64,000 bases of DNA from assembly GCA_000002445.1 (NCBI GenBank), contig CM000208.1:352001-416000 (forward strand), written 5' to 3'. Position numbers and translations under genes: made by a program. The notes under the pieces were generated by a model. That model was not told where the DNA came from and made no database searches. It worked only from the letters and a program-made list of their open reading frames with translations. The stretch comes from Trypanosoma brucei (lineage: Eukaryota). This document shows positions 1-64,000 of the stretch, piece by piece (positions within the stretch are counted from its first letter, which is position 1; the number at the start of each line of letters is the position of its first letter).

Positions 1-1602
1 TTTCTCCATGGCACGCATCCTTTCAAAGGCTTCTTCACCTTTTCCCTTCCGCAATTTTTCTAGTTTCTCCTCATACTTTTTGATAGCCCGCTGGTGAGTC
101 TCCACGACATTTTTTTCGTTGTCCAGCATTCCAGGAATAGACGCTGGCCACACAAAACCCTCTTTCATAACAACTTCAACGTCTTCCCTACTCCCCTCGG
201 GGGCCAGAGAGAGGCTCGTGTCCTGATTTGAATTAACGAAGCTATTCTCATGGCTACTGTCAGTAAGGTAACTACTATTGTTACTCCCAGTACCGTACGC
301 TATCTTAAAAGTGCCGGCCGGAGCAACCACCTCAAGCGCATCCTCAGACTCCTTCAACGTCCATGATTCTTCATCCATCGACGTTTTCAGACACAACAAC
401 CGGTCCGCATTGGCACACAGGCGCTGCCGTTGACCCGAGTAATAAGACAACGTCTCCAGCTCGCGCCATATGCACTCCCTAATAGACTGCATCTCTGCCC
501 TTAATTCAGCGCTGATGACCCACCACCACGGCACCTCAAAACCGTCAGTACATTCTCCACCATTTTGCTTAGCAGCTGTCGCCGTTGCGCCTTCACATCC
601 AGCAAGACCGCCATCCGCACTTGAAGCGGGTGCGGTATCACTCTTTGCTTTGTATGCTACTAGACTTTGTTGTAACTGACTGACATACTGTTTCAGTGTC
701 GCGGCGTCAAACTGATCTCCATGATTTTTCCCCTCATTTTCCCCCTCTTGCAGCTGCTGACTTCCACATGTCTCGTTCCGAGAGGTGCAGGCACCAACCA
801 GGTTTTGACGGACAGCCTGTAACCGGTCAGTGACGCTGTTCAACCACTCAACTTCCATGTCGAGCTCCACAAACTGCCCACGCAGCTCCCCTACCGCCTC
901 TTCAAAATTGTCACGGTAGTCCATATCTCCGTGACGGGACTGAGGCATCTTCCGGAGCTTTCCTCTTCGTCCGATGGTCTCCTCAGGAAGCTTGCGGGCT
1001 GACAGGACACAAGCAGCGTCACGAAGTTCATTACCCGTGGTTGTTCTGTCACCTTTCCGGATTACTTCAGTCTCAGCGCCGCCACTTCCGTCAGGCATTT
1101 CCCGCTCACTCTCGTCTGGGAGACAACGCACTCGCGTAAATAAGACATTACATTCCGCGTCATCAGCGGTGTTCGCCACTTCTGATTCCCCTGAAACGTG
1201 GAAGTCCAGGCTGATACGATCGCACCCCGGCCGCTTGAGGTTTCCGTGATTCCTCACAGCTCTCTGTGCTGGTGGTTCAGCGTCAGTCACCACACTGCCT
1301 CCTTCCATGAAAAATTCGGGGCATCCATCGGTTTTCGTAACGCTCTCGTTTTCATTTTCAAGAGGGCAACCCACACTAACTCCGGAACTTTCACCGTTGC
1401 CAGCTTTTACATCTTTCTTTTTTACGGTGTAAGCTAATGGAAACAACCCCATACGTTCGCCAAGTTTCAAAACGGCCCAACCTCCAACCTGACGAACAAC
1501 CTGCACCTCCTCTCCCGCCTTTGCCTGCAGGCAGAGATTGGCATACTTAGCTTCGGGTGGTGGGGTGTACGGAAAGGCCACAACCCGATTGGACAAGTTC
1601 AT
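1..1602 (-). CDS. SH3-domain protein, partial (3' end runs off the window start). N-terminus MNLSNRVVAFPYTPPPEAKYANLCLQAKAGEEVQVVRQVGGWAVLKLGERMGLFPLAYTV
   Basis: I translated all 534 minus-strand codons from the ATG at 1602-1600 down to position 1 and found no stop; the frame ends exactly at base 1. The N-terminus fits the SH3 pattern (ALYDY-like AFPY, GEEVQVV, GGW, G..G.FP.AYV). The ORF track omits it because it has no in-window stop. Confidence 0.55.
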   Translation of the reverse strand, partial: MNLSNRVVAFPYTPPPEAKYANLCLQAKAGEEVQVVRQVGGWAVLKLGERMGLFPLAYTVKKKDVKAGNGESSGVSVGCPLENENESVTKTDGCPEFFMEGGSVVTDAEPPAQRAVRNHGNLKRPGCDRISLDFHVSGESEVANTADDAECNVLFTRVRCLPDESEREMPDGSGGAETEVIRKGDRTTTGNELRDAACVLSARKLPEETIGRRGKLRKMPQSRHGDMDYRDNFEEAVGELRGQFVELDMEVEWLNSVTDRLQAVRQNLVGACTSRNETCGSQQLQEGENEGKNHGDQFDAATLKQYVSQLQQSLVAYKAKSDTAPASSADGGLAGCEGATATAAKQNGGECTDGFEVPWWWVISAELRAEMQSIRECIWRELETLSYYSGQRQRLCANADRLLCLKTSMDEESWTLKESEDALEVVAPAGTFKIAYGTGSNNSSYLTDSSHENSFVNSNQDTSLSLAPEGSREDVEVVMKEGFVWPASIPGMLDNEKNVVETHQRAIKKYEEKLEKLRKGKGEEAFERMRAMEK

Positions 1603-2112
1603 CCGCCTGATACTCAACCCTCCTCCACGAAAAAAAGGAATGCAAGTAAAGAGAACACCGACAAGAATTTAGGCTGCCGGTACCTCCCGCCACTTTTTCT
1701 GTTTCAGTGTTTCCCGGTTCTCCTTTTTTTTTCGTAGGGAGTAGCCCCTATGGATTCGAACCAATAACACCAGTGTGGTTTGTCCACGCGTACGCCCTTG
1801 CCTCATAACGTTGACAGGGGGGAAAAGGTAGGAAGCATATTATAAACTACAGGCACTGGGGGTTGCAAAGGAAACACGCAAGTTATGTGCAGGGTTTGAG
1901 TGAGGCATTGGCATTGTGTTTTGGGGGCGGTGCTGCTGTCCGCCCATGTTGCACGTTATCCCGCCAGCACATACCCATTCTGCTGCCACACATTGCGAAC
2001 AGAGACAACAATAATATATTACCATTACGCGAATCTTATACACCAAGCGCTTCGGTTACAATTACCACCTTCTCCCCTCTAGCGCAAATAATCGGTAGAA
2101 CGTATAAAAGGA

Positions 2113-3738
2113 TCATTTCGCTGGTGCCACTTTGTTATCCACCCGACTGTCCACTGGCCGTTCCTCCCCACATGCGCAGACCACCTTTTCCCGATAGTTT
2201 TGCCGCTGGCAATTGAAACAATACCAATCGCCTCGTGACCAAAAGGAGAGAACGTCCGAGCGGATGCCATCGGCTGCGGGAAGAAAGCACACTTGGCAGC
2301 GCGTGTCCTCACGTTTATTCACCTTGTGGCAGGCACATCGCCAGTACTGTCCGTCATTAACCGGCTGGTGGTGCCACTTCTGCCCGCAGCGTTCGCACTT
2401 GGCCGTTCCATGTGAAATACGAGCAAATTTTACACTTGCGTCCTTCGCAACGGAGGCGTCAGTGAAACTCCCACTGGTCCCCAGGTTGGTACCGCCATTG
2501 GGGCAGCTCTTGCTATTATTTTTGCAGCTGCGATCCAGAGCTACAACGTGTCGCGAGGATTTATTGACATGATTGCATGACTCACAGAACCAATTCGTCG
2601 CACTAGCAAAGTCCCAGACCCGCACAAGTTCTTCCAACGTCGACTGATGAGCGAATCGACGAGGGATGCGACATCGAGTACATGACACCAGTGAGGCGTT
2701 GCATACAACACCACACCCGCACAGCCACGCATCGCTGCGAGTAGATGCAGTTGCACCATGCAGCGGAACTCTGCAACGATTGCAGCGTTGTTCCGGAGCG
2801 AGTCGGGGGAAACAGTTGTGCAAACCGAAGGGACGCGCAACATGGATGCGGTCTGCAGGTTCGGAGCCGTACAACTGGGAGTTGCTCAGTTTCTGTTGCC
2901 CTCCACAATTCCAGCAGGACACAGAGAGGTCAAAGCGACCAGTCTCGCAGTTCCTGCAAATAGACGACTGAAGGGCATTTGACTCGCTACATACAAAGCA
3001 CCGCCACCGAGCAACTCGGTTACGTGTTACAATTACGGAGCCCACAGGGGAACGCTGTATCTCGTCCGCTACGCGTTCATGCTGGGCAACGTGAAGTTCT
3101 GTCTGCGCCTCCCGTGCTAGATTACAGCAGCGACACACCGCATCCCTTTCGAAGTTGAACTCGTGACAACGACTACAGAACCATGTAGTGGGATTGCCGC
3201 GCCAGCGAGCCACCGCCGTCGCCGCGTCATGACGCACGGTGTGACAAGAGTCACAAACAGATCGAGAGCGATATGGCATACAATGCAAACACGAACCACA
3301 TACCCAACCACCCGCTTCAAGAGCACCAGCACCTTCTTCGGTTGTTGACTCTACGCGACGAACTTCAGATTTCTGCTCTTCAGTCAACCGCTGGGGCTGG
3401 AGACAAGAAAGGTGCGTAGTAGAGGAAACTGATGGCAGGTTACCGGAGTCTTCGTCGATGCCTGTTAGAACCGCTGCTTGCTGCTCGTGAGCCCGGCGAA
3501 TATCGTGGCCGCCCATTGGTGCGCGTGTGTTGAACTCAATTTCGTCCACAGGCCATGGTGGTAAATCGTCCGCAGGGGTAATTTCTCCCTTTCCATCCGT
3601 ACGAGAAGTTAGGCCTTCTGTTTTTCGCCAAATGCCTTCCCGACTAAGATGCAAGGGCGGTGGGGGCTTTATGCCTAAGACCTGCCGGTATCGAAGCAGA
3701 GGGAATACGTTGGACGCGATATTAAGCCATCGCCGCAT
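2113..3738 (-). CDS. Zinc-finger protein with multiple RanBP2-type (ZnF_RBZ) fingers
   Basis: 541-aa ORF with a true ATG start. At least six W-x-C-x(2-4)-C-x3-N-x6-C-x2-C units, e.g. WFCSRCHEFNFERDAVCRCC, WNCGGQQKLSNSQ, WLCGCGVVCNASLVSCTRC, WFCESCNHVNKSS, WRCACHKVNKREDTRCQVC, WYCFNCQRQNYREKVVCACG. Confidence 0.7.
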   Translation of the reverse strand: MRRWLNIASNVFPLLRYRQVLGIKPPPPLHLSREGIWRKTEGLTSRTDGKGEITPADDLPPWPVDEIEFNTRAPMGGHDIRRAHEQQAAVLTGIDEDSGNLPSVSSTTHLSCLQPQRLTEEQKSEVRRVESTTEEGAGALEAGGWVCGSCLHCMPYRSRSVCDSCHTVRHDAATAVARWRGNPTTWFCSRCHEFNFERDAVCRCCNLAREAQTELHVAQHERVADEIQRSPVGSVIVTRNRVARWRCFVCSESNALQSSICRNCETGRFDLSVSCWNCGGQQKLSNSQLYGSEPADRIHVARPFGLHNCFPRLAPEQRCNRCRVPLHGATASTRSDAWLCGCGVVCNASLVSCTRCRIPRRFAHQSTLEELVRVWDFASATNWFCESCNHVNKSSRHVVALDRSCKNNSKSCPNGGTNLGTSGSFTDASVAKDASVKFARISHGTAKCERCGQKWHHQPVNDGQYWRCACHKVNKREDTRCQVCFLPAADGIRSDVLSFWSRGDWYCFNCQRQNYREKVVCACGEERPVDSRVDNKVAPAK

Positions 3739-4835
3739 GTGACCACCTCACCTCTACCTCCCTGTTCTTTCTCTGTCAGGTTCACCTAACCTAACTTAGT
3801 TCTAGGATTCCGACACGAATTAACGCTCGACATTGTTCAAGTGATGACAACAGAAATAAAGTAAGGGATAAGGGGGGGAATAGACGTACAATGCGAATAG
3901 GTGCCAAGATCTATAAAAAAAAAAAAGCCGATGACGAATAAAAATCAGGTAGATGAAGCCATGGTAACGGAAGAAAAAGTGGTCACTTCAGATCATGAAC
4001 GGTAAACCGTCCCTGAAGTAGTTTAGTCCTCTCCACTTTTATGACGCTCACTGTCATATCACTCTTAATTCCGTCCCTCGCTTTACCCTTTTCCTTCTTT
4101 ACGAAGCATATCCCTCCAAAAGACGCCAATGTCATCACGTGAGTAGACACATGGTTGAAGAAATTGCAGCTCTGTTTGTATCTGTAAAAGAATTAAGAAA
4201 GAGGTGTATGTGTGCTGGGAGTGTAAAATGAGGGTTTAAACTCTATGCGATGGGGTCCTGTTACGAGACCCCTGGTGAGTTAGAACTCAAAAGAAGACAG
4301 AGAAGCAAGTCTAAAATATGCGAAGGTAAACACCTAGCTTCGTGGGAACGGGTAAAACAACAACAACAACAACCGAAAACACATCATTCGCGCACTCACC
4401 TCCCCTAATAACCTTTGCCTCTCCCTAAGCAAACTACACCACCCAATGGCACTTCTATACCGTCCACCAAAACCGGTGTCACTCCACGATGGAAAAATGA
4501 ACCAAAGCTAACGAAAATGTGTCTATGTATCTATGCAAACATGTGGTCGCTCTTATGTTGCTGAATAAATTGGTCTGCGATGATGCGGCACCTCGATTGG
4601 CTGATTACCTGCAGCCGATCGGTCCACTTGATAAATTCGCTCCGCGAAAAGATGAATAGGGTAAGAAAAACAGAAAAGAGGAACGAAAAGAAGCAACTCC
4701 CTAAAATGTACGCTGGTATATGGATATACACGGATATATTCTCTAATCTTATTCTATAGTTGCACGGAGACCTTTTGCAGCATGTGCCGAAGCTACGCTG
4801 CAATGAGGATTACCTTTCTTCAATTGTATTTTGCA

Positions 4836-6788
4836 TCACGAAACCCTAGTGACAAATCGGCTGTCGTCTGTGCAGTGGACCAATTCCTCTCCATCGATCC
4901 AGTGTTTGGTAGCCGGATACTTCGAGTCACGTGGCGGTGAATACGAGAGCCTACGCGGCAGCAGTGACGTGTTGGGCGTACCGTCTGTGAGTGGAGTCCT
5001 GTTTTGCCATATTTGACTCCATGGTGAAGCGCTGCCACTCTGTGCCTCCTTTTCGTCCACCCTGAGCTCGTTATCCTCCCTCATTTTGGGGGACGTGAGG
5101 GGAATAGGATTTTTAATGCGAGTGAAAGCCTTGTACTTTCTCTGCTGTTGCTGTCTTCGTTCATCCTGCTTTTGCACCATATCCCGCAACATATTCAACA
5201 AGTCGTTCGTTGTACGGCCTTGAGGGTTGCTGCTAGCAGTCGATTCCGGCATGGGCCACTGCCTCGCCACGTTGACAGCGTCCGCACCGTCCGGAGAGTC
5301 ACGGAGCGTTTTGTTGCTCATGTCTCCCCCGTTTGTGTCTTCTGCAGTTAAATAATCCCTTTGCAATGGTTGGCGATGCAGGACCGAGGGGTCACTTACT
5401 CTTATCCTCGGCTTGTCATCCGTAACAACGCTGTAAGCACTCGCGTCCGACTCATCCTCAGGAGTTAGGTCAGATACCTCCACATGAACCGTTTTCCCCT
5501 GATCCGGCTTGTCAGTTAGCGGGGTAGACAAACGAGGAACCCGCGGGTCTACAGAATCGTGGAGTGGAACGGGAGGTGACAGCCTTCGCCTTTCCTTCTG
5601 TCTTTGTTGCTCCATCACGTGGGACAAGAAGGCAGCGCTGACAGTTTCATCCATCACACATGAAGCAACGGCACCAACGGATGCTGAAAGCGTGGAACAG
5701 TTAATGAAATCAACAGTGTCTACTGCGGTGTCACCCGCTCCCGGATCCATCATAGATAAATGAGGGGTGAATGTTTCGGCACTATCCACATACTCTCGCC
5801 GATCCCTCTGTTGTCCTGACTCTTGTTGCAACTGCCGGTGTTGCTGCATGGGAGGGTCATGTTCCACCCCTCGGGCCTCATCTTTCATGCAGGCTGCTGT
5901 GTCCAAACCATCGGTACCATCACCCGACACGGGTTTACCTCCAGAAGGGCAATGCTGGGGGCCGTATTTGCAGTCGTGGTTTGTGGTTGCATCCCCTGCG
6001 GATATTTCACCAGCAGCGGACGTGCCCGTGAGTGAACACGGGTCAATTCGCCGAGTTTGTGTGACCTCGACATGGACAGGAGTGGCGATGGACAAGCTGC
6101 TCTCGCTTCCGGGTTGCAACTCCCTCCTGCTCGTTCGGCTGCAACATTTAGAGCGTTGAGGCGGAGGGGAAGACGAGTGGACCATGCTGCACGGTGCCGA
6201 TACGGAAAGGGAAAATCTTCCCTGCGGCCAGTGTAGTGCGCCAATATCACAGGTCTCGGTGCCTCCGACACTATTAAGCGTATTACATTCCCCAGATACT
6301 TCCGCACTGATCTCCGTAGCCCCGTCATCCACAACCATGGAAATTTGGCTGATTTCTCGCGCTGGCGATAACATTCCTCCACTCATCGAAGAGCGCACGG
6401 ATTCCGCAGACAAACTGGCTTCCACAGCTTCTCCCACAGCAGATGAGGAATCGTTTCCTCGGGGCTCCGACTTTTCGCTCGGTTGGGCGGGTAGGGTCTC
6501 AGAGGATCGACGAATGCTCAGCGGAACAGAGGTAAGAGAGAGATCGTCCGCCCTCTCTGGTGCCGCTTCCTTACCAGAGCATGAAGTGAATTTCTCACAG
6601 TCCACACCATCGGAACAATTGCCGTCATTTACTATCGCAGGCACGCGAGGCCCACTGCTAGACCGCCCTGCGGAGCCATTGTCTTCCCTGTCAGGTGCAG
6701 TTACCGTTTCTGCCGGTTTCTCTTTCTTCACCTGTTTGTCCTCGGCCACATCGCCTTCTCGAGAGCATTTGGTGCACGCGGCTCCCAT
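4836..6788 (-). CDS. Ser-rich low-complexity hypothetical protein with a predicted N-terminal dual-acylation motif (MGAACTKCS)
   Basis: 650-aa ORF with an ATG start at 6788-6786. No recognisable catalytic domain. Gly2 and Thr6 fit the N-myristoylation consensus, and Cys5 is a candidate palmitoylation site. Confidence 0.55.
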   Translation of the reverse strand: MGAACTKCSREGDVAEDKQVKKEKPAETVTAPDREDNGSAGRSSSGPRVPAIVNDGNCSDGVDCEKFTSCSGKEAAPERADDLSLTSVPLSIRRSSETLPAQPSEKSEPRGNDSSSAVGEAVEASLSAESVRSSMSGGMLSPAREISQISMVVDDGATEISAEVSGECNTLNSVGGTETCDIGALHWPQGRFSLSVSAPCSMVHSSSPPPQRSKCCSRTSRRELQPGSESSLSIATPVHVEVTQTRRIDPCSLTGTSAAGEISAGDATTNHDCKYGPQHCPSGGKPVSGDGTDGLDTAACMKDEARGVEHDPPMQQHRQLQQESGQQRDRREYVDSAETFTPHLSMMDPGAGDTAVDTVDFINCSTLSASVGAVASCVMDETVSAAFLSHVMEQQRQKERRRLSPPVPLHDSVDPRVPRLSTPLTDKPDQGKTVHVEVSDLTPEDESDASAYSVVTDDKPRIRVSDPSVLHRQPLQRDYLTAEDTNGGDMSNKTLRDSPDGADAVNVARQWPMPESTASSNPQGRTTNDLLNMLRDMVQKQDERRQQQQRKYKAFTRIKNPIPLTSPKMREDNELRVDEKEAQSGSASPWSQIWQNRTPLTDGTPNTSLLPRRLSYSPPRDSKYPATKHWIDGEELVHCTDDSRFVTRVS

Positions 6789-7513
6789 CCTTCACTCTAG
6801 TGCGAATCAATAGTCTGATTACTGCTTGGGTAAGACAAAAAGAGTAAAAACAAGTAGAATTACAGAAACATTCATTCAGTCCACGTGAACTTACAGAAAT
6901 AAAGGGAGGCATGCATTGACAAGCGAGTGAACAGCGGCCAAGGGGAAAACGGCACAAGCTTCCCCCATTGCACTTCGACTGCATCACCCCGAAGCGGAAC
7001 TGACTACCTCATCCGCGCGAACAGTAGCCCCACACGCGCCTGTACGTATGTAGCTCAAAGAAGGGCCAATCCATTCAGCCACATCGTGAGGAATACTAGC
7101 ACTCACTAGAAGTAACGGGGAGCGAAGGGAGAATGTATCGAGCGCAATAGAGGAAGCACGAGAAAATGTTGTGTAATTTATCCTTCTAGGTACCGCTCCA
7201 CCCACAAAATCCTCCTGGCACCGCGACCCAATAACCCCACAAACTGCTCCCTTCCTGCCATCCGCTGATGGGACTTCACACCATGCAGAGGGGGGCGCAC
7301 AAAAGGTCTCGGTGGGCAGTGAAGCACCCATACACTGGTTTACCACACAACAGCAACGATAAATCCAAACATAAATTCTAGCAATGAAACTGGGTAAGAG
7401 GATGTGGCGTCTCGGCGTCACACAGCCGTCACCATTCTGATACAGAGAAACGCCCAAACTGCAGGCTTCAACCAGGTGCGGCCACCGCTGCTATTACTTC
7501 TCTGCAGCAACAG

Positions 7514-8365
7514 TCACCAAGTGCCTAGAGGCAGGTACATCCATTTAGCAATGCACTCCGCAAAAACAGAGGTGGAAGACATTAGAGCCTCACGTCTCAG
7601 TTTCAATGAGAGATTGTCTCCTACAGGTATCATAGTAAGCTGAGTTATTAGCTGTGTAAGTAAGTCATCTGCATCCATTGTCTTGATGTGGAGGAGCTTA
7701 CGCAGCGACCCCGCTTCCTCATTTTTTACGCTCGAACCCTTCGCACCTGCAACCTTCTCCCCGACGGGAACACTAACGGCTCCTCTCACCAGCGTTGCCG
7801 CGTGAAGTAGCCGCTGTCCCACACACTCCACCTCCGCCAACATCAGCAACAGCGGCGCGACATATTTTCGCTCCAAACGCCGGCGGTGCCAATCGAAGGA
7901 CCTCTCGGCCACATCTGTGGAGTTAACATCCTCATCAACGCACAACGTGGCACCAGGCGATAAGGGTGTGGAAGATGTAGAAGTAGAGGTTATCGACGAC
8001 GACTGATAGGAGCAAAAACTTCCTTCAACACTAACCGCGTCCTCCTGCTGCCTAAAAGGGGGATCACAGCTGCGTGCTCGTCTCAGCCATACCTGACAAC
8101 CCTTTAGGAGTTTCCACGGGCCACTCACCCCCCTCCTTGCAATAGGATGACGAAAATGCCGCATGACACACGTGACGGCAACGACACAAATGCAGCCAGC
8201 GGTGACATACCGATGAACCTTCCGACACCGCGAAATGCGTCCAAGAAACGCTAAGAAGTCGCTTAGCGCCCTTGACTGCCCCGGTAGAGCCGTCCAACCG
8301 TTTCGCGCCAGCCATGAAGATCTCGTCGTTAGCGACTCACATACAGTGAAGCAGGAGGCGGACAT
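7514..8365 (-). CDS. Hypothetical protein (start moved to the first ATG; the track start at 8470 is a TTG)
   Basis: The track ORF 7514..8470 begins with TTG, and the first in-frame ATG is at 8365-8363 (MSASCF...). It sits in a 2.7-kb gap between flanking genes, a spacing at which a gene is expected, but no domain is recognised. Confidence 0.3.
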   Translation of the reverse strand: MSASCFTVCESLTTRSSWLARNGWTALPGQSRALSDFLAFLGRISRCRKVHRYVTAGCICVVAVTCVMRHFRHPIARRGVSGPWKLLKGCQVWLRRARSCDPPFRQQEDAVSVEGSFCSYQSSSITSTSTSSTPLSPGATLCVDEDVNSTDVAERSFDWHRRRLERKYVAPLLLMLAEVECVGQRLLHAATLVRGAVSVPVGEKVAGAKGSSVKNEEAGSLRKLLHIKTMDADDLLTQLITQLTMIPVGDNLSLKLRREALMSSTSVFAECIAKWMYLPLGTW

Positions 8366-9481
8366 CCTCCCACAGGTGGATACGAGTGGTGGATGAATGG
8401 TGGTGTCGGACTTTGCTGGTGTGCTCGACGCGCACCCGCACCAAACGTCGAACAAAACTCCGACGGGCAAATGGTCAGAAAACTGCTACTGTGGCAAAGA
8501 TATTGTGCCTACTTGGATCCCTTCGGCAAGTTGCTGGAGGAGGAGGAGGGAAGACCAGATCCACGACAGCGCCACGGGAAGATAAAACTACTTCCTCACG
8601 TAGAGGTGGCAATTATGGTAAATAATCCCGTGCAGCATGGCCAGCTCCTCAGAAACGCAAAAATAAATAAGAAAAGAAAAGAGATCGTCCCCTTACATTT
8701 TCTCATAGCCGAACGCGCGACAAGAAAGGTCATTTGAATCGTTCCCTCTCTGACAGCGGTCGTGCTAAGCAGAGTGACATTAGAATAAACGACAGGTTAA
8801 ATTATTCGAAGGTTTCAACGACAAGTGCACCATACCACAATGAGTCCAACGCTTTTAAAACGACATACTGGCACCCACTGCGGCTTCAGGCCCACAAAAA
8901 ACGGAGAGGCCAGCAGTTGCCGTGGGGTCCAAGGAAACCGAAACTCCTTCACTTGAGACTTTATTTCTACGGGGCGTGGTGCACGTTGCAACGCGGCGTG
9001 AATGAACCACCTCACGGTCCAACATAAGGACATGAAGTTACCTCCAGCGGTCCCCATCGTTTCCCCAACCTGTATGTACTGATAAGATCACTTGCTGAGT
9101 CTCTCTCCTCTCGACCACATATCAACCTACAGCAGTGCAATGCACTAATCTCATAAACACGAAGAAAGACGATAAATATAAACGTTCTGTGAAGCTGGAG
9201 AGTTAGGACGCAACTCAGGTAGAATAGAACGACGAAACAATATACGGCCGAAGAGGTTACGTATGACGATCACTTGCACAAACGAGAGTTTAAACCAATG
9301 AACAACGTCTGACAAGCAATGCAGCAAGGATCCAAGGGGAGAAAACGAAACAAGAGGGTGCGCGGAAAACTTTCCTTAACCGAGTCACCTCGGCGGGACA
9401 TCCCTCTGGCACAAGTGTTCAGACCGTGTGGCGGTTCACTAACTCATAGAGATACTCATACAAGGAAATATACTGGATAAG

Positions 9482-12445
9482 TTATGACATAGCCATCCAT
9501 AGTTGTAGCCAGGACTGATTCATGTTTTTACGCCAGTCCCGCAGGGTATACCGCCAGTCAGAGGGTTCTGACACCACGACCGCATCCCCAGCGCTATCCA
9601 CGTAGCGAAGGGAAAGTTCCTCAGCGCCTACTTGTTCGTCATCATCAATATCAAGTGGAAACAACAGGACGTGGTCAAGACCATTGGCCTTTAGCGCTTC
9701 CTTCACTCTCCAAACGATGCCTCTAAGCCGTGTGCGCCGACGGATGGGCTTCAGAGCAACACTCATCGGAAGTGCAAGTAAACCATCGCACACGTCTGAC
9801 ACAATGGACGTTCTGCTGCAAGAGACATCAATGTCGCTCCGTACTATGTAAAGAGATATTGGTATGGTGTATATCGCCGTATTCATTCCTCGGCTTGGGT
9901 CCCCTACCGAGCTGCTATAACTACAGCTCATGCTCCTTCCGTCCGAGTTCCGAAAATCCAACCTCAAGGGCGGGTGCGCCGCGAACTCGGCGCGGCGGGC
10001 GGCCACAGCAGCGGCATCTGCCGCCATGCGAACAATCTCCGCCGCGAGCTTGCTCGGTTGAAGTACCGTACTTTCTGGGCGGTGCGGCTTACAACATGAA
10101 AGTTCCGCCAATTTATCGATGGTTTTCGTAACAGCTGTGGAATCGTGTGAAAAGTTCCCCGACTCAAACCTTAGCCCCGTTACTTGGGCCAGCTGGCACG
10201 GTGCCCGCGTCATTTGCAGTTCATCAGGAGGGTAAGGAAATTGATCAGCGCGGCTGCTGCCCCCTTGAGCAAACATATGGCGACATTTCTCGGTGTAAGA
10301 CCTTGCATACAGCTCGTTCAACTCTGCACGTAGCCGCTTGCTTTCTTCTTCACGGGCTTTCTGGGCTTCGCGCACTGCCCTAAGTTTGCGCTGCCGACGC
10401 AAGTAACTGAAGTATATCTTTTTGCGCAGGATGGCCTCTAAGGTTTGTGTAGAATATCCTCGGCAGCGACCGACTAACATATGCGGTCCTCCTGAATTTT
10501 CGCACTCTTTATCAGCCTCCCCTTCCATTTCCTGTCGTTTCGCAGTCCGATTCGCTTCCAAAGTGATAACGCACTCCGTGGTCCGTGATTTCTCAGTTAA
10601 TGACGATGCCATCGGGCTCTGCGACACCTCCAATAACCTTGCCTCCAGCAACTCAGACATTGATTTGGATCCCGCGTCGACACCACTGAGTGGCTCAGCA
10701 AACAGAGCTAGCTGCCCCATAACTGACAGGCCATCCGACACACGACTGCGCCGAAGGCCTGGTGTAGAGTTCCTGTGTTTATGGGGCGATGACACAAGCG
10801 TGAAGTTCTCCCCGTCTTTCCAATCCACACGCACAACTTCACCATCGTAGCCCTCGCACAGACTCAACCTGGAAAAAGCCTCCGCATGGCGTAGCCATGG
10901 TATTCGGGAAATCTTTGCATTTATCATCTCTTGAGTGAAGGTATCAAACGCGTCTGTGCCACCTGGGTCTGCAATGTCGCTGGCGGCACCCTGACTTGTT
11001 ACGGGTCGCGAAGACGCAGGAGTTGAGTAGCCCGATCGCTCCGATATGTGGAGTACATCATATCGTCGCTCCACGGGCATTAGGCTGCTAACCAGCTCCT
11101 CGTATGAGCCTGCTACCCGGCTTGCAAGTGGCGATGACGTTGTCGGAATAGCTGCTGCGAGGGGAAATATATCGTCCATTTCCCCACCGCTTCCTATTCG
11201 ACAACATAAGCGGTTGACTCTGTTGGTTTGAGTAGCGATACCGTTGGTGGCCCATAAGTCACAAACCTCTGCTGCTGAAAGCCGCGATGGAGGGGGCGTT
11301 GCCGCAGGCGTAGGGCAACGAGAAGGGTTGAAAATAAAAAACTCGCGAAGTAATTGCGCCGCTGAAGGGCGTTCCATCGGATCCATGACAAGCATCCGCT
11401 CCACCAAAACAACCACAAGCTGATGCAGAGTTTTTTCTTGTCGAGTAAAAGCATCGCCGTATTGTGATTCCAACAAATGCAGTTGTTTTGGTGTAAAAGT
11501 GTGCTCACAATGCAGCGCCTCTCTGTCGTATTGCCCTTCTGTAACGACATGAATTTGAGCGAGCACATTGTCAGCAGCAAATGGGAGTTTCATGCAGTAA
11601 AGTTCGTAAGTAAGTACCCCAAGTGCCCATATATCAGCCCCAAACGAATATGGCTCACCAAGACAGAGCTCTGGACAAAGGTAAAACGGTGTGCCGATGA
11701 AGGTAACAAGCTTTGGATCCGTAGGGCTGACGACCTTGCTAACACCAAAGTCACCGATCTTCACCACATCGCTCTCCGTCAGGTACACATTAGCCGGCTT
11801 CACGTCACGGTGAATGATGCCACACTCATGTAGGTGAGCGAGCCCATCAAGGCATTGCCGAACCAAATCCACAATGCGGAAGGATTCAATCCATTGCTGA
11901 TGCTCTTCGCTGGGAGACTTATCCCCCCTAGATGTAGTCTTCCATGCATTCCGGCGCCCACTGGATCTCGACCCACAACGCATGGATGCATCTCCTCCAC
12001 CGCTACAGACACTCCTCCGTTTCTCGTTGGAGCCGGATCTACTCCCACAAACCCCACTGCCGCGAAGAAGCAAAGATAGGTCGCCCCCTGCCATGTACTC
12101 AGTAACGAGGCAAAGCTGCTGTTCATCATCCACAAAGCTGTCGACGTACTGCAGAACGTTTGTATGTCGTAAGTTCTTGAGAATGGCAACCTCGTTCATC
12201 GCATGGGCAACCTCGTCGTCGGAGATGGCTTTCAATTGTATTACCTTTACCGCGACCAACTGTCCGTACCACTCACTCCCCGGAAGCGTGTCGTGGCTGA
12301 GAAAAACACTACCGAAGCTTCCACTGCCGATCTGTTGGCCACGTGGAAAACGCCTCCATCCTGAGAGATGATGGCTTTGAGCTCCATTGCCCATTTGTGG
12401 AGTGGATTGAGTGGTACACGCATCCCAAGGGGCTCGGCTTGTCAT
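9482..12445 (-). CDS. Serine/threonine protein kinase, NEK (NIMA-related)-like, with a long C-terminal extension
   Basis: 987-aa ORF with an ATG start. The kinase domain is N-terminal: glycine loop GSGSFGSV, VAVK, HRDVKPANVYL, DFGVSKVV, GTPFYLCPE, DIWALGVLTYEL. The C-terminal roughly 600 aa is low-complexity or coiled-coil. Confidence 0.8.
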   Translation of the reverse strand: MTSRAPWDACTTQSTPQMGNGAQSHHLSGWRRFPRGQQIGSGSFGSVFLSHDTLPGSEWYGQLVAVKVIQLKAISDDEVAHAMNEVAILKNLRHTNVLQYVDSFVDDEQQLCLVTEYMAGGDLSLLLRGSGVCGSRSGSNEKRRSVCSGGGDASMRCGSRSSGRRNAWKTTSRGDKSPSEEHQQWIESFRIVDLVRQCLDGLAHLHECGIIHRDVKPANVYLTESDVVKIGDFGVSKVVSPTDPKLVTFIGTPFYLCPELCLGEPYSFGADIWALGVLTYELYCMKLPFAADNVLAQIHVVTEGQYDREALHCEHTFTPKQLHLLESQYGDAFTRQEKTLHQLVVVLVERMLVMDPMERPSAAQLLREFFIFNPSRCPTPAATPPPSRLSAAEVCDLWATNGIATQTNRVNRLCCRIGSGGEMDDIFPLAAAIPTTSSPLASRVAGSYEELVSSLMPVERRYDVLHISERSGYSTPASSRPVTSQGAASDIADPGGTDAFDTFTQEMINAKISRIPWLRHAEAFSRLSLCEGYDGEVVRVDWKDGENFTLVSSPHKHRNSTPGLRRSRVSDGLSVMGQLALFAEPLSGVDAGSKSMSELLEARLLEVSQSPMASSLTEKSRTTECVITLEANRTAKRQEMEGEADKECENSGGPHMLVGRCRGYSTQTLEAILRKKIYFSYLRRQRKLRAVREAQKAREEESKRLRAELNELYARSYTEKCRHMFAQGGSSRADQFPYPPDELQMTRAPCQLAQVTGLRFESGNFSHDSTAVTKTIDKLAELSCCKPHRPESTVLQPSKLAAEIVRMAADAAAVAARRAEFAAHPPLRLDFRNSDGRSMSCSYSSSVGDPSRGMNTAIYTIPISLYIVRSDIDVSCSRTSIVSDVCDGLLALPMSVALKPIRRRTRLRGIVWRVKEALKANGLDHVLLFPLDIDDDEQVGAEELSLRYVDSAGDAVVVSEPSDWRYTLRDWRKNMNQSWLQLWMAMS

Positions 12446-13460
12446 TCCAGACTAGCGTGGATTGGCAGGGCAGGTTCAGCTGAGCCCCTCTTCCCGTACC
12501 TTATATATATATACATATATTTATATATATGTGGTGCGCCATCAAAATATGGGAGGAAATTCGGTGGGATGAGATTAGAAAGAAAAGATATAGGCCAATG
12601 GATTGTCAAAACGGCGTACATTCGTAAACAAGTGCGTCTACACATTCACCCACTCTCGTGCCGCATGTTTTTAGCACTTCACACATCCGGTGCGCCACGA
12701 TAAGGGGAGGTGGGAAGACTTTAATTTGCAACAGCCGCCTAGCCTCCGTTAATTTTCTCACCCCCAACGGCCAACACAGCACCATTAATTAAATGCGCAA
12801 CAAATCGAAGTGAATAGAAAAGAAATATAAAACCGCAAATAAATGTCCAGGCTTCTGGAACCTACGAACATAAGACCTTAACCTCCCCTAATGGTTCTGG
12901 CCGTTGAGCACGACTGCAAATAAACAAACGCAGCGCACAGGTCCACGCACAAAGCAACCACGCGCCTCATTCCGTTTCCGTATAATTTCCCTACTAACCA
13001 AGTTAAATCACCTTCATCTGAAGCTCACGATGTGTTATAAAGACTGGGGTGCGATGAACATGGCGAAATACCACGAAGAGACAAACCGCTCCGTACGAGC
13101 CTTCTCCTGTCCTTTATGTCACCGTATGGTCATCATTCATCAGAAAAAAAAAAAACGATCCAACCTTTCTTCTTTCCAGGGTAGACAACTACAAGTGACG
13201 GCATAATGTAGCATCTGTTCTCTATCGCCTATATCAAAACAAAACACAACGATGAAAATAATGATAATAATACGGAGGTAACGGCACCAACAACAATACA
13301 ATAGGACAAATAGACAGACCAGTATATATGAATGCATCCAGTTGTCAAATGCATACGTATGTATTGTTAAATAAATTACCTAACTTTACCTCCAGAGGCG
13401 ATTTTATCGACGTCCTCCATCTTACCCCAACATGTCGGTCTTACCCTAAGAGATTCAGTG

Positions 13461-13510
13461 ATATATATATATATATATATGTAGGTAGATAGGTAGGTAG
13501 GTAGGTAGAT
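13461..13510. repeat. (AT)10 followed by a (TAGG)/(GTAG)n microsatellite
   Basis: atatatatatatatatatat gtaggtagataggtaggtaggtaggtagatg, read directly. Confidence 0.85.
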
Positions 13511-13935
13511 GCACATGTGGCACGGACCCGCCTTACGGCTAAGGGATGCGCATCCCACTTATTTTAAAGTTCCTTTTCTTTATTTTTTATTTGTTTTGTC
13601 CTCCTCCCTTTGCTGCTACGTTGTATCAACACTGTTACCATCAGCATCATCGCCGTTGGACACCCCCCACCCTGTGCCGCGTAATTTTGACCAGAGAAGG
13701 CAGCTCTTACTTCGTGTTACGCTCGGCACTCCTCCTTCTTACAGGGTTCCCAGGCTGTCTCGGAAAGTAGTTTTTAACTTCTTCCCACCCCCCCCCGCAT
13801 CTCTGAAGGAAATGAAAACAAAACAAAAAAGGAACACAATAAAATAATTTTTCTCTGAAAGGAAAAAAAAACAAAAAAACAAAAATGGAATTCATACGGA
13901 ATAAGTATCTATTAGATGGGGAGATAGCATGGCGA

Positions 13936-14640
13936 TTACAATTTGCTCGGGTACCGTTTCGCATACTCCGGTTTTAAAACAAAGACGTGACGGTAGTTCC
14001 TGTACCTGTCATTCACCTCGAAGCCGTAACCAACCACGTATCTAGTTGGTGCAGTCAGGCAAACAAATTCGGGCTTAAAGTCCACAACGCGACCACCGGG
14101 CTTGTCCACAAGTACGCACACCTTCAAACTGGCAGGTCGGTACTCCCGGCGGATCTTCTCCACCAAAAGCTTCATTGTACGCCCCGTGTCGGCAATGTCT
14201 TCCATAATAAGTACATGTTTCCCCGTTAATTCAGTGAAGCGCAGGTTATCCAGCACCTGCACGGTGCCACTGCTTTTCGTGGTTCCCCTGTATGAAGTAA
14301 TGCGTATAAAGTCCACAACGTTAGGTAGCCCACAGTCTCCAAGGTAACGAACCATGTCTGCCGTGAAAATATAACTGCCCTTCAGGACAGAAATAATAAT
14401 TAGTGGATTTTCATCGGTGATTGGGGCCAATGCGCTATTACCCTTATTGTGGGTATCGCGGTGCTTAAGTGTCTTGTAAGCGTTGGCAAGCGTCTGTGCC
14501 ATTTCCTTCATGCTTCGGTGAATTGTGCTCTCCGTGGCGACAACACTTTCCGCCATGGGATATGATCTGCCATCAACCGTAACATTTCCGTCAGCATCCC
14601 TGCCAACAAAGTTCGGTTTGAGAGGATGGCCCGAGTGCAT
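13936..14640 (-). CDS. 6-oxopurine phosphoribosyltransferase (HGXPRT-like paralog) with a C-terminal -SKL PTS1
   Basis: 234-aa ORF with an ATG start. It has the PRT type I motifs (VLIMEDIADTGRT PRPP-binding loop, SVLKGSYIFTADM), a longer N-terminus than the two HGPRT copies, and ends ...YAKRYPSKL. Confidence 0.85.
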   Translation of the reverse strand: MHSGHPLKPNFVGRDADGNVTVDGRSYPMAESVVATESTIHRSMKEMAQTLANAYKTLKHRDTHNKGNSALAPITDENPLIIISVLKGSYIFTADMVRYLGDCGLPNVVDFIRITSYRGTTKSSGTVQVLDNLRFTELTGKHVLIMEDIADTGRTMKLLVEKIRREYRPASLKVCVLVDKPGGRVVDFKPEFVCLTAPTRYVVGYGFEVNDRYRNYRHVFVLKPEYAKRYPSKL

Positions 14641-15843
14641 TATCGAAATTTACTGCGGTGTGCTGAATAGGTACAATTTTAGTCTGATTCAAGTATCGCA
14701 ACTAAAGTGAGTACCTACTTGTTTCGCACCTTCTGTTATAAACAATACGCCGGTCTTCCAGTTTTTCTTTCTTGAAACAAAAACTTACCTTGTAGAGAAC
14801 TGTTCGTCTCCAGTTCGCCTTCCTTATACACAAAGACGGGTAAACTCTTCTCAATAGTAAATCGGGTTAACAACGCCCCTTCACGTCATAAATGAGAAAC
14901 AAAAAAAAAGATGGTAAGACACAAATAAAACCGACAACATGGTGAGCAAATAAAGAAAGACAATAATTCTCAGCACCGTGACCAATTATAATACTGTTCA
15001 AGAGGTCATATTATTGAAAAATATGTGGGCTGTGATGCAGTAAAGGTAACTACAGCACTCTCCCAACAAGAGTTTCTAAAGACTACATCGCCATGAACCC
15101 GTAATTGCTCACAACAGCAGAGGAACACATATATATTATCTCAAAAATAAGGAAATATCAAAATATGGCGAAAAAACATTTAAAACCCTCTAGAAAATTG
15201 TTTAGAAAAAGATAGAGAGAGAAAGGGAGCTATCATCGTCGAGCACACAAAGCAACGACAACACTTCACAAACGATGGTGGTATATTGCCTCGGAGAGAT
15301 GCAAACGGAGCTTGAAGTAGGAATTATATGCACCGCTGGAATTAGTCTCACCCACTCGTAAGCATCCTCATGACTCATCCATCCTCAACTCCTCAAGTGA
15401 GGCACAACACCACCGACCAGGACTCACAGGGCAAAAAAGCAAGTGATTGACAAGCAACTGTTACCAGTACACCACCATCAACCACCGAGGTCGGCACACA
15501 TTACAGGAACAACGGTAATGTTATCCATCGCTTCGTTCATCGCTACGCTCCATGTGTTACACGGGAAAGAACTCTCCTCTCTTCTCATACCGGTTTCTTT
15601 ATTAGCTATTCTTCGCATCCTTTTCCCATTCATTCATCCCTTGTGCTCACATATCTTCCCCAAGTATGATCATTGTGAAACAAGCGTAGGGGAAATAACA
15701 AAACAAGCACAAGGCACAAGAGCTACCTGCTTACACAGGTAACATTAAATAGGGAGGAAGCATGGGAAAGAACAAATTTACGTACGGGTAATTGCACCAC
15801 AGAACCCCGTTGCCTCCCACCATCAGCACATCAGCGACCGCAT

Positions 15844-16503
<660 letters not shown>

Positions 16504-16665
16504 TCACGCGAGCTTTATGATATCTCTTGTGAAACCTTGTTACCGCAGAAGGAAAAGAAGATGCTAACATTGCACGATAATTGGGTTAGGTTCAAGGTAG
16601 TGGACTACCAGGTACTGCATGATACCTGTGGGGACGGCCGCATTCACGTCAATATTGCCAGATTA

Positions 16666-16708
16666 AACAAAGACAGAGGGAAAAAAAAATAAGAGGAGGG
16701 TGGAGGGA
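16666..16708 (-). promoter_or_regulatory. Polypyrimidine tract (on the transcribed minus strand) upstream of HGPRT copy A; putative trans-splicing and polyadenylation signal
   Basis: The + strand reads aaacaaagacagagggaaaaaaaaataagaggagggtggagggagaggaacg, which is polyY on the coding strand about 200 nt upstream of the ATG. It lies at the edge of the duplicated segment. Confidence 0.5.
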
Positions 16709-16870
16709 GAGGAACGTAACCATCTGGAGGCAAACGATCTTCCAAGCAAACAGCGAGCAAGGAAGTTACTGCCATATTTTCCAGTCCCTTCTCTGAGTCT
16801 GCCTAATCACGTGGGATGTTAATACAACACGATAATTTGTAAGCTATTAAGAATATGGAATTCGTTAACA

Positions 16871-17605
16871 TCATACGCTTTGGTGTCCTCTTGTTCTACC
16901 GCTCTCGCGGACTTCCCGTTCCCACGACGTTTCCACGTTTCGGCTATTTCGTTTAGCGGAAGTGAACAGATTTTCGTTGAAACTTCCGGCGCCGCTCACT
17001 GAACGAGTCCGTTCTCTTGCGCTACTATCCTGTTGTCGCTCTGGCTGAACCCCGTAAAGCTCCTCGCGGTGGACATAATGTCTCCGAACCCAAACCCAAA
17101 AGGCAAATGAAAGGACCGTACAAATGGTTAAAACGATGCGATGGTCTCGGCTGTACATTTCCTGTTGCTCACGCATCTTCACTAAGGCCTCCCGACTAAT
17201 CTGTAGCGAACCAAGCTGCATCTTTCCGTGCACCTGCGAGAGCTGGAGTGCCTTTTCGTGATAATCGAACACCATTGTTCGGAAGCATTTGTCCACTTCA
17301 TAATGAAAATTTTCATAGACCACCCGCAACTGACGAACTTGTTGCTCACGCTGCTTCAAGAGGGTTTCGAGTTCCGTGTTGGTCATTGCCCGGTAGGTTT
17401 CAATAGTGGGTCTCACAGCGGCACTCCCGCCGCTACCGCGCTTTGCGGACCCGCTCCAGCCTTCATCCTCAGCCGTTCCCGTGTGCCTTGTTCTCATGGA
17501 CTCAAGCCTCTCATTCTCTTCGCCGAGACCGGCCGTAAAGGAGGCGGAGGAAAACCCTGCAGGGGTCGTTGAGCTGAGCAGTGGCAAACCACATCGCCGA
17601 AACAT
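16871..17605 (-). CDS. Hypothetical protein with a coiled-coil and one predicted transmembrane helix (IVLTICTVLSFAFWVWV)
   Basis: 244-aa ORF with an ATG start. Basic hydrophobic N-terminus (MFRRCGLPLL), a heptad-like central region, and a single hydrophobic segment. Confidence 0.45.
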   Translation of the reverse strand: MFRRCGLPLLSSTTPAGFSSASFTAGLGEENERLESMRTRHTGTAEDEGWSGSAKRGSGGSAAVRPTIETYRAMTNTELETLLKQREQQVRQLRVVYENFHYEVDKCFRTMVFDYHEKALQLSQVHGKMQLGSLQISREALVKMREQQEMYSRDHRIVLTICTVLSFAFWVWVRRHYVHREELYGVQPERQQDSSARERTRSVSGAGSFNENLFTSAKRNSRNVETSWEREVRESGRTRGHQSV

Positions 17606-19031
17606 TCCCCCGTTTTTCCTATTTCACCCTCCGATCAATTCGGTTCCACAGTCTTTCGTAGTTAGCGACACTTTTGTTAGCCGTAACAATGTGCGCACTC
17701 CTCGTCAAGCGATAGAGGAGGTTTCGACGGTTTCTACAGGAACCAAGTTTGAACACAACAGCTCGCACCTCGTGCGGTGACGGCGGTAATAAAAATAATA
17801 ATGTGCGATAATCATTATGTTGAGAAAAGTAAATAAGGGCATGCATATATATATATCGATACAGATACACACATTAGTGTATCTCACGTGAGGAAGAGCG
17901 CAGAAAGAAATTAGATCTTTAGGATGGCCCACAATGGGGGAGGAACGGTTTAATAAATCGCCGTTAACATCGTTACCTTGCTCGCACTCTTTTCTCGCTG
18001 TTTCCCCCGCCAAACCCACAATCTGTGAGGTCGACGGAGATTCCGTTGCTTGCTTTCCGCACTACAGTCCTTCCTTCGCTTTGTTTGTGTACCTTCCCCT
18101 CCATTCGTAATGTACCTTATAGATTGCGCAATGCTCACCCATTTCATATTGCCCCTTTCACTTACCTGTCCCATTCCTCTTATGTAACCCACCGCACCCA
18201 TCTCTCCTATAAATTTAGGCGGTAAGGTTTCTTCCAATAGGTGTGAGCTCCGGGTTGAAAGAAAAAAAAGGGAAGACACAACACAATGACTCTTAAAGGG
18301 AAATGACGACATATATTCGTGTTCACACGTGTAGAAAACCATTGAAAGGGGAAACAACCGCAGTTACCCAACGAGACGAAAAAGTTCCGACTCCACATCC
18401 CATTGTAGAGAAACCTAGTGTCTCGCTACGTGACATGAAGTGGGAATACGCGAATAACACACAGATACACACAAATGTCGTGCATTCAGTTTCCAGTGGG
18501 GAGACATGTTGAAAACAAACCACGTTTGTTTCTGTTTGATCGTCCTTGACATCCCTGGTCGCATTTAATTCGTCGCACGGGAAACACAAGCAGGCCGAAA
18601 ACCAAGGGAGGAAAGGGACTGCTGTTGCTCCTGCTTGTAGCTGCGGCACTTAATGCTTATTTATTTATTTATTAGCTGCACTCCATCTCCACCATGACGA
18701 CGCATGCATACACTATTCGGTTTCGTCGCAGAAACCATTGCGGTCCCAACAGAATGGTGAAGGAAGAATTAAAAAGAGAAACGGATTCGAAACTCAAACT
18801 TGGACTTAAACGTTAACAACTCGAGCGGGGAGTGGAAGCATTACGCTCGTAGTTGTTGTCATGTATGTGTGTTTGCTCATCCCTTCCTACATCTTTCCTT
18901 CCCTTCCCCTTTAACATTCACTGAAACTATGACTCCACCCACAGGAACCGGATGAAATGTCTTGACCCGATCCCCTCATGCGCCCTCCTAAAGGAAACTT
19001 ACACGAATGCCATCACCTCCAACGAAATAAA

Positions 19032-20423
19032 TTAGTAGTCGTCGCCCTTAGAAAGGATTTCCTTTGCGGTAGGTTTCAAAATAAGAGTATGCTCCAGTTG
19101 AGCAGTGTAGCAGCCACGTATGTCACAGAGGGGTGGGTATTTGTTCACTGCACCAGCCTCCACCAACTGGTTCAAATTCAGCAGATGCCTGTCGTGCCCG
19201 TCACGGTCCAACCACTTTCTCGCGAAGGCCAGCGTGTTGTATGTTTTATGAATGTGCCTTAGCAACTGCTGCGCCTTGTCCGAACGTACCTGTGTCTTTT
19301 CGCCCCCTGGTACCATCATGTAATGCGAGCATTCCATGTCCTCCTGCACGAACCCACGACCAGTGGAGCCGAATGTCTCGATAGCGAACAACTCGCCTTC
19401 TTCCATGCGTGTCGCCTCTCCACCACGTACAATCGGCACCGACTTTCCCCCATGAATGACATATGGCGCAATGGTATGCCCCGAGAGGTTTCGTATACTC
19501 TTCACGGGGTACACCTTCCCATTCAGTTCCACTTCATAGGACTCCATTACCTCCTGAATTGCCGCCCCAACATCACACAGTCGTACATCGATGCCAGCCT
19601 GCTTAACACCCTCATATGTCGCCTCCTTAACCGCGGTAAGCAAAGGCTCGTACTCGTCCTTGAAAGCAACCGTCCAGGCGCAGTCAATAATTCTACCGTT
19701 AATCTGAGTCCCAAAGTCCACTTTCATAACATCGTCATACATCAACACGCATTTATCACCAGTGTTCGGTGTGTAATGAGCAGCGACGTGATTGAGCGAG
19801 CAACCTGTTGGAAACGCCTGACCGCGATTAAGGCCATCCTTCTCAATAAGTTCCTCCAGCTTCTTTTCAATGCGGTCAGTCATGCTGAGGAGAGAAATAC
19901 CGGGCTTTATGAAGCTTTGGGCGTAGCGGCGCACCTGTCGATGCACTTCGGCCGCACACCGCAGGTCCTGCACCTGTTCCTCAGTCGCGTGCTCCATTGC
20001 ACGTTTCTCCTCGCTGCTGTAGCGGTACGCATTAACCTCACCAGGATGCTCACAAATGATACCGACAGGAAAATTGCCCCTCGCAAACTGCTGACTGACG
20101 GGAATAGTCGGTTCCGGCCACGTCTGCCGCTTCATTCCTTCCGCCACTTGTGGGTACGGGTTGTCGGGGTGGTCAGCGGTGCTGACAACCTTCGGGTCGC
20201 TGGCGTCATTGTTGTCATTCGCTTCCCCATTGCTCTCCTGCTTACTCGTTCGTTGCTTTCCTTTTTGTGCCTTTTTGTTAGCGTCACCACCTTGTTTGTC
20301 TTTGCTCACTTGAACCTCTTGCAACGCTTTGGCCAGTTGTGCATCGAAATCAGCTTCATCATCCTTGCATTTCTTACCGCCCTGTTGCTTCTTTGAGCCC
20401 GCTCCCCCGCCTTTAGGTGGCAT
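19032..20423 (-). CDS. MAP2: Methionine aminopeptidase 2 (MetAP2)
   Basis: 463-aa ORF with an ATG start. Lys-rich N-terminal block, then the pita-bread fold motifs HYTPNTGDK, MKVDFGTQINGRIIDCAWTVAF, NLSGHTIAPYVIHGGKSVPIV and EGELFAIETFGSTGRG. Confidence 0.9.
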   Translation of the reverse strand: MPPKGGGAGSKKQQGGKKCKDDEADFDAQLAKALQEVQVSKDKQGGDANKKAQKGKQRTSKQESNGEANDNNDASDPKVVSTADHPDNPYPQVAEGMKRQTWPEPTIPVSQQFARGNFPVGIICEHPGEVNAYRYSSEEKRAMEHATEEQVQDLRCAAEVHRQVRRYAQSFIKPGISLLSMTDRIEKKLEELIEKDGLNRGQAFPTGCSLNHVAAHYTPNTGDKCVLMYDDVMKVDFGTQINGRIIDCAWTVAFKDEYEPLLTAVKEATYEGVKQAGIDVRLCDVGAAIQEVMESYEVELNGKVYPVKSIRNLSGHTIAPYVIHGGKSVPIVRGGEATRMEEGELFAIETFGSTGRGFVQEDMECSHYMMVPGGEKTQVRSDKAQQLLRHIHKTYNTLAFARKWLDRDGHDRHLLNLNQLVEAGAVNKYPPLCDIRGCYTAQLEHTLILKPTAKEILSKGDDY

Positions 20424-21462
20424 GCACGCGGTCCTTTTCCTCTTTGGAATGTGCTGAGCCAGTGTCGCCGTGTAGTCGGCAGTTTATGTGTGGAGTAAAG
20501 CATTACAAAGAAAGTAGAAAGAAAGAAAAAGTGCGAGGTAATGCACATACACACAAAACTGATGAATATAAAACTAAATCGCGCGGGACTGGGTTTTTTA
20601 TCGGCAACAATGCAAAAGCAAAATGTCAAAGAGCGGAGAGCATACGGTGAAGACAAGGCGGCAACCACACGATGTGCACACACTGACACATAGTATGGAT
20701 CGCTCAACATGCGCATACAAAAAAAGAGGAAGAAAGAAAGAAAGATAGAGAGAGAGCAACCAAACAAAACCAAATAAAAGAAGATGGGGCGACATATAAA
20801 TATACTCAAAAGCTGCACACCCCGATCCTTTTCCCTCTCCATATCGGAGACATTTAGTGGCATCGCTCGCATCCTTCACAAGCACATACGCCGCACACGA
20901 GAGTTTTCAGTGTTTCCCTACCCACAAACACGTATATTGGAGGGTAACAGAGGAAAGATTGTTCTTATCCGTTTATTTAAATCCCCAGTATCACCACGGT
21001 CGGTCTCCCTTCCTGTGGTTTTTGCCCGGGTAGTAAGAGAGGGAAAGGGAAAGAGGTAGTGAAAATATTCAGCGTTGGACTGAAGTACATAGGTAAAGAA
21101 AGAGAGGAAGAAGAGCAGTTGAGGGACATTCGTGAATTTCCCACGCTTTTTCATTCCCTTCCCTCCCATCCGTGTACCCCACCCCCATTCGTTACTATTA
21201 TTGCCGTTTCTCCGTGACTTCTCGTTGGCCGGAATATATTCATATTTTTAAAAACCTAATGCACCTGACATTTTGTTTTTTGTTTACCTTTTCCACAGCG
21301 TCTTTAACGACACCCCTTCTTTCCTGTTTTTCTCTTGCCCATTCTTCATGATCTCGCTTAGCCCCGGTATAAATAAAGCAACAAGAAACAAGTAAAAAAA
21401 ACTAGCAATAACAATACCAGACAGTACTGATGGTACAAGAAGGAAAATTCATTGAACTTTAT

Positions 21463-22200
21463 TCAGGGCGCCTTCTTCTCGTATGTGTCGCTCCCTTTGT
21501 CAACAGACACCCCAAAGACTTCGATGTAGTTCACCGTTGGAAGTTCATAAAAATGCTTAGGTTCTGTGCTACTTACATAAATTTTCTTGACGACGCTCAG
21601 CTCACCCCCGATAACTGCGATAAGGGCAACGGCTGTGTCATTTTCTTCGCCATTTGAGTCTTTCACAGGTTTTAGCGTCAGCAGCAGCGTCGGGTATTTG
21701 GCCAGCGCCACATACGAAAGCGTATATGGGTCGAACGCGCTCATCCACCGCTTGAAATCTGCCGGGTTATCGCACTCCCGGGACGCCGAGGCTACGTCAA
21801 AGCTCTTGCCACTGCAACCATACGCCATCTTCCTTTGCACAAAGTTGAGATCATCAATGAGACTCGTGCGGCCCTTCGCCCGAAGTTTTTCCATCTGCTG
21901 AGGATCGAGGGTTATAAAGTAGGCATGAACGGGACCATCATGCTTGATGATACAATCTCTTCCGACACCGGAGGGGACGGGTTTCTTCGTCTCGGCATCT
22001 ACAAAACGGGCAGTGTAAGCCACAACATTCGCGTTCTTACTGCGCTCGATGTACAGGAAAGTATCGGGATGGTCCTCCGTGAAGCGATCACCGCGTTTGC
22101 CTATGCGATCCCGCAAAAGGCGGTTGAAGGTTGTGGAGTCTTTGCCGTGTGTTGTAAACAAAGCCTGAGCAATCGCCGCGGCGCTCTTATATTCCACCAT
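21463..22200 (-). CDS. Hypothetical protein (no recognised domain)
   Basis: 245-aa ORF with an ATG start, non-repetitive composition, and spacing consistent with the flanking genes. Confidence 0.5.
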   Translation of the reverse strand: MVEYKSAAAIAQALFTTHGKDSTTFNRLLRDRIGKRGDRFTEDHPDTFLYIERSKNANVVAYTARFVDAETKKPVPSGVGRDCIIKHDGPVHAYFITLDPQQMEKLRAKGRTSLIDDLNFVQRKMAYGCSGKSFDVASASRECDNPADFKRWMSAFDPYTLSYVALAKYPTLLLTLKPVKDSNGEENDTAVALIAVIGGELSVVKKIYVSSTEPKHFYELPTVNYIEVFGVSVDKGSDTYEKKAP

Positions 22201-22760
22201 TATCCCACCTTAGTCAGTAACCTTTACCAAACCCCCAAGGAACAGGAATTTTTTAAAAGCTAATGTATATATATGTATGTACCTGCGCCTTGTGAATTAA
22301 TTCTCAGCGCAGGGGTGTTGCAGCAGTGGCAGTGCAACAACAGAAGAAAAGGGATTCAACAGAAGAGGGGGTAAATCACGGGGCGCATATCCCGCTAAGA
22401 GCGTCAGTAAATGAATGGCAACGTCGCTGTGGCCCGTCCCACAGGAGTCGGAGCCGTGATTAGTTATATAAGCGCAAGCTCCTTTCTAATGTCGGCGGCG
22501 GCCAGTTGCACCTGTTACCATTTGACGGGGAAGGTAAAGCACCGCAAGCACACACAGACGTGAGTATCAGAAAGGTGGAAGGTGGATGGAGAAAAATGTG
22601 TTAGGCAAAATAACTCGCTGACACATAACCAGTGCAACGTTATGTAACAGACTTTTCCCCGGCCACTCCTAGAACAACAGCGCACTGTGAACGGATAGAG
22701 AAGGAACTTGAACGCTAAGTGGGCCCCACGGCATCCGTGTTCGCACCTACACCTATACCT

Positions 22761-22792
<32 letters not shown>

Positions 22793-22936
22793 GCTACAAG
22801 ATCATCGCAACGAAAAATAATAGCATACGCAGAATCTGCTGGAGTAATCATCACCATCCTATGACACCACGTTCATCCATCTCCTCCCTAACGCATTGAC
22901 AGTTATATCGAAAAGCCGACAAACACCCGCGGAAAT

Positions 22937-23584
22937 TTACTTGTTGTACGGCAGACGGGGTCGCTTGCCATAACCATCAGTCTTCACGTAGCGTGCGCCA
23001 AACGAGAATTGTTTTGGTCTCCGCCCATACGCATGACCATTCTGCTGCCGCTCTCGCACAAGTTTTTCCTGCGCGTAAAAGTGCCGCCAGTCGTGCGGTC
23101 GGTGTTGAAACGGTTTTGTGTGGTTATCTGACACGTTTTGTATGAACCAGTCGTTGAACTCCCAACACGCCTCACTCATTGCCCGCCGTAGGTGTCCAAC
23201 CCGCCCAAGACATGAATCCAGAGCCCGACTCTCTCGCTCGCAGGTCTCTTTTCCCGCCTTCGCCATACACAACCGAAGTGCCATCGTCTCGGATTGGCAC
23301 ATCGTCAACTGTTCCTCTCCACTGAGGCCAATGAGTTTCGCTTGTGTGAATACCGGTGAGCCGCTGTGGGACGGGGAGGAATCAATCTCACCGCGACCCG
23401 CACGCCTTACGCCCAAATTGTCAAAAGTTGTACCACGTCCAAAGTTAATAAGATTCGTCGGGTTGATGTAATCGTAGGCGTTTGTGGGTTTCAAACCATA
23501 TTGGTTCACACCGCTGTCATGCTGTCGACTCTTAAAAACAACGGGGGTGAGACGGTATGCAAAGAATATGTCGGACGACTTCAT
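22937..23584 (-). CDS. Twin Cx9C (CHCH-type) protein, likely mitochondrial intermembrane-space
   Basis: 215-aa ORF with an ATG start. It contains C-QSETMALRL-C and C-ERESRALDS-C (two Cx9C spacings) followed by CWEF. Confidence 0.5.
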   Translation of the reverse strand: MKSSDIFFAYRLTPVVFKSRQHDSGVNQYGLKPTNAYDYINPTNLINFGRGTTFDNLGVRRAGRGEIDSSPSHSGSPVFTQAKLIGLSGEEQLTMCQSETMALRLCMAKAGKETCERESRALDSCLGRVGHLRRAMSEACWEFNDWFIQNVSDNHTKPFQHRPHDWRHFYAQEKLVRERQQNGHAYGRRPKQFSFGARYVKTDGYGKRPRLPYNK

Positions 23585-25002
23585 GGAGTTTATTCGCTAG
23601 CTATATCCACCTCTAGTGCACTCGTACGGCACACGCATACACACACAAAGGCAATCGCGTTTCTTTGGCTTATTTTGCTTCGCTACCCCTCCACTCTGAA
23701 AAAAAAAATATTCCACCTTCCTTGCGACACAGCTTCCTGTATCTCCAAGTGCTTTCCCTTTTCCACTGCTACAGCCACTTACACCTGATCTGTGAAAAAG
23801 AGAAAAAAAAACTACAACACTAATCCAGAGCCCCGTGGCGCAACAAGTCCGTGCGGTTAGAAGAAAATAAAGAAATGGGTGAAGGGAAAAGTCAATAACT
23901 CTTGAACACCTTTGGAGTCCGAATTGCGCAACAAACATTAACCGGGTTTCTATCCTTCCCCCCCCCCCCCCCTCAATGCATATAGCGGGGGGAGTTCGGA
24001 GTCTCCTTAAACAAGCAAAGTAACTGAATGCCACTGAAATTATCCATAATAGGGGCAAATGTTCATATATGAGAGAAGCAATTAAAAAAGGCACAATAGA
24101 AAGCGCAATAAACGAGAAGACACGTTGCCGCAAGAACACCCCGCTGACACGAAACCAAACGGCAACTATACATCCAACCAGTGTGAAACCACACCAGATC
24201 AGATATATATGTCTACAGATACACAACAACACAAGTTGGGTACAAGTCCTTCAATTTCTCTCTGCCGTTGTGAAAGGTCAGTCCGCATATTTCATTATAA
24301 CAGCAACGTCGGTCGCGTCGTCACGTGGAAGGGATGGTCCGTGTGGTAGAAAGTAGGAAACCATGACCCGCAACCGCGGGAAAGGAAGTGCAGAAAACAA
24401 CCCATAATAACAACGTCTGCCACCGCTTGCTTATGAAAATGGAACCCACGGTAATAATAATAATAATAATAATATTGAATTTCGACCGTCTCAACCATGT
24501 TTCTTCTACATATAAACCACAAGGACACTCAACAGCAAATGGCAACACGCGCATCGCAACAAACCACCGTTTCATTACCACATAAGTAAAGGCAATAGGA
24601 GCTGTACACAGTAGTACCACGTCAAGTAGCAGCAACAGCAAAAAAAAAAAGCAGTAGGACCCTAACGGACAGAACGAGGGTGCGGGTTGCACTCCGGTCC
24701 AAAGGAGGAGTGCGTCATTTTTATCCTGAATTCAAAAATGGTACAAAAGACGGAGTGAATCATGGCCCGATTCTCACAACGCCTTTGCTAACTGGTAACA
24801 TGCTCAGCGACTTTTTCGCACTCCTTCACAATACTACGAGGATTTCAGGATTTAAAAAAATTGATGCTCCCTGCACCTCAGGCTTCCCTACTGGTCGTGC
24901 CATCACAACCCGTCCCGCACCACTTTGCAATACGCTCGAGTGCTCTTCACTAAAACGAGATTATTCTGTTGCGAGAAGCTTCTATTGAAAAATAAACATT
25001 GA

Positions 25003-28000
25003 TCATCTGGCATCCGTGCTTTCATCCCCTCCCCCACTAACACGTTCTTTAGGAGTAGCAGCTGATGAGAAATTCAGTACGGCTTCCGGATTTGTACTGG
25101 AGTTCGGTGAAACCTCCGCATTCGCAGGGTCCCGGGATCCCGACCCCGTGCTGTCAGTGCTAGGCTCCCGCACCACCCGCGAGAGGCGACCGAGTCGGAG
25201 TAACAAGTTATGCATTATATTGTTCAACAATAATTCCCTCTGATCCACCGGCGCCAAGGCTTTCGAGCCAAGTTGTGCGTTCCTTGCTTCTTGCACGACA
25301 TGTACAATAGCGGTCTTCATCTCGCTGTACAACGACTCCACCTGAGCCTCTCTTTCCTCTAGGAGCAGAGATTTCTGTGCCACAATGTTTCGCAGCCGTG
25401 CAATCGACTTCTGGCTCGCTGACCCTTGCGTTTTTTGGGAGTCGCAACATCCGGCAGGTGCTGAAGTTAGGGAACAAGTTTCTCGCGTACCACATTCTCT
25501 CTGTGGAGTGTACGGCACACTCGGGGATTTTTGTACACTACATTCATCGCTGCAGCTCCGCAGAAATTTGAGTCCCGTTTCATGCAGATACCCCCGCTCC
25601 TGTGCAAGGAGCTCCTGGTATTCGCGCAGCTGAAGCCGGACAGCCCTGATCTGCTCGTGGTTGCTTGTCCTCTCCACCTGCAACATACTTATCGTGTCCC
25701 GCATGGCGTTTTGCTGAGCCTCCGCCTCTTCTAAGGTGTGGCGCCACTTGCTGAGCTCCTCCCGTGCACCATTCAGCGTTTCCTGGGCAGCTTGTATTTC
25801 ACTTTCATAGGACTCCCGCTGCCACTGTATCTCATTTTGCAGCCGTTCCTTCTGTTGATTACACCTCTCGAGATTTTGCTTGATCCGTTCGGTCTCTTGG
25901 GCGGCACCCACTTGCTCCCGAACCAACTGCTCCCTATCGGCAACCAGTCCGTCGTGAGCCTCCTGCAGTTGCTTGACCTCAAGCTGTAGCGCCTCCACTT
26001 GCTCATTGAGCTGCTGAACGCGGCGGTTGTGCATTTGTTCTGCATTTTGAGTTGTATCGGCCGCTTGACGAAGGCGCTCCTTCAGTTCGTCGCAACACCC
26101 CTGAAGTTCACAATTCTTCCGTCGTACGTGATCTACCTCTTCTTGTAGAGCTGCTTTACGTGGTTCGAGAGCAGCAATACGCATTTCGGCAGCCCGCAGA
26201 GCTGCGGCGGCTTCCTCGACCTGAAGGGTGCTCGAAGATTCCAACTCACATAACTTTCCATTTAAGCGTTGGGCATCACTTTCTTGCTGTGTTGCTCGCA
26301 TACGCAACCGCTCCAACTCGGTTTCAGCAACGGCCAACTGCGCCTTCAACGAATCCAATTGGGCCTGTTGCTCTTTGCAGGATTCTCCCAACTTCGTGTT
26401 GGCTTCCCGTAGCTCCTCCACAGTTGCAGTGAGGGCGTCTGCCTGTCGACGGGAGGCTTCTTCAGCTGTACGGTTTCTCTGGGTCAACAACTGTACTTCC
26501 TGCGTGGCATCAAGCAGCTGAGACTCCAGGGAGTCCCGTTCCGTTTCGGCACGCTCAAGACGGGGAATAACGCGATCAAGACTTGACTTGGTTGACCGCA
26601 GCTGTTTCTCCAAGTCTTCGCGCGAACACTTGCACTGGTCAACCTCCTCCAATGCTGCTGCGAGTTTCTGCTCCGTTAGTTCGAGTAGTTCACGAGAGGT
26701 GTGCGTCTTTTCCCTCAGCGCCTCCTGAAGCCGAACAACCTCCCGTCGCTGTTCGTCCTCAACATCTGCTGCTGTTTTCTTCAGTTCGGAAAATAGGTGC
26801 AGGACGTTTGCGTTCTCAGTTTTCACGAGTTCCATCTTGTGTAAAGAGTTTGCATACTCGACCTTGACCACCTCCATCTCATGCTGTGTGGCGTCAAGTT
26901 TTTCATGTAACTTTCTTATAACCTTGCTGTGCTCCTCCTTATTGGAACAAAGTTCAGACTCAACTCTTTCTGAAGAGGCTTTGAATGTAGCAACTTCCTG
27001 CTGAAGTTCAGTAATTTGACGTAGCAGACCTTGTCGCTCCACCTCCGCACCCTCAACAACGGCCATGAACTCTTCGCACTGCCGCTCACCCTCGATCATA
27101 GCATCACTGGCTGCTCGCTCAATAACATCGCAACGACTAAGCAATTTACGTTGGAAGTTTACGTGGTGCCGTACAAGGTATTCATGCGCGTCCAAAACAG
27201 CCCTAAACAGATATTCCACAACGAGAGGTATTGTCAGCACCTTCTCGGCAAAGAGGTCTTCGACAACGTTATGCTTCAGCGTGGTATGATCCAGCTCCGC
27301 AGTGTGTACCTCTTTCTCAGAGCCTCCATTCTCGCTGTGCAAACGTGACTGTTCTTCCCTTTGCAGTTCAACACGATTTCTCGTCACATCCGGCAACGTT
27401 TGACAATCCTCAACGCGCAACTCGGCTTCATTACTATCATCAAGTGGAACCACGCCATCATCTACCTGGCAACTCTTGTTGCATTTAGACTGCTTGCGGC
27501 AGATCACCAAGTTACCCATGCCGATATCATCGGGAATGTCCCCACTAAAATTACAGTACGATAAACCATTTAAGTTCCCATAATCAACCCTTTCACCATT
27601 TTCTCGATCCTCGGTCATATCAACAAAAGACCGACACACAACGCCGATTGCTTCCGGGGAATCAGTTTGCACCCGCGAGGACACCTTTTCAGAACCCTTC
27701 AATACATCGACACAGTGACTACCATTTCCGACAACCTCCCTATGAGAAATGCAGCATTCCGCTTCTTTAGCACCGCAGTCAGCGGTCTCTAGATTTATAC
27801 AAGGTAAACAACTATCTGCACCCAAAAGCGATCTAACACTACCAACACTACTTGAAGTAGAAGCAACAAAAACAGTAACACCACAATATCCACGAGTTCC
27901 ACCTGCCTCCTGTGTCACATTAGCTAATTCTACTTGCTGCCTTTCTTCCAGTTCACGAAGTTCTTCCTTTAACTGATCGTTACAAGCTTGGAGAGCATTA

Positions 28001-31000
28001 AGGCGTTCAAGAATGGCATCATCCGACTCGTTACCTGTGCGGCACGTTTCAAGTTCTTCAAGAAACTTCGCCTCCTGCTCAGCCTTGTATTCCTCCAATT
28101 TCTGTCTGAGAAGTTCATCATGCTCAGCGATACGGTCAGCTGCTTCCTGTGTCACATTAGCTAATTCTACTTGCTGCCTTTCTTCCAGTTCACGAAGTTC
28201 TTCCTTTAACTGATCGTTACAAGCTTGGAGAGTATTAAGGCGTTCAAGAATGGCATCATCCGATTCGTTACCTGTGCGGCACGCTTCAAGTTCTTCAAGA
28301 AACTTCGCCTCCTGCTCAGCCTTGTATTCCTCCAATTTCTGTCTGAGAAGTTCATCATGCTCAGCGATACGGTCAGCTGCTTCCTGTGTCACATTAGCTA
28401 ATTCTACTTGCTGCCTTTCTTCCAGTTCACGAAGTTCTTCCTTTAACTGATCGTTACAAGCTTGGAGAGTATTAAGGCGTTCAAGAATGGCATCATCCGA
28501 CTCGTTACCTGTGCGGCACGCTTCAAGTTCTTCAAGAAACTTCGCCTCCTGCTCAGCCTTGTATTCCTCCAATTTCTGTCTGAGAAGTTCATCATGCTCA
28601 GCGATACGGTCAGCTGCTTCCTGTGTCACATTAGCTAATTCTACTTGCTGCCTTTCTTCCAGTTCACGAAGTTCTTCCTTTAACTGATCGTTACAAGCTT
28701 GGAGAGTATTAAGGCGTTCAAGAATGGCATCATCCGATTCGTTACCTGTGCGGCACGCTTCAAGTTCTTCAAGAAACTTCGCCTCCTGCTCAGCCTTGTA
28801 TTCCTCCAATTTCTGTCTGAGAAGTTCATCATGCTCAGCGATACGGTCAGCTGCTTCCTGTGTCACATTAGCTAATTCTACTTGCTGCCTTTCTTCCAGT
28901 TCACGAAGTTCTTCCTTTAACTGATCGTTACAAGCTTGGAGAGCATTAAGGCGTTCAAGAATGGCATCATCCGATTCGTTACCTGTGCGGCACGCTTCAA
29001 GTTCTTCAAGAAACTTCGCCTCCTGCTCAGCCTTGTATTCCTCCAATTTCTGTCTGAGAAGTTCATCATGCTCAGCGATACGGTCAGCTGCTTCCTGTGT
29101 CACATTAGCTAATTCTACTTGCTGCCTTTCTTCCAGTTCACGAAGTTCTTCCTTTAACTGATCGTTACAAGCTTGGAGAGTATTAAGGCGTTCAAGAATG
29201 GCATCATCCGATTCGTTACCTGTGCGGCACGCTTCAAGTTCTTCAAGAAACTTCGCCTCCTGCTCAGCCTTGTATTCCTCCAATTTCTGTCTGAGAAGTT
29301 CATCATGCTCAGCGATACGGTCAGCTGCTTCCTGTGTCACATTAGCTAATTCTACTTGCTGCCTTTCTTCCAGTTCACGAAGTTCTTCCTTTAACTGATC
29401 GTTACAAGCTTGGAGAGTATTAAGGCGTTCAAGAATGGCATCATCCGACTCGTTACCTGTGCGGCACGTTTCAAGTTCTTCAAGAAACTTCGCCTCCTGC
29501 TCAGCCTTGTATTCCTCCAATTTCTGTCTGAGAAGTTCATCATGCTCAGCGATACGGTCAGCTGCTTCCTGTGTCACATTAGCTAATTCTACTTGCTGCC
29601 TTTCTTCCAGTTCACGAAGTTCTTCCTTTAACTGATCGTTACAAGCTTGGAGAGTATTAAGGCGTTCAAGAATGGCATCATCCGATTCGTTACCTGTGCG
29701 GCACGCTTCAAGTTCTTCAAGAAACTTCGCCTCCTGCTCAGCCTTGTATTCCTCCAATTTCTGTCTGAGAAGTTCATCATGCTCAGCGATACGGTCAGCT
29801 GCTTCCTGTGTCACATTAGCTAATTCTACTTGCTGCCTTTCTTCCAGTTCACGAAGTTCTTCCTTTAACTGATCGTTACAAGCTTGGAGAGCATTAAGGC
29901 GTTCAAGAATGGCATCATCCGACTCGTTACCTGTGCGGCACGCTTCAAGTTCTTCAAGAAACTTCGCCTCCTGCTCAGCCTTGTATTCCTCCAATTTCTG
30001 TCTGAGAAGTTCATCATGCTCAGCGATACGGTCAGCTGCTTCCTGTGTCACATTAGCTAATTCTACTTGCTGCCTTTCTTCCAGTTCACGAAGTTCTTCC
30101 TTTAACTGATCGTTACAAGCTTGGAGAGCATTAAGGCGTTCAAGAATGGCATCATCCGATTCGTTACCTGTGCGGCACGCTTCAAGTTCTTCAAGAAACT
30201 TCGCCTCCTGCTCAGCCTTGTATTCCTCCAATTTCTGTCTGAGAAGTTCATCATGCTCAGCGATACGGTCAGCTGCTTCCTGTGTCACATTAGCTAATTC
30301 TACTTGCTGCCTTTCTTCCAGTTCACGAAGTTCTTCCTTTAACTGATCGTTACAAGCTTGGAGAGTATTAAGGCGTTCAAGAATGGCATCATCCGACTCG
30401 TTACCTGTGCGGCACGCTTCAAGTTCTTCAAGAAACTTCGCCTCCTGCTCAGCCTTGTATTCCTCCAATTTCTGTCTGAGAAGTTCATCATGCTCAGCGA
30501 TACGGTCAGCTGCTTCCTGTGTCACATTAGCTAATTCTACTTGCTGCCTTTCTTCCAGTTCACGAAGTTCTTCCTTTAACTGATCGTTACAAGCTTGGAG
30601 AGTATTAAGGCGTTCAAGAATGGCATCATCCGACTCGTTACCTGTGCGGCACGTTTCAAGTTCTTCAAGAAACTTCGCCTCCTGCTCAGCCTTGTATTCC
30701 TCCAATTTCTGTCTGAGAAGTTCATCATGCTCAGCGATACGGTCAGCTGCTTCCTGTGTCACATTAGCTAATTCTACTTGCTGCCTTTCTTCCAGTTCAC
30801 GAAGTTCTTCCTTTAACTGATCGTTACAAGCTTGGAGAGTATTAAGGCGTTCAAGAATGGCATCATCCGATTCGTTACCTGTGCGGCACGCTTCAAGTTC
30901 TTCAAGAAACTTCGCCTCCTGCTCAGCCTTGTATTCCTCCAATTTCTGTCTGAGAAGTTCATCATGCTCAGCGATACGGTCAGCTGCTTCCTGTGTCACA

Positions 31001-33621
31001 TTAGCTAATTCTACTTGCTGCCTTTCTTCCAGTTCACGAAGTTCTTCCTTTAACTGATCGTTACAAGCTTGGAGAGTATTAAGGCGTTCAAGAATGGCAT
31101 CATCCGACTCGTTACCTGTGCGGCACGCTTCAAGTTCTTCAAGAAACTTCGCCTCCTGCTCAGCCTTGTATTCCTCCAATTTCTGTCTGAGAAGTTCATC
31201 GTGCTCAGCGATACGGTCAGCTGCTTCCTGTGTCACATTAGCTAATTCTACTTGCTGCCTTTCTTCCAGTTCACGAAGTTCTTCCTTTAACTGATCGTTA
31301 CAAGCTTGGAGAGCATTAAGGCGTTCAAGAATGGCATCATCCGATTCGTTACCTGTGCGGCACGCTTCAAGTTCTTCAAGAAACTTCGCCTCCTGCTCAG
31401 CCTTGTATTCCTCCAATTTCTGTCTGAGAAGTTCATCATGCTCAGCGATACGGTCAGCTGCTTCCTGTGTCACATTAGCTAATTCTACTTGCTGCCTTTC
31501 TTCCAGTTCACGAAGTTCTTCCTTTAACTGATCGTTACAAGCTTGGAGAGTATTAAGGCGTTCAAGAATGGCATCATCCGATTCGTTACCTGTGCGGCAC
31601 GCTTCAAGTTCTTCAAGAAACTTCGCCTCCTGCTCAGCCTTGTATTCCTCCAATTTCTGTCTGAGAAGTTCATCATGCTCAGCGATACGGTCAGCTGCTT
31701 CCTGTGTCACATTAGCTAATTCTACTTGCTGCCTTTCTTCCAGTTCACGAAGTTCTTCCTTTAACTGATCGTTACAAGCTTGGAGAGCATTAAGGCGTTC
31801 AAGAATGGCATCATCCGATTCGTTACCTGTGCGGCACGCTTCAAGTTCTTCAAGAAACTTCGCCTCCTGCTCAGCCTTGTATTCCTCCAATTTCTGTCTG
31901 AGAAGTTCATCATGCTCAGCGATACGGTCAGCTGCTTCCTGTGTCACATTAGCTAATTCTACTTGCTGCCTTTCTTCCAGTTCACGAAGTTCTTCCTTTA
32001 ACTGATCGTTACAAGCTTGGAGAGTATTAAGGCGTTCAAGAATGGCATCATCCGATTCGTTACCTGTGCGGCACGCTTCAAGTTCTTCAAGAAACTTCGC
32101 CTCCTGCTCAGCCTTGTATTCCTCCAATTTCTGTCTGAGAAGTTCATCATGCTCAGCGATACGGTGACGCAACGAGTCTACCTCTCTTGCTGCATCAGCT
32201 CTTTCACTTTCAAGTTGTTGTTGCAAGCCGGAAATGCACATCTCAAGCTCCTTAACACGAAGTGCCATTCCGGTTTCAACGCATACAGAAGGTGTCACAG
32301 AGTCTCCCACACCAAATACAACAGCATCATCATCGTCCTCCACTCTTGGTTGAGAGGCCTCACCTTGTATAACCATTTTAGCAAAAGGATTCAAAGGAAT
32401 ACCGGCGGTACTACTATTGTTTTCAGTTTCCTGTGTACTCTCAAGTGTGTGGATACGGTCTTGTAACTCACTTAGCTCCCTGATCATCGCTTTTTCGGCA
32501 CGCTTCCGTTGTTTTATTTCCTCTTGCTTCTGCTGCTCTGTTTTTTCTTTACATTCCAGTTCTTTTTTTACCTTGTTGTAGGCAACGGTACTGTCCTCGT
32601 TTATTTTCCGCTCGCGTGTTAATTCCTGCTCGAGGTTTTTTATGCGCTGGTGAGCGGCTTCTACTTCCTTTTTACTCACATCTACTTGTACGCCAAGCTC
32701 TGAGTTTGCTGCTTCTAGTTGCAAAATACGTTCTTTGCACTTCGTTTCGCTCTCCTTGATCGTATCGCCTTCGTTCTGTATTGTTACCACTTCACCTCTA
32801 AGGGCATTGTTATCATCTTTTAGTTTTTGCAGTTCTTTCGCTTTGAGTTCGAGAAGAATATGCAACTCCATTATTTGAGTTTTGAGACTGTCGTTCTGCT
32901 CATTAACGCTTTCGAGTCGGAGTTGCAATTCCCTGTCGCGCTCCTGCAGTGCTTCTTGAAGACTTTGCAACTCTTCTTCCTTTTGCAGTTGCCTTGCATT
33001 CGCCTCGGTCACACCCTTCAACTCATTTGTTAGCACATCGATTTCAGATTCTTGGTTTCGAAGTTGAGCGTTCAGTTGCTCTATTTGTTGGTGCTGTATC
33101 TCCATTGTTTTGTGTAGCGTAGCTACATCTTTGTTATACGATAACTGCTTGAAGTCTTCATCATCACCATCCACACAGCTGACGGAAGGTCCACACATCG
33201 TTAACAACGCCACGTGGTGCAACTCCTCGGGTTCCGCGGGTGTTGACTCCGGAAATAACGGTTTGTCGGTGGGAGCGCACCACTCCGCCAACTTTGTTGT
33301 GGGCATGTTGTACTCCTTTGCTGTGATATTATCGTCCTGTGGCAAATGACTACTACCACTACTACCCATATTTTGTTTATGGGCTTTGGAAGGCTCCTCT
33401 GATGTAGTGATGAGGGGAGAATGAAGTTTCCCCTGCAGCGGCATCCATTGTTCTCCTTGAAGGTACCTTTTGAATATAATATATCCCTGGCGTCTTAACT
33501 GCTCGAATTTCTCGGGTGAGTGGCTCAAAATCTCTGCGCGCCGGGCTTCCATCATCGCGCGCCCGCGTTCCATATAAGTCTTCCTCGTTTCCTCATCCAT
33601 CGTGGCGAAAGGCCCATCCAT
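25003..33621 (-). CDS. Giant coiled-coil protein with about 18 tandem 79-aa repeats (start moved to the first ATG; the track start at 33705 is a GTG)
   Basis: The track ORF is 2900 aa and the first ATG (MDGPFATMDEETRK) is at 33621-33619. Heptad-rich Glu/Leu/Lys/Gln composition throughout. The central repeat is DRIAEHDELLRQKLEEYKAEQEAKFLEELEACRTGNESDDAILERLN(T/A)LQACNDQLKEELRELEERQQVELANVTQEAA. Confidence 0.8.
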   Translation of the reverse strand: MDGPFATMDEETRKTYMERGRAMMEARRAEILSHSPEKFEQLRRQGYIIFKRYLQGEQWMPLQGKLHSPLITTSEEPSKAHKQNMGSSGSSHLPQDDNITAKEYNMPTTKLAEWCAPTDKPLFPESTPAEPEELHHVALLTMCGPSVSCVDGDDEDFKQLSYNKDVATLHKTMEIQHQQIEQLNAQLRNQESEIDVLTNELKGVTEANARQLQKEEELQSLQEALQERDRELQLRLESVNEQNDSLKTQIMELHILLELKAKELQKLKDDNNALRGEVVTIQNEGDTIKESETKCKERILQLEAANSELGVQVDVSKKEVEAAHQRIKNLEQELTRERKINEDSTVAYNKVKKELECKEKTEQQKQEEIKQRKRAEKAMIRELSELQDRIHTLESTQETENNSSTAGIPLNPFAKMVIQGEASQPRVEDDDDAVVFGVGDSVTPSVCVETGMALRVKELEMCISGLQQQLESERADAAREVDSLRHRIAEHDELLRQKLEEYKAEQEAKFLEELEACRTGNESDDAILERLNTLQACNDQLKEELRELEERQQVELANVTQEAADRIAEHDELLRQKLEEYKAEQEAKFLEELEACRTGNESDDAILERLNALQACNDQLKEELRELEERQQVELANVTQEAADRIAEHDELLRQKLEEYKAEQEAKFLEELEACRTGNESDDAILERLNTLQACNDQLKEELRELEERQQVELANVTQEAADRIAEHDELLRQKLEEYKAEQEAKFLEELEACRTGNESDDAILERLNALQACNDQLKEELRELEERQQVELANVTQEAADRIAEHDELLRQKLEEYKAEQEAKFLEELEACRTGNESDDAILERLNTLQACNDQLKEELRELEERQQVELANVTQEAADRIAEHDELLRQKLEEYKAEQEAKFLEELEACRTGNESDDAILERLNTLQACNDQLKEELRELEERQQVELANVTQEAADRIAEHDELLRQKLEEYKAEQEAKFLEELETCRTGNESDDAILERLNTLQACNDQLKEELRELEERQQVELANVTQEAADRIAEHDELLRQKLEEYKAEQEAKFLEELEACRTGNESDDAILERLNTLQACNDQLKEELRELEERQQVELANVTQEAADRIAEHDELLRQKLEEYKAEQEAKFLEELEACRTGNESDDAILERLNALQACNDQLKEELRELEERQQVELANVTQEAADRIAEHDELLRQKLEEYKAEQEAKFLEELEACRTGNESDDAILERLNALQACNDQLKEELRELEERQQVELANVTQEAADRIAEHDELLRQKLEEYKAEQEAKFLEELEACRTGNESDDAILERLNTLQACNDQLKEELRELEERQQVELANVTQEAADRIAEHDELLRQKLEEYKAEQEAKFLEELETCRTGNESDDAILERLNTLQACNDQLKEELRELEERQQVELANVTQEAADRIAEHDELLRQKLEEYKAEQEAKFLEELEACRTGNESDDAILERLNTLQACNDQLKEELRELEERQQVELANVTQEAADRIAEHDELLRQKLEEYKAEQEAKFLEELEACRTGNESDDAILERLNALQACNDQLKEELRELEERQQVELANVTQEAADRIAEHDELLRQKLEEYKAEQEAKFLEELEACRTGNESDDAILERLNTLQACNDQLKEELRELEERQQVELANVTQEAADRIAEHDELLRQKLEEYKAEQEAKFLEELEACRTGNESDDAILERLNTLQACNDQLKEELRELEERQQVELANVTQEAADRIAEHDELLRQKLEEYKAEQEAKFLEELEACRTGNESDDAILERLNTLQACNDQLKEELRELEERQQVELANVTQEAADRIAEHDELLRQKLEEYKAEQEAKFLEELETCRTGNESDDAILERLNALQACNDQLKEELRELEERQQVELANVTQEAGGTRGYCGVTVFVASTSSSVGSVRSLLGADSCLPCINLETADCGAKEAECCISHREVVGNGSHCVDVLKGSEKVSSRVQTDSPEAIGVVCRSFVDMTEDRENGERVDYGNLNGLSYCNFSGDIPDDIGMGNLVICRKQSKCNKSCQVDDGVVPLDDSNEAELRVEDCQTLPDVTRNRVELQREEQSRLHSENGGSEKEVHTAELDHTTLKHNVVEDLFAEKVLTIPLVVEYLFRAVLDAHEYLVRHHVNFQRKLLSRCDVIERAASDAMIEGERQCEEFMAVVEGAEVERQGLLRQITELQQEVATFKASSERVESELCSNKEEHSKVIRKLHEKLDATQHEMEVVKVEYANSLHKMELVKTENANVLHLFSELKKTAADVEDEQRREVVRLQEALREKTHTSRELLELTEQKLAAALEEVDQCKCSREDLEKQLRSTKSSLDRVIPRLERAETERDSLESQLLDATQEVQLLTQRNRTAEEASRRQADALTATVEELREANTKLGESCKEQQAQLDSLKAQLAVAETELERLRMRATQQESDAQRLNGKLCELESSSTLQVEEAAAALRAAEMRIAALEPRKAALQEEVDHVRRKNCELQGCCDELKERLRQAADTTQNAEQMHNRRVQQLNEQVEALQLEVKQLQEAHDGLVADREQLVREQVGAAQETERIKQNLERCNQQKERLQNEIQWQRESYESEIQAAQETLNGAREELSKWRHTLEEAEAQQNAMRDTISMLQVERTSNHEQIRAVRLQLREYQELLAQERGYLHETGLKFLRSCSDECSVQKSPSVPYTPQRECGTRETCSLTSAPAGCCDSQKTQGSASQKSIARLRNIVAQKSLLLEEREAQVESLYSEMKTAIVHVVQEARNAQLGSKALAPVDQRELLLNNIMHNLLLRLGRLSRVVREPSTDSTGSGSRDPANAEVSPNSSTNPEAVLNFSSAATPKERVSGGGDESTDAR
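27905..32170. repeat. Tandem array of about 18 copies of a 237-bp unit (in-frame 79-aa repeats inside the giant CDS)
   Basis: The exact 237-bp period is visible as 17 identical + strand antisense ORFs spaced 237 bp apart (28013...31805). Copies differ at only 3 or 4 positions (agagcatt versus agagtatt; cacgcttc versus cacgtttc; gactcg versus gattcg). Confidence 0.9.
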
Positions 33622-34875
33622 CCCTCGCTGTGACGACCACGCGGATGGGTAAGCGAATGTAATCTTGTTTCTTAAAACGCAAAAGAAAAAAATCTCTAGG
33701 TACACTCGTACAGCGTTACAATTGTGATAAAGACAAGAGTCTGCTCAGGATATGGAAAAAGGAAATGAAGTTCCTCAGGCACCTATGTCCCCACAACCTT
33801 ATCAAACTAGTGGAAAATTCCCTCTGCCGGTGTGTTTTTTTTCCTCCCCCCTTTTATTTTTCTTGCACTCACTCCGCTTTGTCTGTATTATTCCCCTTTC
33901 TTCCTTCCCTCCCCTCCGCCCCGTTGTGCGACCAACAACGTACACGGGTGGTGGAAACGGAATTGTAAACTGGGAGAAAACCGTCCCCCCCCCAAAAAAA
34001 AGGAGAAAAAAACAAGAAAAAAACTTTGCTGCCGTGACTTCTGCCCACCACGGTAATTTGAGATATCACCCTCTGAAGAAAAAAAAAACAAAAAAGAGGG
34101 AAGAGGAAAGTAGAGAAATGCAGGGTGCAAAAAGAAACTTATTCCACACATCCGTCTCAGTGCAGTAGGGAGATTGGGAGCACAACATACCATGGAATTA
34201 TTGTAAACAAAATAATACATACAGTCGTTTCACCAAGTCACAACTGTAAGAAGGAAGAACGAAAAAAAAAAAAAGAGCAATTAGAAGTAAAAGCAATATG
34301 GTAATATATTTTGCGGAAAGTGGATCAGAAAACTAGGAGGTGAAGATACTGAAAATAAGTCAACAAAAACCACACTTCTCAGCACCAACTGTTGGTGTTG
34401 TATTCCGTAGCAACCACTATACGCAATGACCCCACGCTTGCGGTTGAGAAAATGAGGCCCTAAAGTGGAAAGCGTACTCCAACGAGAGGGTTGATGCTGA
34501 ACAACTAAGATATGAGAAGGAAGAAACTTCATTGGAAGAAGTCAGAATTAGAAACGTCCCGTTGCTCACATCACATAGGCCAGTCTACTTGATTTTATTT
34601 GCATTCCCTTTCCTTTGGATTTTTTTTTTCGCTGTTGTGAAATTCTCTACACACGAAAGGGATGTCTTGTTTCCAAACTGCGAGCTAAGTATTGCACGAA
34701 CCAGGGTCATCTGCCAAGCTCTGACATCCGAGCTTGACGACAGTCCGAACGAGACAGTATCCTGAGGAGCCGTTTTCATCCAATTCCCTACACTGCGGCC
34801 AATTGGAGCCGCGCCAAGTGGACTCCACGAATAACAAGGGAGGAAAACAGCAACAGAGAGTAGTAACAATGTTCT

Positions 34876-37416
34876 CTACACTCTGACGAATAGGTTTCGG
34901 TAGAGCCCCTCCACTTTGTGCAATAAAGCCTGGACGGTGCGCCTGTCCTCCTCGTGAGTGAGTGGAACGAGAGGTACGTTAAGCACTTGCACAGAGCCAC
35001 CCATAGTGGCATCAGCGATGATGGACCGGGTGGTCACCGTCGGTGAGTAAACTACCACCTGCTGCAACAGCAGACGCAAAATGGCCATTGCGTCCTCCCA
35101 TAGTTTCTTTCCCTGTAACTTCTTTGGCTCCAGTTCAGCTTCTAACACCCCCCTCTGTTTTTCGCGTTTGTCATCCGGGGTCAGCAAAAGCTGTTCAGAA
35201 GCCGCCCAGCGGATGAGATCAACAGCGTGCCGGAGCATCAACTCCTTCGCGGAAGGTAAGCAATCAAGCGAAGTACCTCGCGTCATTAACGTGAAGGAGT
35301 GCTGTGTAACTCCCTCCTCGTTGTCCGCCGCTGAACTTGCTGTTGTTTGAGTACCTTGGTTACTCTGAAGGCTCTGTTTGAGCTGAGACGCGGCTGTTTG
35401 AATGTACCCTTCTACCTGCTTGAGGTCATCCAAGGAGTCATGAAAGAGAGACGATGAGGCACTCATGTTTGGACCGTTCGTGGCGTTGGCAGCTCCTCCC
35501 GTATCCCCGGCAACATTGCTGCACTCCGAAAATACGGTATTTACTGCCGCACTAAGAAGATCCCACCCGTAGGATAGCAGAACAAGGCCTCGGCCTGGGT
35601 CACGCTCCCTCTCTACAATGTTATATTGCAGAATATGAATATACTCACGAAGCGCCAAGATAGTTTGCCTCTTCTCCAAAGTCGTTAAAACATTTCTACC
35701 GCCTTCACAATTCTCAACCGGGAGAACTGAATTATCCACTGCGCTGGGGTACTCAGCCAGCGCTTGTCCCGCAAGTGTCACCCCGCTTGCAGACCCCAGA
35801 GCATCAGCAAGTACGGACCTCGGTGATCCTCCTCTCACTAATACAGGTGCACTTCGAGGCTCTTCATGAGTAAACCACACGTGGTTCTTCACATCGATGA
35901 TTGTGCAGCGCTTTTTCGCCTCGGAATGCAGCATCTGCCGAAGCAATTCGTAGCAGCTGGGCGAAAGGCGCCTTCGATTCACGTATCCTCCCTCCTGTTG
36001 CGACAGCTCCCCACCCGCACCGTCTGTCGTAGAAGTTGATGCAGAGGGCGCACGATTTGTCATATCCAACTGCTCTGCACGCGCAATAGCACCAAGCAGA
36101 GCATCCGCCGAGCAGACGGTCGCTTTGGGGTAGATATAAGGGTGTCTAGCGAACAGTAATTCGTACATGATAACCCCCAGTGCCCATACCTCCGCTTGAT
36201 AGTCATAAGAATCGAAATTCAAGCGCTCCGGAGCCATGTAAGCCATAGTGCCAACAGCAGATTCAAACATTTCTTCGCCCTCCGTGGCCTCCAAAGCGGA
36301 GCCCTTTCGACTGTTAACCTTCGCCATACCCCAGTCGGCTACTTTCACTACCGCCTCATCGATATTACAGGATGTTAGAAGAATATTGGCTGGCTTTAAA
36401 TCACGGTGCATCACACCTCGTTCCCTAAGGAAACACAAGCAGTCAACCAGCTGCCGCATAATACGTCGGGCTTGCGCCTCCGATAGTGGGTCGTGCTTGG
36501 CCAAGTACTCTTTTAGGTCTCCCCCCTCGCAGAGCTCCAGAACGAGCACGTAGCTTGGTTCATTTTTGTCATCTATAGTTTCGTAAGTACCGTAAGCTTT
36601 GACGACGTTCGGATGACCCGGGCACCCAAGCAGGTCCATTATACTGATCTCGTCGGGTGTTTCATCCCTCTTTTTCGCTGGCGCCTTAATAATCTTCATG
36701 GCAACATGATACCCCTCTTTTATGTGCTTCCCACGGTATACTTCTCCAAACTGCCCTTTTCCAAGGCTTTCATCCATGTACATTTCATAGTCACCAACAA
36801 CACATGTGTTGCCCTCGCGTACAGGGGTACTAGGTCTCCATTTGCTATCAAAGTAATCACCTTCTACATTTCCCTGCATTATACGTGTGGCATCCACTGT
36901 CGGGTGTCGACGCAGCTCGATATCATCCCTCTCCACGTCGCTGGCCCGTCCTTTCCCTAGCACGCTTTGAGTGAAGAATTCCACTATACCATCACCCCCC
37001 AACCACTTCAGAAGAGCCATGGAGTACGCCCACTCACCTTCGATAACACTAAAATAGTCCACAACCCTAATAATATTGGGAAAATTTATGGCCAACACGC
37101 CCACTTCTTTTTGCACATACCTGCTCAACTCGTCCTTCTTGTTCGCAGGCCTCTTTAACACAGATACCACAACGTCGCAGTCGTCTTCCACATGTTTTCC
37201 ACGGAAAATAAGACCAATGCTCACGCTCCCGGCGACATTACTCCAGTCCACCTGGCTACAATGGCTTAGAAGCCCAGAAAGTTCCGCCATCCTCTGGACA
37301 TTCCTATAGTCATCGATACCAAAGCAATCAACATAGCCCTTAAGAATCTCTTCGGCACGGTCCTCAACTCGTTCGGGGCAACACCACGCCTTTCCACAGC
37401 TACAGCAAGATCTCAT
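34876..37416 (-). CDS. Protein kinase (Ser/Thr type) with a Cys-rich N-terminus and a DWG variant of the DFG motif
   Basis: 846-aa ORF with an ATG start. Central kinase domain: KGQFGEVYRG, VAMKIIK, HRDLKPANILL, VKVADWGMAKV, GTMAYMAPERL, DYQAEVWALGVIMYELL. The N-terminus is MRSCCSCGKAWCC. Confidence 0.8.
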   Translation of the reverse strand: MRSCCSCGKAWCCPERVEDRAEEILKGYVDCFGIDDYRNVQRMAELSGLLSHCSQVDWSNVAGSVSIGLIFRGKHVEDDCDVVVSVLKRPANKKDELSRYVQKEVGVLAINFPNIIRVVDYFSVIEGEWAYSMALLKWLGGDGIVEFFTQSVLGKGRASDVERDDIELRRHPTVDATRIMQGNVEGDYFDSKWRPSTPVREGNTCVVGDYEMYMDESLGKGQFGEVYRGKHIKEGYHVAMKIIKAPAKKRDETPDEISIMDLLGCPGHPNVVKAYGTYETIDDKNEPSYVLVLELCEGGDLKEYLAKHDPLSEAQARRIMRQLVDCLCFLRERGVMHRDLKPANILLTSCNIDEAVVKVADWGMAKVNSRKGSALEATEGEEMFESAVGTMAYMAPERLNFDSYDYQAEVWALGVIMYELLFARHPYIYPKATVCSADALLGAIARAEQLDMTNRAPSASTSTTDGAGGELSQQEGGYVNRRRLSPSCYELLRQMLHSEAKKRCTIIDVKNHVWFTHEEPRSAPVLVRGGSPRSVLADALGSASGVTLAGQALAEYPSAVDNSVLPVENCEGGRNVLTTLEKRQTILALREYIHILQYNIVERERDPGRGLVLLSYGWDLLSAAVNTVFSECSNVAGDTGGAANATNGPNMSASSSLFHDSLDDLKQVEGYIQTAASQLKQSLQSNQGTQTTASSAADNEEGVTQHSFTLMTRGTSLDCLPSAKELMLRHAVDLIRWAASEQLLLTPDDKREKQRGVLEAELEPKKLQGKKLWEDAMAILRLLLQQVVVYSPTVTTRSIIADATMGGSVQVLNVPLVPLTHEEDRRTVQALLHKVEGLYRNLFVRV

Positions 37417-38266
37417 ACCATCAAGTAACTTACCCTCTCCGTCACTTTATACCTAGAAGGAAACTTTTAAAAATATGAACTCACTCTTTACTGCTGTTTC
37501 TTTTCCGACCTCCCCCCCCCCTCCTATGACTGCCTTTGTGTACCAACTTTTACAAGAACAAAGAAAAAAAAAGAGCGCACAATTTCCTATACATCACCGA
37601 CATATACATCTGACCTCATCGTAACTACGGCGATCAGCACATATATACCACTTAACATCCAAACACCGTGCCGAACCCTAGTCCATTTCCACACACGATG
37701 GTGGTATATTGCCTCGGAGAGATGCAAACGGAGCTTGAAGTAGGAATTATATGCACCGCTGGAATTAGTCTCACCCACTCGTAAGCATCCTCATGACTCA
37801 TCCATCCTCAACTCCTCAAGTGAGGCACAACACCACCGACCAGGACTCACAGGGCAAAAAAGCAAGTGATTGACAAGCAACTGTTACCAGTACACCACCA
37901 TCAACCACCGAGGTCGGCACACATTACAAGAACAACGGTAATGTTATCCATCGCTTCGTTCATCGCTACGCTCCATGTGTTACACGGGAAAGAACTCTCC
38001 TCTCTTCTCATACCGGTTTCTTTATTAGCTATTCTTCGCATCCTTTTCCCATTCATTCATCCCTTGTGCTCACATATCTTCCCCAAGTATGATCATTGTG
38101 AAACAAGCGTAGGGGAAATAACAAAACAAGCACAAGGCACAAGAACTACCTGCTTACACAGGTAACATTAAATAGGGAGGAAGCATGGGAAAGTACAAAT
38201 TTACGTACGGGTAATTGCACCACAGAACCCCGTTGCCTCCCACCATCAGCACATCAGCGACCGCAT

Positions 38267-38926
<660 letters not shown>

Positions 38927-39087
38927 TCACGCGAGCTTTATGATATCTCTTGTGAAACCTTGTTACCGCAGAAGGAAAAGAAGATGCTAACATTGCACGA
39001 TAATTGGGTTAGGTTCAAGGTAGTGGACTACCAGGCACTGCATGATACCTGTGGGGACGGCCGCATTCACGTCAATATTGCCAGATT

Positions 39088-39137
39088 AAACAGAGACAGA
39101 GGGGAAAAAAATAAGAGGAGGGTGGAGGGAGAGGAAC
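39088..39137 (-). promoter_or_regulatory. Polypyrimidine tract (transcribed strand) upstream of HGPRT copy B; putative trans-splicing signal
   Basis: The + strand reads aaacagagacagaggggaaaaaaataagaggagggtggagggagaggaacg, a duplicate of the copy A tract. Confidence 0.5.
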
Positions 39138-39699
39138 GTAAGCACCGTGTCCCGTCTCTTGGGGGGTAGAGACGTCAGTAACCAAATGTAGTTGTCGCTT
39201 TTATAGATGAAATGACCTTAAATGAGACCGGCGTACCATATGAGCCTAATGACGGGACGCTTTGGAAATACATCGCCGTGGTGTTAAGTCGCATTTTAGA
39301 AAAATCAGTCGACGCACATCAACCAGGGGCACCAAAGTGACCTGAAGGAGAGATAAAGGAAAGAAAGAAGAAGGGTATGTGTAGTATACAACTCATTTTC
39401 ATGTACACCTCATATGTTGCTTAGCTGTTGCTGGATGAGCATCACCACATGACACTCTACTCACACATGCATGCAGAAACACGCACACACACACACACAA
39501 ACATATATATGTATGTATACGTGTACATGTAGCTGAAAGTCCGTACATTTTTTCATGCGGGTGTATGTGTGCCTGTTATTTTTCTTTGGTTCACATTGGA
39601 CGCTGACAGAAACTGCGTCAGATAACAACTAAGATAAATATCGTCAAAAGGTGCAGAAAAAAATAAGGTTAAATGTGTGCACTGAGGATGACATGAGGA

Positions 39700-41838
39700 G
39701 ACAACAGAAGAAGTACTACCAACAGCAAGCAGCATACAATGCGTTATAACCGAAAACGGAAGAAAGGAAGGATGAAAGAAAGAAAGAAAGAAAGAGAGAA
39801 AATAAAGGACGGGGGAAGCGATGGTGGGAGGGGAGCAAATGTTCCTCGGCAGCAAAGGAGGGTAAAGGCCGACCAATGGAGGAAAAACAAAACAAAAAAA
39901 TTGGTGAGGCCTCACGGGGGGGGGGGGTTGAGAATTGAGAGGGATGGAAGAAAAGAAGAACACGTTCATACAAGACAAACACAAATACACGTGAAGCATC
40001 ACAAACACGAATTACGTGCAATCAACCTGCAGCGGAGAGGCAATAAAATAAAAAAAAAGAATGGCGGAGTGGAAAGGAGGAAACCAGCAGTTGAGCCCTT
40101 TCACACACACATAAAAAAAACTTAGCAGTGCACAACATGGCGGACCCGAACAGCTGCTACACAGTGATTGAGAAGGAAAATAAATAAATAAAAGAGTGGA
40201 AAGAAAGGGACGAAAATGAGAGGAGAGGAGAGGAGACGCATTTCCACATGTGGCGACCCGTTTTTCCAACCCCCACGTCATGAACTTTATATATTTTTCT
40301 TCCTTTTGTTTTTCTTCTTCCCCTTCCCTTTTCTTTTGTTTTTTTTTTGTTTTAAAGCCAGATTCATCCTCCCCTTTTTTTGTCCTTAAACAAAATAAAA
40401 ACTCGGCCATTGACGACCGGCTATTTGCTTGCCCTCTCCCTAACCCTGCACCTCTACCGTTTCTCTTCATGAGCTGCAAAACAAACATTCGCACGCCTTC
40501 TCCCAAAATACAATTACAAACACAAATACGCACAACAACTCATAAGCACAAACAACTTAACCACAGAAGACACAAAACAAAACAAAACATCCTGCCTTTA
40601 TTATTATTATTATTCCCCTCCATTTTTTTTTTTTGGGGGGGGGGGGGTTCACCGCCAACAAATAACTTTCTTCATTTCGCCATTTATCACATCATCACAT
40701 ATCTCAGCGCCCTCTACTGCATGGGTTTCAGTCACCCTTATTTTTATTTTGTTCCGCTTTGCATAACTTTTTTTTTGCTATTTAAAATTAACTAACTTCA
40801 TTTTTTTTCTTTTTTGCCGTTTGTCTCTTGTTTCACCTTATTTTAATCTTTTTTTTCTTGATTTTTTTCACACACGATTCCTTTTTTTTTTTCCGTTTCT
40901 TTTAATCTGCATGTGGATATACGCCCGTACGTACGCAACAGTTTCATCAAAAGGATATATATATATATATGTTTCTTTTTTTTTTCATTGGTTTTGTTTT
41001 GTTACTTGACAATTTCATTTCATTTTATTTCATTTCACTTTTCTTTTTTTTTCTTTTCTCCCCTTTCCCCTTTCCGTGCTATTCGCTATTTTCCTCCTTC
41101 CCTTTTCTCTCGCTCCCTCACCCCTTTTCCTCGCTACAACTTACAAACACAAACACAAACACACTCACACTCGCATGCGTGTACACACTTTTTCTTTTCT
41201 TTTCTTTTCTTTTCTTCTCTTTTCTCTTTTTTGATTTGTTTTGTTTTTTCTTTTAATTATCCGCGAGTGTTCGGGTCGTTGTTTTTGTTTGTTTGTTTGT
41301 TTCTTTTATTTCTTTTTTTTTTTGGGGGGGAGGGGGAGGTGTCTCTTTTCATATGGTCGCGATACTCATCGATTTTTTGTTTTGTTTTCTGTTTTTACAT
41401 CGGTGCATCTTCCGCCTCATTCTTTTCCTTTTCTTTTTTATCTTTTTTAAAAAACAAAAAACCTTTCAAGTCGTCCCTTTTCCTTCACCCGCACCTCCAA
41501 ACTCGTGTGTGTGTGGGGGGGGGGCTTTTTTTTTTTTCCTCCCTCCTGTTTTGTTCTGCCAACGGTACTTTTGTATTATTTTTTTTCTTCTTCTTTCTTC
41601 TTCGCTCCGATTTTTCTTTTTTTTTTTTTTGTTGTTTCAATTCATTTGCTCTTTTTTTTTTGAACTTTTCCTCTTGAGGAGGATATGGGGAGAAGAAAAG
41701 GAGTAGGAGGAGGGTTTTTTTTTTCATTCATTCATTCATTCATATCCACCCCCTTCCCTTCTCATTTCCTCCCTTACCGTTTATATGGTTGTTGCCTTTC
41801 TTTCTTTTCTTGTTTTGTTTTGTTGTTGTTTCATTTTT

Positions 41839-41884
<46 letters not shown>

Positions 41885-44230
41885 CATTTCAAGTAAAGAA
41901 TAAAAAAAGAAAAAAGAAAAAGAAAAGCCAACAGGATGGCCCTCCTCACAGCTGCATGTCACATTTATTTATTTTAACTCCTTCGTTGTTGTTTTGTTTT
42001 TGTTTTTGTTTTTGTTTTTGTTTTTTTTTTCCTCCTTCTCCCCCCACCTTTTGTTCTTTTTTTTTCGATTCTTCGGGGTCTTACGGCACTTTACCTGCTT
42101 CCATTCATCCATTTGAAAAAAAAAAAGAGGACGTGACGGGGACGGGGTGTGGGGGAGTAAAAACGAAAACAGCAGGCGCGGGTTCTTCCTTTTGTTATTA
42201 TTATTTTTTCTTTTTTTGTTCCTTTTGTTCCTTAAACATTAATATCATTTTATATAAAAACAAAACAAAACAAAAAACAAAAAAATTGCTCTCTCTCTCT
42301 CTCTCCCCGCCATTTTTGTTCCGTTTCATTCCGTTCTTGTGTATGTTATATCATATCATATCACTCAAGTTTTGTTTTTTCTTTTGTTTTTTTCTTTTTT
42401 TTCATTTTATTTTGTTTTTTGGTTTGCTTTGCCTCCCTCTCCCTCCTTCCCCACACCGCCGCGTATTTCCCCTCTTATTTCCTCTTCTCTTCACATGATT
42501 AATTTAAGTGCTATAAATAACCCTAATGGTAACAGTAACCGTCATAATAATAACAATAATAATAATGATGATGATGAAGATGATTGTGGCGGTGGTAGAA
42601 GCAGTAGTGTAAGTGAGCAGAAGGACGAATATAAATAAATAAATAAATATACAAATATATTCGCTCAAAAATACCCATACAAAACGGAAACACAGACACG
42701 AACGCGAACGCACGGACTCTTTCATATTTTGTTTTGTTATATATATATATATATATATATAATATTTTGTTTATGTATCTTTTTTTTTCTTCTGTGGTTG
42801 CCTCTCCTTCCTTTGGAGTTTTGGCCCAACACATACCCGCTATTGCCTTTTTTTTTCCCTTCTTCTTCTTCACTGGTTTTCGGTTGTTGTTTATTCTTTA
42901 TTTATATATTTTTTTCTTTTTTTTTGTGTGTGTTTTTTTTTTGCTTCCTTTTCCCTTTACCTTTACCTTTGCCATTGTCATTCTTTCTTTTTCTCTTTTG
43001 TTGTTGTTTTTGCTAATATTTTCACTCTCTCTTTCTCTCTTTTTCTTTTTCTTTTCCTGAAAACACAAGCACAAACTTTCATTTGTTTCTTTTTTCTTGT
43101 TTTTTTTCCTTTTGCCTCTTTTGTTTTTCCCCCCTATTATTTTCCCCCCTTTTTTCTTTTCGTTTTTTTACTTTTTTTTGTTTTACTTTCCGTTCACTCT
43201 GCAATAACGGGACTTCTTATTTTTTTAAAAAAAATTTTTTCCATCATCTCGCAATTCCCCTCCCCCTTATCTTTCCTTTTCCCTTATCTTTCCTTTTTAT
43301 TTCTTTTTTTTCCTTTTCCTTTTCCTTTTTCTGTTGTTGTTGTTGTTTGTTTGAAAAATATGATAATTCCGTCCCTTCCGTTCCATTTCAATTAAACTTG
43401 TATGTAGAGGGAATCGCACAATGAAAAAGAAATAAGAAGAGAAAATAATAAAAAAGGAGAAAATAATAAAAAAAGTAAAAAAGTAAAAGCAAAAAAGCAA
43501 AAAAGAAAGAAAAGGGGAAGTTGGGAGAAGGGGGAAAGAAAAAAAAAAGAAAAGAAAAGAATGCACAAATCCCGGAATGCAATGTCCCACATCACACAAA
43601 TAAACGTCTAGCATCACATCACACAATTCCCCGCCACTTTGCAGCCACCATTCCTTCACACGTGCTTTTATAAATATAAATATATATTTCCCCCTCCTTT
43701 TTTTTAAAAAAAAAAGTAAGTCTCATTTCTTGTTTGTCTTTGTTTTTGTTTCATCTTTCATTTTTTTTTGTTCTTGTTGTTGTTGCTGCTGCTGTTCCAT
43801 TCCTATTCTTCTTCCCCCATGGCGAAGAGAAGGAGGAGGGAGAGAAAGGAGGAAGTAAAGGAGATAAAGCGACGGTTCATTTCTTACGCATAATAATAGT
43901 AATAATAATAATAACAGTAATAATGATTGTAATAATTACTCTTTCTTATCTGCTCATTGACCGATAACATCTCCACTCTCCAGTTCCTTTTTTCTCCTCT
44001 TCCTCTTTCTTTGTTTTCTCACTCTTTCTCTTCCTCTTTTCTTTTTTTTTTTGCTTCTTCGTCGATTTCCCCCTCCACACACACACATACTTCTTCAAAA
44101 GAAGATGGGGGAAAAACAAAGAAACAGAAATCGAAAGTAAAAAGAAAAAAAGAGAATGAGAGAGTAGGGAAAGGAAAAGGAAAAAAAAAATAGTAACAAT
44201 AGTAACAGTAATAACAGTAGTAACGACAAC
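39700..44230. repeat. Low-complexity, microsatellite-rich, strand-asymmetric inter-CDS block of about 4.5 kb
   Basis: The + strand is strongly T/C-rich across 40250-43400, with short purine-rich islands (39740-40130, 43400-43560, 44100-44230). Embedded simple repeats include (GAAA)n near 39771, G12 at 39916-39927, T11G13 at 40624-40647, (TA)n near 40955, (CATT)n near 41720, (TA)20 at 41843-41882, (TGTTTT)n near 41995, (CT)n near 42290 and (TA)n near 42740. No credible ORF on either strand. Confidence 0.8.
41843..41882. repeat. (TA)20 dinucleotide microsatellite
   Basis: Read directly from the sequence. Confidence 0.9.
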
Positions 44231-44324
44231 GGTGACAACTGTTATTATCATTATTATCATTATACTTCCATGTTCATTTTATTTGGTATCAGTGTACGGT
44301 GCAGCCATGGGGGACGCGTCTTTA

Positions 44325-47300
44325 CTAGTGAGGAATCGGTTCTTGGTGTCGTGGTGGATATAAATTGTGGATATCACCTGGGGGATTGTCATCAATGTGA
44401 TCGCGCCACTTTTGCCACATCATTTCGATTGTGTCCTCAACAATAGTGCCAGTAAGTTGGTCCTTTGCGACAATTGTTTCCTTATCATTCAACATGTAGG
44501 CGTTAATTAGGTACAGTGCTTGAAGTGTGAAGGACATAACCAAATGAAGGTGGTCGGCAAGATCAGGAATGTCGCGGAATTTCCCTTGCAAGTACTCTAT
44601 TCGCTCCTCCCGCGAGGTGAGGTTAGCTTGGTAGTCCGATGGGAAAACGAGTACGTAGTGAAGAAGTAACCCACCGATGGTGGATGGAACATCCCCAAAC
44701 GGTAATATGGAGGCGAATTCAGCAAAATCTTGCAAACTGCAGCTGCTGTTTCCAGAAAGGAACACAGTGGAGGTGATAACCTCTACAAGCTCGCGAAGGC
44801 AGCGGCACATAGCACGAACCATTACAGTGAAGGCACATAAGTGTCGACTGTAGACAGGAGCCCATACAAAGGGCAAGTTCTCACTCGCACGGCGATACGG
44901 CAGCTTGACGAGACAAGCAATACGTGAGGCCAGTAACACACGCGAGTCACTATTGGTATCCTGGTCATCCATACTAATTTCTACCTGCTGATTGGCAGGA
45001 TTGATGTAGCGACAGGGATTGCTATTGATAATTCGAACGCGGACCAACTCCGTCAGGAGAACAAAAGATGCCTGAACGTCAAGTGGGTTTGCCTTGATGG
45101 TTGCCCTCAGGTATATGGGAAAGTACACAGATGGGTAGTCCTTTAATCCCTCATCCGCCATGAAATTGATGTCGCTTGCTTCACTTCTCTTCATGCTGCT
45201 GAGATCCTTTTCGTGGTAGGCGGCCGGGACGGAACCACCCCGGTCGTGGCCATCCATCCCGCAGCACTCCATTTCCATCCCATCCACCGCGTCGTTAGGA
45301 GCAGTGGAGTGCGAAAAGTAACCGAGGAAATCAAATGACTTAAGAAGAATAGCTAAAAAGGTCTCCCTCTTGCTGTTGTAGCGGATGGGCACCCGACCTG
45401 CAGGACGGTTGCTCTCTTCCACCGCTGGTCTCGATGCATCAGCTGTGACACTAAGCACTGAGGCAATGCTATAATCTGCTAAACAGTCTTCGTCCAATTT
45501 CTTCAGCTGATCACTATCTGAGATTTCCCACTCGTCTAAGTCGATGAGGTCGCGGGGTCGATCCATCGGAGCCAATATCGGTTGAAACCATCGAACCCAC
45601 GAAAGGCACTCGGTCCGTTTGATTGGGGGCGGGTGCGCAATCCTCTTCAGTATCTGTCCAATGACTTGACTGCGCATCGTCATGAGGAGCCCTAATGTGG
45701 TGTGATAGTCCTTAGTGTCTGAAACGGGGCATTCATCACGGAGGTACGACTGTGTTATAGCCGTCATTATACGCACAGACAGCAGTCCAGAGAACTGCAT
45801 GTAAAATAGTGACAGCGGCACAAGATGACCCAACACCCCGGCGAGATTTGTAGGCATGTCGGCGTTCGTCAAGTCAGGATCGAGTACGCGAACTAAGTAT
45901 ACCAACGGTGTGTCCCGTGATTTCGTGGAGAATACCGCACTGTAACGAAGGTATCCACGCCCTTTGGAATGCTTAATGGAGAGACCGGCCTTCTTGCCCG
46001 TTTCCTGTGAGCATGCATGGGCATTGATAAAGTCCTTAATGGAGCGAAATTTCGGTGTGGGCGTGGATAGTTCCTCATAAACCTCCTGCATTGAAAGATT
46101 AAGGGTCACGCGCGCGGACGACAGTGCAGCGTGCGTTGCCGTAATGAGGCCAAGGTCCATCAACCTATCCCCCGCAACTCTAGTATTCGTTTCGGTGACG
46201 TGATTCGGGAAGAGTGCACGAAGAACCCTATCCCTGTCTAGATAATTTACGCTGCTATTAGACACGTCAATCTGCACAATGACTTTCATTTCGTCATACG
46301 GAAGCAACAACATCTCTGGCGGCCCCATTAATAAATCCGCAATTCCCTCCTTGTGGAATGCAACCATCTGCGCCCAGTTGAGGAACGGGGCCGTAACCGC
46401 CATTACGCCCAGTTCCTCCTTCAAGTAGCGTGCAACCGCCATTTGCACGTCCTCGCCTAGGGGCTGATCAAACGCTTCTTGAATTTCCACTTCATCCGGT
46501 ATTTCACCATCCTCCAGCTTACTCCAGACGGCGTCGCGAGCACGCAGCTCCGCCTCAGTCGTTAGAAATGTCTCCACATCACCACTCACGCTAAGACCGT
46601 TGAAGACCCAAATGGGTTCCAGTTTCATGTTTCGCATCCACTCCACGTGCTGCTGCACTAACATGAGTAATTCCTCGGGGAGTGTAGAGTGAAGAAACCA
46701 CAAGGAGTCTCTCTTCCTGAGCTCATCACGAAGACTCGTAAGGCAGAAGTTACCGTCCACAGCCACTTTCAGCGCGGGGTCGTCCTTTCCATATCCCTCT
46801 GGAAAGAACTTTGAGATATTGTCCACCGACACAAGGCCCCGATCATGTAGAAAATCGTAAAGCGCCTCCGTGGAGCCGCTCATATTCGCATCGTCCCCCG
46901 GAAATGTGTCACCCATGCTTGGGGTCGTAGGGATCATAGCGTGCGGACTGGGCGACACGCCTGGTAGAGGCATAAAGTTGCCCACTTGGGGGGGTAAACC
47001 TTGGCCCATCATGGGCGACTGATTCATGCGGTTGGGAGGCATCATCCCAGGATCAGGTGTACCTATGCGCGGTGGACGTGATGCGTTTGATGCAGGCATT
47101 TGGGGACCCATCCCCCTTGCCCGCATTTCCAAGTAACCAGCATTGCCACCACCACCACCGCCACCACCAATACCAGCCGGGGGCCTCGACGCGTTCATCG
47201 GACCTCCAGGGCCAACACCTGCACCAGGCAAAACGCCACCGTACGGCGGGCCCGCCGGCATCGGTGGTGGCGGTGGTGGTCCCACAGGTGCACCCGCACC

Positions 47301-47987
47301 GTAACCTACCTGCGCTGGAGGGCTTACGCGCGTATCCGGGTACCCGTCATGACGCATCATTGGTGCACCGTACATTCCGCTGGGTTGCATATGTTCCATG
47401 AGAGGTTGTCCTCCACGACCAAATCCCATTGGCGTGTGCGCCCCTTGATGGGGAAGTGCACCGTACCCACCGGGAAGGGGTGCACCGGCAGGAAGCCCGT
47501 TGTGCATCGCTGGGTTACGCCCGTAAGGAATATTTGCTCCACCTCCCATATGGGAAGGGGAGGAAGGATACTGGCCACCGTGCACATCTCGGTACATTCC
47601 ACCCATATCTCCGTAACCACCACCGGTGCCCGGGCTCATTTGATTGTAGCCCTGATTATACATGGGCGTCTGCTGCGGAGGACTATTCCACGGACTGCCA
47701 GAGACACCCTGCCCAAAACTATGTGGTGGCATTTGCGGCTGACGGATGTTGTCGTAAGCATTACCGTAAACGCCATTGTGATGGGGGTGATGATGGTGAT
47801 GTTGGTGCGGATGCTGGTGAGGATGTTGGTGCTGGTGCTGATGTTGATGCTGATGCTGATGATGGTGCTGATGCTGATGATGGTGCGGATACATCATAGA
47901 GGGGCCTGGGGGTGACATTTGTGGCCCCTGCTGTCCCAGGTTTCGGCCCTGTCGTTCATTATTGCGATTTGCTCCAGCTTTCCTCAT
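44325..47987 (-). CDS. MKT1L: MKT1-like protein (MKT1L-type): N-terminal Gln/His/Pro/Gly/Met-rich low-complexity extension plus an MKT1/XPG-like N domain and an MKT1 C-terminal region (start moved to the first ATG; the track start at 48011 is a GTG)
   Basis: The first ATG (MRKAGANRNN) is at 47987-47985. Residues after the roughly 380-aa low-complexity region read EALYDFLHDRGLVSVDNISKFF...KVAVDGNFCL, which resembles the yeast Mkt1 N-terminus (LESFLFERGLV...). A HQHQHQHQHPHQHHHHH tract is encoded by imperfect CAC/CAG repeats. Confidence 0.7.
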   Translation of the reverse strand: MRKAGANRNNERQGRNLGQQGPQMSPPGPSMMYPHHHQHQHHHQHQHQHQHQHQHPHQHPHQHHHHHPHHNGVYGNAYDNIRQPQMPPHSFGQGVSGSPWNSPPQQTPMYNQGYNQMSPGTGGGYGDMGGMYRDVHGGQYPSSPSHMGGGANIPYGRNPAMHNGLPAGAPLPGGYGALPHQGAHTPMGFGRGGQPLMEHMQPSGMYGAPMMRHDGYPDTRVSPPAQVGYGAGAPVGPPPPPPMPAGPPYGGVLPGAGVGPGGPMNASRPPAGIGGGGGGGGNAGYLEMRARGMGPQMPASNASRPPRIGTPDPGMMPPNRMNQSPMMGQGLPPQVGNFMPLPGVSPSPHAMIPTTPSMGDTFPGDDANMSGSTEALYDFLHDRGLVSVDNISKFFPEGYGKDDPALKVAVDGNFCLTSLRDELRKRDSLWFLHSTLPEELLMLVQQHVEWMRNMKLEPIWVFNGLSVSGDVETFLTTEAELRARDAVWSKLEDGEIPDEVEIQEAFDQPLGEDVQMAVARYLKEELGVMAVTAPFLNWAQMVAFHKEGIADLLMGPPEMLLLPYDEMKVIVQIDVSNSSVNYLDRDRVLRALFPNHVTETNTRVAGDRLMDLGLITATHAALSSARVTLNLSMQEVYEELSTPTPKFRSIKDFINAHACSQETGKKAGLSIKHSKGRGYLRYSAVFSTKSRDTPLVYLVRVLDPDLTNADMPTNLAGVLGHLVPLSLFYMQFSGLLSVRIMTAITQSYLRDECPVSDTKDYHTTLGLLMTMRSQVIGQILKRIAHPPPIKRTECLSWVRWFQPILAPMDRPRDLIDLDEWEISDSDQLKKLDEDCLADYSIASVLSVTADASRPAVEESNRPAGRVPIRYNSKRETFLAILLKSFDFLGYFSHSTAPNDAVDGMEMECCGMDGHDRGGSVPAAYHEKDLSSMKRSEASDINFMADEGLKDYPSVYFPIYLRATIKANPLDVQASFVLLTELVRVRIINSNPCRYINPANQQVEISMDDQDTNSDSRVLLASRIACLVKLPYRRASENLPFVWAPVYSRHLCAFTVMVRAMCRCLRELVEVITSTVFLSGNSSCSLQDFAEFASILPFGDVPSTIGGLLLHYVLVFPSDYQANLTSREERIEYLQGKFRDIPDLADHLHLVMSFTLQALYLINAYMLNDKETIVAKDQLTGTIVEDTIEMMWQKWRDHIDDNPPGDIHNLYPPRHQEPIPH
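47795..47895. repeat. Imperfect in-frame CAC/CAG (His/Gln) codon repeat within the MKT1-like CDS
   Basis: The + strand reads gatg/ctgatg-type repeats gtgatgatggtgatgttggtgcggatgctggtgaggatgttggtgctggtgctgatgttgatgctgatgctgatgatggtgctgatgctgatga. Confidence 0.8.
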
Positions 47988-49054
47988 TTGTGCTTCCCCC
48001 GTCTGTTCCACCTAACTAACACACGCACGCCCAGACAACAACTACGACTAACAACACCTCCAAAGAAAAAATTGCTATTTTTTTTCTTTAAAAAAAAAAA
48101 GCGACGGCAACAACTACAACTACAAATATATAACAGCTGCTTTCAAGGAAAGGTGCAACGTTAACACACTTTCCCCCTTTACTATTGCTTTATATACAAA
48201 AGTTAACAACACAGGAGGAAATGCAGGAGAGAGAAGGGAGATTATTAAGGGAGGTAAGGGAAAAGAAAATGCAGGACCTGTGATACACAGACAAGCTTGA
48301 TCCAGGCCTCCCCGGGAACTGGGGTGCCCAGACACAGGCGTAGAAAATAAAAGAAGGAAAAAATAAAGAAATGGAAGTAACGGGAAAGCCCCCACAGAAA
48401 CGCTAAAGATGATTCCCCTTCAGATTAACCTCAGATACCCACTGGGAAGTTACGAAGTGTGGTAATACAACAGCTTCTCAAGAAATGAGTGAACAAACAA
48501 ATAAAGTAAAGGAATACCCGCCCAGGTGCACATATATCAACTCTCCCCAACGCTACTCTCTCTCCAGCACCCCCTTTCGCGTTTTGTTTAAGCAGCCCAC
48601 TGCGTTACCGGCGTTTGTCAATTTAAATACTACCAATTATTATTCTTGCACCTGCTCATATGTCCCTCACCTGCACGATGTTACCATCGGGGCGCAGCGG
48701 CCATTTCACGGACAGCTCTGAGTCATTTTCGAAAAAAAAGGGCGAAAACTACAAAACTACAACAACACAATTGTGAATCATAAAAGAAGGAAAAGTGATG
48801 ATTTTAGGAGAACTCGAAGCCAAACGGAACCGAGGCGATCAATCAAAAACACACACAAAAAGAAAAGCATACGGGGTTTCCCCCAGGAAAATTTTTAAAG
48901 TTTCACTGAGACGTGGGGAGAAAAAAATAGGTTGAACAGCGAATAGCGTGCGCTGGAGCACGAATGAGGCGGCTGTGACGGAAGATGATGAAGAGAAAAT
49001 AAGTAAGAGGAAATGAGAACCGCTATTGGCTAGCTAAAGAAATCATTCGTACAC

Positions 49055-51376
49055 TTATGTACTCTTTGTATTCTCTGTTGAGCGCTTGCTGAACAGCACC
49101 TCGCCCTCCACTGCGGGGCCGAGACGCGTTCCAGGAGGAACGGCACCAAACTCAAAGTTCTCAATACCTTTACGATGTACCTCGGGGACGCCCAACATGT
49201 CAAAAATAACAACGGACTTCCGCGGAAGAATTGGGGAAAGGAGCAGCGTCGTCACGCGTACACCCTCCAGGGTAATGTACAGCACCGTGCGGAGCCGTTC
49301 CGGGTCTGTTTTGACGAGTTTCCATGGCGCCATGTCGGTGACGTAAGCGTTGATGGCACGTAGCACGTCGAAAACGGCAATGATAGCTTTCTGTATGTCG
49401 GGAATCAGGTAGTAGTGATCCGCCGTTCCAGGCAAATCCTTAATGAGTTGTATGAGGGACTCGTCCTCCTCGGTGTAAGCCGCAGGACTGGGCCACTCGC
49501 CGTTAACATTTATCTTCGCAGAAGTGCACCGCATGACAAGATTGCCGAGCGTATCAGCAAGCTCACCATTAAGGCGGGCAATCATGTTCTTGTCACTGTA
49601 GTCACCATCATCGGAGAAGCCCGACTCCCGAAGCAGGAAGTACTTAAGCGCATCGTAACCAAACTCCTCTGCCTTCTCCACCGGATCGAAAACGTTCCCG
49701 AGGGATTTGCTGATCTTCTTGCGATCCTTTGTCCACCACCCATGTGCGACAATCTTCTTGGGTAGTGGAAGGCCAGCAGAGAGCAGGAACGCAGGCCAGT
49801 AAATTGCGTGGAACTTCAAAATGTCTTTCCCAATAACGTGAACATCAGCAGGGAAGCGCTCGAGCTCGCTAAAGTCATCCGCTAGGCTCACCTCCTTCCC
49901 GGATTCATCTACTCGAAGACGTGAACCAGTTAAATAATTCGTCAGAGCGTCGAGCCAGACATAAACGCAGTGGTCTGGGTTGCCTGGAACGGGTATCGCC
50001 CAGTTGTGCAGTGTTTCCTTCTTGCGGGAGACACTCAGGTCAGGCAAGCCCTTCTCCACCGCGCGAATTACCTCCCTTCTGCGAAACTCTGGCACTATGC
50101 AACCGGGGTTGGCATGGTACCATTCCAAAAGCCTCTCGCGGAACGCGCTCAGGCGGAACATATAATTTTCTTCTGAGACCCACGTTACGACGTGCCCACT
50201 TTCGAGGCTCACTTTGCATGGATTGCCATCCTTGTCAACTCCGTCCGTGATGTTCTGTGGCGTAAGGAAGGACTCATCACTGATTGAATACCAACCTTCA
50301 TAACGGCCGAGATAGATGTCACCTTTCTGCTCCAACTTCGTCCATAGCTCCTTAACCACCGCCTTGTGTTGCTCATTGGTGGTGCGAATGAAGTAGTCGA
50401 TGCTGTAATCCATCTGTTCAAAACACTTCTTGAACTCGCCAGCCACAGCAGCCGTAAAATCATACGGAGAAACCTGTTTCTGCTTGGCAGCTTCGGCTAC
50501 CTTCTGCCCGTGTTCATCGGTGCCAGTCAATGCAAACACCCGCTCTCCCTTCACGCGGTGGTACCTCCCAATGACGTCGGTAATCAAAGTGCTGTACACG
50601 TGACCAATGTGTGGTGCTGCATTCACGTAGTAAATGGGTGATGTGACAAAGAATACTTTCTCCACCTTAGCCGACACCTTGTACACACGTGGGCACCGCA
50701 AGAAGTCGGCAGCTTCCTGCACAGAGAGGTTCTCGAAGGCGTTATCAATCAACGTCTTCTGTTCCTTTTGAAATGTATTGAACCACTTCACAAGATGCGG
50801 TAGCTGTTGCTTCTCCGAGTCCCGCAGCACACCGCTCTCGCAGAGAGCAGGAAGGACAGCACACCATACAATACAGTCAATGAAAAAAGTGCTGACGGCA
50901 TCGGTGGGATCCGCAGCCCCTTTACCTTCAACAGCTGGAGAGTAAACACAGCGGTCATCATTTTCACTAATCTTTTTGTCGAGATATGAAAACACAGCCA
51001 GAGACTCCGCCGTTTGCCGTCGTTGCGTGTAGAGCGGGTGCACAGCACGGGTAAAAGTCGTTGCCTCCCACTCCAACCACGTCTCGTGCTCCAATGTCAG
51101 GTTTGTCAAACCGGCAACGGGAGAGGCGGTACCGTCACCATTAGATGAATCTGCTGCCCCTCCATTATTACTAGTGGGTTCAACGCTGTAAAATAAAATG
51201 ACGCGGGCCATTTCGTTAGGTGCAATGATGGGCTGCTTGAAGGCTGGATGGTGCAAAATAGGAGTTGCATATGCTCCCGATAGCGACACCTCTACGGGTC
51301 GTTTAACGTAATAAGAGCACAGCAACACCTTGAGGGCTTGTGAGTTGGCCTTTTCTGAAAGCAGCTTTAGAGCCAT
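49055..51376 (-). CDS. MetRS: Methionyl-tRNA synthetase (class I) with an N-terminal appended domain of about 230 aa
   Basis: 773-aa ORF. HIGH motif ([16 protein letters not shown]), KMSKS motif (KISKSLGN), connective-peptide and anticodon-binding regions. Start coordinate taken from the ORF track; my own position count placed the ATG about 1 nt lower (51373-51375). Confidence 0.9.
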
Positions 51377-53759
51377 CCCGTGAAATGCAGAGCCTGATTG
51401 GTGCTTCAGACGACAACCTATCTTTGGGCTTATTTTATCTTTCTTTCTCTTCTTTTTAAAGGGTTGTTCCTGTTTTGTTCGCCTTCCTTATTGTAAACGA
51501 AGTGATAGATAGGTACTCCTAAGCTCACTTTGTTATTCTTTCCTTTTAGAATATGTTTTTTTTGTGTGTGTGGTTTCACTGTTGTTTATGTTTCTAGCGT
51601 TACTTATCGTTCCCCCTTCCCTTTGAAGTTGTCAGTGGCGGTGCTTTGGCTCAACTGATAGCGTCTTTTTTTTTTTTTTTAAAGGCTACTGCTGTCAGAT
51701 CTCCTTTCAGCAGTTATTCCTCCCTTTATTCCTTGTTGTCCTTTTTTGTAAATGTATATCTCGCCTACTGTCTTGATCGTCACGAACTATACGCCTTACT
51801 GATTTCCTCCTTCAGTGCCTATTTATTTGTTTGAAAAATCCCTTGCGTCACAGTGGACATCACCGCAACATGACGAAATAGTGAGACACAAAAAAATAGA
51901 GAGAAAAAGTAAAGAGTTAAAGGGAGGAAATATGCATGTGTATTGTTTTACTTGTTTTTGCACTATCTTAACAGGTAAAGTTAGCATTACTACGACGCAT
52001 CCGTACAGCATGCGCGTTACATCACATGTCCATCCAATTTACTTCGCTACTTTTGCCTTGTCGCAGCTGCTGATGAAATTTTCCTGTCCGCTGAAAGCAT
52101 ATGTATGGTTTGTAAAGAAGATGTAGAAAGAAAGAAAGGAAAAGAAAAAAGGAAGGTGAGATATTAGTAAACAAATACGCACAAATACAAACATATATGC
52201 GCATATAAATAAATAAATACATATATACAGGAGGGAAAGTAGTTATCTCGCATTGATTGATTGATTGATTGATCGACTTATTTATTTTGTTTGCTTGATT
52301 AGGTCTGACGCACGTACTCTCTTTCTCTCTCTCTCTGATGCACGCTCTGGGGGGGGGGGGAAACAAAAACAATAATATAAAAGAGGCATGCAGCGAAACG
52401 ACGCTTTCAGTCAGACATTCATTCACTTAAAAAAAGAAAAGGAGGAAAGGGATAAATGGATGGATGGATGAGAAGGAGAAGGAGAAGGGAAAAAAGCAAA
52501 GTAAAGTAAAGGAGATAAAGGGGAAAAGAAAAAAAAGAATTGAATGAATTGAAGTGACGGAAATGAACTAAAGGTGTGAAGAAATTTTTATTTTTTATTT
52601 TAAAAAAGATGAGTAGAAGGGGGAAACAGAGGAATAAAAAATTTTTTAAGAAACAAGGAAGGGGATTAATTAATTACTTTTTTTTTTCTTTCATACCTTT
52701 TTCACCTTCATCTTCACCCTTCTTTTTTTTTCCTTTTCCCCACCACCACCACCACCACCACTCCCTTCATAATTTATTCTTCACCAACAGCACTCACAAT
52801 TTGCGCAACGAAACACATCTCGTTGGGAGGAACAATACACAAGTACAAGCACACACAAATACAAGGAAATATGAATACCGGTAATAATCATAAAATTAGA
52901 ATGAAAGTGAAAATTAAAAAAAAACACCAGAATGAAACCCGTAATTATCACAAGCGATGATGACCGCTTTTTTTTTTTCCTTCTCCTATTTCTTTATTTA
53001 CTTTTTGTTTGATCATAAGGCAAGGGCTAAACAACTTATTCCCACCAATGTTATTCGCATCATCGCCTCACCGTCCTTCTGTTTTAGCATTTATTTACTG
53101 TCATTTGCATTTCCATCTCTCTCATTTTATTTTTCCTTTTCTCCCTTCCATCTGCACCCTTCTCGTATTATTTTTCTTTTTTGTTTCCTCCCCTCCCCTC
53201 CCTTTAATACATAAAATTGCTGCATACCTTCTTTTCTCAAAAAAACAAAAACAAACAACAATTTTCGCTGCTGTTATTCATATCCTCACTTATTAATATT
53301 ACTGTTGCCGTTACTGATATCACCCATCCTCTCCTCGTTTTACTCTTTCTTTCTTTTTCAAGCTTCTGTAGTTACTCGTTTTGGTATTCACTATTTTCAG
53401 AAAAAGGAAACAAAAAAAAAACTAACCATCACATCACATCACATTCCCCACCTTCTCGCATAAATAATTAATAAAAATGGAAAGAAGAATGGAAAAGAAA
53501 AAAATTGAGACAAACAGATACGGTGAAGGGGAGTGGTTGACCGCACAAACATAAACGCACACACAAACACACACGTAACAACACACAAAAATTACATATG
53601 AAAGGGCGAATGAGGGTCTTAATTTTATTTTTAAAAAAAATTAATATTAAAAAACGCTGAAAGGTGAAAAATACCAGCAACAACAAGGCAAACTAAAGAA
53701 AAAAGAAGCGTAAAGAAAAAAAAATGAAGTGAAGTGAAAACAATTCAAACCTGTGTTAC

Positions 53760-56700
53760 CTACTTCTTGCCTTGAGTTGCGGAGGTGGAAGCAGATCCGG
53801 TCGATTGCTGCACCTGTTGCTGGGCGTTTCGGGACTCCACTGAGCGTCGCAGTTTTGTGAACATACTCTCTAAGAAAGATGTACTGCATATAAAACTCTT
53901 CTCCCAGAAACCATACTCTGGGGCCCTCATGAGCTCCATGAATGTACTGAGTACTCCCCACGGATGCGGTTGAATGATGAGTGTTTTTTCCACCGCCACA
54001 CGAGTGATTTGCTCTTGGATGCACTGCTGAACCACGGCGTTGCGAATGGATCGGTGGGGAAGGAAGAGGTTGGATATAACCTTCACGAAGAAGTTCGTTT
54101 GACAGTTCGGGTAACGCAGATGGTTAGCGCAGGAACAGATAAAGTAATAGCGGTGTTCGTGGTCCAATGAGCCCGCAAGGTGGCGGTAGAAACGCATAGC
54201 GTTGGATTCAGGAAAGTTGGGCTTCACAGCATGATCGTTTACCTGCAAGTACACAATGCAAACGTGCAGTACGATGGCATTCATCAGCCGCCAGTTGTGC
54301 AACGACTGCAACTTCTCCACAATACTTTGCATGTAAGACTCGGACATTGGTCGGTCATCCTGCAATTTCTCGGACAAAGCGTTTCCATCGAAGTGGTGCT
54401 GTTTGAAACTCTCCTCAATACACTTTACTTGATTGTCGGTCGCAGGGTGCTTCCGCATCTCCGAGCCATCGTCTGGCACACGCGCAAAGAACTCCGGTAA
54501 CTTCACACCCGACGGGAAGGAGCACAAAACAGTGTTTAGCAACTGCACACAGTACGGTGGGATGGCGTCACACAACTGGTAGTGATACGTAATAAGAAAG
54601 CGTGAGTAGTCGTGTGTGAGTACCAACATCAGCTTGAAGAACGCCTTGTAGAACACGAGTACGTTTTTGGAAATATTTCCTTCACGCGTGAAGCGCTCAA
54701 TAAACTCGAGCCCCTGAACTAACAGCGCAACATAGGAGGGCCAGGGCACAGGCGAACGTAGACAGCGGTTGAGGAATATACGGTGACTCACAAGCTCCAG
54801 CCATCCAAAAGTGAACGCAGGATATTTGAGTGGCGGGAGGTTATGAAGAGTATCAGCAAAAGCACTTGTGATTTGCTCCATCGTCTCACGCTTTGGCGAA
54901 TCCGCACGCACGAGCGTGGTAAAGAGATTACTGAAGAAGCGCACGTAGGGTTGTTGTTGGAACATCGGTGCGTAGGCGGTGCCAGCGGGAAGCTCAGACT
55001 TTGCATTTCCAAGGTGATTGGGGTTCTGAGCCTGTTGTAAACGTACAACGACCGCCTGATGATTATCTATGAGCGCCCATTGGAACGCATCCAGAACCCG
55101 CCTGAGTAACGTAAGAAGTGTCCGCGACTCGTTCTTCAACGAGCAGTAATATAACAACACTGTCACTAGGTCAGACAAGGCATCCACATGTGTGAAAAGC
55201 CCGTCATCGTACTGGTAACGATGGGGTGGAGCGTTGCCTGGCTTCCATTCAGCGGTCAAAGCACGGCCGAGTACCGCCGGGTTGGAGCGCTCCAACTCCA
55301 ACGACTTGGTGGCGTAGTGTTCAACACAGAAGCGTAGTGACGTAGTGAGGAACGTCCTAAGTTGCGGGCCGTCAAGCTGCTTGTTGTCTCGTAACTTCAT
55401 CATGTACTCATACTGTGGTGGTGGTTTGTTACCCGGTAACGCCGCTGATGTTGTAGACGTAGGAGCAGCGGTGGCAGAAGCGGGGGACGATGTAGTCGGT
55501 GCTGTTGCGCCCTCCTGTGACGGAGCATTGGTCGCGGCACCACTGGCCTGGTTAGACTCGCTGGACGAGCTGTGCATTCTCCGTGCGTTAACAATCAACC
55601 ACTCTTCAAACAATCCTCGAATTTTCTCTGCATCTTCTTGATTTTGGGGTGCAAGCGTAGGCACAACAAGCCGCCGTACATGCTGCTCTACCAAGTTGGA
55701 GAGCGCAGGGGAAGCTCGCATGGCGTTGGTTGGTGCTGCGCCTCCCGGCGCCATCTGAGCCCCACCCATTGCTCCCGAATCCTGTCCACTCGCAGGAAGT
55801 TGCTGGGACTGTGGCTGGTGCCGCTGCTGCTTGGGCTGATTCTGCTGCTGGCGGGGCGTTTGGTTGTCCTGTTTACTGGCAATGCTCTCTAGCTGGGACA
55901 CTGTGTCCCTCAATTCCTTTGCACTAAGGAGCTTCTCATTCACGATTACCCTGGATAATGTTGCGCCAGCGAAGTCTACTACACCTTGCCGCCCCATCCC
56001 CTCAGCCAACAGTGCCTTAGAGAGCGCCGCGTCGAATCTGGAGACGTTGAGCACCTTAATACGCAAGAGATTAACCGCAAGGTCCGTGTAGCTCCAGCGC
56101 TGCTCCGCCTGCAAATACAACTGCGTCAATTCTTCGCGAATAATATCTCCCCCGCGCTCATAACACGTTTGCAATACAAAGAGGTAGACCTCGTTGAGCA
56201 GGTTGCAGACATTTCTGTGACGAGCAGTAGTGAGGTCATTGCTTGCGGCTGTCCCACTATCGGCACGCTTCATCGCACCTGCAAGCACAAACAACTTGCG
56301 AAGCATTGGGCCGACGCAGTAGATGGCTGTTTCGGCATTGATGATGTTTGAAATACCGATTACCCGAGTGCGGATAACATCGTGGCTTTCGCCAAAGTGT
56401 CCGTTCGCAAACTCGGGGCTTGTCAGCGATAGCACCTTAGCGTCGCCCGTAGAGTAGTGTTGGACTGTGGCGTCCTCCAACGTACGCACATACGCAGTAA
56501 GCAGCCCAACAACGGGCACACTGTTGTTGAATTCCTCATAGACTGCCCGCTGCAGCGGTGGCAAATTGTGAGGCGGTCGCAACACCTCACCCATATGCAT
56601 CAACAGATCCCGCACATCGTGATACTCCTTTGGGGCTCGTGGGGGTTCACGGGCGGTAATTTGATCAATCTTTTCCTTGATAATCTTGTCTAACTTCTCA

Positions 56701-59700
56701 TGCAGGCGCTTCGCTCCTTCCTCTGCCGCCTGCCATTCAAGCGCACGTACACACAAATCCATGTTATTTTCACGGATTAGCCCTTTCAGCCGCTCACGGC
56801 GCTCCGTGTAGCTGGGCACGTTAACATCAATCAAACGGCTGATGAGATCACCAACCTGCACGTTAAATGGCTCTGGAAGTGCGTCACGGATGGCCACTGT
56901 GCACAAGTTGGAAGCCAGAGAACGAGCCATCGCATCCGCTGCCCGGAGTTGCGCCTTAATGTCGCGGTCGAAAAGAAAGTCCTTAGTGGTAATGTGGCAG
57001 GCTGTTACAGCGGCAATTGTGCCGGAACGCTGCACCGTCGGCTTGAGTTCCTGCGTAACCCTTTCAAGCGTTTTGGCCAGGTATCCCTTGTACACAGCAA
57101 GCCGTTCGCCAAAAAGGCTCGCCTCTTCCTCACTTACCCGCACCGTTTCAGGTGTGATAACGATGGGAGGCCTACGCGGGCCCACAGCCTCAAAAGCAAG
57201 TGCTCCACCCGACGGAACCATAGAATCCTTTGGCTTAAAGGGCTCCGCGTTGGCCTGAAGAGGGCGGTTGGCACGGGCAGCCTGGGTTTGCAATTGCGGC
57301 TGCGCTGCCTGTTGTGGTTGTTGAACTTGCTTATGCGGTTGTTGAACGACATCCTGGAGTTCCATCTTATCCACACGGAAGTCGGCACTCTGGTGAATGT
57401 TTATTTCTCTATACACATCAGATATGCACAACTGTGTGCTGGAGTGGATGGGATGCATGTTGTAGTACTGCTCGATTTCCTCCAGTTTCACATTCATGTG
57501 TTTGCAAAGAAGATCCACCTCAAACCTGAGTGTCACCCGCAGGTTTCTGAGGTTATACATTTCCCACAGGAGACATAATTGCCGCATCGTCCACGGATTG
57601 GGTGGGCAGAAGAAGCGTGAGTCCATGCAATGATGCAACACTCTTGCAATACATGAAACTACTGCCATAAGTTTTCCCTCGCGCAACCCGAGGATAATCA
57701 AATCCTTGAAGCATAGTTCCTGAGCCGTAATGGGAATGTTCTTGGCTAGGGTTAGGAGCCCAAGCCAATAGCCAAGATTCTTGAGCAGTGAGCGCTCCCC
57801 AGGATCGGCGCGTATCTTGTCACTGCTAAGCAGCAGCTTGATGGAAGAAACGGTAGCGCTGCGTATCGCCTTCTCCAACTGCTTCGACTGCAGGTTGTTG
57901 AGGAGGTTCAGGTAAGTAGGATGATAATTCGGCTCCAACGCCGCACGTTTCACCACGAAATACTCAGCAAAGAACTCGTAGTACTCCGGACGTAGCTGTT
58001 TCGCTAACTCACGGGCATTATTTTCAACGTTGTGCAAATCCGTGTTACCAATTATGAAGTTGATCTGCTCCTGGATAACACGCGGCGGTGCTGTAATATT
58101 CTTCTTCGACAGCAGCGTCCCTATGTCGTGCTGATGCAACGTTGCTGCAGCCACGCGATCCTTCTGCTGCTCCGCTGCCAACATATTGTCGCGACGTTCC
58201 GTGCTGAGAGCCAGGACCGCCGGGTCAGAGAGCAACGATTCCACTTCCTTCTGTTGTTGTGTCGTCTTCTCTTGATTCTGTGCACGGCTCTGCGACTGGC
58301 GAGCCGCCTCCTCTGCCTTGATACCCCGGTTAATGGCGGCCATGATGCCAGGTATTCTTATGTCGAGGTCCTTCACATGACGCAGAGCACGCCCGTACTG
58401 CGGCCACTCTGCCAGCCTAGGTTTGATTTGTTCCAACGCTATGATTCCATACTCCTCCACCAGGTGGTCAGTGGGCTTTACAATAACCGGTAACAGGAGG
58501 GTCCACGCGCGTTGTTGTTGGTTCGGCGGAAGCAACTCCCGTGCTATCATCTGACCGTAAAGTGTGGCGAACAGTTGTAGTTCCTTGTGGGGATAGCAAC
58601 CAATAGCGTTGCACTCTTCAAACATGATGCTCACGATGCACGCACAGAGCTGCTTATCACGACTCTTGCTACTTTTCAAAAGCTGCTCAATGAAAGCGAG
58701 TGATGCTGAGATGGTCGGGTCGCCCGCCTTGTACATACGCCTGTAAAACTCCGTTGCATCGTTCTCCACGTCAGTGGGGAAAAGAGAATCAGTTGATGCC
58801 AAGAGTATACGCGCTTGTTCGGCAACGTCACGGAGCAGATCCTTCAGTGAAGAAGCAAGGAAAGTGTTGAGTGCGGCAGTAGCCTTTGGGACGTACTTCT
58901 GTTTATCCAGCAGCTGCTCCGCTACCTCAACAATAGACGTGGCCACTGCAAAGCGGTTTTCTGCGGCGTGAGCCCGAAAGTGCAACTTTCCCTCAAGTGC
59001 CTTACTAATCCAAGAGTCACCAGCACCACCACTCACACCGCAGTTGGCTCCGCCGCCGCCTCCCTCATTGGACTCATCCATGCACATTGCAATAGCAGTA
59101 ACCAACCGCGGGTTGCCACCAACCGCAAGGAACGCCCTAACAGCGTTCTTTGTCTTAAGCACTGCCTCCATTACGTCAATTGTACGACTCGGGACCACAA
59201 TAGTTAGCTCAGACAGTAGAGAAATGACGGTGTTCAACTTTCCGCGCCTTTCTGCCTCGGGGATGATGGTAGTTGCAACGCGTTCAAGCGGAAGCCGAGA
59301 GTCCCTCAAAATCAGTTTCGCGGTGCTGAAGTTTTTCATCGTACCTGGGAACGAGCCAAAGAGCAAGGAATACAGCATGAGAAGTGGATAGCGCAGCGCC
59401 GCCGGCCGCAACGTCTCGGCATCAAAGGCACCGTCGCGGCTTGCAACGTGTACAGCTGCTTCGAGGAAAGGGAAATAGCGCCACAACTCTACTTCTCCCG
59501 CGCGGCTTTCCGGAACTGTCGACGGTGACGCACTGGCACCGGAAGTCGTGGGACTTGAAGCCGCATCCGCAGCGTCCACTTCTACCAGCTCGATTGGTGC
59601 CATTTGGTCGCACGACAGCCCCTGCATCGAAACTTTCTCTGGGTGCTTAAGTATATATTCTAACACGGTGCGCTGCCGGCCGACGTTGCTCCATCTCCCG

Positions 59701-60740
59701 AGGAATATGGTAATCGGGGGATACACACCGGGTGTGCCGGTACCCTTGAACTTACAATACGCATCAAACACGATGGACACATGCTTCCGCACGAACGGTC
59801 CCTCGTTACTCTTATCAAGCATACGAAGGACGGTATCCCAATCCACCGGCTCCTGCACTCTCTCCTGAAGTAACTCCAAAAGTGGAAACGGTGAAATGGC
59901 AGCGTTTTGCTGTACCTTTGTTGGTTCACGCCCGGCTGAAGCCATGAGAGCGTTATACGTGTTCGTGTCCGTTGGCGCACTCCCTTGCGAGGCGAAGAAA
60001 CCAACCACATCCGCCACATCGACTTGGGTGACGGGACGGGGGAACAAGCTGAGCAACTCACGACAGTCTGCCGGCGTCGCCACACAAGCCGTGCCTAATT
60101 CATCAATGATCCTTGACAGGCTGACATGCATATCGACAACACCATCATGTGGCAATACTGTAACCCTGTCATTTGCGCCACCTGCGGCACCTGCGGCTGC
60201 GGCAGAGAGTTGAGTCTCCAAAGCTTGCACATCACCCAGTTGTCGTGCGAGGACACTGTAGGACCAAAGACTTGCGACGTCCTCCTTCACTGTGTATTGC
60301 GCCACACTGATGCCATTGAGGAACTCCGCAGCCGCCTCCTTTCCCTTTTTGCTGCCTGCCAGAAGACCCATCGCAAACTGCAGCTGCTGCGGGGGCGTGA
60401 GCTTCAAGTCCCGCGTCATGAGGGTCACCAGAGACTCCTTCGTTACAGTCACCGGCGACTCATCAACAGCCGCCGACACAAGCGTAAGCGCGTTACTCTT
60501 TTCAAGGGCCGTCGACACAAGTTTAGAGACAAGGAGATTTTTTTCCTCTGTCTGCGGGGGCGTCCATATAGAAGAGACAGCTGCAGACACAACAAACCTA
60601 TACAACTCTACAGACTGCCCGGCTATCTTTTCTAGAGCCTGCAGCGTTGTCTGGAGGGAACTCTTCGTCGCAGACGCTATGAGGTACCGCGCCGCAGCAC
60701 CACGGGAGCTCCCGATGTCAGTAGTATGCTCATACAACAT
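53760..60740 (-). CDS. NOT1: CCR4-NOT complex scaffold subunit NOT1
   Basis: 2326-aa ORF with an ATG start. C-terminal Not1 superfamily-homology region (LVFYKAFFKLMLVLTHDYSRFLITYHYQLCDAIPPYCVQLLNTVLCSFP, HVCIVYLQVND...) and a central MIF4G-like helical region. Its size is typical of NOT1. Confidence 0.9.
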   Translation of the reverse strand: MLYEHTTDIGSSRGAAARYLIASATKSSLQTTLQALEKIAGQSVELYRFVVSAAVSSIWTPPQTEEKNLLVSKLVSTALEKSNALTLVSAAVDESPVTVTKESLVTLMTRDLKLTPPQQLQFAMGLLAGSKKGKEAAAEFLNGISVAQYTVKEDVASLWSYSVLARQLGDVQALETQLSAAAAGAAGGANDRVTVLPHDGVVDMHVSLSRIIDELGTACVATPADCRELLSLFPRPVTQVDVADVVGFFASQGSAPTDTNTYNALMASAGREPTKVQQNAAISPFPLLELLQERVQEPVDWDTVLRMLDKSNEGPFVRKHVSIVFDAYCKFKGTGTPGVYPPITIFLGRWSNVGRQRTVLEYILKHPEKVSMQGLSCDQMAPIELVEVDAADAASSPTTSGASASPSTVPESRAGEVELWRYFPFLEAAVHVASRDGAFDAETLRPAALRYPLLMLYSLLFGSFPGTMKNFSTAKLILRDSRLPLERVATTIIPEAERRGKLNTVISLLSELTIVVPSRTIDVMEAVLKTKNAVRAFLAVGGNPRLVTAIAMCMDESNEGGGGGANCGVSGGAGDSWISKALEGKLHFRAHAAENRFAVATSIVEVAEQLLDKQKYVPKATAALNTFLASSLKDLLRDVAEQARILLASTDSLFPTDVENDATEFYRRMYKAGDPTISASLAFIEQLLKSSKSRDKQLCACIVSIMFEECNAIGCYPHKELQLFATLYGQMIARELLPPNQQQRAWTLLLPVIVKPTDHLVEEYGIIALEQIKPRLAEWPQYGRALRHVKDLDIRIPGIMAAINRGIKAEEAARQSQSRAQNQEKTTQQQKEVESLLSDPAVLALSTERRDNMLAAEQQKDRVAAATLHQHDIGTLLSKKNITAPPRVIQEQINFIIGNTDLHNVENNARELAKQLRPEYYEFFAEYFVVKRAALEPNYHPTYLNLLNNLQSKQLEKAIRSATVSSIKLLLSSDKIRADPGERSLLKNLGYWLGLLTLAKNIPITAQELCFKDLIILGLREGKLMAVVSCIARVLHHCMDSRFFCPPNPWTMRQLCLLWEMYNLRNLRVTLRFEVDLLCKHMNVKLEEIEQYYNMHPIHSSTQLCISDVYREINIHQSADFRVDKMELQDVVQQPHKQVQQPQQAAQPQLQTQAARANRPLQANAEPFKPKDSMVPSGGALAFEAVGPRRPPIVITPETVRVSEEEASLFGERLAVYKGYLAKTLERVTQELKPTVQRSGTIAAVTACHITTKDFLFDRDIKAQLRAADAMARSLASNLCTVAIRDALPEPFNVQVGDLISRLIDVNVPSYTERRERLKGLIRENNMDLCVRALEWQAAEEGAKRLHEKLDKIIKEKIDQITAREPPRAPKEYHDVRDLLMHMGEVLRPPHNLPPLQRAVYEEFNNSVPVVGLLTAYVRTLEDATVQHYSTGDAKVLSLTSPEFANGHFGESHDVIRTRVIGISNIINAETAIYCVGPMLRKLFVLAGAMKRADSGTAASNDLTTARHRNVCNLLNEVYLFVLQTCYERGGDIIREELTQLYLQAEQRWSYTDLAVNLLRIKVLNVSRFDAALSKALLAEGMGRQGVVDFAGATLSRVIVNEKLLSAKELRDTVSQLESIASKQDNQTPRQQQNQPKQQRHQPQSQQLPASGQDSGAMGGAQMAPGGAAPTNAMRASPALSNLVEQHVRRLVVPTLAPQNQEDAEKIRGLFEEWLIVNARRMHSSSSESNQASGAATNAPSQEGATAPTTSSPASATAAPTSTTSAALPGNKPPPQYEYMMKLRDNKQLDGPQLRTFLTTSLRFCVEHYATKSLELERSNPAVLGRALTAEWKPGNAPPHRYQYDDGLFTHVDALSDLVTVLLYYCSLKNESRTLLTLLRRVLDAFQWALIDNHQAVVVRLQQAQNPNHLGNAKSELPAGTAYAPMFQQQPYVRFFSNLFTTLVRADSPKRETMEQITSAFADTLHNLPPLKYPAFTFGWLELVSHRIFLNRCLRSPVPWPSYVALLVQGLEFIERFTREGNISKNVLVFYKAFFKLMLVLTHDYSRFLITYHYQLCDAIPPYCVQLLNTVLCSFPSGVKLPEFFARVPDDGSEMRKHPATDNQVKCIEESFKQHHFDGNALSEKLQDDRPMSESYMQSIVEKLQSLHNWRLMNAIVLHVCIVYLQVNDHAVKPNFPESNAMRFYRHLAGSLDHEHRYYFICSCANHLRYPNCQTNFFVKVISNLFLPHRSIRNAVVQQCIQEQITRVAVEKTLIIQPHPWGVLSTFMELMRAPEYGFWEKSFICSTSFLESMFTKLRRSVESRNAQQQVQQSTGSASTSATQGKK

Positions 60741-62136
60741 GGACTAAGGTAAATGGCTCTTAAAAAATGTGGGCCTGCAGCTGCAATCAGCACTGGTTGA
60801 CGCGCCACCCTCCGCGGATGCAGAAATGTTTCCTATACCTTTTCCTCAACTTTCCTCTGTTACTGAAAGGGTTGGTTCCCTTCCGACCAACAGGTCTTTT
60901 TCTTTTTCTTTTTTGCCCCCAAACACAGTCTTCTTTTTCCTCCTTCTCTTCCAGGGACCTTCACAACTGCGCAACCTTAGCTATGTCCTCCCTTTTGTTT
61001 GGCTCCTTATCCTTATTTATTTATTCTTTTTACTCTCTCCCTACTCTTCAGGCCTCTGTCACCCCGTCACTTAATTCGCTGAGCGCAATCCTTTGGGCCC
61101 CGAGAAAATGCGGTGGTAGAAACCTAATAACAACAGGAGGACCTGCGCGCGCAAACAAATGCTAAGACCTTCACACCTCGTACCACACGCTCTGGCGCCT
61201 CCTTTCCCCTCTCTGATGTAAGTAAATATGGAAATATTTACAAACTACACACAAAGGAAAAGGTAAGGGAAAGATTGTGCCTCTTTTCCTTTTCTTTTCC
61301 TTCCTTCACCCTTACTATATACTTATCTAAATATATAGATATATTAAGATGTATACGAGTGGTTATCCCCTTTACACGGCCCTGTAGTCGTACGCCTCAA
61401 TGCTGGTGCTGCCCAGCAAGAACACACGAACAAACCCCGGTAAACTTTCTCTCCCTCCCTTTTTACTTCTTCTTCAGTTCCTTGTTTCGGTCACAATGTA
61501 ACAAAATTCCTACCGCGCAAAAGAAGAAATAATTTTTAAAGAAGCGGAGTCTTCCTTAACCACTTAATTTTTCCGCCTTCTCCTTTACCGTCGGTTGACT
61601 TTATGATTTACCCCCAAAGCCACGCCTCTTTCCCCTCCTCCGCTCTTCTCTGGTTTGCTTTCCTCGTTCCTACTCTTTGAGTGGTCGTCAGTTAGGGTTT
61701 ACATAAAGTGTAAAGGAAGAAAAAAAATAATTTGTGAAGGAGGAAGAAAGGAAAAAAAAAAAAGAAACGAGACGAGACGAGATGTGGAAACAAAAGAGGC
61801 GATGTGGAGAAAAGCGATTAATAGAGAGAGCAACAAATTGTAACCTGAGCAAAAAAGAACAAAGGATTTTCTCAGAAAAAAGTGCCGGGGATGCAGTCCA
61901 ACATGGCAGAAGACCGTACAATCAACTCTTCCTCCACGCAAACCGAAGCAAGTACACTGATATTGAAACTTAAGCAACAGAAGGTAGTAGTAGTAATAAT
62001 AATAAGATTTCTTCCCTTGTCTTCCCCTAGTTACACACCTGACAGTTACGCAACGGTGATCACACGCCCCTCCTCCCATCTGCAGAACGAGTCACACCGT
62101 CGCCCAACATAATAGGCACCAACCGCGACGGTTCCT

Positions 62137-62946
62137 TCAGGAACAACAGCGGTTCCGTCGAGGTGTCGCAGCTGCTACGTTCGGGTTTGAACTGAGGTTC
62201 ACAGTGCTATGTTTGCCACCGCCACCTGACACAAGATTCGCCACCTCATCATCCTCCCCCGGCATATCATCTTCAATCCGCAGCAACCCTCGCCGCTTGC
62301 GACGCTTCGGTGCCCAGGCACTCGATCCTTCCGACTCAAAGAAAACACTGCCACCGGCTCCACTGGCACTATTGTTATTATTGCTACCGCCACCTCCACT
62401 CCCTCCACCCCCTGTGGCTCCCGCTGACGATGCTATAGCTGTTGCTAGCGTCTGAAACGCCTCCGCTACATTCATTCCCGTCCGAGCACTCGTTGAGAGG
62501 TGCTGAGCTCCGTGATCTTTTGCGAATCTCCGGCCCTTCTCTTCGCTCACCTCTCGCTCCTGCTCGAGATCGGATTTGTTCGCGCACACGACGAGTTGTA
62601 TTTGGTCCCCAACCACTGCGCGCAACTCTCGAATCCACAGACGCACCTTCTCGAGTGTGTCAGCGTCCGTCACATCGTAGACGAGGATTGCGCCGTTGGC
62701 ATTGCGGTAATAAATAGGACCAAGCGCATGGAACCGCTCCTGCCCCGCGGTGTCCCACACATTGAGATTGACGGTTTTGTCACTGTTAAGCAATGGAACG
62801 TTGACACTGCTGTACATGCTGGCCTGTGTGGTGCTACGCTGCTGGGCATCAAAGGTGTCGTTAACGAAACGGGAGATGAGAGATGTCTTCCCCACGCGTC
62901 CCTCACCAAGTAGGACAACCTTATAACTAGGCACCGACGACCGCAT
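62137..62946 (-). CDS. RAB21: Rab21-family small GTPase with a C-terminal -CCS geranylgeranylation motif
   Basis: 269-aa ORF with an ATG start. [52 protein letters not shown] and CANKSDL closely match human Rab21 ([15 protein letters not shown]...[31 protein letters not shown]...). A Gly/Ser-rich hypervariable tail ends in RRNRCCS. Confidence 0.9.
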   Translation of the reverse strand: [269 protein letters not shown]

Positions 62947-63468
62947 TTAAGCACAGAATGGACTAGTGGGTTGTTTTGCACCAGTACAAATATATATATA
63001 TATATATATATGTATCTGCTTAGTACAAGTACGGAAACCTAAGAACCAATATGGCACAATGTGGAAGTGTAAGTTCGTATATACACAAAGGTGTATACAA
63101 ACAACTTAATTTCAACAAATGTGTTCCACTCTCTGCTCGGTGCCGGGAAACAAAGAAAAGGGAAAGCAAAGGAGGGAGGGGGTCGCGGTTACATTCAGGC
63201 GTGGGCCCACCGCCCGCAACCAAAATATCAAAAGAAACACAAGTTCCAAAGTAAAATTATCAAACAAGAATGGCAAAAAAAAAAGGGTTCTTCTGCATCC
63301 CTTTATCCCGTTTATGGAAAATAAGTTGATGGTATGTGGAATCTATGCATGTAATTTTTTATGAAAAAGAATCTACCGTCAACGCAAACACTAACCAGCG
63401 CCTTAGCAACTAGAACACAAACACACATAAACACATACAAGGCTGCTAGCACGTAGAGGGTCAGTACT

Positions 63469-64000
63469 CTACAAACACGGTTGAGCTTTACTAATGGGTG
63501 GTACAATACGTAGTTTGTGGTGGTGTAGCGTCCGCGTGGCAGCGTGGAGTAACTGACGCACCTCCTCACAAGTTTCATGGACAGTCGGCAACTGACGTTT
63601 CACTTCTCTCAGTCGTTCGGCCTCAAGTCGTGCAGACGTTGTCCCTCCACTCGCTGGTGTACCCACCACCGCCGCCTGCGCTCTACGAGTGGAGTGGAAT
63701 GCAATAAAAGCATCAATACTGGCGCCGGCAAATGCGCTACCAGTATCTGTTTGGTCACCGCAGGTATCATTCCCACTCCTGGTATTCACTGACGTAGTTG
63801 CGAGATCAAACGACCTGAGAAGCGGCATCCTGGATTTCAGCGACGTCGCGTCATGGCCACTGCCCCTGCAACCTGAGTTATTCGCCTCTACCATTGCCAT
63901 CAGCTCCGCGCTGAGTGCCGCCTTGAGGGAGTACCGAGCCTTCATGTTGTGCTGCACCTTAGTTCGCAACGCCACATCATCCTGGGGAGTTCGGCTGTTG
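63469..64000 (-). CDS. Hypothetical protein, partial (5' end beyond the window; the track start at 63975 is a GTG)
   Basis: The open frame continues without a stop to base 64000 (..NSRTPQDDVALRTKVQHNMKARY...), so the true start is probably off-window. No domain recognised. Confidence 0.35.
   Translation of the reverse strand, partial: NSRTPQDDVALRTKVQHNMKARYSLKAALSAELMAMVEANNSGCRGSGHDATSLKSRMPLLRSFDLATTSVNTRSGNDTCGDQTDTGSAFAGASIDAFIAFHSTRRAQAAVVGTPASGGTTSARLEAERLREVKRQLPTVHETCEEVRQLLHAATRTLHHHKLRIVPPISKAQPCL

What the first reader, a model, noticed from the sequence alone, without database searches (positions are those of the whole stretch)
27905..32170. About 18 near-perfect 237-bp repeats, with a higher-order variant pattern, inside an 8.6-kb coiled-coil gene
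The repeats are at least 98% identical, which points to ongoing concerted evolution, and the copy number is probably variable and may be collapsed in this assembly. The rarer variant (cacgtttc, giving ETCRTG instead of EACRTG) recurs every 5 to 6 units, at the ORF starts 28013, 29435 and 30620, hinting at a super-repeat of about 1.2-1.4 kb. The 79-aa unit is predicted to be coiled-coil with a Cys pair (ACRTG...QACND) in each unit, which could suit a long fibrous cytoskeletal or flagellar protein and is antigenically repetitive. I do not recognise this 79-aa repeat from anything I know.
Basis: partly seen in the sequence, partly recalled or inferred. Interest (0 to 1): 0.65.

Follow-up and report, generated by a model that had tools for sequence, protein, structure and literature searches.

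The report
Repeat rod of trypanosome Golgi tether CAAP1
The 18 near-identical 237-bp repeats are real, but they lie in an already studied Trypanosoma brucei gene, CAAP1, whose long helical protein ties the Golgi to a cytoskeletal arm beside the flagellum, so the finding is largely ordinary.

Summary
There are 18.0 tandem copies of a 237-bp unit (window 27904-32169, minus strand). Each differs from the consensus at 0-4 bases. They lie in frame in an 8.6-kb gene (CDS 25003-33621).

The window is T. brucei brucei TREU927 chromosome 10. [quoted passage not shown] The papers I could read never mention the repeats.

Points added here:
- Copy number differs by whole units between assemblies: 18, 12 and 9. 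One short-read contig ends inside the array.
- Strain-specific substitutions sit in all or nearly all units, which indicates concerted evolution.
- The proposed 5-6-unit super-repeat is not supported (family-wise P = 0.88).
- The Cys pair is not conserved in orthologues.
- AlphaFold gives 74-residue helices broken only at RTGNES.
- Orthologues occur only in trypanosomatids. Eight of the ten species or sequences represented show a central array, with unit lengths of 59-396 aa. Across five Trypanosoma species the units share a nearly invariant RIAEHDELLRQKLEE start. An NPFA/acidic/FG linker is present in most.
- The published "Lava Lamp homologue" figures are reproduced by shuffled sequence.

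Verdict: already known; low interest.

The parts
25003..33621 (-). CAAP1 (Tb927.10.1450) coding sequence, 2872 aa plus stop codon
   Evidence: The ORF was found, and the first ATG is at 33621. The translation is identical over its full length to XP_822403.1/EAN77575.1/Q38C95 of T. b. brucei TREU927. A published table links Q38C95, Tb927.10.1450 and the name CAAP1 (PMC9585242).
27904..32169 (-). Array of 18 x 237 bp (79 aa), covering aa 485-1906. It is the central segmented helical rod.
   Evidence: Tandem Repeats Finder result, unit table, and AlphaFold2 model of units 2-4.
30511..30747 (-). Unit 7, which carries the Ala32Thr (ETCRTG) variant
29326..29562 (-). Unit 12, which carries the Ala32Thr (ETCRTG) variant
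27904..28140 (-). Unit 18, the last and most divergent unit (4 differences), which carries the Ala32Thr variant
32416..33621 (-). N-terminal region, aa 1-402. Published prediction calls it mostly coiled coil. My model covers only aa 380-402, which are helical.
   Evidence: Translation. The helix at residues 2-23 of the model corresponds to aa 381-402. Pfam gives only sub-threshold coiled-coil noise. PMC11633155 reports a coiled-coil prediction along the whole length.
32287..32415 (-). Linker predicted to be disordered (aa 403-445). It holds the single NPFA motif (aa 411-414) and the acidic run plus FGVG.
   Evidence: AlphaFold2 gives pLDDT below 50 and no helix for residues 24-66 of the fragment. 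The NPFA/acidic/FG element is conserved in orthologues, where it is often part of the repeat unit.
25591..27303 (-). Conserved C-terminal region (about aa 2107-2677), the part shared with all trypanosomatid orthologues
   Evidence: In the exhaustive phmmer search, the best stretches of the 13 hits fall within query residues about 160-775.

Best explanation
The array is the central rod of CAAP1 (Tb927.10.1450). CAAP1 is a giant, very acidic alpha-helical scaffold of Trypanosoma brucei. [quoted passage not shown] Each 79-aa unit contributes to a helix of about 74 residues that runs across the unit boundary and is broken only at a short Gly/Asn/Ser hinge. The 18 units would therefore form a segmented rod of up to about 210 nm if they are fully extended. 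The array most likely acts as a length-setting, flexible spacer. This would resemble the near-identical helical repeats of the T. brucei protein p197, which set the basal body to mitochondrion distance. The near-identity of the units comes from ongoing concerted evolution by unequal exchange or gene conversion. That process also changes the copy number in whole units between strains. Shown here or in the literature: the gene's identity, its localisation and knock-down phenotype (literature), the helix pattern (prediction), homogenisation within strains, and copy-number differences between assemblies. Inferred: the coiled-coil oligomeric state, the spacer role, and the true copy number.
For: Identity. 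The protein matches XP_822403.1/Q38C95 exactly, and the neighbouring genes match T. b. brucei TREU927 chromosome 10. The MetRS gene matches the T. brucei crystal-structure sequence. The link Q38C95 = Tb927.10.1450 = CAAP1 comes from a published table. Function (literature). The protein is a bilobe/hook-complex hit in TbPLK BioID (PMC4551316). [quoted passage not shown] Its recruitment depends on KIN-G and TbCentrin2 (PMC11633155). Structure. The AlphaFold2 model of units 2-4 has helices at 2-33, 40-113, 119-192 and 198-236, with breaks only at RTGNES (mean pLDDT 75.8). Each unit carries a net charge of -13. Asn54 and Leu57 are invariant across five species. Concerted evolution. All 8 readable T. 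b. equiperdum units (unit 4 carries a 2-bp deletion) carry the same 4 substitutions relative to the TREU927 consensus. Nine of the 10 DAL972 units located by the exact 22-nt anchor carry the same 5. Column 173 is G in all 18 TREU927 units and A in every unit read in the other two assemblies. Unit consensus sequences differ by 3-5 of 237 positions between strains, while the flanking coding sequence is 98.8-99.3% identical. Copy number. The assemblies give 18, 12 and 9 units, all whole-unit differences. A short-read contig ends inside the array. Spacer precedent. p197 has about 26 near-identical 175-aa helical repeats that determine an inter-organelle distance, and these are collapsed to 3.5 copies in the TriTrypDB gene model (PMC9546609).
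Against: No experiment has addressed the array itself. Neither the orientation of CAAP1 nor its end-to-end length has been measured. The AlphaFold2 model is a single chain built without an alignment, with pTM 0.29. It therefore says nothing about oligomeric state or whether the helices fold back on one another. A pure spacer would not need the nearly invariant 17-residue motif at the start of every unit, and p197 orthologues in other kinetoplastids have no repeats. Most CAAP1 orthologues, by contrast, do carry repeats. This points to something beyond length. The uniformity of the DAL972 and IVM-t1 arrays could partly be a product of assembly or polishing.
Confidence: 0.7

Rival explanations
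1. The array is chiefly a multivalent docking platform, not a passive spacer. On this view the nearly invariant RIAEHDELLRQKLEE segment at the start of each unit is a binding site, for example for KIN-G or for a centrin-arm or Golgi partner. What varies between strains would then be valency, not just length.
For: Across five Trypanosoma species, 11 of the first 17 unit positions are invariant (13 of 17 identical in at least 70% of sequences), against 2 invariant positions in the rest of the unit. Unit length meanwhile ranges from 59 to more than 170 aa. RIAE is kept even in the Leishmaniinae units. Most orthologues retain a repeat array, unlike p197 orthologues. CAAP1 is in proximity to KIN-G by proximity ligation assay and by BioID.
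Against: No binding data exist for the motif. A conserved helix start could equally be a coiled-coil nucleation or register-setting element. The motif resembles the Sfi1 centrin-binding pattern only in T. brucei (LLRQKLEEYK). The aromatic position is Q, E or A in the other species.
Confidence: 0.25
2. The array as shown is partly an assembly product. The true TREU927 copy number and unit order differ from the reference, probably with more copies, so the variant pattern carries no biological information.
For: The TriTrypDB gene model of another T. brucei near-identical repeat gene, p197, shows 3.5 copies against about 26 in a long-read genome. The T. equiperdum OVI contig stops inside the array. 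The PacBio IVM-t1 array carries a 2-bp deletion that breaks the ORF. T. vivax and T. cruzi orthologues are about twice as long in some assemblies: 4931 vs 2621 aa, and 5861 vs 2323 aa. No two adjacent TREU927 units share a haplotype (0 of 17, P = 0.011). That is what merging of identical neighbours would leave behind.
Against: The array is found independently in three complete assemblies, always as whole 237-bp units in frame in TREU927 and DAL972. TREU927 holds more internal variants than the others, which is what an uncollapsed assembly would show.
Confidence: 0.45
3. CAAP1 is an orthologue of the Drosophila golgin Lava Lamp, as published, so the repeat is part of a conserved eukaryotic golgin.
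For: PMC11633155 reports 22.7% identity and 53.2% similarity over about 94% of both proteins. Both are long coiled-coil peripheral Golgi proteins.
Against: Aligning CAAP1 with residue-shuffled copies of itself gives 22-23% identity, 51-53% similarity and 86-97% coverage, which are the same figures. An exhaustive phmmer search of the C-terminal 965 aa against 1.84 billion representatives found 14 hits. No Pfam family is shared.
Confidence: 0.05

Closest known systems
CAAP1 / Tb927.10.1450 (centrin arm-associated protein 1) of Trypanosoma brucei
   Same: It is this gene. The 2872-aa sequence is identical to XP_822403.1/Q38C95. The name and accession are linked in PMC9585242. Function is described in PMC11633155.
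   Different: Nothing differs. The papers I could read describe it only as 'mostly coiled-coil' and never mention the 18 x 79-aa array. Their RNAi fragment, nt 4142-4556, lies wholly inside the array (window 29066-29480).
p197 of the T. brucei tripartite attachment complex
   Same: It is a giant protein with nearly identical alpha-helical tandem repeats that links two cell structures. The repeat number is mis-assembled in the reference gene model. The helical repeat domain acts as a flexible spacer that sets the distance (PMC9546609).
   Different: I have no evidence of sequence relatedness. The p197 unit is 175 aa, not 79. p197 orthologues outside T. brucei lack repeats, whereas most CAAP1 orthologues have them, with a conserved motif.
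Golgins (long coiled-coil Golgi tethers, including Drosophila Lava Lamp)
   Same: It works like one: a very long helical protein at the Golgi periphery that attaches the organelle to a cytoskeletal element through a motor (KIN-G here, dynein for Lava Lamp, according to PMC11633155).
   Different: There is no GRIP, GRAB or other golgin targeting domain in Pfam. The family is restricted to trypanosomatids. The published similarity to Lava Lamp is at the level expected from composition alone.
Plectin/plakins (the automatic name given to several orthologues)
   Same: Only that it is a giant cytoskeleton-associated protein with long helical regions.
   Different: Pfam finds no plakin/plectin repeats, calponin-homology domains or spectrin repeats. 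The name is an annotation artefact.

Membership tests
CAAP1 (Tb927.10.1450), T. brucei | Sequence identical to the reference protein XP_822403.1/Q38C95 | tested here: met
   An exact full-length look-up finds the 2872-aa translation under EAN77575.1, XP_822403.1 and UniRef100_Q38C95, on a 4,054,025-bp TREU927 contig.
CAAP1 (Tb927.10.1450), T. brucei | Genomic context of chromosome 10: kinase, HGPRT, MKT1-like, MetRS and NOT1 upstream on the same strand | tested here: met
   Pfam results for the neighbours. The kinase, HGPRT, MetRS, the 215-aa ORF and the DUF4833 ORF match TREU927 proteins EAN77573-77579 exactly. MetRS matches the T. brucei crystal-structure sequence 4EG1 apart from a few residues.
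CAAP1 (Tb927.10.1450), T. brucei | [quoted passage not shown] | not testable with these tools
   Taken from the literature only: PMC4551316, PMC11633155 and PMC12239596.
Golgin class | Predominantly long alpha-helical or coiled-coil sequence | tested here: met
   AlphaFold2 gives helices of 74 residues in the array and helices flanking the linker. The published CoCoPRED prediction agrees. The oligomeric state was not tested.
Golgin class | A recognised Golgi-targeting module (GRIP, GRAB or a C-terminal transmembrane anchor) | tested here: not met
   Pfam scans of the whole protein at E <= 0.1, and of the N- and C-terminal parts at E <= 1, give only sub-threshold coiled-coil noise.
Lava Lamp orthology | Sequence similarity beyond what amino-acid composition gives | tested here: inconclusive
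   Shuffled-sequence controls reproduce the published identity, similarity and coverage. The exhaustive phmmer search of the C-terminal third finds trypanosomatids only. I could not make a direct comparison with the Lava Lamp sequence, and I did not verify that it is in the library.
Plectin/plakin | Plakin repeat, spectrin-repeat or calponin-homology domains | tested here: not met
   None was found in Pfam.
AMP-binding enzyme C-terminal domain (PF13193) | At least one individually significant domain match | tested here: not met
   The whole-protein score of 65.8 bits comes with 0 individually significant stretches, so it is a sum of 18 weak repeat matches. The same family is listed as 'faint' for the DAL972 protein.
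Higher-order (super-)repeat | Units separated by a fixed number of units are more alike than units at other distances | tested here: not met
   Permutation test over lags 1-9: best site-match at lag 5 is 0.641 against 0.577 expected (P = 0.23), and family-wise P = 0.88. Motif spacings suggest higher-order patterns in the T. vivax (173/173/173/246 aa) and T. cruzi (237/396 aa) orthologues, but I did not test these statistically.
Sfi1-type centrin-binding repeats | Conserved LLxxx(F/L)xxW(K/R) core in each repeat (consensus recalled from memory) | tested here: not met
   The T. brucei unit reads LLRQKLEEYK. The aromatic position is Q, E or A in the T. cruzi, T. melophagium, T. vivax and probable T. 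congolense units.
p197-like length-setting repeat spacer | Changing the length of the repeat domain changes the distance between the tethered structures | not testable with these tools
   This is shown only for p197. For CAAP1 I have only the calculated extended lengths of 106, 141 and 211 nm for 9, 12 and 18 units.

The most novel reading that the evidence does not exclude
CAAP1 may be a multivalent scaffold rather than an inert rod. Each repeat unit would present a conserved docking helix (RIAEHDELLRQKLEE). The conserved NPFA/acidic/FG linker would recruit EH-domain or adaptor-type trafficking proteins. That linker is single-copy in T. brucei but repeated 3-24 times in T. cruzi, T. vivax and the Leishmaniinae. 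On this reading, repeat turnover tunes both the reach and the valency of the centrin arm to Golgi connection between species and strains.
Probability: 0.2. Interest if true: 0.5.

Novelty: already known. Interest (0 to 1): 0.2.

Why it matters
The gene has been named, localised and knocked down, so the finding does not reveal a new element. Three points remain useful to people working on it.
1. The reference copy number (18) should not be trusted. It differs between assemblies, and another T. brucei repeat protein, p197, shows far fewer repeats in its TriTrypDB gene model than in a long-read genome. Predicted mass and tether length are therefore uncertain.
2. The published RNAi fragment lies within the repeats.
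3. The claimed Lava Lamp homology rests on figures that composition alone reproduces. The real family is trypanosomatid-specific and has two conserved short elements, the RIAEHD helix start and the NPFA/acidic/FG linker. Both are testable candidates for the still unknown binding sites that attach the Golgi to the centrin arm.

Tried and rejected
1. Two word-index homology searches, one with the C-terminal part and one with the N-terminal part plus two units, each returned only one protein, P0001. The exhaustive search was needed to find the family.
2. The Pfam AMP-binding_C hit was rejected as a summed-repeat artefact.
3. The 'plectin' name on orthologues was rejected, because no plakin domains are present.
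4. A Foldseek search of the three-unit model against the PDB found nothing. The best match was an SMC coiled coil at E = 5.7.
5. The higher-order repeat was rejected by permutation.
6. I first suspected that the T. cruzi 237-aa unit was three 79-aa subunits. It is not. It consists of one roughly 75-aa segment homologous to the T. brucei unit (48.6% identity, E = 5e-17) plus about 160 aa that contain the NPF linker.
7. An Sfi1-like centrin-binding motif was rejected because it is not conserved.
8. By eye, the acidic-FG element does not fit the canonical gamma-ear motif as I recall it. The Leishmaniinae element fits DPF. This was not tested.
9. Rfam and tRNA scans of the window found nothing.
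10. The papers by Morriswood et al. 2013 and Pham et al. 2020, cited as the earlier reports of the protein's localisation (I believe the latter introduced the CAAP1 name), were not in the library. I cannot exclude that they mention the repeats.
11. A literature search for NPF/EH-domain work in Trypanosoma found nothing.
Full report
**Observation**

Tandem Repeats Finder reports a single array at 27903-32165 with period 237, 18.0 copies, 99% matches and no indels. The array lies inside a minus-strand ORF at 25003-33705. From its first ATG at 33621 this ORF encodes 2872 aa.

Cut in frame, the array is 18 units of exactly 79 aa, covering aa 485-1906 (window 32169 down to 27904). Only eight DNA columns vary, and each unit differs from the consensus at 0-4 of 237 positions. 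The 237 nt on either side match the consensus at only 28-31%, so the edges are sharp.

The Ala32Thr (ETCRTG) variant is in units 7, 12 and 18.

**Identity**

Every substantial ORF in the window is on the minus strand and there are no introns. The neighbours include NOT1, methionyl-tRNA synthetase, an MKT1-like protein, two protein kinases and HGPRT.

- The MetRS is identical, apart from a few residues, to the Trypanosoma brucei enzyme of PDB 4EG1.
- An exact-sequence look-up finds the 2872-aa protein as EAN77575.1/XP_822403.1/Q38C95 of T. b. brucei TREU927, on a 4.05-Mb contig. Five neighbouring proteins looked up exactly carry accessions in the range EAN77573-77579.

**What is known about CAAP1**

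- Tb927.10.1450 was recovered by BioID with TbPLK and localised to the bilobe/hook complex by endogenous tagging. It had earlier been found by TbMORN1 BioID, according to the citation in PMC4551316.
- PMC11633155 reports that CAAP1 is predicted to be coiled-coil along its whole length. It lies between the TbCentrin4-marked centrin arm and the TbGRASP-marked Golgi, and is in proximity to the kinesin KIN-G.
- CAAP1 is lost from the new centrin arm when KIN-G or TbCentrin2 is depleted.
[quoted passage not shown] - Later papers treat it as the scaffold that physically connects the two structures.
- In PMC11633155, the only paper that analyses the protein's structure, the word 'repeat' occurs only in a reference title.
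- The RNAi fragment used there, nt 4142-4556, lies entirely inside the array, which spans CDS nt 1453-5718.
- The two earlier papers on this protein were not available to me.

**Anatomy of the unit**

- The unit is 42% charged, with a net charge of -13.
- An AlphaFold2 model of units 2-4 has mean pLDDT 75.8. Its helices are at 2-33, 40-113, 119-192 and 198-236.
- The structural element is therefore a helix of about 74 residues that runs through the unit boundary and is interrupted only at RTGNES.
- The pTM is 0.29, so the mutual arrangement of the helices is not defined. The oligomeric state could not be tested.
- A Foldseek search of the PDB found nothing significant.
- If the array is a fully extended coiled coil, it would measure about 211 nm for 18 units, 141 nm for 12 and 106 nm for 9.

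**Turnover of the array**

- The locus in T. b. gambiense DAL972 has 12.0 units.
- The locus in T. b. equiperdum IVM-t1 has 9.0 units, with a 2-bp deletion in unit 4. That deletion breaks the ORF and explains why only an 871-aa 'plectin' is annotated there.
- The T. equiperdum OVI contig simply ends at column 114 of the last unit.
- All 8 readable equiperdum units carry the same four substitutions relative to the TREU927 consensus.
- Nine of the 10 DAL972 units located by the exact 22-nt anchor carry the same five substitutions.
- Column 173 is G in all 18 TREU927 units and A in every unit read in the other two assemblies.
- Unit consensus sequences differ at 3-5 of 237 positions between strains, while the flanking coding sequence is 98.8-99.3% identical.

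This is the pattern expected from concerted evolution. One caveat applies: assembly or polishing may exaggerate the uniformity of the two shorter arrays.

**Super-repeat**

I described each unit by its three informative polymorphic columns and asked whether any lag from 1 to 9 units gives more similarity than shuffled unit orders. None does. The best is lag 5, with P = 0.23 by site and P = 0.08 by exact haplotype, and the family-wise P is 0.88. Three variant units spaced 5 and 6 apart is not unusual either: 6% of all triplets are as evenly and widely spaced.

One oddity remains. No two adjacent units share a haplotype (0 of 17, P = 0.011). This could be chance, a trace of two-unit duplications, or the footprint of an assembler merging identical neighbours.

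The last possibility has a precedent. The T. brucei protein p197 has 3.5 repeats in the TriTrypDB gene model and about 26 in a long-read genome (PMC9546609).

**The wider family**

An exhaustive phmmer search with the C-terminal 965 aa against 1.84 billion representative proteins found only 14 hits at E <= 0.001. Every hit whose source names an organism is from Trypanosomatidae:

- T. b. gambiense
- T. vivax
- T. congolense
- T. rangeli
- T. melophagium
- T. cruzi
- Porcisia
- Novymonas
- Leptomonas
- Angomonas

P0001 is probably the adjoining T. congolense fragment. I infer this from its consecutive UniParc number; it is not verified.

Most of these orthologues have a central tandem array, but the unit differs:

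| Species | Unit or motif spacing (aa) |
|---|---|
| Probable T. congolense | 59 |
| T. melophagium | 80 |
| T. vivax | 173 and 246 |
| T. cruzi | 237 and 396 |
| Porcisia | 61 |
| Novymonas | 69 |
| Leptomonas | 82 |

No array was detected in the T. rangeli model or in the two unnamed sequences, and the Angomonas fragment was not examined.

Protein length varies about two-fold between assemblies of one species: 2621 vs 4931 aa in T. vivax, and 2323 vs 5861 aa in T. cruzi.

The first 17 residues of the unit, (A/S/G)(D/E)RIAEHD(E/D)LLR(Q/H)KLEE, are almost invariant across five Trypanosoma species, while the rest of the unit diverges. Leishmaniinae units keep RIAE. The two Cys residues are not conserved.

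A second conserved element is NPFA followed by an acidic run and FG:

- In T. brucei it occurs once (aa 411-443), in a 43-residue stretch that AlphaFold2 leaves non-helical at pLDDT below 50, just before the array.
- In T. cruzi, T. vivax and the Leishmaniinae it is part of the repeating unit, so it occurs 3-24 times where composition predicts 0.01-0.06.
- NPF is the classical EH-domain ligand, and DPF (present in the Leishmaniinae version) is an AP-2 ear ligand. Both statements are from memory, and I tested neither.

**Comparison with known families**

The published statement that CAAP1 is a close homologue of the Drosophila golgin Lava Lamp rests on 22.7% identity and 53.2% similarity over about 94% of the length.

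- Local alignment of CAAP1 with residue-shuffled copies of itself gives 22-23% identity, 51-53% similarity and 86-97% coverage. The published figures therefore carry no evidence of homology.
- The exhaustive search found no hit attributable to an organism outside the trypanosomatids.
- Pfam finds no GRIP, GRAB, plakin or other domain.
- The only Pfam hit above threshold, AMP-binding_C, has no individually significant stretch and is a summed-repeat artefact.

CAAP1 thus works like a golgin but is not shown to be a member of any golgin family. The closest functional analogue in the same organism is p197, whose nearly identical helical repeats act as a flexible spacer that sets an inter-organelle distance.

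**Verdict**

- It belongs to a named and functionally studied gene, so the finding is already known.
- The most likely role of the array is a segmented helical spacer in the centrin arm to Golgi tether, kept homogeneous by concerted evolution.
- The conserved unit start and the NPFA linker leave room for a multivalent-scaffold role, which I put at about 0.2-0.25.
- The true copy number in TREU927 remains uncertain.

Noticed in passing
window 32287-32415 (-), aa 403-445 of CAAP1; also P0036, P0041, P0042, P0044, P0060: A short NPFA + acidic run + FG element sits in a linker predicted to be disordered, just before the array. It is conserved across trypanosomatid orthologues. In T. cruzi, T. vivax, Porcisia, Novymonas and Leptomonas it is part of the repeat unit, giving 3-24 NPF per protein against 0.01-0.06 expected from composition. 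It looks like an EH-domain/adaptor-type linear motif. No literature on this was found.
   Followed up: partly
window 29066-29480 (-), CDS nt 4142-4556: The 415-bp fragment used for CAAP1 RNAi in PMC11633155 lies entirely within the near-identical repeats (units 12-14). It therefore targets every unit. PCR of it from genomic DNA would be expected to give a ladder.
   Followed up: partly
window 15267-16719 and 37690-39141: A 1.45-kb direct duplication (98.8% identical) carries the two 210-aa HGPRT genes. The two copies bracket a 22.4-kb block that includes CAAP1. A third phosphoribosyltransferase ORF lies at 13936-14640.
   Followed up: partly
window 27904-32169: No two adjacent units of the TREU927 array have the same variant haplotype (0 of 17; P = 0.011 under shuffling). 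This could be a footprint of assembly collapse or of two-unit duplications. The copy numbers in the three assemblies (18, 12, 9) are all multiples of three, which is probably chance.
   Followed up: partly
window 28013-32005 (+): Each unit contains an antisense 66-aa ATG ORF, 17 in a row at 237-bp spacing. These are by-products of the repeat and not genes, but a naive ORF caller would list them.
   Followed up: yes
window 40000-44000 and 52000-54000: Two stretches of low G+C (33-36%, against about 48-52% elsewhere) lie between genes. The first is 5.4 kb, lies between HGPRT and the MKT1-like gene, and is T-rich on the plus strand. It holds two plus-strand ORFs (40913-41677 and 41785-42498) with no Pfam match. 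Rfam and tRNA scans found nothing there.
   Followed up: partly
L001 8296-8530 (T. b. equiperdum IVM-t1, CM010681.1): A 2-bp deletion in unit 4 of the array splits the CAAP1 ORF. As a result only an 871-aa C-terminal piece is annotated, as 'plectin'. This is probably a long-read indel error rather than a real pseudogene.
   Followed up: partly
P0036 (T. vivax KAH8618414.1) and P0060 (T. cruzi PBJ75223.1): Unlike T. brucei, these orthologues appear to show higher-order repeat patterns, judged from the spacing of the RIAEHD motif. In T. vivax the spacing runs 173/173/173/173/246 aa, recurring four times. In T. cruzi it alternates between 237 and 396 aa. I did not test these patterns statistically.
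   Followed up: partly
window 27600-27900 (-), aa about 1907-2000: Immediately after the array there is a non-helical stretch rich in Cys, Ser and Gly: about 10 Cys in 70 aa, including CLPC...C...CC...H...HC. It is not obviously conserved in the probable T. congolense fragment. I did not examine it further.
   Followed up: no

What the first reader, a model, noticed from the sequence alone, without database searches (positions are those of the whole stretch)
39200..44324. 5-kb strand-asymmetric, microsatellite-dense non-coding block between the MKT1-like gene and HGPRT copy B
The gap between CDSs is about 5.4 kb, against about 0.5-1.5 kb elsewhere in the window. Across roughly 3 kb the + strand is almost pure T/C, so any minus-strand transcript would be A/G-rich. 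This is broken by purine-rich islands at 39740-40130, 43400-43560 and 44100-44230, which are polyY tracts on the transcribed strand and therefore candidate extra splice-acceptor or polyadenylation sites. The block may be an exceptionally long, structured 3' UTR of the MKT1-like gene, may host an unannotated non-coding transcript, or may be a region prone to replication or assembly problems (G12-14 and T11 runs, (TA)20).
Basis: partly seen in the sequence, partly recalled or inferred. Interest (0 to 1): 0.6.

Follow-up and report, generated by a model that had tools for sequence, protein, structure and literature searches.

The report
Conserved long non-coding spacer after MKT1L
The 5.4-kb repeat-rich gap is a real, non-coding stretch of a Trypanosoma brucei-group gene array that has stayed unusually long downstream of the MKT1L gene across trypanosomatids; it is most likely a long regulatory tail (3' UTR) of the MKT1L message, a known kind of feature in these parasites.

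Summary
The gap between coding sequences is 5,425 nt (38900-44324), against 394-2,383 nt for the window's 16 other sizeable gaps. 16% of it is perfect microsatellite, against 3.9% in other intergenic DNA. Its 3.1-kb core (40250-43399) is 68% T/C on the + strand, so strongly biased but not "almost pure". All listed runs and purine islands exist.

No protein, Rfam RNA or conserved ORF lies in the gap. The key result is comparative. The order NOT1, MetRS, MKT1L, long gap, protein kinase is ancestral. The gap after MKT1L is 6.3 kb in T. cruzi, 4.8 kb in T. melophagium, 5.6 kb in L. infantum and 4.0 kb in Leptomonas, always the largest in the locus. In five Trypanosoma species it is purine-rich on the sense strand. 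No alignable sequence is shared. HGPRT copy B is a 1.45-kb cassette inserted in the T. brucei lineage.

I read the block as a long MKT1L 3' UTR, rich in AAGAA, polypurine and poly(AU). It ends at a polypyrimidine cluster (39752-40236) and carries internal polypyrimidine tracts that allow alternative processing. The rival is one or more independent non-coding RNAs. Published read counts for the annotated ORF Tb927.10.1480, inside this gap, hint at that. Short-read assemblies break in the block. This is a new member of a known kind.

The parts
44325..47987 (-). MKT1L coding sequence (Tb927.10.1490 orthologue), the upstream gene whose 3' UTR the block most likely is
   Evidence: Pfam MKT1_N and MKT1_C. 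The ATG-start product is identical to a T. equiperdum OVI protein. MKT1L = Tb927.10.1490 according to the bioRxiv paper 10.1101/2020.03.02.973057.
43980..44200 (-). Imperfect hairpin of about 90 bp, 125-345 nt after the stop codon. The first polypyrimidine tract (44097-44190, AG at 44093) pairs with the polypurine run that follows it.
   Evidence: RNA fold dG = -78.2 kcal/mol, z = -5.0, 0 of 200 shuffles as good. Sub-threshold miRNA-like Rfam hits fall at the same place.
43423..43561 (-). Strongest internal polypyrimidine tracts (39 + 98 nt), first AG at 43397. A further tract lies at 43824-43869 (AG at 43811).
   Evidence: Tract scan on the minus strand. + strand purine fraction about 0.8.
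40250..43399 (-). Purine-rich, microsatellite-dense core. The sense RNA would be 46% A and 22% G, with dense AAGAA, poly(A)-like and (UA)n runs and only weaker internal polypyrimidine tracts.
   Evidence: AAGAA: 53 observed in the core against 31 +/- 5 expected from base composition.
41842..41881 (.). (TA)20 microsatellite, replaced by an N-gap in the T. equiperdum assembly
41515..41537 (.). G10 followed by T12. The T. equiperdum OVI contig switches to unrelated sequence at this point.
39752..40236 (-). Cluster of five polypyrimidine tracts with AGs at 40157, 40027, 39911, 39845 and 39716. I propose it as the main processing hub that sets the distal poly(A) site of the upstream RNA. AAGAA is nearly absent here.
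   Evidence: An equivalent cluster lies 0.7-1.8 kb upstream of the kinase ATG in T. cruzi and T. melophagium.
39142..39751 (-). Segment of ordinary complexity between the cluster and the HGPRT-B cassette, with one more tract plus AG (39344-39375, AG at 39342). It is a candidate remnant of the ancestral kinase 5' region, a possible short orphan RNA, or a long HGPRT-B 5' UTR.
   Evidence: This is inference. With the cassette removed, the cluster sits 848 nt from the kinase ATG, similar to the other species.
37690..39141 (-). HGPRT copy B cassette: its own polypyrimidine tract (39092-39136), AG at 39049, CDS 38267-38899 and 3' flank. It duplicates 15267-16719.
   Evidence: 98.8% identity over 1,454 nt with sharp boundaries. 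No gene is called between MKT1L and the kinase in T. cruzi, T. melophagium or L. infantum; L. pyrrhocoris has only an unannotated 100-aa call there.
34876..37416 (-). Protein kinase, the ancestral downstream neighbour of the spacer
   Evidence: Pfam Pkinase. 40% identical over about 700 aa to the gene after the T. melophagium spacer.

Best explanation
The block is the ancestral non-coding spacer between MKT1L and a protein kinase, inside a minus-strand polycistronic unit of a T. brucei-group chromosome 10.

Most of it, from the stop codon at 44325 down to about 40250-40400 (roughly 4 kb), is most likely the long, low-complexity 3' UTR of MKT1L mRNA. Its distal poly(A) site would be set, as is usual in trypanosomes, by trans-splicing at the polypyrimidine cluster at 39752-40236.

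The sense strand is purine-rich because a 3' UTR that grows by microsatellite slippage survives only if it does not create polypyrimidine tracts plus AG on the transcribed strand.

The strong internal tracts that do exist (44097-44190, 43824-43869, 43423-43561) are potential alternative processing sites. They may be kept partly silent by a local hairpin and by proteins that bind polypyrimidine or AAGAA/polypurine sequence (DRBD18-type masking, hnRNP F/H repression). When such a site is used, the result would be a shorter MKT1L mRNA plus a trans-spliced, polyadenylated RNA derived from the 3' UTR. That would account for the abundant, stage-regulated reads credited to the spurious ORF Tb927.10.1480.

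Shown: the anatomy, the lack of coding capacity, the conservation of length and composition, and the HGPRT-B insertion. Inferred: the transcript boundaries, the factors involved and the stage regulation.
For: Lack of coding or known RNA genes:
- No Pfam domain in six gap ORFs.
- No relative of nine concatenated gap ORFs among 5.8 billion proteins.
- No ORF shared between the spacers of five species.
- No Rfam family at gathering score.

Conserved long spacer:
- NOT1, MetRS, MKT1L, spacer, kinase is syntenic across species.
- Spacer length is 6,303 nt in T. cruzi, 4,823 nt in T. melophagium, 5,554 nt in L. infantum, 3,970 nt in L. pyrrhocoris and 2,520 nt in Phytomonas, where the gene after the spacer has no kinase domain.
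- It is always 1.6-3.6 times the largest neighbouring gap.

Conserved composition:
- Sense-strand purine fraction is 0.55-0.63 in T. brucei, T. cruzi, T. melophagium, T. vivax and T. rangeli.
- In the three Trypanosoma spacers that are complete, a terminal pyrimidine-rich stretch of 0.6-1 kb follows.
- There is no collinear sequence similarity, so length and composition are what is retained.

Processing signals:
- 18 sense-strand polypyrimidine tracts lie in the gap, and the duplicated HGPRT cassette carries its own tract and AG.
- AAGAA occurs at 12/kb on the sense strand, against 0-5.7/kb in other gaps. It is concentrated around the internal candidate splice sites (1-8 each) but not at the terminal cluster (0-1).
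- The first tract sits in a hairpin with z = -5.

Literature:
- T. brucei has 3' UTRs up to 8.5 kb with internal polypyrimidine tracts masked by DRBD18. Loss of DRBD18 gives shorter mRNAs plus trans-spliced 3'-UTR-derived RNAs (PMC9380746).
- ZC3H28 binds long mRNAs whose 3' UTRs are enriched in poly(AU) and polypurine tracts (PMC10090614).
- hnRNP F/H binds AAGAA, is high in bloodstream forms and represses trans-splicing (PMC3711420).
- Tb927.10.1480 reads are 28-fold higher in a list made up largely of bloodstream-form genes such as ISG65, ESAGs and VSGs. I inferred that direction from the list's contents, because the table header was not read (PMC10048164).
Against: - No RNA data were available, so continuity from the MKT1L CDS to about 40300 is not shown.
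- Three internal polypyrimidine tracts are as strong as, or stronger than, those in front of real genes. The first lies only about 130 nt after the stop codon, so MKT1L could have a very short 3' UTR.
- In procyclic EIF4E3 pull-downs, Tb927.10.1480 is enriched 20-fold (RPKM 1,666), yet MKT1L is absent from the list of RNAs enriched 2-fold or more. That is hard to reconcile with both lying on one molecule in that stage.
- Purine richness is absent in Leishmania, Leptomonas and Phytomonas.
- SSR density is not special to this spacer in T. cruzi or T. melophagium.
- The exact position of Tb927.10.1480 within the gap could not be determined.
- Its read counts may be inflated by mis-mapping of low-complexity or A-rich reads (one search shows clear artefacts at the top of the same table).
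Confidence: 0.5

Rival explanations
1. MKT1L has a short 3' UTR, processed at the first polypyrimidine tracts (44097-44190 or 43423-43561). The rest of the block is then one or more independent, spliced-leader-capped, polyadenylated long non-coding RNAs. Examples would be a purine-rich RNA of about 3 kb from AG 43397 to about 40300, or an RNA of about 0.5-0.9 kb from the 39752-40236 cluster to about 39250. The reads credited to Tb927.10.1480 would belong to such an RNA.
For: - Strong polypyrimidine tracts plus AG at several internal sites.
- Tb927.10.1480 is 20-fold enriched with the cap-binding protein EIF4E3 while MKT1L is not listed.
- It is 28-fold differential in nanopore data, while MKT1L and HGPRT are absent from that supplement's tables.
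- T. brucei is reported to have many intergenic lncRNAs, for example grumpy (PMC9200285, listed).
- The spacer's position is conserved.
Against: - Nothing in the sequence distinguishes an independent lncRNA from a fragment derived from a 3' UTR.
- Nanopore direct RNA reads are generally 3'-biased (my own knowledge, not checked here). A long MKT1L 3' UTR would therefore also put reads on Tb927.10.1480 rather than on the CDS.
- No conserved sequence or structure exists between species.
- T. melophagium has only one internal tract scoring 20 or more in 3.4 kb, which looks like a single UTR.
Confidence: 0.3
2. The block is functionally neutral DNA that grew by microsatellite slippage. Its chief significance is at the DNA level: polypurine/polypyrimidine tracts, G-runs and (TA)n that hinder replication, sequencing and assembly. 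Its length in this assembly may also be inexact.
For: - 16% SSR and 3.5 long homopolymers per kb.
- The window and T. equiperdum differ at 11 repeat-associated indels and 4 substitutions in 2.8 kb of spacer, against 2 silent changes in the 3.7-kb CDS.
- Three short-read assemblies break inside the spacer.
- The second longest gap in the window is also SSR-rich (11.7%).
Against: - A long spacer has persisted at this one position in six trypanosomatid lineages despite complete sequence turnover and compact genomes.
- The strand bias is consistent in five Trypanosoma species. Slippage alone does not predict this.
- Contiguous assemblies of three other species pass through spacers of 4.8-6.3 kb.
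- The window is collinear with T. equiperdum over 2.8 kb, apart from small indels and the N-gap at the (TA)n.
Confidence: 0.12
3. The gap contains a real protein-coding gene, the annotated 'hypothetical protein' Tb927.10.1480.
For: The reference annotation lists it, and reads are assigned to it at RPKM values similar to ribosomal-protein mRNAs.
Against: - All gap ORFs are low-complexity.
- The long + strand ORFs arise from T/C-rich sequence that lacks stop codons.
- There is no Pfam hit, no homologue among 5.8 billion proteins, no exact match and no conserved ORF in four other species.
Confidence: 0.03

Closest known systems
Very long T. brucei 3' UTRs with internal polypyrimidine tracts (RBP10, 8.5-kb 3' UTR; DRBD12, 8.4-kb mRNA), dependent on DRBD18 (PMC9380746)
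   Same: A multi-kilobase spacer with no conserved ORF lies downstream of a gene for an RNA-regulatory protein. It carries several internal polypyrimidine tracts that could direct alternative trans-splicing and polyadenylation. Spurious ORFs can be annotated inside such a region, and it can yield 3'-UTR-derived spliced RNAs.
   Different: Transcript continuity and DRBD18 dependence were not tested for this locus. This spacer is predominantly purine-rich on the sense strand. I show that it is positionally conserved across trypanosomatids and that a gene cassette was inserted at its distal end.
mRNAs bound by ZC3H28: long mRNAs whose 3' UTRs are low-complexity and enriched in poly(AU) and polypurine tracts (PMC10090614)
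   Same: The sense strand has (UA)20, (UA)12, (UA)7 and abundant polypurine tracts. The predicted mRNA is long (about 8 kb).
   Different: Binding of this RNA by ZC3H28 is unknown; the paper's tables were not available.
AAGAA elements recognised by hnRNP F/H, which regulate trans-splicing and mRNA stability (PMC3711420)
   Same: There are 65 AAGAA copies on the sense strand (12/kb), concentrated within -50 to +150 nt of the internal candidate splice sites. This is the window in which that paper locates functional motifs. The protein is more abundant in bloodstream forms, where Tb927.10.1480 reads appear to be higher.
   Different: The motif is short and is partly expected from base composition (53 observed against 31 expected in the core). 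No binding or knock-down data exist for this locus.
Intergenic lncRNAs of T. brucei (Guegan et al. 2022, PMC9200285; Kruse and Goringer 2023, PMC10048164)
   Same: Non-coding, lying between protein-coding genes on the transcribed strand, with candidate splice-acceptor and poly(A)-determining signals and stage-regulated reads.
   Different: I could not establish that any catalogued lncRNA maps here, nor that a transcript independent of MKT1L mRNA exists.

Membership tests
Trypanosomatid long 3' UTR with internal polypyrimidine tracts (RBP10/DRBD12 type) | Non-coding sequence directly downstream of a CDS on the transcribed strand of a polycistronic unit, with no real gene in between | tested here: met
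   All long ORFs in the window lie on the minus strand. No Pfam hit, homologue or conserved ORF was found in the gap. No Rfam family was found.
Trypanosomatid long 3' UTR with internal polypyrimidine tracts (RBP10/DRBD12 type) | A terminal polypyrimidine tract plus AG for the next trans-spliced RNA, which defines the distal poly(A) site | tested here: met
   A cluster of five tracts lies at 39752-40236, each followed by an AG. The HGPRT-B tract at 39092-39136 has its AG at 39049. Only the sequence signals are shown, not their use.
Trypanosomatid long 3' UTR with internal polypyrimidine tracts (RBP10/DRBD12 type) | One continuous mature mRNA from the CDS to the distal poly(A) site | not testable with these tools
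   No RNA-seq, spliced-leader, poly(A) or northern data were accessible.
Trypanosomatid long 3' UTR with internal polypyrimidine tracts (RBP10/DRBD12 type) | Internal polypyrimidine tracts present but normally unused (DRBD18-dependent masking) | tested here: inconclusive
   The tracts are present, and one is sequestered in a hairpin with z = -5. Whether they are used or masked is unknown.
Independent spliced-leader-capped, polyadenylated lncRNA | No coding potential | tested here: met
Independent spliced-leader-capped, polyadenylated lncRNA | Its own splice-acceptor and poly(A) sites, giving a molecule separate from the neighbouring mRNAs | tested here: inconclusive
   Candidate signals exist. 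The literature gives indirect hints: Tb927.10.1480 is enriched with EIF4E3 while MKT1L is not.
hnRNP F/H-regulated RNA (AAGAA motif) | AAGAA enriched around 3' splice sites or poly(A) sites | tested here: met
   12/kb against 0-5.7/kb in other gaps. There are 1-8 copies around the internal candidate sites, against 0-2 at gene-proximal sites.
hnRNP F/H-regulated RNA (AAGAA motif) | Binding by, and response to depletion of, hnRNP F/H | not testable with these tools
   The paper's supplement is not held.
Known structured RNA genes (snoRNA, tRNA, other Rfam families) | A match at the family gathering score | tested here: not met
   There are 0 matches in the whole window. The gap has only sub-threshold, hairpin-like miRNA hits.
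Protein-coding gene (Tb927.10.1480 'hypothetical protein') | An ORF with homologues, a domain or cross-species conservation | tested here: not met

The most novel reading that the evidence does not exclude
The spacer encodes an independent, spliced-leader-capped, purine-rich long non-coding RNA whose reads are currently credited to the spurious ORF Tb927.10.1480. It would be strongly up-regulated in bloodstream forms and bound to the EIF4E3 cap complex. Its position downstream of MKT1L would have been kept throughout Trypanosoma, and perhaps all trypanosomatids, despite complete sequence turnover. One possible role is as a platform or sponge for proteins that bind AAGAA, polypurine or poly(AU) sequence (hnRNP F/H, ZC3H28). 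That would tie it functionally to the MKT1L/PBP1 regulatory complex encoded next door.
Probability: 0.15. Interest if true: 0.6.

Novelty: new member of a known kind. Interest (0 to 1): 0.35.

Why it matters
Trypanosomes control gene expression almost entirely after transcription, and long 3' UTRs are where that control is exerted. MKT1L is an essential partner of the PBP1/LSM12/XAC1 complex, and its role is unknown.

An unusually long, compositionally constrained spacer has been kept downstream of MKT1L from Leishmania to T. brucei. This suggests that MKT1L expression is itself tightly regulated after transcription, or that the spacer gives rise to a conserved non-coding RNA.

In practice, the result flags Tb927.10.1480 as a probable non-gene whose read counts report UTR or lncRNA abundance. 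It also gives a clear test case for alternative polyadenylation and trans-splicing, and it marks a site where short-read assemblies fail.

Tried and rejected
- Rfam at E-value threshold on the gap and at gathering score on the whole window gave only sub-threshold miRNA-like hairpin hits.
- Pfam on six gap ORFs found nothing.
- An exact-sequence look-up of ten ATG-start gap ORFs, meant to locate Tb927.10.1480, found none in the collection.
- A concatenation of nine gap ORFs searched against 5.8 billion proteins gave no hit.
- The ORFeome paper's supplement lacks Tb927.10.1480.
- Guessed old-style gene IDs (Tb10.70.64xx-65xx) appear in no paper.
- Supplements of the ZC3H28, DRBD18, Guegan lncRNA, polysome and hnRNP F/H papers are not held. 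The JBC MKT1L paper itself is not held.
- Two 'Tb927.10.1490' literature hits were really Tb927.10.14900.
- Exact look-ups of HGPRT-B, the GTG-start MKT1L ORF and the kinase found no contigs. The HGPRT-side 2.4 kb of the gap therefore could not be cross-checked in a second T. brucei-group assembly.
- BLASTN between the spacers of five species gave only non-collinear, low-complexity matches. T. rangeli against T. cruzi gave two weak, possibly collinear blocks near the stop codon that I did not trust.
- Two further polypyrimidine/polypurine junctions did not fold better than shuffled sequence.
- I considered an inverted fossil of opposite-strand intergenic DNA, because the + strand looks like typical sense-strand intergenic sequence. 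I rejected it because the same purine bias occurs in four other Trypanosoma species and no inverted duplicate exists in the window.
- I considered an internal transcription start region or a replication origin, but nothing available here could test either.

Full report
**Identity of the window.** Every long ORF lies on the minus strand, as expected for a trypanosomatid polycistronic unit.
- ORF 44325-47987 carries MKT1_N and MKT1_C domains behind a His/Gln-rich N-terminus. It is identical to a protein of T. equiperdum OVI.
- MKT1L is Tb927.10.1490 in the literature.
- ORF 38267-38899 is a phosphoribosyltransferase. Tb927.10.1470 is annotated as HGPRT.
- The upstream genes are methionyl-tRNA synthetase and NOT1, and the downstream gene is a protein kinase.
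- The window is therefore T. brucei-group chromosome 10. The finding concerns the gap between Tb927.10.1490 and Tb927.10.1470.

**Observation check.**
- The gap is 5,425 nt. The 16 other sizeable gaps measure 394-2,383 nt (median 1,039; z about 9).
- GC content falls to 0.36.
- From about 40300 to 43400 the + strand is 63-90% pyrimidine in most 100-nt bins. The core 40250-43399 is 68% (T 46%, C 22%). 'Almost pure T/C' is an overstatement, but the asymmetry is significant.
- 19 of 54 gap bins reach 70% Y or more, against 10 of 159 elsewhere (p = 8.6e-7).
- The sense-strand purine fraction of the proximal 60% of the gap is 0.62, against 0.47 +/- 0.035 in the other gaps.
- Perfect microsatellites cover 16.2% of the gap, 3.9% of other intergenic DNA and 0.2% of CDS.
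- Homopolymers of 10 nt or more are twelve times denser than outside. G12, G13, G10, T10-T14 and (TA)20 are all present.
- The three purine islands are real, and there are several more.

**What the gap does not contain.**
- The gap ORFs are low-complexity. The long + strand ORFs arise simply because T/C-rich DNA lacks stop codons.
- None has a Pfam domain, an exact match or any relative among 5.8 billion proteins.
- No ORF is shared between the equivalent spacers of five species.
- No Rfam family reaches its gathering score anywhere in the window. The gap gives only sub-threshold miRNA-like hits, which reflect pairing between polypyrimidine and polypurine runs.

**The spacer is ancestral.** Orthologues of MKT1L were found and their loci fetched. 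In each species the order is NOT1, MetRS, MKT1L, long gap, protein kinase.

| Species | Gap after the MKT1L stop |
|---|---|
| T. cruzi | 6,303 nt |
| T. melophagium | 4,823 nt |
| L. infantum | 5,554 nt |
| Leptomonas pyrrhocoris | 3,970 nt |
| Phytomonas | 2,520 nt (the next gene has no kinase domain) |
| T. vivax | at least 2,524 nt (contig ends) |
| T. rangeli | at least 1,537 nt (contig ends) |

- The gap is 1.6-3.6 times the largest neighbouring gap in every species.
- The kinase is orthologous: 40% identity to T. melophagium over about 700 residues.
- In all five Trypanosoma species the sense strand of the spacer is purine-rich (0.55-0.63). In T. brucei, T. cruzi and T. melophagium, where the spacer is complete, 3.5-4.2 kb of purine-rich sequence is followed by a pyrimidine-rich stretch of 0.6-1 kb.
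- The Leishmaniinae and Phytomonas keep the extra length but not the purine bias.
- No collinear sequence similarity exists between species. Length and composition are retained; sequence is not.

**HGPRT copy B is a secondary insertion.**
- Window 37690-39141 duplicates 15267-16719 at 98.8% identity, with sharp ends.
- The unit is a complete processing cassette: polypyrimidine tract, AG, 5' UTR, CDS and 3' flank.
- Copy A sits next to another phosphoribosyltransferase gene, which I take to be the ancestral site.
- None of the other species has a called gene of recognisable function between MKT1L and the kinase.
- With the cassette removed, the polypyrimidine cluster at 39752-40236 lies 848 nt upstream of the kinase ATG. 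The comparable distances are about 840 nt in T. cruzi and about 700 nt in T. melophagium.

**Processing signals.**
- On the transcribed strand the gap holds 18 polypyrimidine tracts scoring 14 or more.
- The strongest are 44133-44190 (58 nt), 43423-43520 (98 nt), 40170-40236 (67 nt) and 39752-39835 (84 nt). These equal or exceed the tracts in front of real genes.
- The first tract and its AG (44093), only about 130 nt past the stop codon, fold with the following polypurine run into an imperfect hairpin of about 90 bp (dG = -78 kcal/mol, z = -5.0). That could mask the site.
- Two other junctions are not significant.
- The sense strand carries 65 AAGAA motifs (12/kb, against 0-5.7/kb in other gaps; 53 observed against 31 expected in the core).
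- The internal candidate splice sites between 44093 and 41312 each have 1-8 AAGAA within -50 to +150 nt. The terminal cluster has 0-1 and gene-proximal sites 0-2.

**Literature framework.**
- T. brucei has 3' UTRs of up to 8.5 kb (RBP10) with internal polypyrimidine tracts. DRBD18 prevents their use. Its depletion gives shortened mRNAs plus trans-spliced, polyadenylated RNAs made only of 3'-UTR sequence (PMC9380746).
- ZC3H28 binds long mRNAs whose 3' UTRs are enriched in poly(AU) and polypurine tracts (PMC10090614).
- hnRNP F/H binds AAGAA, is most abundant in bloodstream forms, and acts on mRNA stability and as a trans-splicing repressor (PMC3711420).

**Reads credited to Tb927.10.1480.** The reference annotation numbers a 'hypothetical protein', Tb927.10.1480, between HGPRT and MKT1L, so it lies inside this gap.
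- Its reads are 28-fold higher in a nanopore direct RNA-seq list made up largely of bloodstream-form genes such as ISG65, ESAGs and VSGs. I inferred that direction from the list's contents, because the table header was not read. MKT1L and HGPRT do not appear in that supplement (PMC10048164).
- It is the fourth most enriched RNA in procyclic EIF4E3 pull-downs (20-fold), while MKT1L is absent from the list of RNAs enriched 2-fold or more (PMC9585242).
- Three cautions apply. I could not place the ORF within the gap. Nanopore direct RNA reads are generally 3'-biased (my own knowledge, not checked here). The pull-down tables also contain obvious artefacts.

**Interpretation.** The most economical reading (confidence about 0.5) has four parts.
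1. The block is the MKT1L 3' UTR, about 4 kb long. It ends just upstream of the polypyrimidine cluster at 39752-40236.
2. Its purine bias is the footprint of selection against cryptic splice signals in a UTR that grows by slippage.
3. Its internal polypyrimidine tracts permit regulated alternative processing.
4. Whichever RNA then covers the annotated ORF would produce the reads credited to Tb927.10.1480.

The main rival (about 0.3) is that MKT1L is processed at the first tracts and the remainder is one or more independent non-coding RNAs. A purely neutral or DNA-level reading (about 0.12) explains the repeat dynamics and the assembly breaks, but not the positional conservation or the consistent strand bias. 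A real protein-coding gene is very unlikely (about 0.03).

**Assembly fragility.** The T. equiperdum OVI contig is collinear with the window (99.6%) from 57965 down to 41515. It has an N-gap at the (TA)n and continues with unrelated sequence exactly at the G-run at 41515. Within the shared 2.8 kb of spacer, the differences are 11 repeat-associated indels and 4 substitutions. The MKT1L CDS has 2 silent substitutions. The T. vivax contig ends in a T-run inside its spacer, and the T. rangeli contig also ends inside its spacer.

**Novelty.** This is a new member of a known kind, the long trypanosome 3' UTR or intergenic non-coding region with internal polypyrimidine tracts. The modestly new points are its deep positional conservation, its conserved purine bias, the insertion of the HGPRT-B cassette at its distal end, and the re-reading of Tb927.10.1480 as a probable non-gene.

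Noticed in passing
window 37690-39141 and 15267-16719: HGPRT is duplicated as a complete 1.45-kb processing cassette (polypyrimidine tract, AG, CDS, 3' flank) at 98.8% identity, with sharp boundaries and no obvious target-site duplication. The proteins differ at 4 of the 209 aligned residues. Copy B ends ...AAVKAKL, a PTS1-like AKL (my reading). Copy A's alignment ends ...AAGEAK, and its last residue was not read.
   Followed up: partly
window 27903-32165: Eighteen tandem copies of a 237-bp unit (99% identical) lie inside the 2,900-aa ORF 25003-33705. They encode a highly repetitive protein segment. The only Pfam hit for the ORF is to AMP-binding_C, with no single stretch passing on its own.
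   Followed up: no
L001 16400-19600 (T. equiperdum OVI CZPT02000170): After the C-run that corresponds to window 41515, the contig continues with about 3.2 kb of GC-richer sequence unrelated to the window. A thioredoxin/glutaredoxin-like gene follows. This is probably a chimeric join at a homopolymer in a short-read assembly, though a real rearrangement is not excluded.
   Followed up: partly
window 51377-53759: The second longest gap (NOT1 to MetRS, 2,383 nt) is also SSR-rich (11.7%) and contains a 111-nt polypyrimidine tract (52429-52539). The orthologous gap is also fairly long in T. cruzi (2,018 nt).
   Followed up: no
window 22937-23584 and 23597-24232: Two minus-strand ORFs of 215 and 211 aa are separated by only 12 nt, and neither has a Pfam hit. 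They may be a single gene split by a stop or frameshift, or a tandem pair.
   Followed up: no
window 47786-47890: A hexanucleotide and 18-nt repeat inside the MKT1L CDS encodes the His/Gln-rich N-terminal low-complexity region. The longest ORF starts at a GTG (48011), but the ATG at 47987 gives the product found in T. equiperdum.
   Followed up: partly
PMC9585242 supplementary file 7: In the pull-down RPKM tables, a few 'hypothetical' or repeat genes (for example Tb927.11.18710 and Tb11.v5.0632) have values up to 83,000. These look like mapping or contaminant artefacts. Read counts for low-complexity features such as Tb927.10.1480 therefore need re-checking.
   Followed up: no

What the first reader, a model, noticed from the sequence alone, without database searches (positions are those of the whole stretch)
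44325..47987. MKT1-like gene with a 380-aa prion-like N-terminal extension that includes a pure His/Gln tract
The C-terminal roughly 840 aa resembles MKT1 (an XPG/PIN-like N domain with the EALYDFLHDRGLV start). The N-terminal extension is Gln/Pro/Gly/Met/Tyr/His-rich (PGMMPPNRMNQSPMMGQG, YNQGYNQMSPG, HQHQHQHQHPHQH), a composition typical of proteins that partition into RNP granules. Because the His/Gln tract is a CAC/CAG microsatellite, its length could vary between alleles. The gene sits two positions downstream of NOT1, with MetRS in between, so two mRNA-fate regulators lie in one locus.
Basis: partly seen in the sequence, partly recalled or inferred. Interest (0 to 1): 0.55.

Follow-up and report, generated by a model that had tools for sequence, protein, structure and literature searches.

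The report
Known trypanosome gene MKT1L, rediscovered

Summary
Window 44325..47987 (-) encodes 1220 aa: a 373-aa low-complexity N-terminus plus an 847-aa body with significant MKT1_N and MKT1_C hits and a Rad2/XPG/EXO1-like fold. The neighbouring MetRS is identical to the T. brucei TREU927 protein. The gene's length (1220 aa), its position next to MetRS and NOT1, its 36-residue His/Gln tract and Ser1005 all match published Tb927.10.1490 (MKT1L).

That protein, its N-terminal extension and the tract were described in 2020 (Nascimento/Clayton; bioRxiv 10.1101/2020.03.02.973057, JBC 295:10940). It is essential, forms PBP1-LSM12-XAC1 complexes as an alternative to MKT1, and its PIN domain is probably inactive. 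Deleting the N-terminus unmasks EIF4E6/EIF4G5 binding.

- The tract is not pure (3 Pro) and is not a CAC/CAG microsatellite. Codons are mixed CAT/CAC/CAG/CAA, and the longest perfect run is 17 nt.
- The assembled tract has the same length in a second T. brucei-group sequence, and the Lister 427 CDS has the same total length. It does differ between species (20 to 113 residues).
- The tail is Gly/Pro/His/Met-rich, not Q/N-rich, and fails a classical prion-domain criterion.
- NOT1-MetRS-MKT1L adjacency is ordinary trypanosomatid synteny and is absent in Bodo.

Verdict: already known, low interest.

The parts
44325..47987 (-). MKT1L coding sequence (Tb927.10.1490 equivalent), 1220 aa plus stop
   Evidence: ORF and translation. 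Same 3663-nt / 1220-aa length as published Tb427.10.1490/Tb927.10.1490. Residue 1005 is Ser, matching the published phosphosite S1005. The N-terminus MRKAGANRNNERQGR is conserved in T. cruzi, T. melophagium and T. vivax, which supports ATG 47987 as the start.
46869..47987 (-). N-terminal low-complexity extension, aa 1-373 (Gly/Pro/His/Met/Gln-rich, predicted disordered)
   Evidence: Composition. AlphaFold2 of aa 1-420 gives mean pLDDT 41.6 with no secondary structure before aa 374. Kinetoplastid orthologues carry compositionally similar extensions of about 130-750 aa; one unnamed 840-aa Logan homologue (P0034) and three annotated-truncated models do not show a full one. Alignable at about 50-58% identity within Trypanosoma, with conserved Met/Tyr/Arg/Gly positions.
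47778..47885 (-). His/Gln tract, aa 35-70 (23 H, 10 Q, 3 P); imperfect CAY/CAR repeat
   Evidence: No indel relative to Logan contigs L001-L004. 20 aa in T. cruzi, 28 in T. melophagium, 113 in T. vivax.
45855..46868 (-). Rad2/XPG/FEN1/EXO1-type PIN-like domain, about aa 374-711, with a degenerate active site
   Evidence: Family profile hits human EXO1 at E=2.4e-5. AF2 model pLDDT 77, pTM 0.80. Foldseek top hits are EXO1 (E=2e-9, TM about 0.65-0.72 on target), FEN1 and Rad2. The positions aligned to EXO1 D78/E150/D152/D171/D173 are N463/L536/W538/P557/M559.
45597..45854 (-). MKT1_N domain (PF12247), aa 712-797
   Evidence: Pfam E=3.5e-14, 53.3 bits against a cut-off of 27.
44499..45110 (-). MKT1_C domain (PF12246), aa 960-1163
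   Evidence: Pfam E=6.9e-17, 62 bits against a cut-off of 27.
45129..45308 (-). Internal low-confidence, species-variable acidic loop (aa 894-953) between MKT1_N and MKT1_C
   Evidence: AF2 pLDDT below 50 for model residues 520-579. Length-variable and poorly conserved among Trypanosoma orthologues.
48090..48100 (-). Upstream T11 polypyrimidine tract followed by AG: candidate trans-splicing signal (inferred only)
   Evidence: Sequence. Its length differs (11 against 13-16 T) between the window and L001-L003. The role is inferred from general trypanosome mRNA processing and was not tested.
49055..51376 (-). Neighbour: methionyl-tRNA synthetase (Tb927.10.1500)
   Evidence: Pfam tRNA-synt_1g E=9e-99. 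Exact protein match to T. brucei TREU927 XP_822407.1. Published as 773 aa at Tb927_10_v5.1:401714-404035(-).
53760..60740 (-). Neighbour: NOT1 (Tb927.10.1510), 2326 aa
   Evidence: Pfam Not1 E=1.4e-98 plus CNOT1 domains. The published length is also 2326 aa.

Best explanation
The feature is the Trypanosoma brucei gene MKT1L (Tb927.10.1490) on chromosome 10.

Anatomy:
- An intrinsically disordered 373-aa Gly/Pro/His/Met/Gln-rich N-terminal extension, containing a 36-residue His/Gln(/Pro) tract.
- An 847-aa MKT1-type body: a Rad2/XPG-like PIN fold whose metal-binding carboxylates are mostly replaced, followed by MKT1_N and MKT1_C.

How it works:
- Shown in the literature: MKT1L is cytoplasmic and essential in both life-cycle stages. 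It binds PBP1 and forms PBP1-LSM12-XAC1 complexes that are alternatives to the MKT1-containing ones. It raises reporter expression when tethered. Unlike MKT1, it shows no specific RNA-binding-protein or mRNA partners.
- Shown here: the body very probably acts as a protein scaffold rather than a nuclease.
- Inferred: the disordered N-terminus acts as an autoinhibitory or regulatory tail that masks the EIF4E6/EIF4G5-binding surface, because its deletion unmasks that interaction in yeast two-hybrid assays. It probably also contributes multivalent weak contacts that help partition the complex into starvation stress granules.

The His/Gln tract evolves by slippage on the scale of species but is stabilised within T. 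brucei by codon heterogeneity and Pro interruptions. Adjacency to NOT1 is conserved synteny without demonstrated functional meaning.
For: Identity:
- The MetRS next door is an exact match to T. brucei TREU927.
- CDS length 3663 nt / 1220 aa, strand and neighbours match published Tb427/Tb927.10.1490.1500 and .1510.
- Ser at position 1005 matches the published phosphosite.
- The paper's '35 residues almost exclusively Gln and His' corresponds to the 36-aa tract.
- The region shared with T. brucei-group Logan contigs (aa 109-1220) is 99% identical.

Domains and fold: Pfam MKT1_N and MKT1_C; family profile against EXO1, E=2.4e-5; AF2 model pTM 0.80 with Foldseek hits to EXO1, FEN1 and Rad2.

Dead active site: five of the carboxylate positions are N/L/W/P/M. 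[quoted passage not shown]

Disorder and composition.

Published function: PBP1 binding, self-activation by the N-terminus and EIF4E6/G5 binding after deletion of the N-terminus; essentiality; tethering activation; complexes; cytoplasmic location; enrichment in the starvation granule fraction with log2 ratios 6.3, 4.5 and 5.0.

Conservation of the extension across kinetoplastids.
Against: - The exact 1220-aa sequence is not in the protein collection, so identity with the database entry Tb927.10.1490 rests on length, position, neighbours, the phosphosite and the description rather than a residue-by-residue comparison.
- The physiological role of the MKT1L complex is stated to be unknown.
- The autoinhibition idea rests on yeast two-hybrid data only.
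- The granule fraction also enriches non-granule proteins such as MetRS, and the authors say that not all enriched proteins are granule components.
- An earlier report placed the Leishmania tarentolae homologue in spliceosomal preparations and at nuclear-periphery speckles.
- An invariant Glu (E558) sits between the two lost Asp positions, so residual metal binding cannot be formally excluded.
Confidence: 0.9

Rival explanations
1. The N-terminal extension is a bona fide prion-like (Q/N-rich, amyloid-prone) domain that drives self-templating aggregation.
For: The region is low in complexity, has few charged residues (7.8% DEKR), is predicted disordered and contains short YNQGYNQ-like and GYG motifs. 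The full-length protein self-activates in yeast two-hybrid assays through its repetitive N-terminus. It is enriched in the starvation granule fraction.
Against: The maximum is 23 Q+N per 80 residues, against the classical threshold of at least 30. Asn is not enriched and Gln only 1.9x, whereas Pro is 17% and Gly 19%. From general knowledge of prion-propensity scales, high proline content disfavours amyloid formation. No aggregation data exist, and tagged protein is diffusely cytoplasmic.
Confidence: 0.07
2. The His/Gln tract is a hypervariable coding microsatellite whose length differs between alleles or strains and tunes MKT1L activity.
For: The tract is a CAY/CAR repeat (TRF period 6, 16.7 copies). 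Its length differs greatly between species: 20 aa in T. cruzi, 28 in T. melophagium, 36 in T. brucei and 113 in T. vivax. The paper reports expansion in T. vivax.
Against: There is no indel in the tract between the window and a second haplotype that differs at 7 of 1112 residues (four Logan assemblies). It shows only 3 point substitutions, while a nearby poly-T tract does vary in length. Lister 427 has the same 3663-nt CDS. The repeat is only 72% matching, with a longest perfect run of 17 nt and three Pro interruptions. Caveat: short-read assemblies collapse alleles, and only three sequences were compared.
Confidence: 0.1
3. MKT1L is an active structure-specific nuclease of the XPG/FEN1/EXO1 type that acts on RNA or DNA.
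For: The fold is clearly of Rad2/XPG type. The equivalents of the first and last catalytic Asp appear to be retained (D411 in AVDGNF; GDR D607), and an invariant E558 is present. Related family members ASTE1 and FAM120B are reported to have nuclease activity.
Against: The positions aligned to EXO1 D78, E150, D152, D171 and D173 are N, L, W, P and M. The surrounding motifs WVFNG, APFLNW and GPPE are largely conserved across kinetoplastid orthologues. The authors reached the same conclusion from their alignment.
Confidence: 0.04
4. NOT1 and MKT1L are placed together because they form a functional gene cluster of mRNA-fate regulators.
For: The order NOT1-MetRS-MKT1L-kinase is conserved in T. brucei, T. 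cruzi and Leishmania infantum. Both proteins appear in starvation granule data.
Against: All genes lie on one strand in a polycistronic unit. Trypanosomatid gene order is broadly syntenic irrespective of function, and polycistronic neighbours are not co-regulated as operons (general knowledge; see also the paper's introduction). In Bodo saltans the MKT1L homologue has neither MetRS nor NOT1 in the 7.5 kb upstream. An unrelated housekeeping gene (MetRS) sits between the two.
Confidence: 0.03
5. MKT1L is primarily a nuclear or spliceosome-associated factor rather than a cytoplasmic PBP1-complex subunit.
For: The L. tarentolae homologue co-purified with SmD3/U1A splicing complexes, and over-expressed PTP-tagged protein gave perinuclear speckles.
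Against: In T. brucei no spliceosomal components co-purified. V5- and TAP-tagged protein and TrypTag GFP fusions were cytoplasmic. PBP1/LSM12/XAC1 association was robust.
Confidence: 0.05

Closest known systems
Trypanosoma brucei MKT1L (Tb927.10.1490; Nascimento et al. 2020, bioRxiv 10.1101/2020.03.02.973057; JBC 295:10940)
   Same: All features compared match: 1220 aa, position next to MetRS and NOT1, PIN/MKT1_N/MKT1_C architecture, an N-terminal low-complexity extension with a His/Gln tract of about 35 residues, and Ser1005.
   Different: No difference was detected. A residue-by-residue comparison with the database entry was not possible with these tools.
T. brucei MKT1 (Tb927.6.4770, 735 aa) and yeast/fungal Mkt1
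   Same: Rad2/XPG-like N domain followed by MKT1_N and MKT1_C. Both bind PBP1/Pbp1. The second catalytic Asp is Asn in the fungal MKT1 P0008 as well (VFNG).
   Different: Published identity to T. brucei MKT1 is only about 20%, and 21% to the Aspergillus MKT1. MKT1 lacks the 373-aa extension. MKT1 binds H(N/D)PY-motif RNA-binding proteins and EIF4G5 and associates with mRNAs, whereas full-length MKT1L does not.
Human EXO1 / FEN1 / yeast Rad2 (structure-specific 5' nucleases)
   Same: Same fold: Foldseek E=2e-9 with TM about 0.7 on the target, and profile E=2.4e-5.
   Different: Five of the seven metal-binding carboxylates are replaced. There is a large C-terminal MKT1_N/MKT1_C addition, and no evidence for nucleic-acid cleavage.
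Methionine-rich, redox-sensitive low-complexity domain of yeast Pbp1/ataxin-2 (Kato et al. 2019, as cited in PMC12345631)
   Same: A disordered Met-rich region in a subunit of the same Mkt1-Pbp1-Lsm12 type of complex. Met is 8.3% of the extension (3.8x background) and 7-12% in the trypanosomatid orthologues.
   Different: It lies on a different subunit (MKT1L rather than PBP1), has a different overall composition (Gly/Pro/His-rich), and has no experimental link to redox state or phase separation. The resemblance is compositional only.
Other trypanosome mRNA-fate proteins with Pro/His/Gln-rich regions (for example ZC3H28)
   Same: [quoted passage not shown]
   Different: ZC3H28 is an RNA-binding zinc-finger protein that recruits MKT1. 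MKT1L was not associated with it.

Membership tests
MKT1 family (Pfam MKT1_N + MKT1_C after an XPG/PIN-like domain) | MKT1_N domain (PF12247) above the gathering score | tested here: met
   aa 712-797, 53.3 bits against 27, E=3.5e-14.
MKT1 family (Pfam MKT1_N + MKT1_C after an XPG/PIN-like domain) | MKT1_C domain (PF12246) above the gathering score | tested here: met
   aa 960-1163, 62 bits against 27, E=6.9e-17.
MKT1 family (Pfam MKT1_N + MKT1_C after an XPG/PIN-like domain) | Rad2/XPG-type PIN-like fold preceding the MKT1 domains | tested here: met
   Pfam XPG_N alone is sub-threshold (14.3 bits against 22). The family profile hits EXO1 at E=2.4e-5, and the AF2 model (pTM 0.80) matches EXO1/FEN1/Rad2 by Foldseek at E=2e-9.
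MKT1 family (Pfam MKT1_N + MKT1_C after an XPG/PIN-like domain) | Binds PBP1/Pbp1 (ataxin-2 homologue) | not testable with these tools
   Published: the N-terminally deleted protein binds PBP1 in yeast two-hybrid assays, and MKT1L co-purifies with PBP1, LSM12 and XAC1.
Kinetoplastid MKT1L orthogroup (Tb927.10.1490) | Genomic position: same strand, immediately downstream of MetRS (.1500) and NOT1 (.1510) | tested here: met
   The same order is found in T. cruzi and L. infantum.
Kinetoplastid MKT1L orthogroup (Tb927.10.1490) | 1220-aa product with an N-terminal low-complexity extension that includes a His/Gln tract of about 35 residues | tested here: met
   1220 aa and a 36-aa tract, against the published length of 1220 and '35 residues'. 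S1005 is present.
Kinetoplastid MKT1L orthogroup (Tb927.10.1490) | Residue-level identity to the database entry | not testable with these tools
   The exact sequence is not in the protein collection. The closest sequence is 99% identical, from T. brucei-group Logan contigs.
Active FEN1/XPG/EXO1 5' nucleases | Conserved set of metal-binding carboxylates (EXO1 D30, D78, E150, D152, D171, D173, D225; numbering from my own knowledge, supported in part by the PDB mutant names D173A and D225A for EXO1 and D86N, D181A and D233N for FEN1) | tested here: not met
   The HMM alignment to EXO1 places N463, L536, W538, P557 and M559 at the D78, E150, D152, D171 and D173 positions. D411 and D607 may correspond to D30 and D225, which lie outside the aligned stretch.
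Prion-like (Q/N-rich) domains | At least 30 Gln+Asn in an 80-residue window (Michelitsch-Weissman criterion, from my own knowledge) | tested here: not met
   The maximum is 23. Among the orthologues only Bodo (35) and Novymonas (39) pass.
Prion-like (Q/N-rich) domains | Low content of charged residues and of proline | tested here: inconclusive
   Charged residues are low at 7.8% (met), but Pro is 17.2%, 3.3x background (not met).
Prion-like (Q/N-rich) domains | Positive PLAAC/PAPA score; self-templating aggregation | not tested
   These predictors are not available here, and there are no experimental data.
Intrinsically disordered low-complexity region | Biased composition, few order-promoting residues, no predicted structure | tested here: met
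   ILV 6.4% against 24% in the body; per-40-aa entropy 2.4-3.4 bits against 3.6-3.9. AF2 pLDDT about 40 with no helix or strand before aa 374 (the alignment was shallow, 5 sequences).
Unstable coding microsatellite / contingency repeat | Long perfect repeat run | tested here: not met
   The longest perfect run is 17 nt (2.8 hexamer units). Four codon types plus three Pro codons.
Unstable coding microsatellite / contingency repeat | Length polymorphism among conspecific sequences | tested here: not met
   No indel against L001-L004. The Lister 427 CDS has the same length. Only three sequences were compared, and alleles are collapsed in short-read assemblies.

The most novel reading that the evidence does not exclude
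The conserved Met/Tyr/Arg/Gly positions and the His tract would make the MKT1L N-terminus a stimulus-responsive 'sticker' domain. Methionine oxidation (as in yeast Pbp1), histidine protonation or metal binding would switch it. In one state it masks the EIF4E6/EIF4G5-binding surface. In the other it drives PBP1-complex condensation into starvation granules, toggling PBP1 complexes between an inactive reserve and an active translation-promoting form. The composition is conserved across trypanosomatids (Met 7-12%, Gly and Pro each about 14-28%). Nothing tested here excludes this reading, and nothing tests it directly.
Probability: 0.15. Interest if true: 0.45.

Novelty: already known. Interest (0 to 1): 0.1.

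Why it matters
MKT1 and PBP1 complexes are central to post-transcriptional control in trypanosomes, which lack gene-specific control of transcription initiation. MKT1L is essential in both life-cycle stages, yet the role of its complex is still described as unknown. The finding adds nothing to what was published in 2020.

The checks here add four small points:
- A residue-level account of the lost active site.
- Evidence that the His/Gln tract has the same assembled length in two T. brucei-group sequences, with equal CDS length in a third, while it varies about five-fold between species.
- The low-complexity tail is Gly/Pro/His/Met-rich rather than Q/N prion-like, and similar tails occur in orthologues as distant as Bodo.
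- The NOT1 adjacency is trypanosomatid synteny that is absent in Bodo.

Tried and rejected
1. A single-sequence search of the body against PDB sequences found nothing at E<=1. A family profile was needed to reach EXO1.
2. Exact look-ups of the full 1220-aa protein and of the M109-start version found nothing, so the annotated T. brucei entry could not be retrieved for direct alignment.
3. The first homologue search, with the full-length protein, was swamped by low-complexity words and returned only 8 hits. Repeating it with the body alone gave 24.
4. The JBC version of the paper (PMC7415969) is not held, so the bioRxiv version was used.
5. I considered a third large protein search, or the representative-library search, to collect more T. 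brucei alleles and MKT1 proper. I rejected both as disproportionate for an already published gene.
6. There is no H(N/D/E/Q)PY MKT1-binding motif in MKT1L, so it is unlikely to be an MKT1 client through that motif.
7. The antisense ORFs at 47057..47915 (+) are by-products of the biased composition of the repeat region, not genes.
8. The Med15-like resemblance mentioned in the paper did not appear in the current Pfam scan at E<=1.

Full report
**Observation**

The minus strand of the window carries an uninterrupted reading frame from the ATG at 47987 to the stop at 44325 (3663 nt, 1220 aa). The mechanical ORF begins eight codons earlier at a GTG. EALYDFLHDRGLV starts at residue 374, so the protein divides into a 373-aa N-terminal region and an 847-aa body.

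The start codon is supported by conservation of MRKAGANRNNERQGR... in T. cruzi, T. melophagium and, upstream of a truncated gene model, T. vivax.

**Domains and fold of the body**

Pfam finds MKT1_N (aa 712-797, E=3.5e-14) and MKT1_C (aa 960-1163, E=6.9e-17), both well above the gathering scores. XPG_N is only a sub-threshold hint.

A profile built from 25 homologues hits human EXO1 in the PDB at E=2.4e-5. An AlphaFold2 model of aa 374-1220 (mean pLDDT 77, pTM 0.80) matches EXO1, FEN1 and Rad2 catalytic cores by Foldseek, with E down to 2e-9 and TM about 0.65-0.72 normalised on the target. The 'XPG/PIN-like N domain' is thus confirmed by fold.

In the HMM alignment to EXO1, the positions of D78, E150, D152, D171 and D173 are occupied by N463, L536, W538, P557 and M559. 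The roles of those EXO1 residues are from my own knowledge. The mutant names of the PDB entries are consistent with D173 and D225 (EXO1) and with D86, D181 and D233 (FEN1). The nuclease active site is therefore not preserved.

**Which gene it is**

- The neighbouring 773-aa MetRS is an exact match to T. brucei brucei TREU927 XP_822407.1.
- A published proteomics table lists Tb927.10.1500 (MetRS, 773 aa), Tb427/Tb927.10.1510 (NOT1, 2326 aa) and Tb427.10.1490/Tb927.10.1490 ('hypothetical, PIN domain', 1220 aa, a 3663-nt minus-strand CDS). These are the same lengths, order and strand as in the window.
- A phosphoproteomic study names MKT1L S1005 (Tb927.10.1490), and residue 1005 of this translation is Ser.

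The feature is T. brucei MKT1L.

**What is already published**

From bioRxiv 10.1101/2020.03.02.973057 (the JBC version is cited):
- MKT1L has PIN, MKT1_N and MKT1_C domains, and only about 20% identity to MKT1.
- The PIN domain is probably inactive.
- It forms complexes with PBP1, LSM12 and XAC1 that are alternatives to the MKT1 complexes.
- RNAi stops growth in bloodstream and procyclic forms.
- Tethering raises reporter expression.
- It is cytoplasmic.
- No specific RNA-binding-protein or mRNA partners were found.
- The repetitive N-terminus self-activates in yeast two-hybrid assays.
- Its deletion reveals binding to PBP1 and to EIF4E6/EIF4G5.
- The low-complexity region is noted in T. cruzi and T. 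congolense and is 'expanded to 130 residues' in T. vivax.

A later paper still calls the role of the MKT1L complex unknown.

**The N-terminal extension**

Against 7702 residues of other proteins in the window, it is enriched in Gly (18.8%, 3.2x), Pro (17.2%, 3.3x), His (8.6%, 3.5x), Met (8.3%, 3.8x) and Gln (8.0%, 1.9x). Asn and Tyr are not significantly enriched. Charged and aliphatic residues and Cys are depleted.

The richest 80-residue window holds 23 Gln+Asn, below the classical threshold of 30 for Q/N-rich prion-like domains (the criterion is from my own knowledge).

AlphaFold2 on aa 1-420 gives pLDDT around 40 and no secondary structure until residue 374, where the first helix of the folded body begins. 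That alignment was shallow.

The region is therefore a disordered low-complexity tail, but 'prion-like' in the strict sense is not supported.

Kinetoplastid orthologues carry comparable tails of about 130-750 aa, with Gly 10-28%, Pro 10-24% and, in trypanosomatids, Met 7-12%. One unnamed 840-aa Logan homologue (P0034) has no tail, and three annotated-truncated models do not show a full one. Within Trypanosoma the tail aligns at about 50-58% identity, with invariant Met, Tyr, Arg and GRGG positions. Some constraint beyond composition is therefore likely.

**The His/Gln tract**

It spans residues 35-70 (window 47778..47885) and contains 23 His, 10 Gln and 3 Pro. Its codons are CAT 14, CAC 9, CAG 7, CAA 3, plus CCT, CCG and CCC. 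TRF reports period 6 at 72% matches, and the longest perfect hexamer run is 17 nt.

Four Logan assemblies of a second T. brucei-group haplotype (7 differences in 1112 aa) show no indel in the tract. They show only three point substitutions: two synonymous and one Pro to Ser. A poly-T run about 200 nt upstream does differ in length between the same sequences. Lister 427 has the same CDS length.

Between species the tract is 20 aa (T. cruzi), 28 (T. melophagium), 36 (T. brucei) and 113 (T. vivax, read from the DNA upstream of the truncated model).

The tract is labile over evolutionary time, but no length variation was seen among the three T. brucei-group sequences compared. Only three sequences were compared, and short-read assemblies collapse alleles.

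**Granules**

In a starvation stress-granule-enriched fraction, Tb927.10.1490 had normalised log2 starved/control ratios of 6.29, 4.55 and 5.01. These are similar to MKT1 and PBP1, and NOT1 was confirmed microscopically in those granules.

MetRS is equally enriched in that fraction, and the authors state that not all enriched proteins are granule components. Nothing links it to the N-terminus.

**Locus**

All substantial ORFs are on the minus strand, which indicates one polycistronic unit. The order NOT1-MetRS-MKT1L-protein kinase is the same in T. cruzi and L. infantum. In Bodo saltans the homologue is preceded by unrelated genes. Given general trypanosomatid synteny and the lack of operon-like organisation, the proximity of NOT1 and MKT1L is best read as coincidence.

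**Mechanism**

- Shown in the literature: an essential, alternative MKT1-like subunit of PBP1-LSM12-XAC1 complexes.
- Shown here: a Rad2/XPG fold with a degenerate active site, hence a scaffold, and a disordered tail.
- Inferred: the tail masks an EIF4E6/G5-binding surface and supplies weak multivalent contacts.

**Verdict**

The feature is real and correctly recognised as MKT1-like. Novelty: already known. Interest: low.

Noticed in passing
window 27903..32165 (inside ORF 25003..33705, minus strand): Eighteen near-identical (99%) tandem copies of a 237-nt (79-aa) unit lie inside a 2900-aa ORF. Pfam gives only a dubious repeated AMP-binding_C signal with no significant single stretch. It is probably a large repetitive trypanosome structural protein.
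   Followed up: no
window 48090..48100 (minus strand), upstream of the MKT1L ATG: The poly-T run (T11) followed by AAAG is 13-16 T in Logan contigs L001-L003, whereas the coding His/Gln repeat shows no length change. It is a candidate polypyrimidine tract for trans-splicing, which was not tested.
   Followed up: partly
L008:652..1089 (T. vivax contig NLFJ01001294.1): The annotated T. vivax protein P0003 (TRVL_07713) starts inside the repeat. The frame is open from an upstream ATG at about 652 (MRRLGGNRNSERQ...) and includes a 113-residue His/Gln tract (L008:751..1089). The gene model is therefore N-terminally truncated.
   Followed up: yes
L007:7521..12931 (Bodo saltans CYKH01002189.1): The Bodo homologue is split into two called genes. 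MKT1_N is on the 1565-aa product and MKT1_C on the following 214-aa product, and the locus DNA did not translate to the deposited protein. This is probably an annotation or assembly break. Its N-terminal tail is about 750 aa and strongly Q/N/H-rich.
   Followed up: no
window 45129..45308 (aa 894-953 of MKT1L): An internal acidic/Gly-rich loop between MKT1_N and MKT1_C has pLDDT below 50 and varies in length and sequence between Trypanosoma species. The heat-shock-regulated phosphosite S1005 lies about 50 residues further on.
   Followed up: no
window 47057..47915 (+ strand): Three overlapping antisense ORFs (114-271 aa) lie opposite the low-complexity coding region. Their translations are themselves low in complexity (His/Arg/Thr/Val-rich), and they are best explained as by-products of the biased sequence.
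   Followed up: partly
window 40001..44000 and 52001..54000: Intergenic stretches are markedly AT- and pyrimidine-rich (GC 33-36% against about 50% in genes), with many short T/C-rich repeats. This is typical of trypanosome UTRs and intergenic regions.
   Followed up: no
window 49055..51376 (MetRS): In the published starvation-granule fraction, the housekeeping MetRS encoded next door is enriched as strongly as MKT1L (log2 5.8-7.5). Enrichment in that fraction is therefore not specific evidence for RNP-granule membership.
   Followed up: partly
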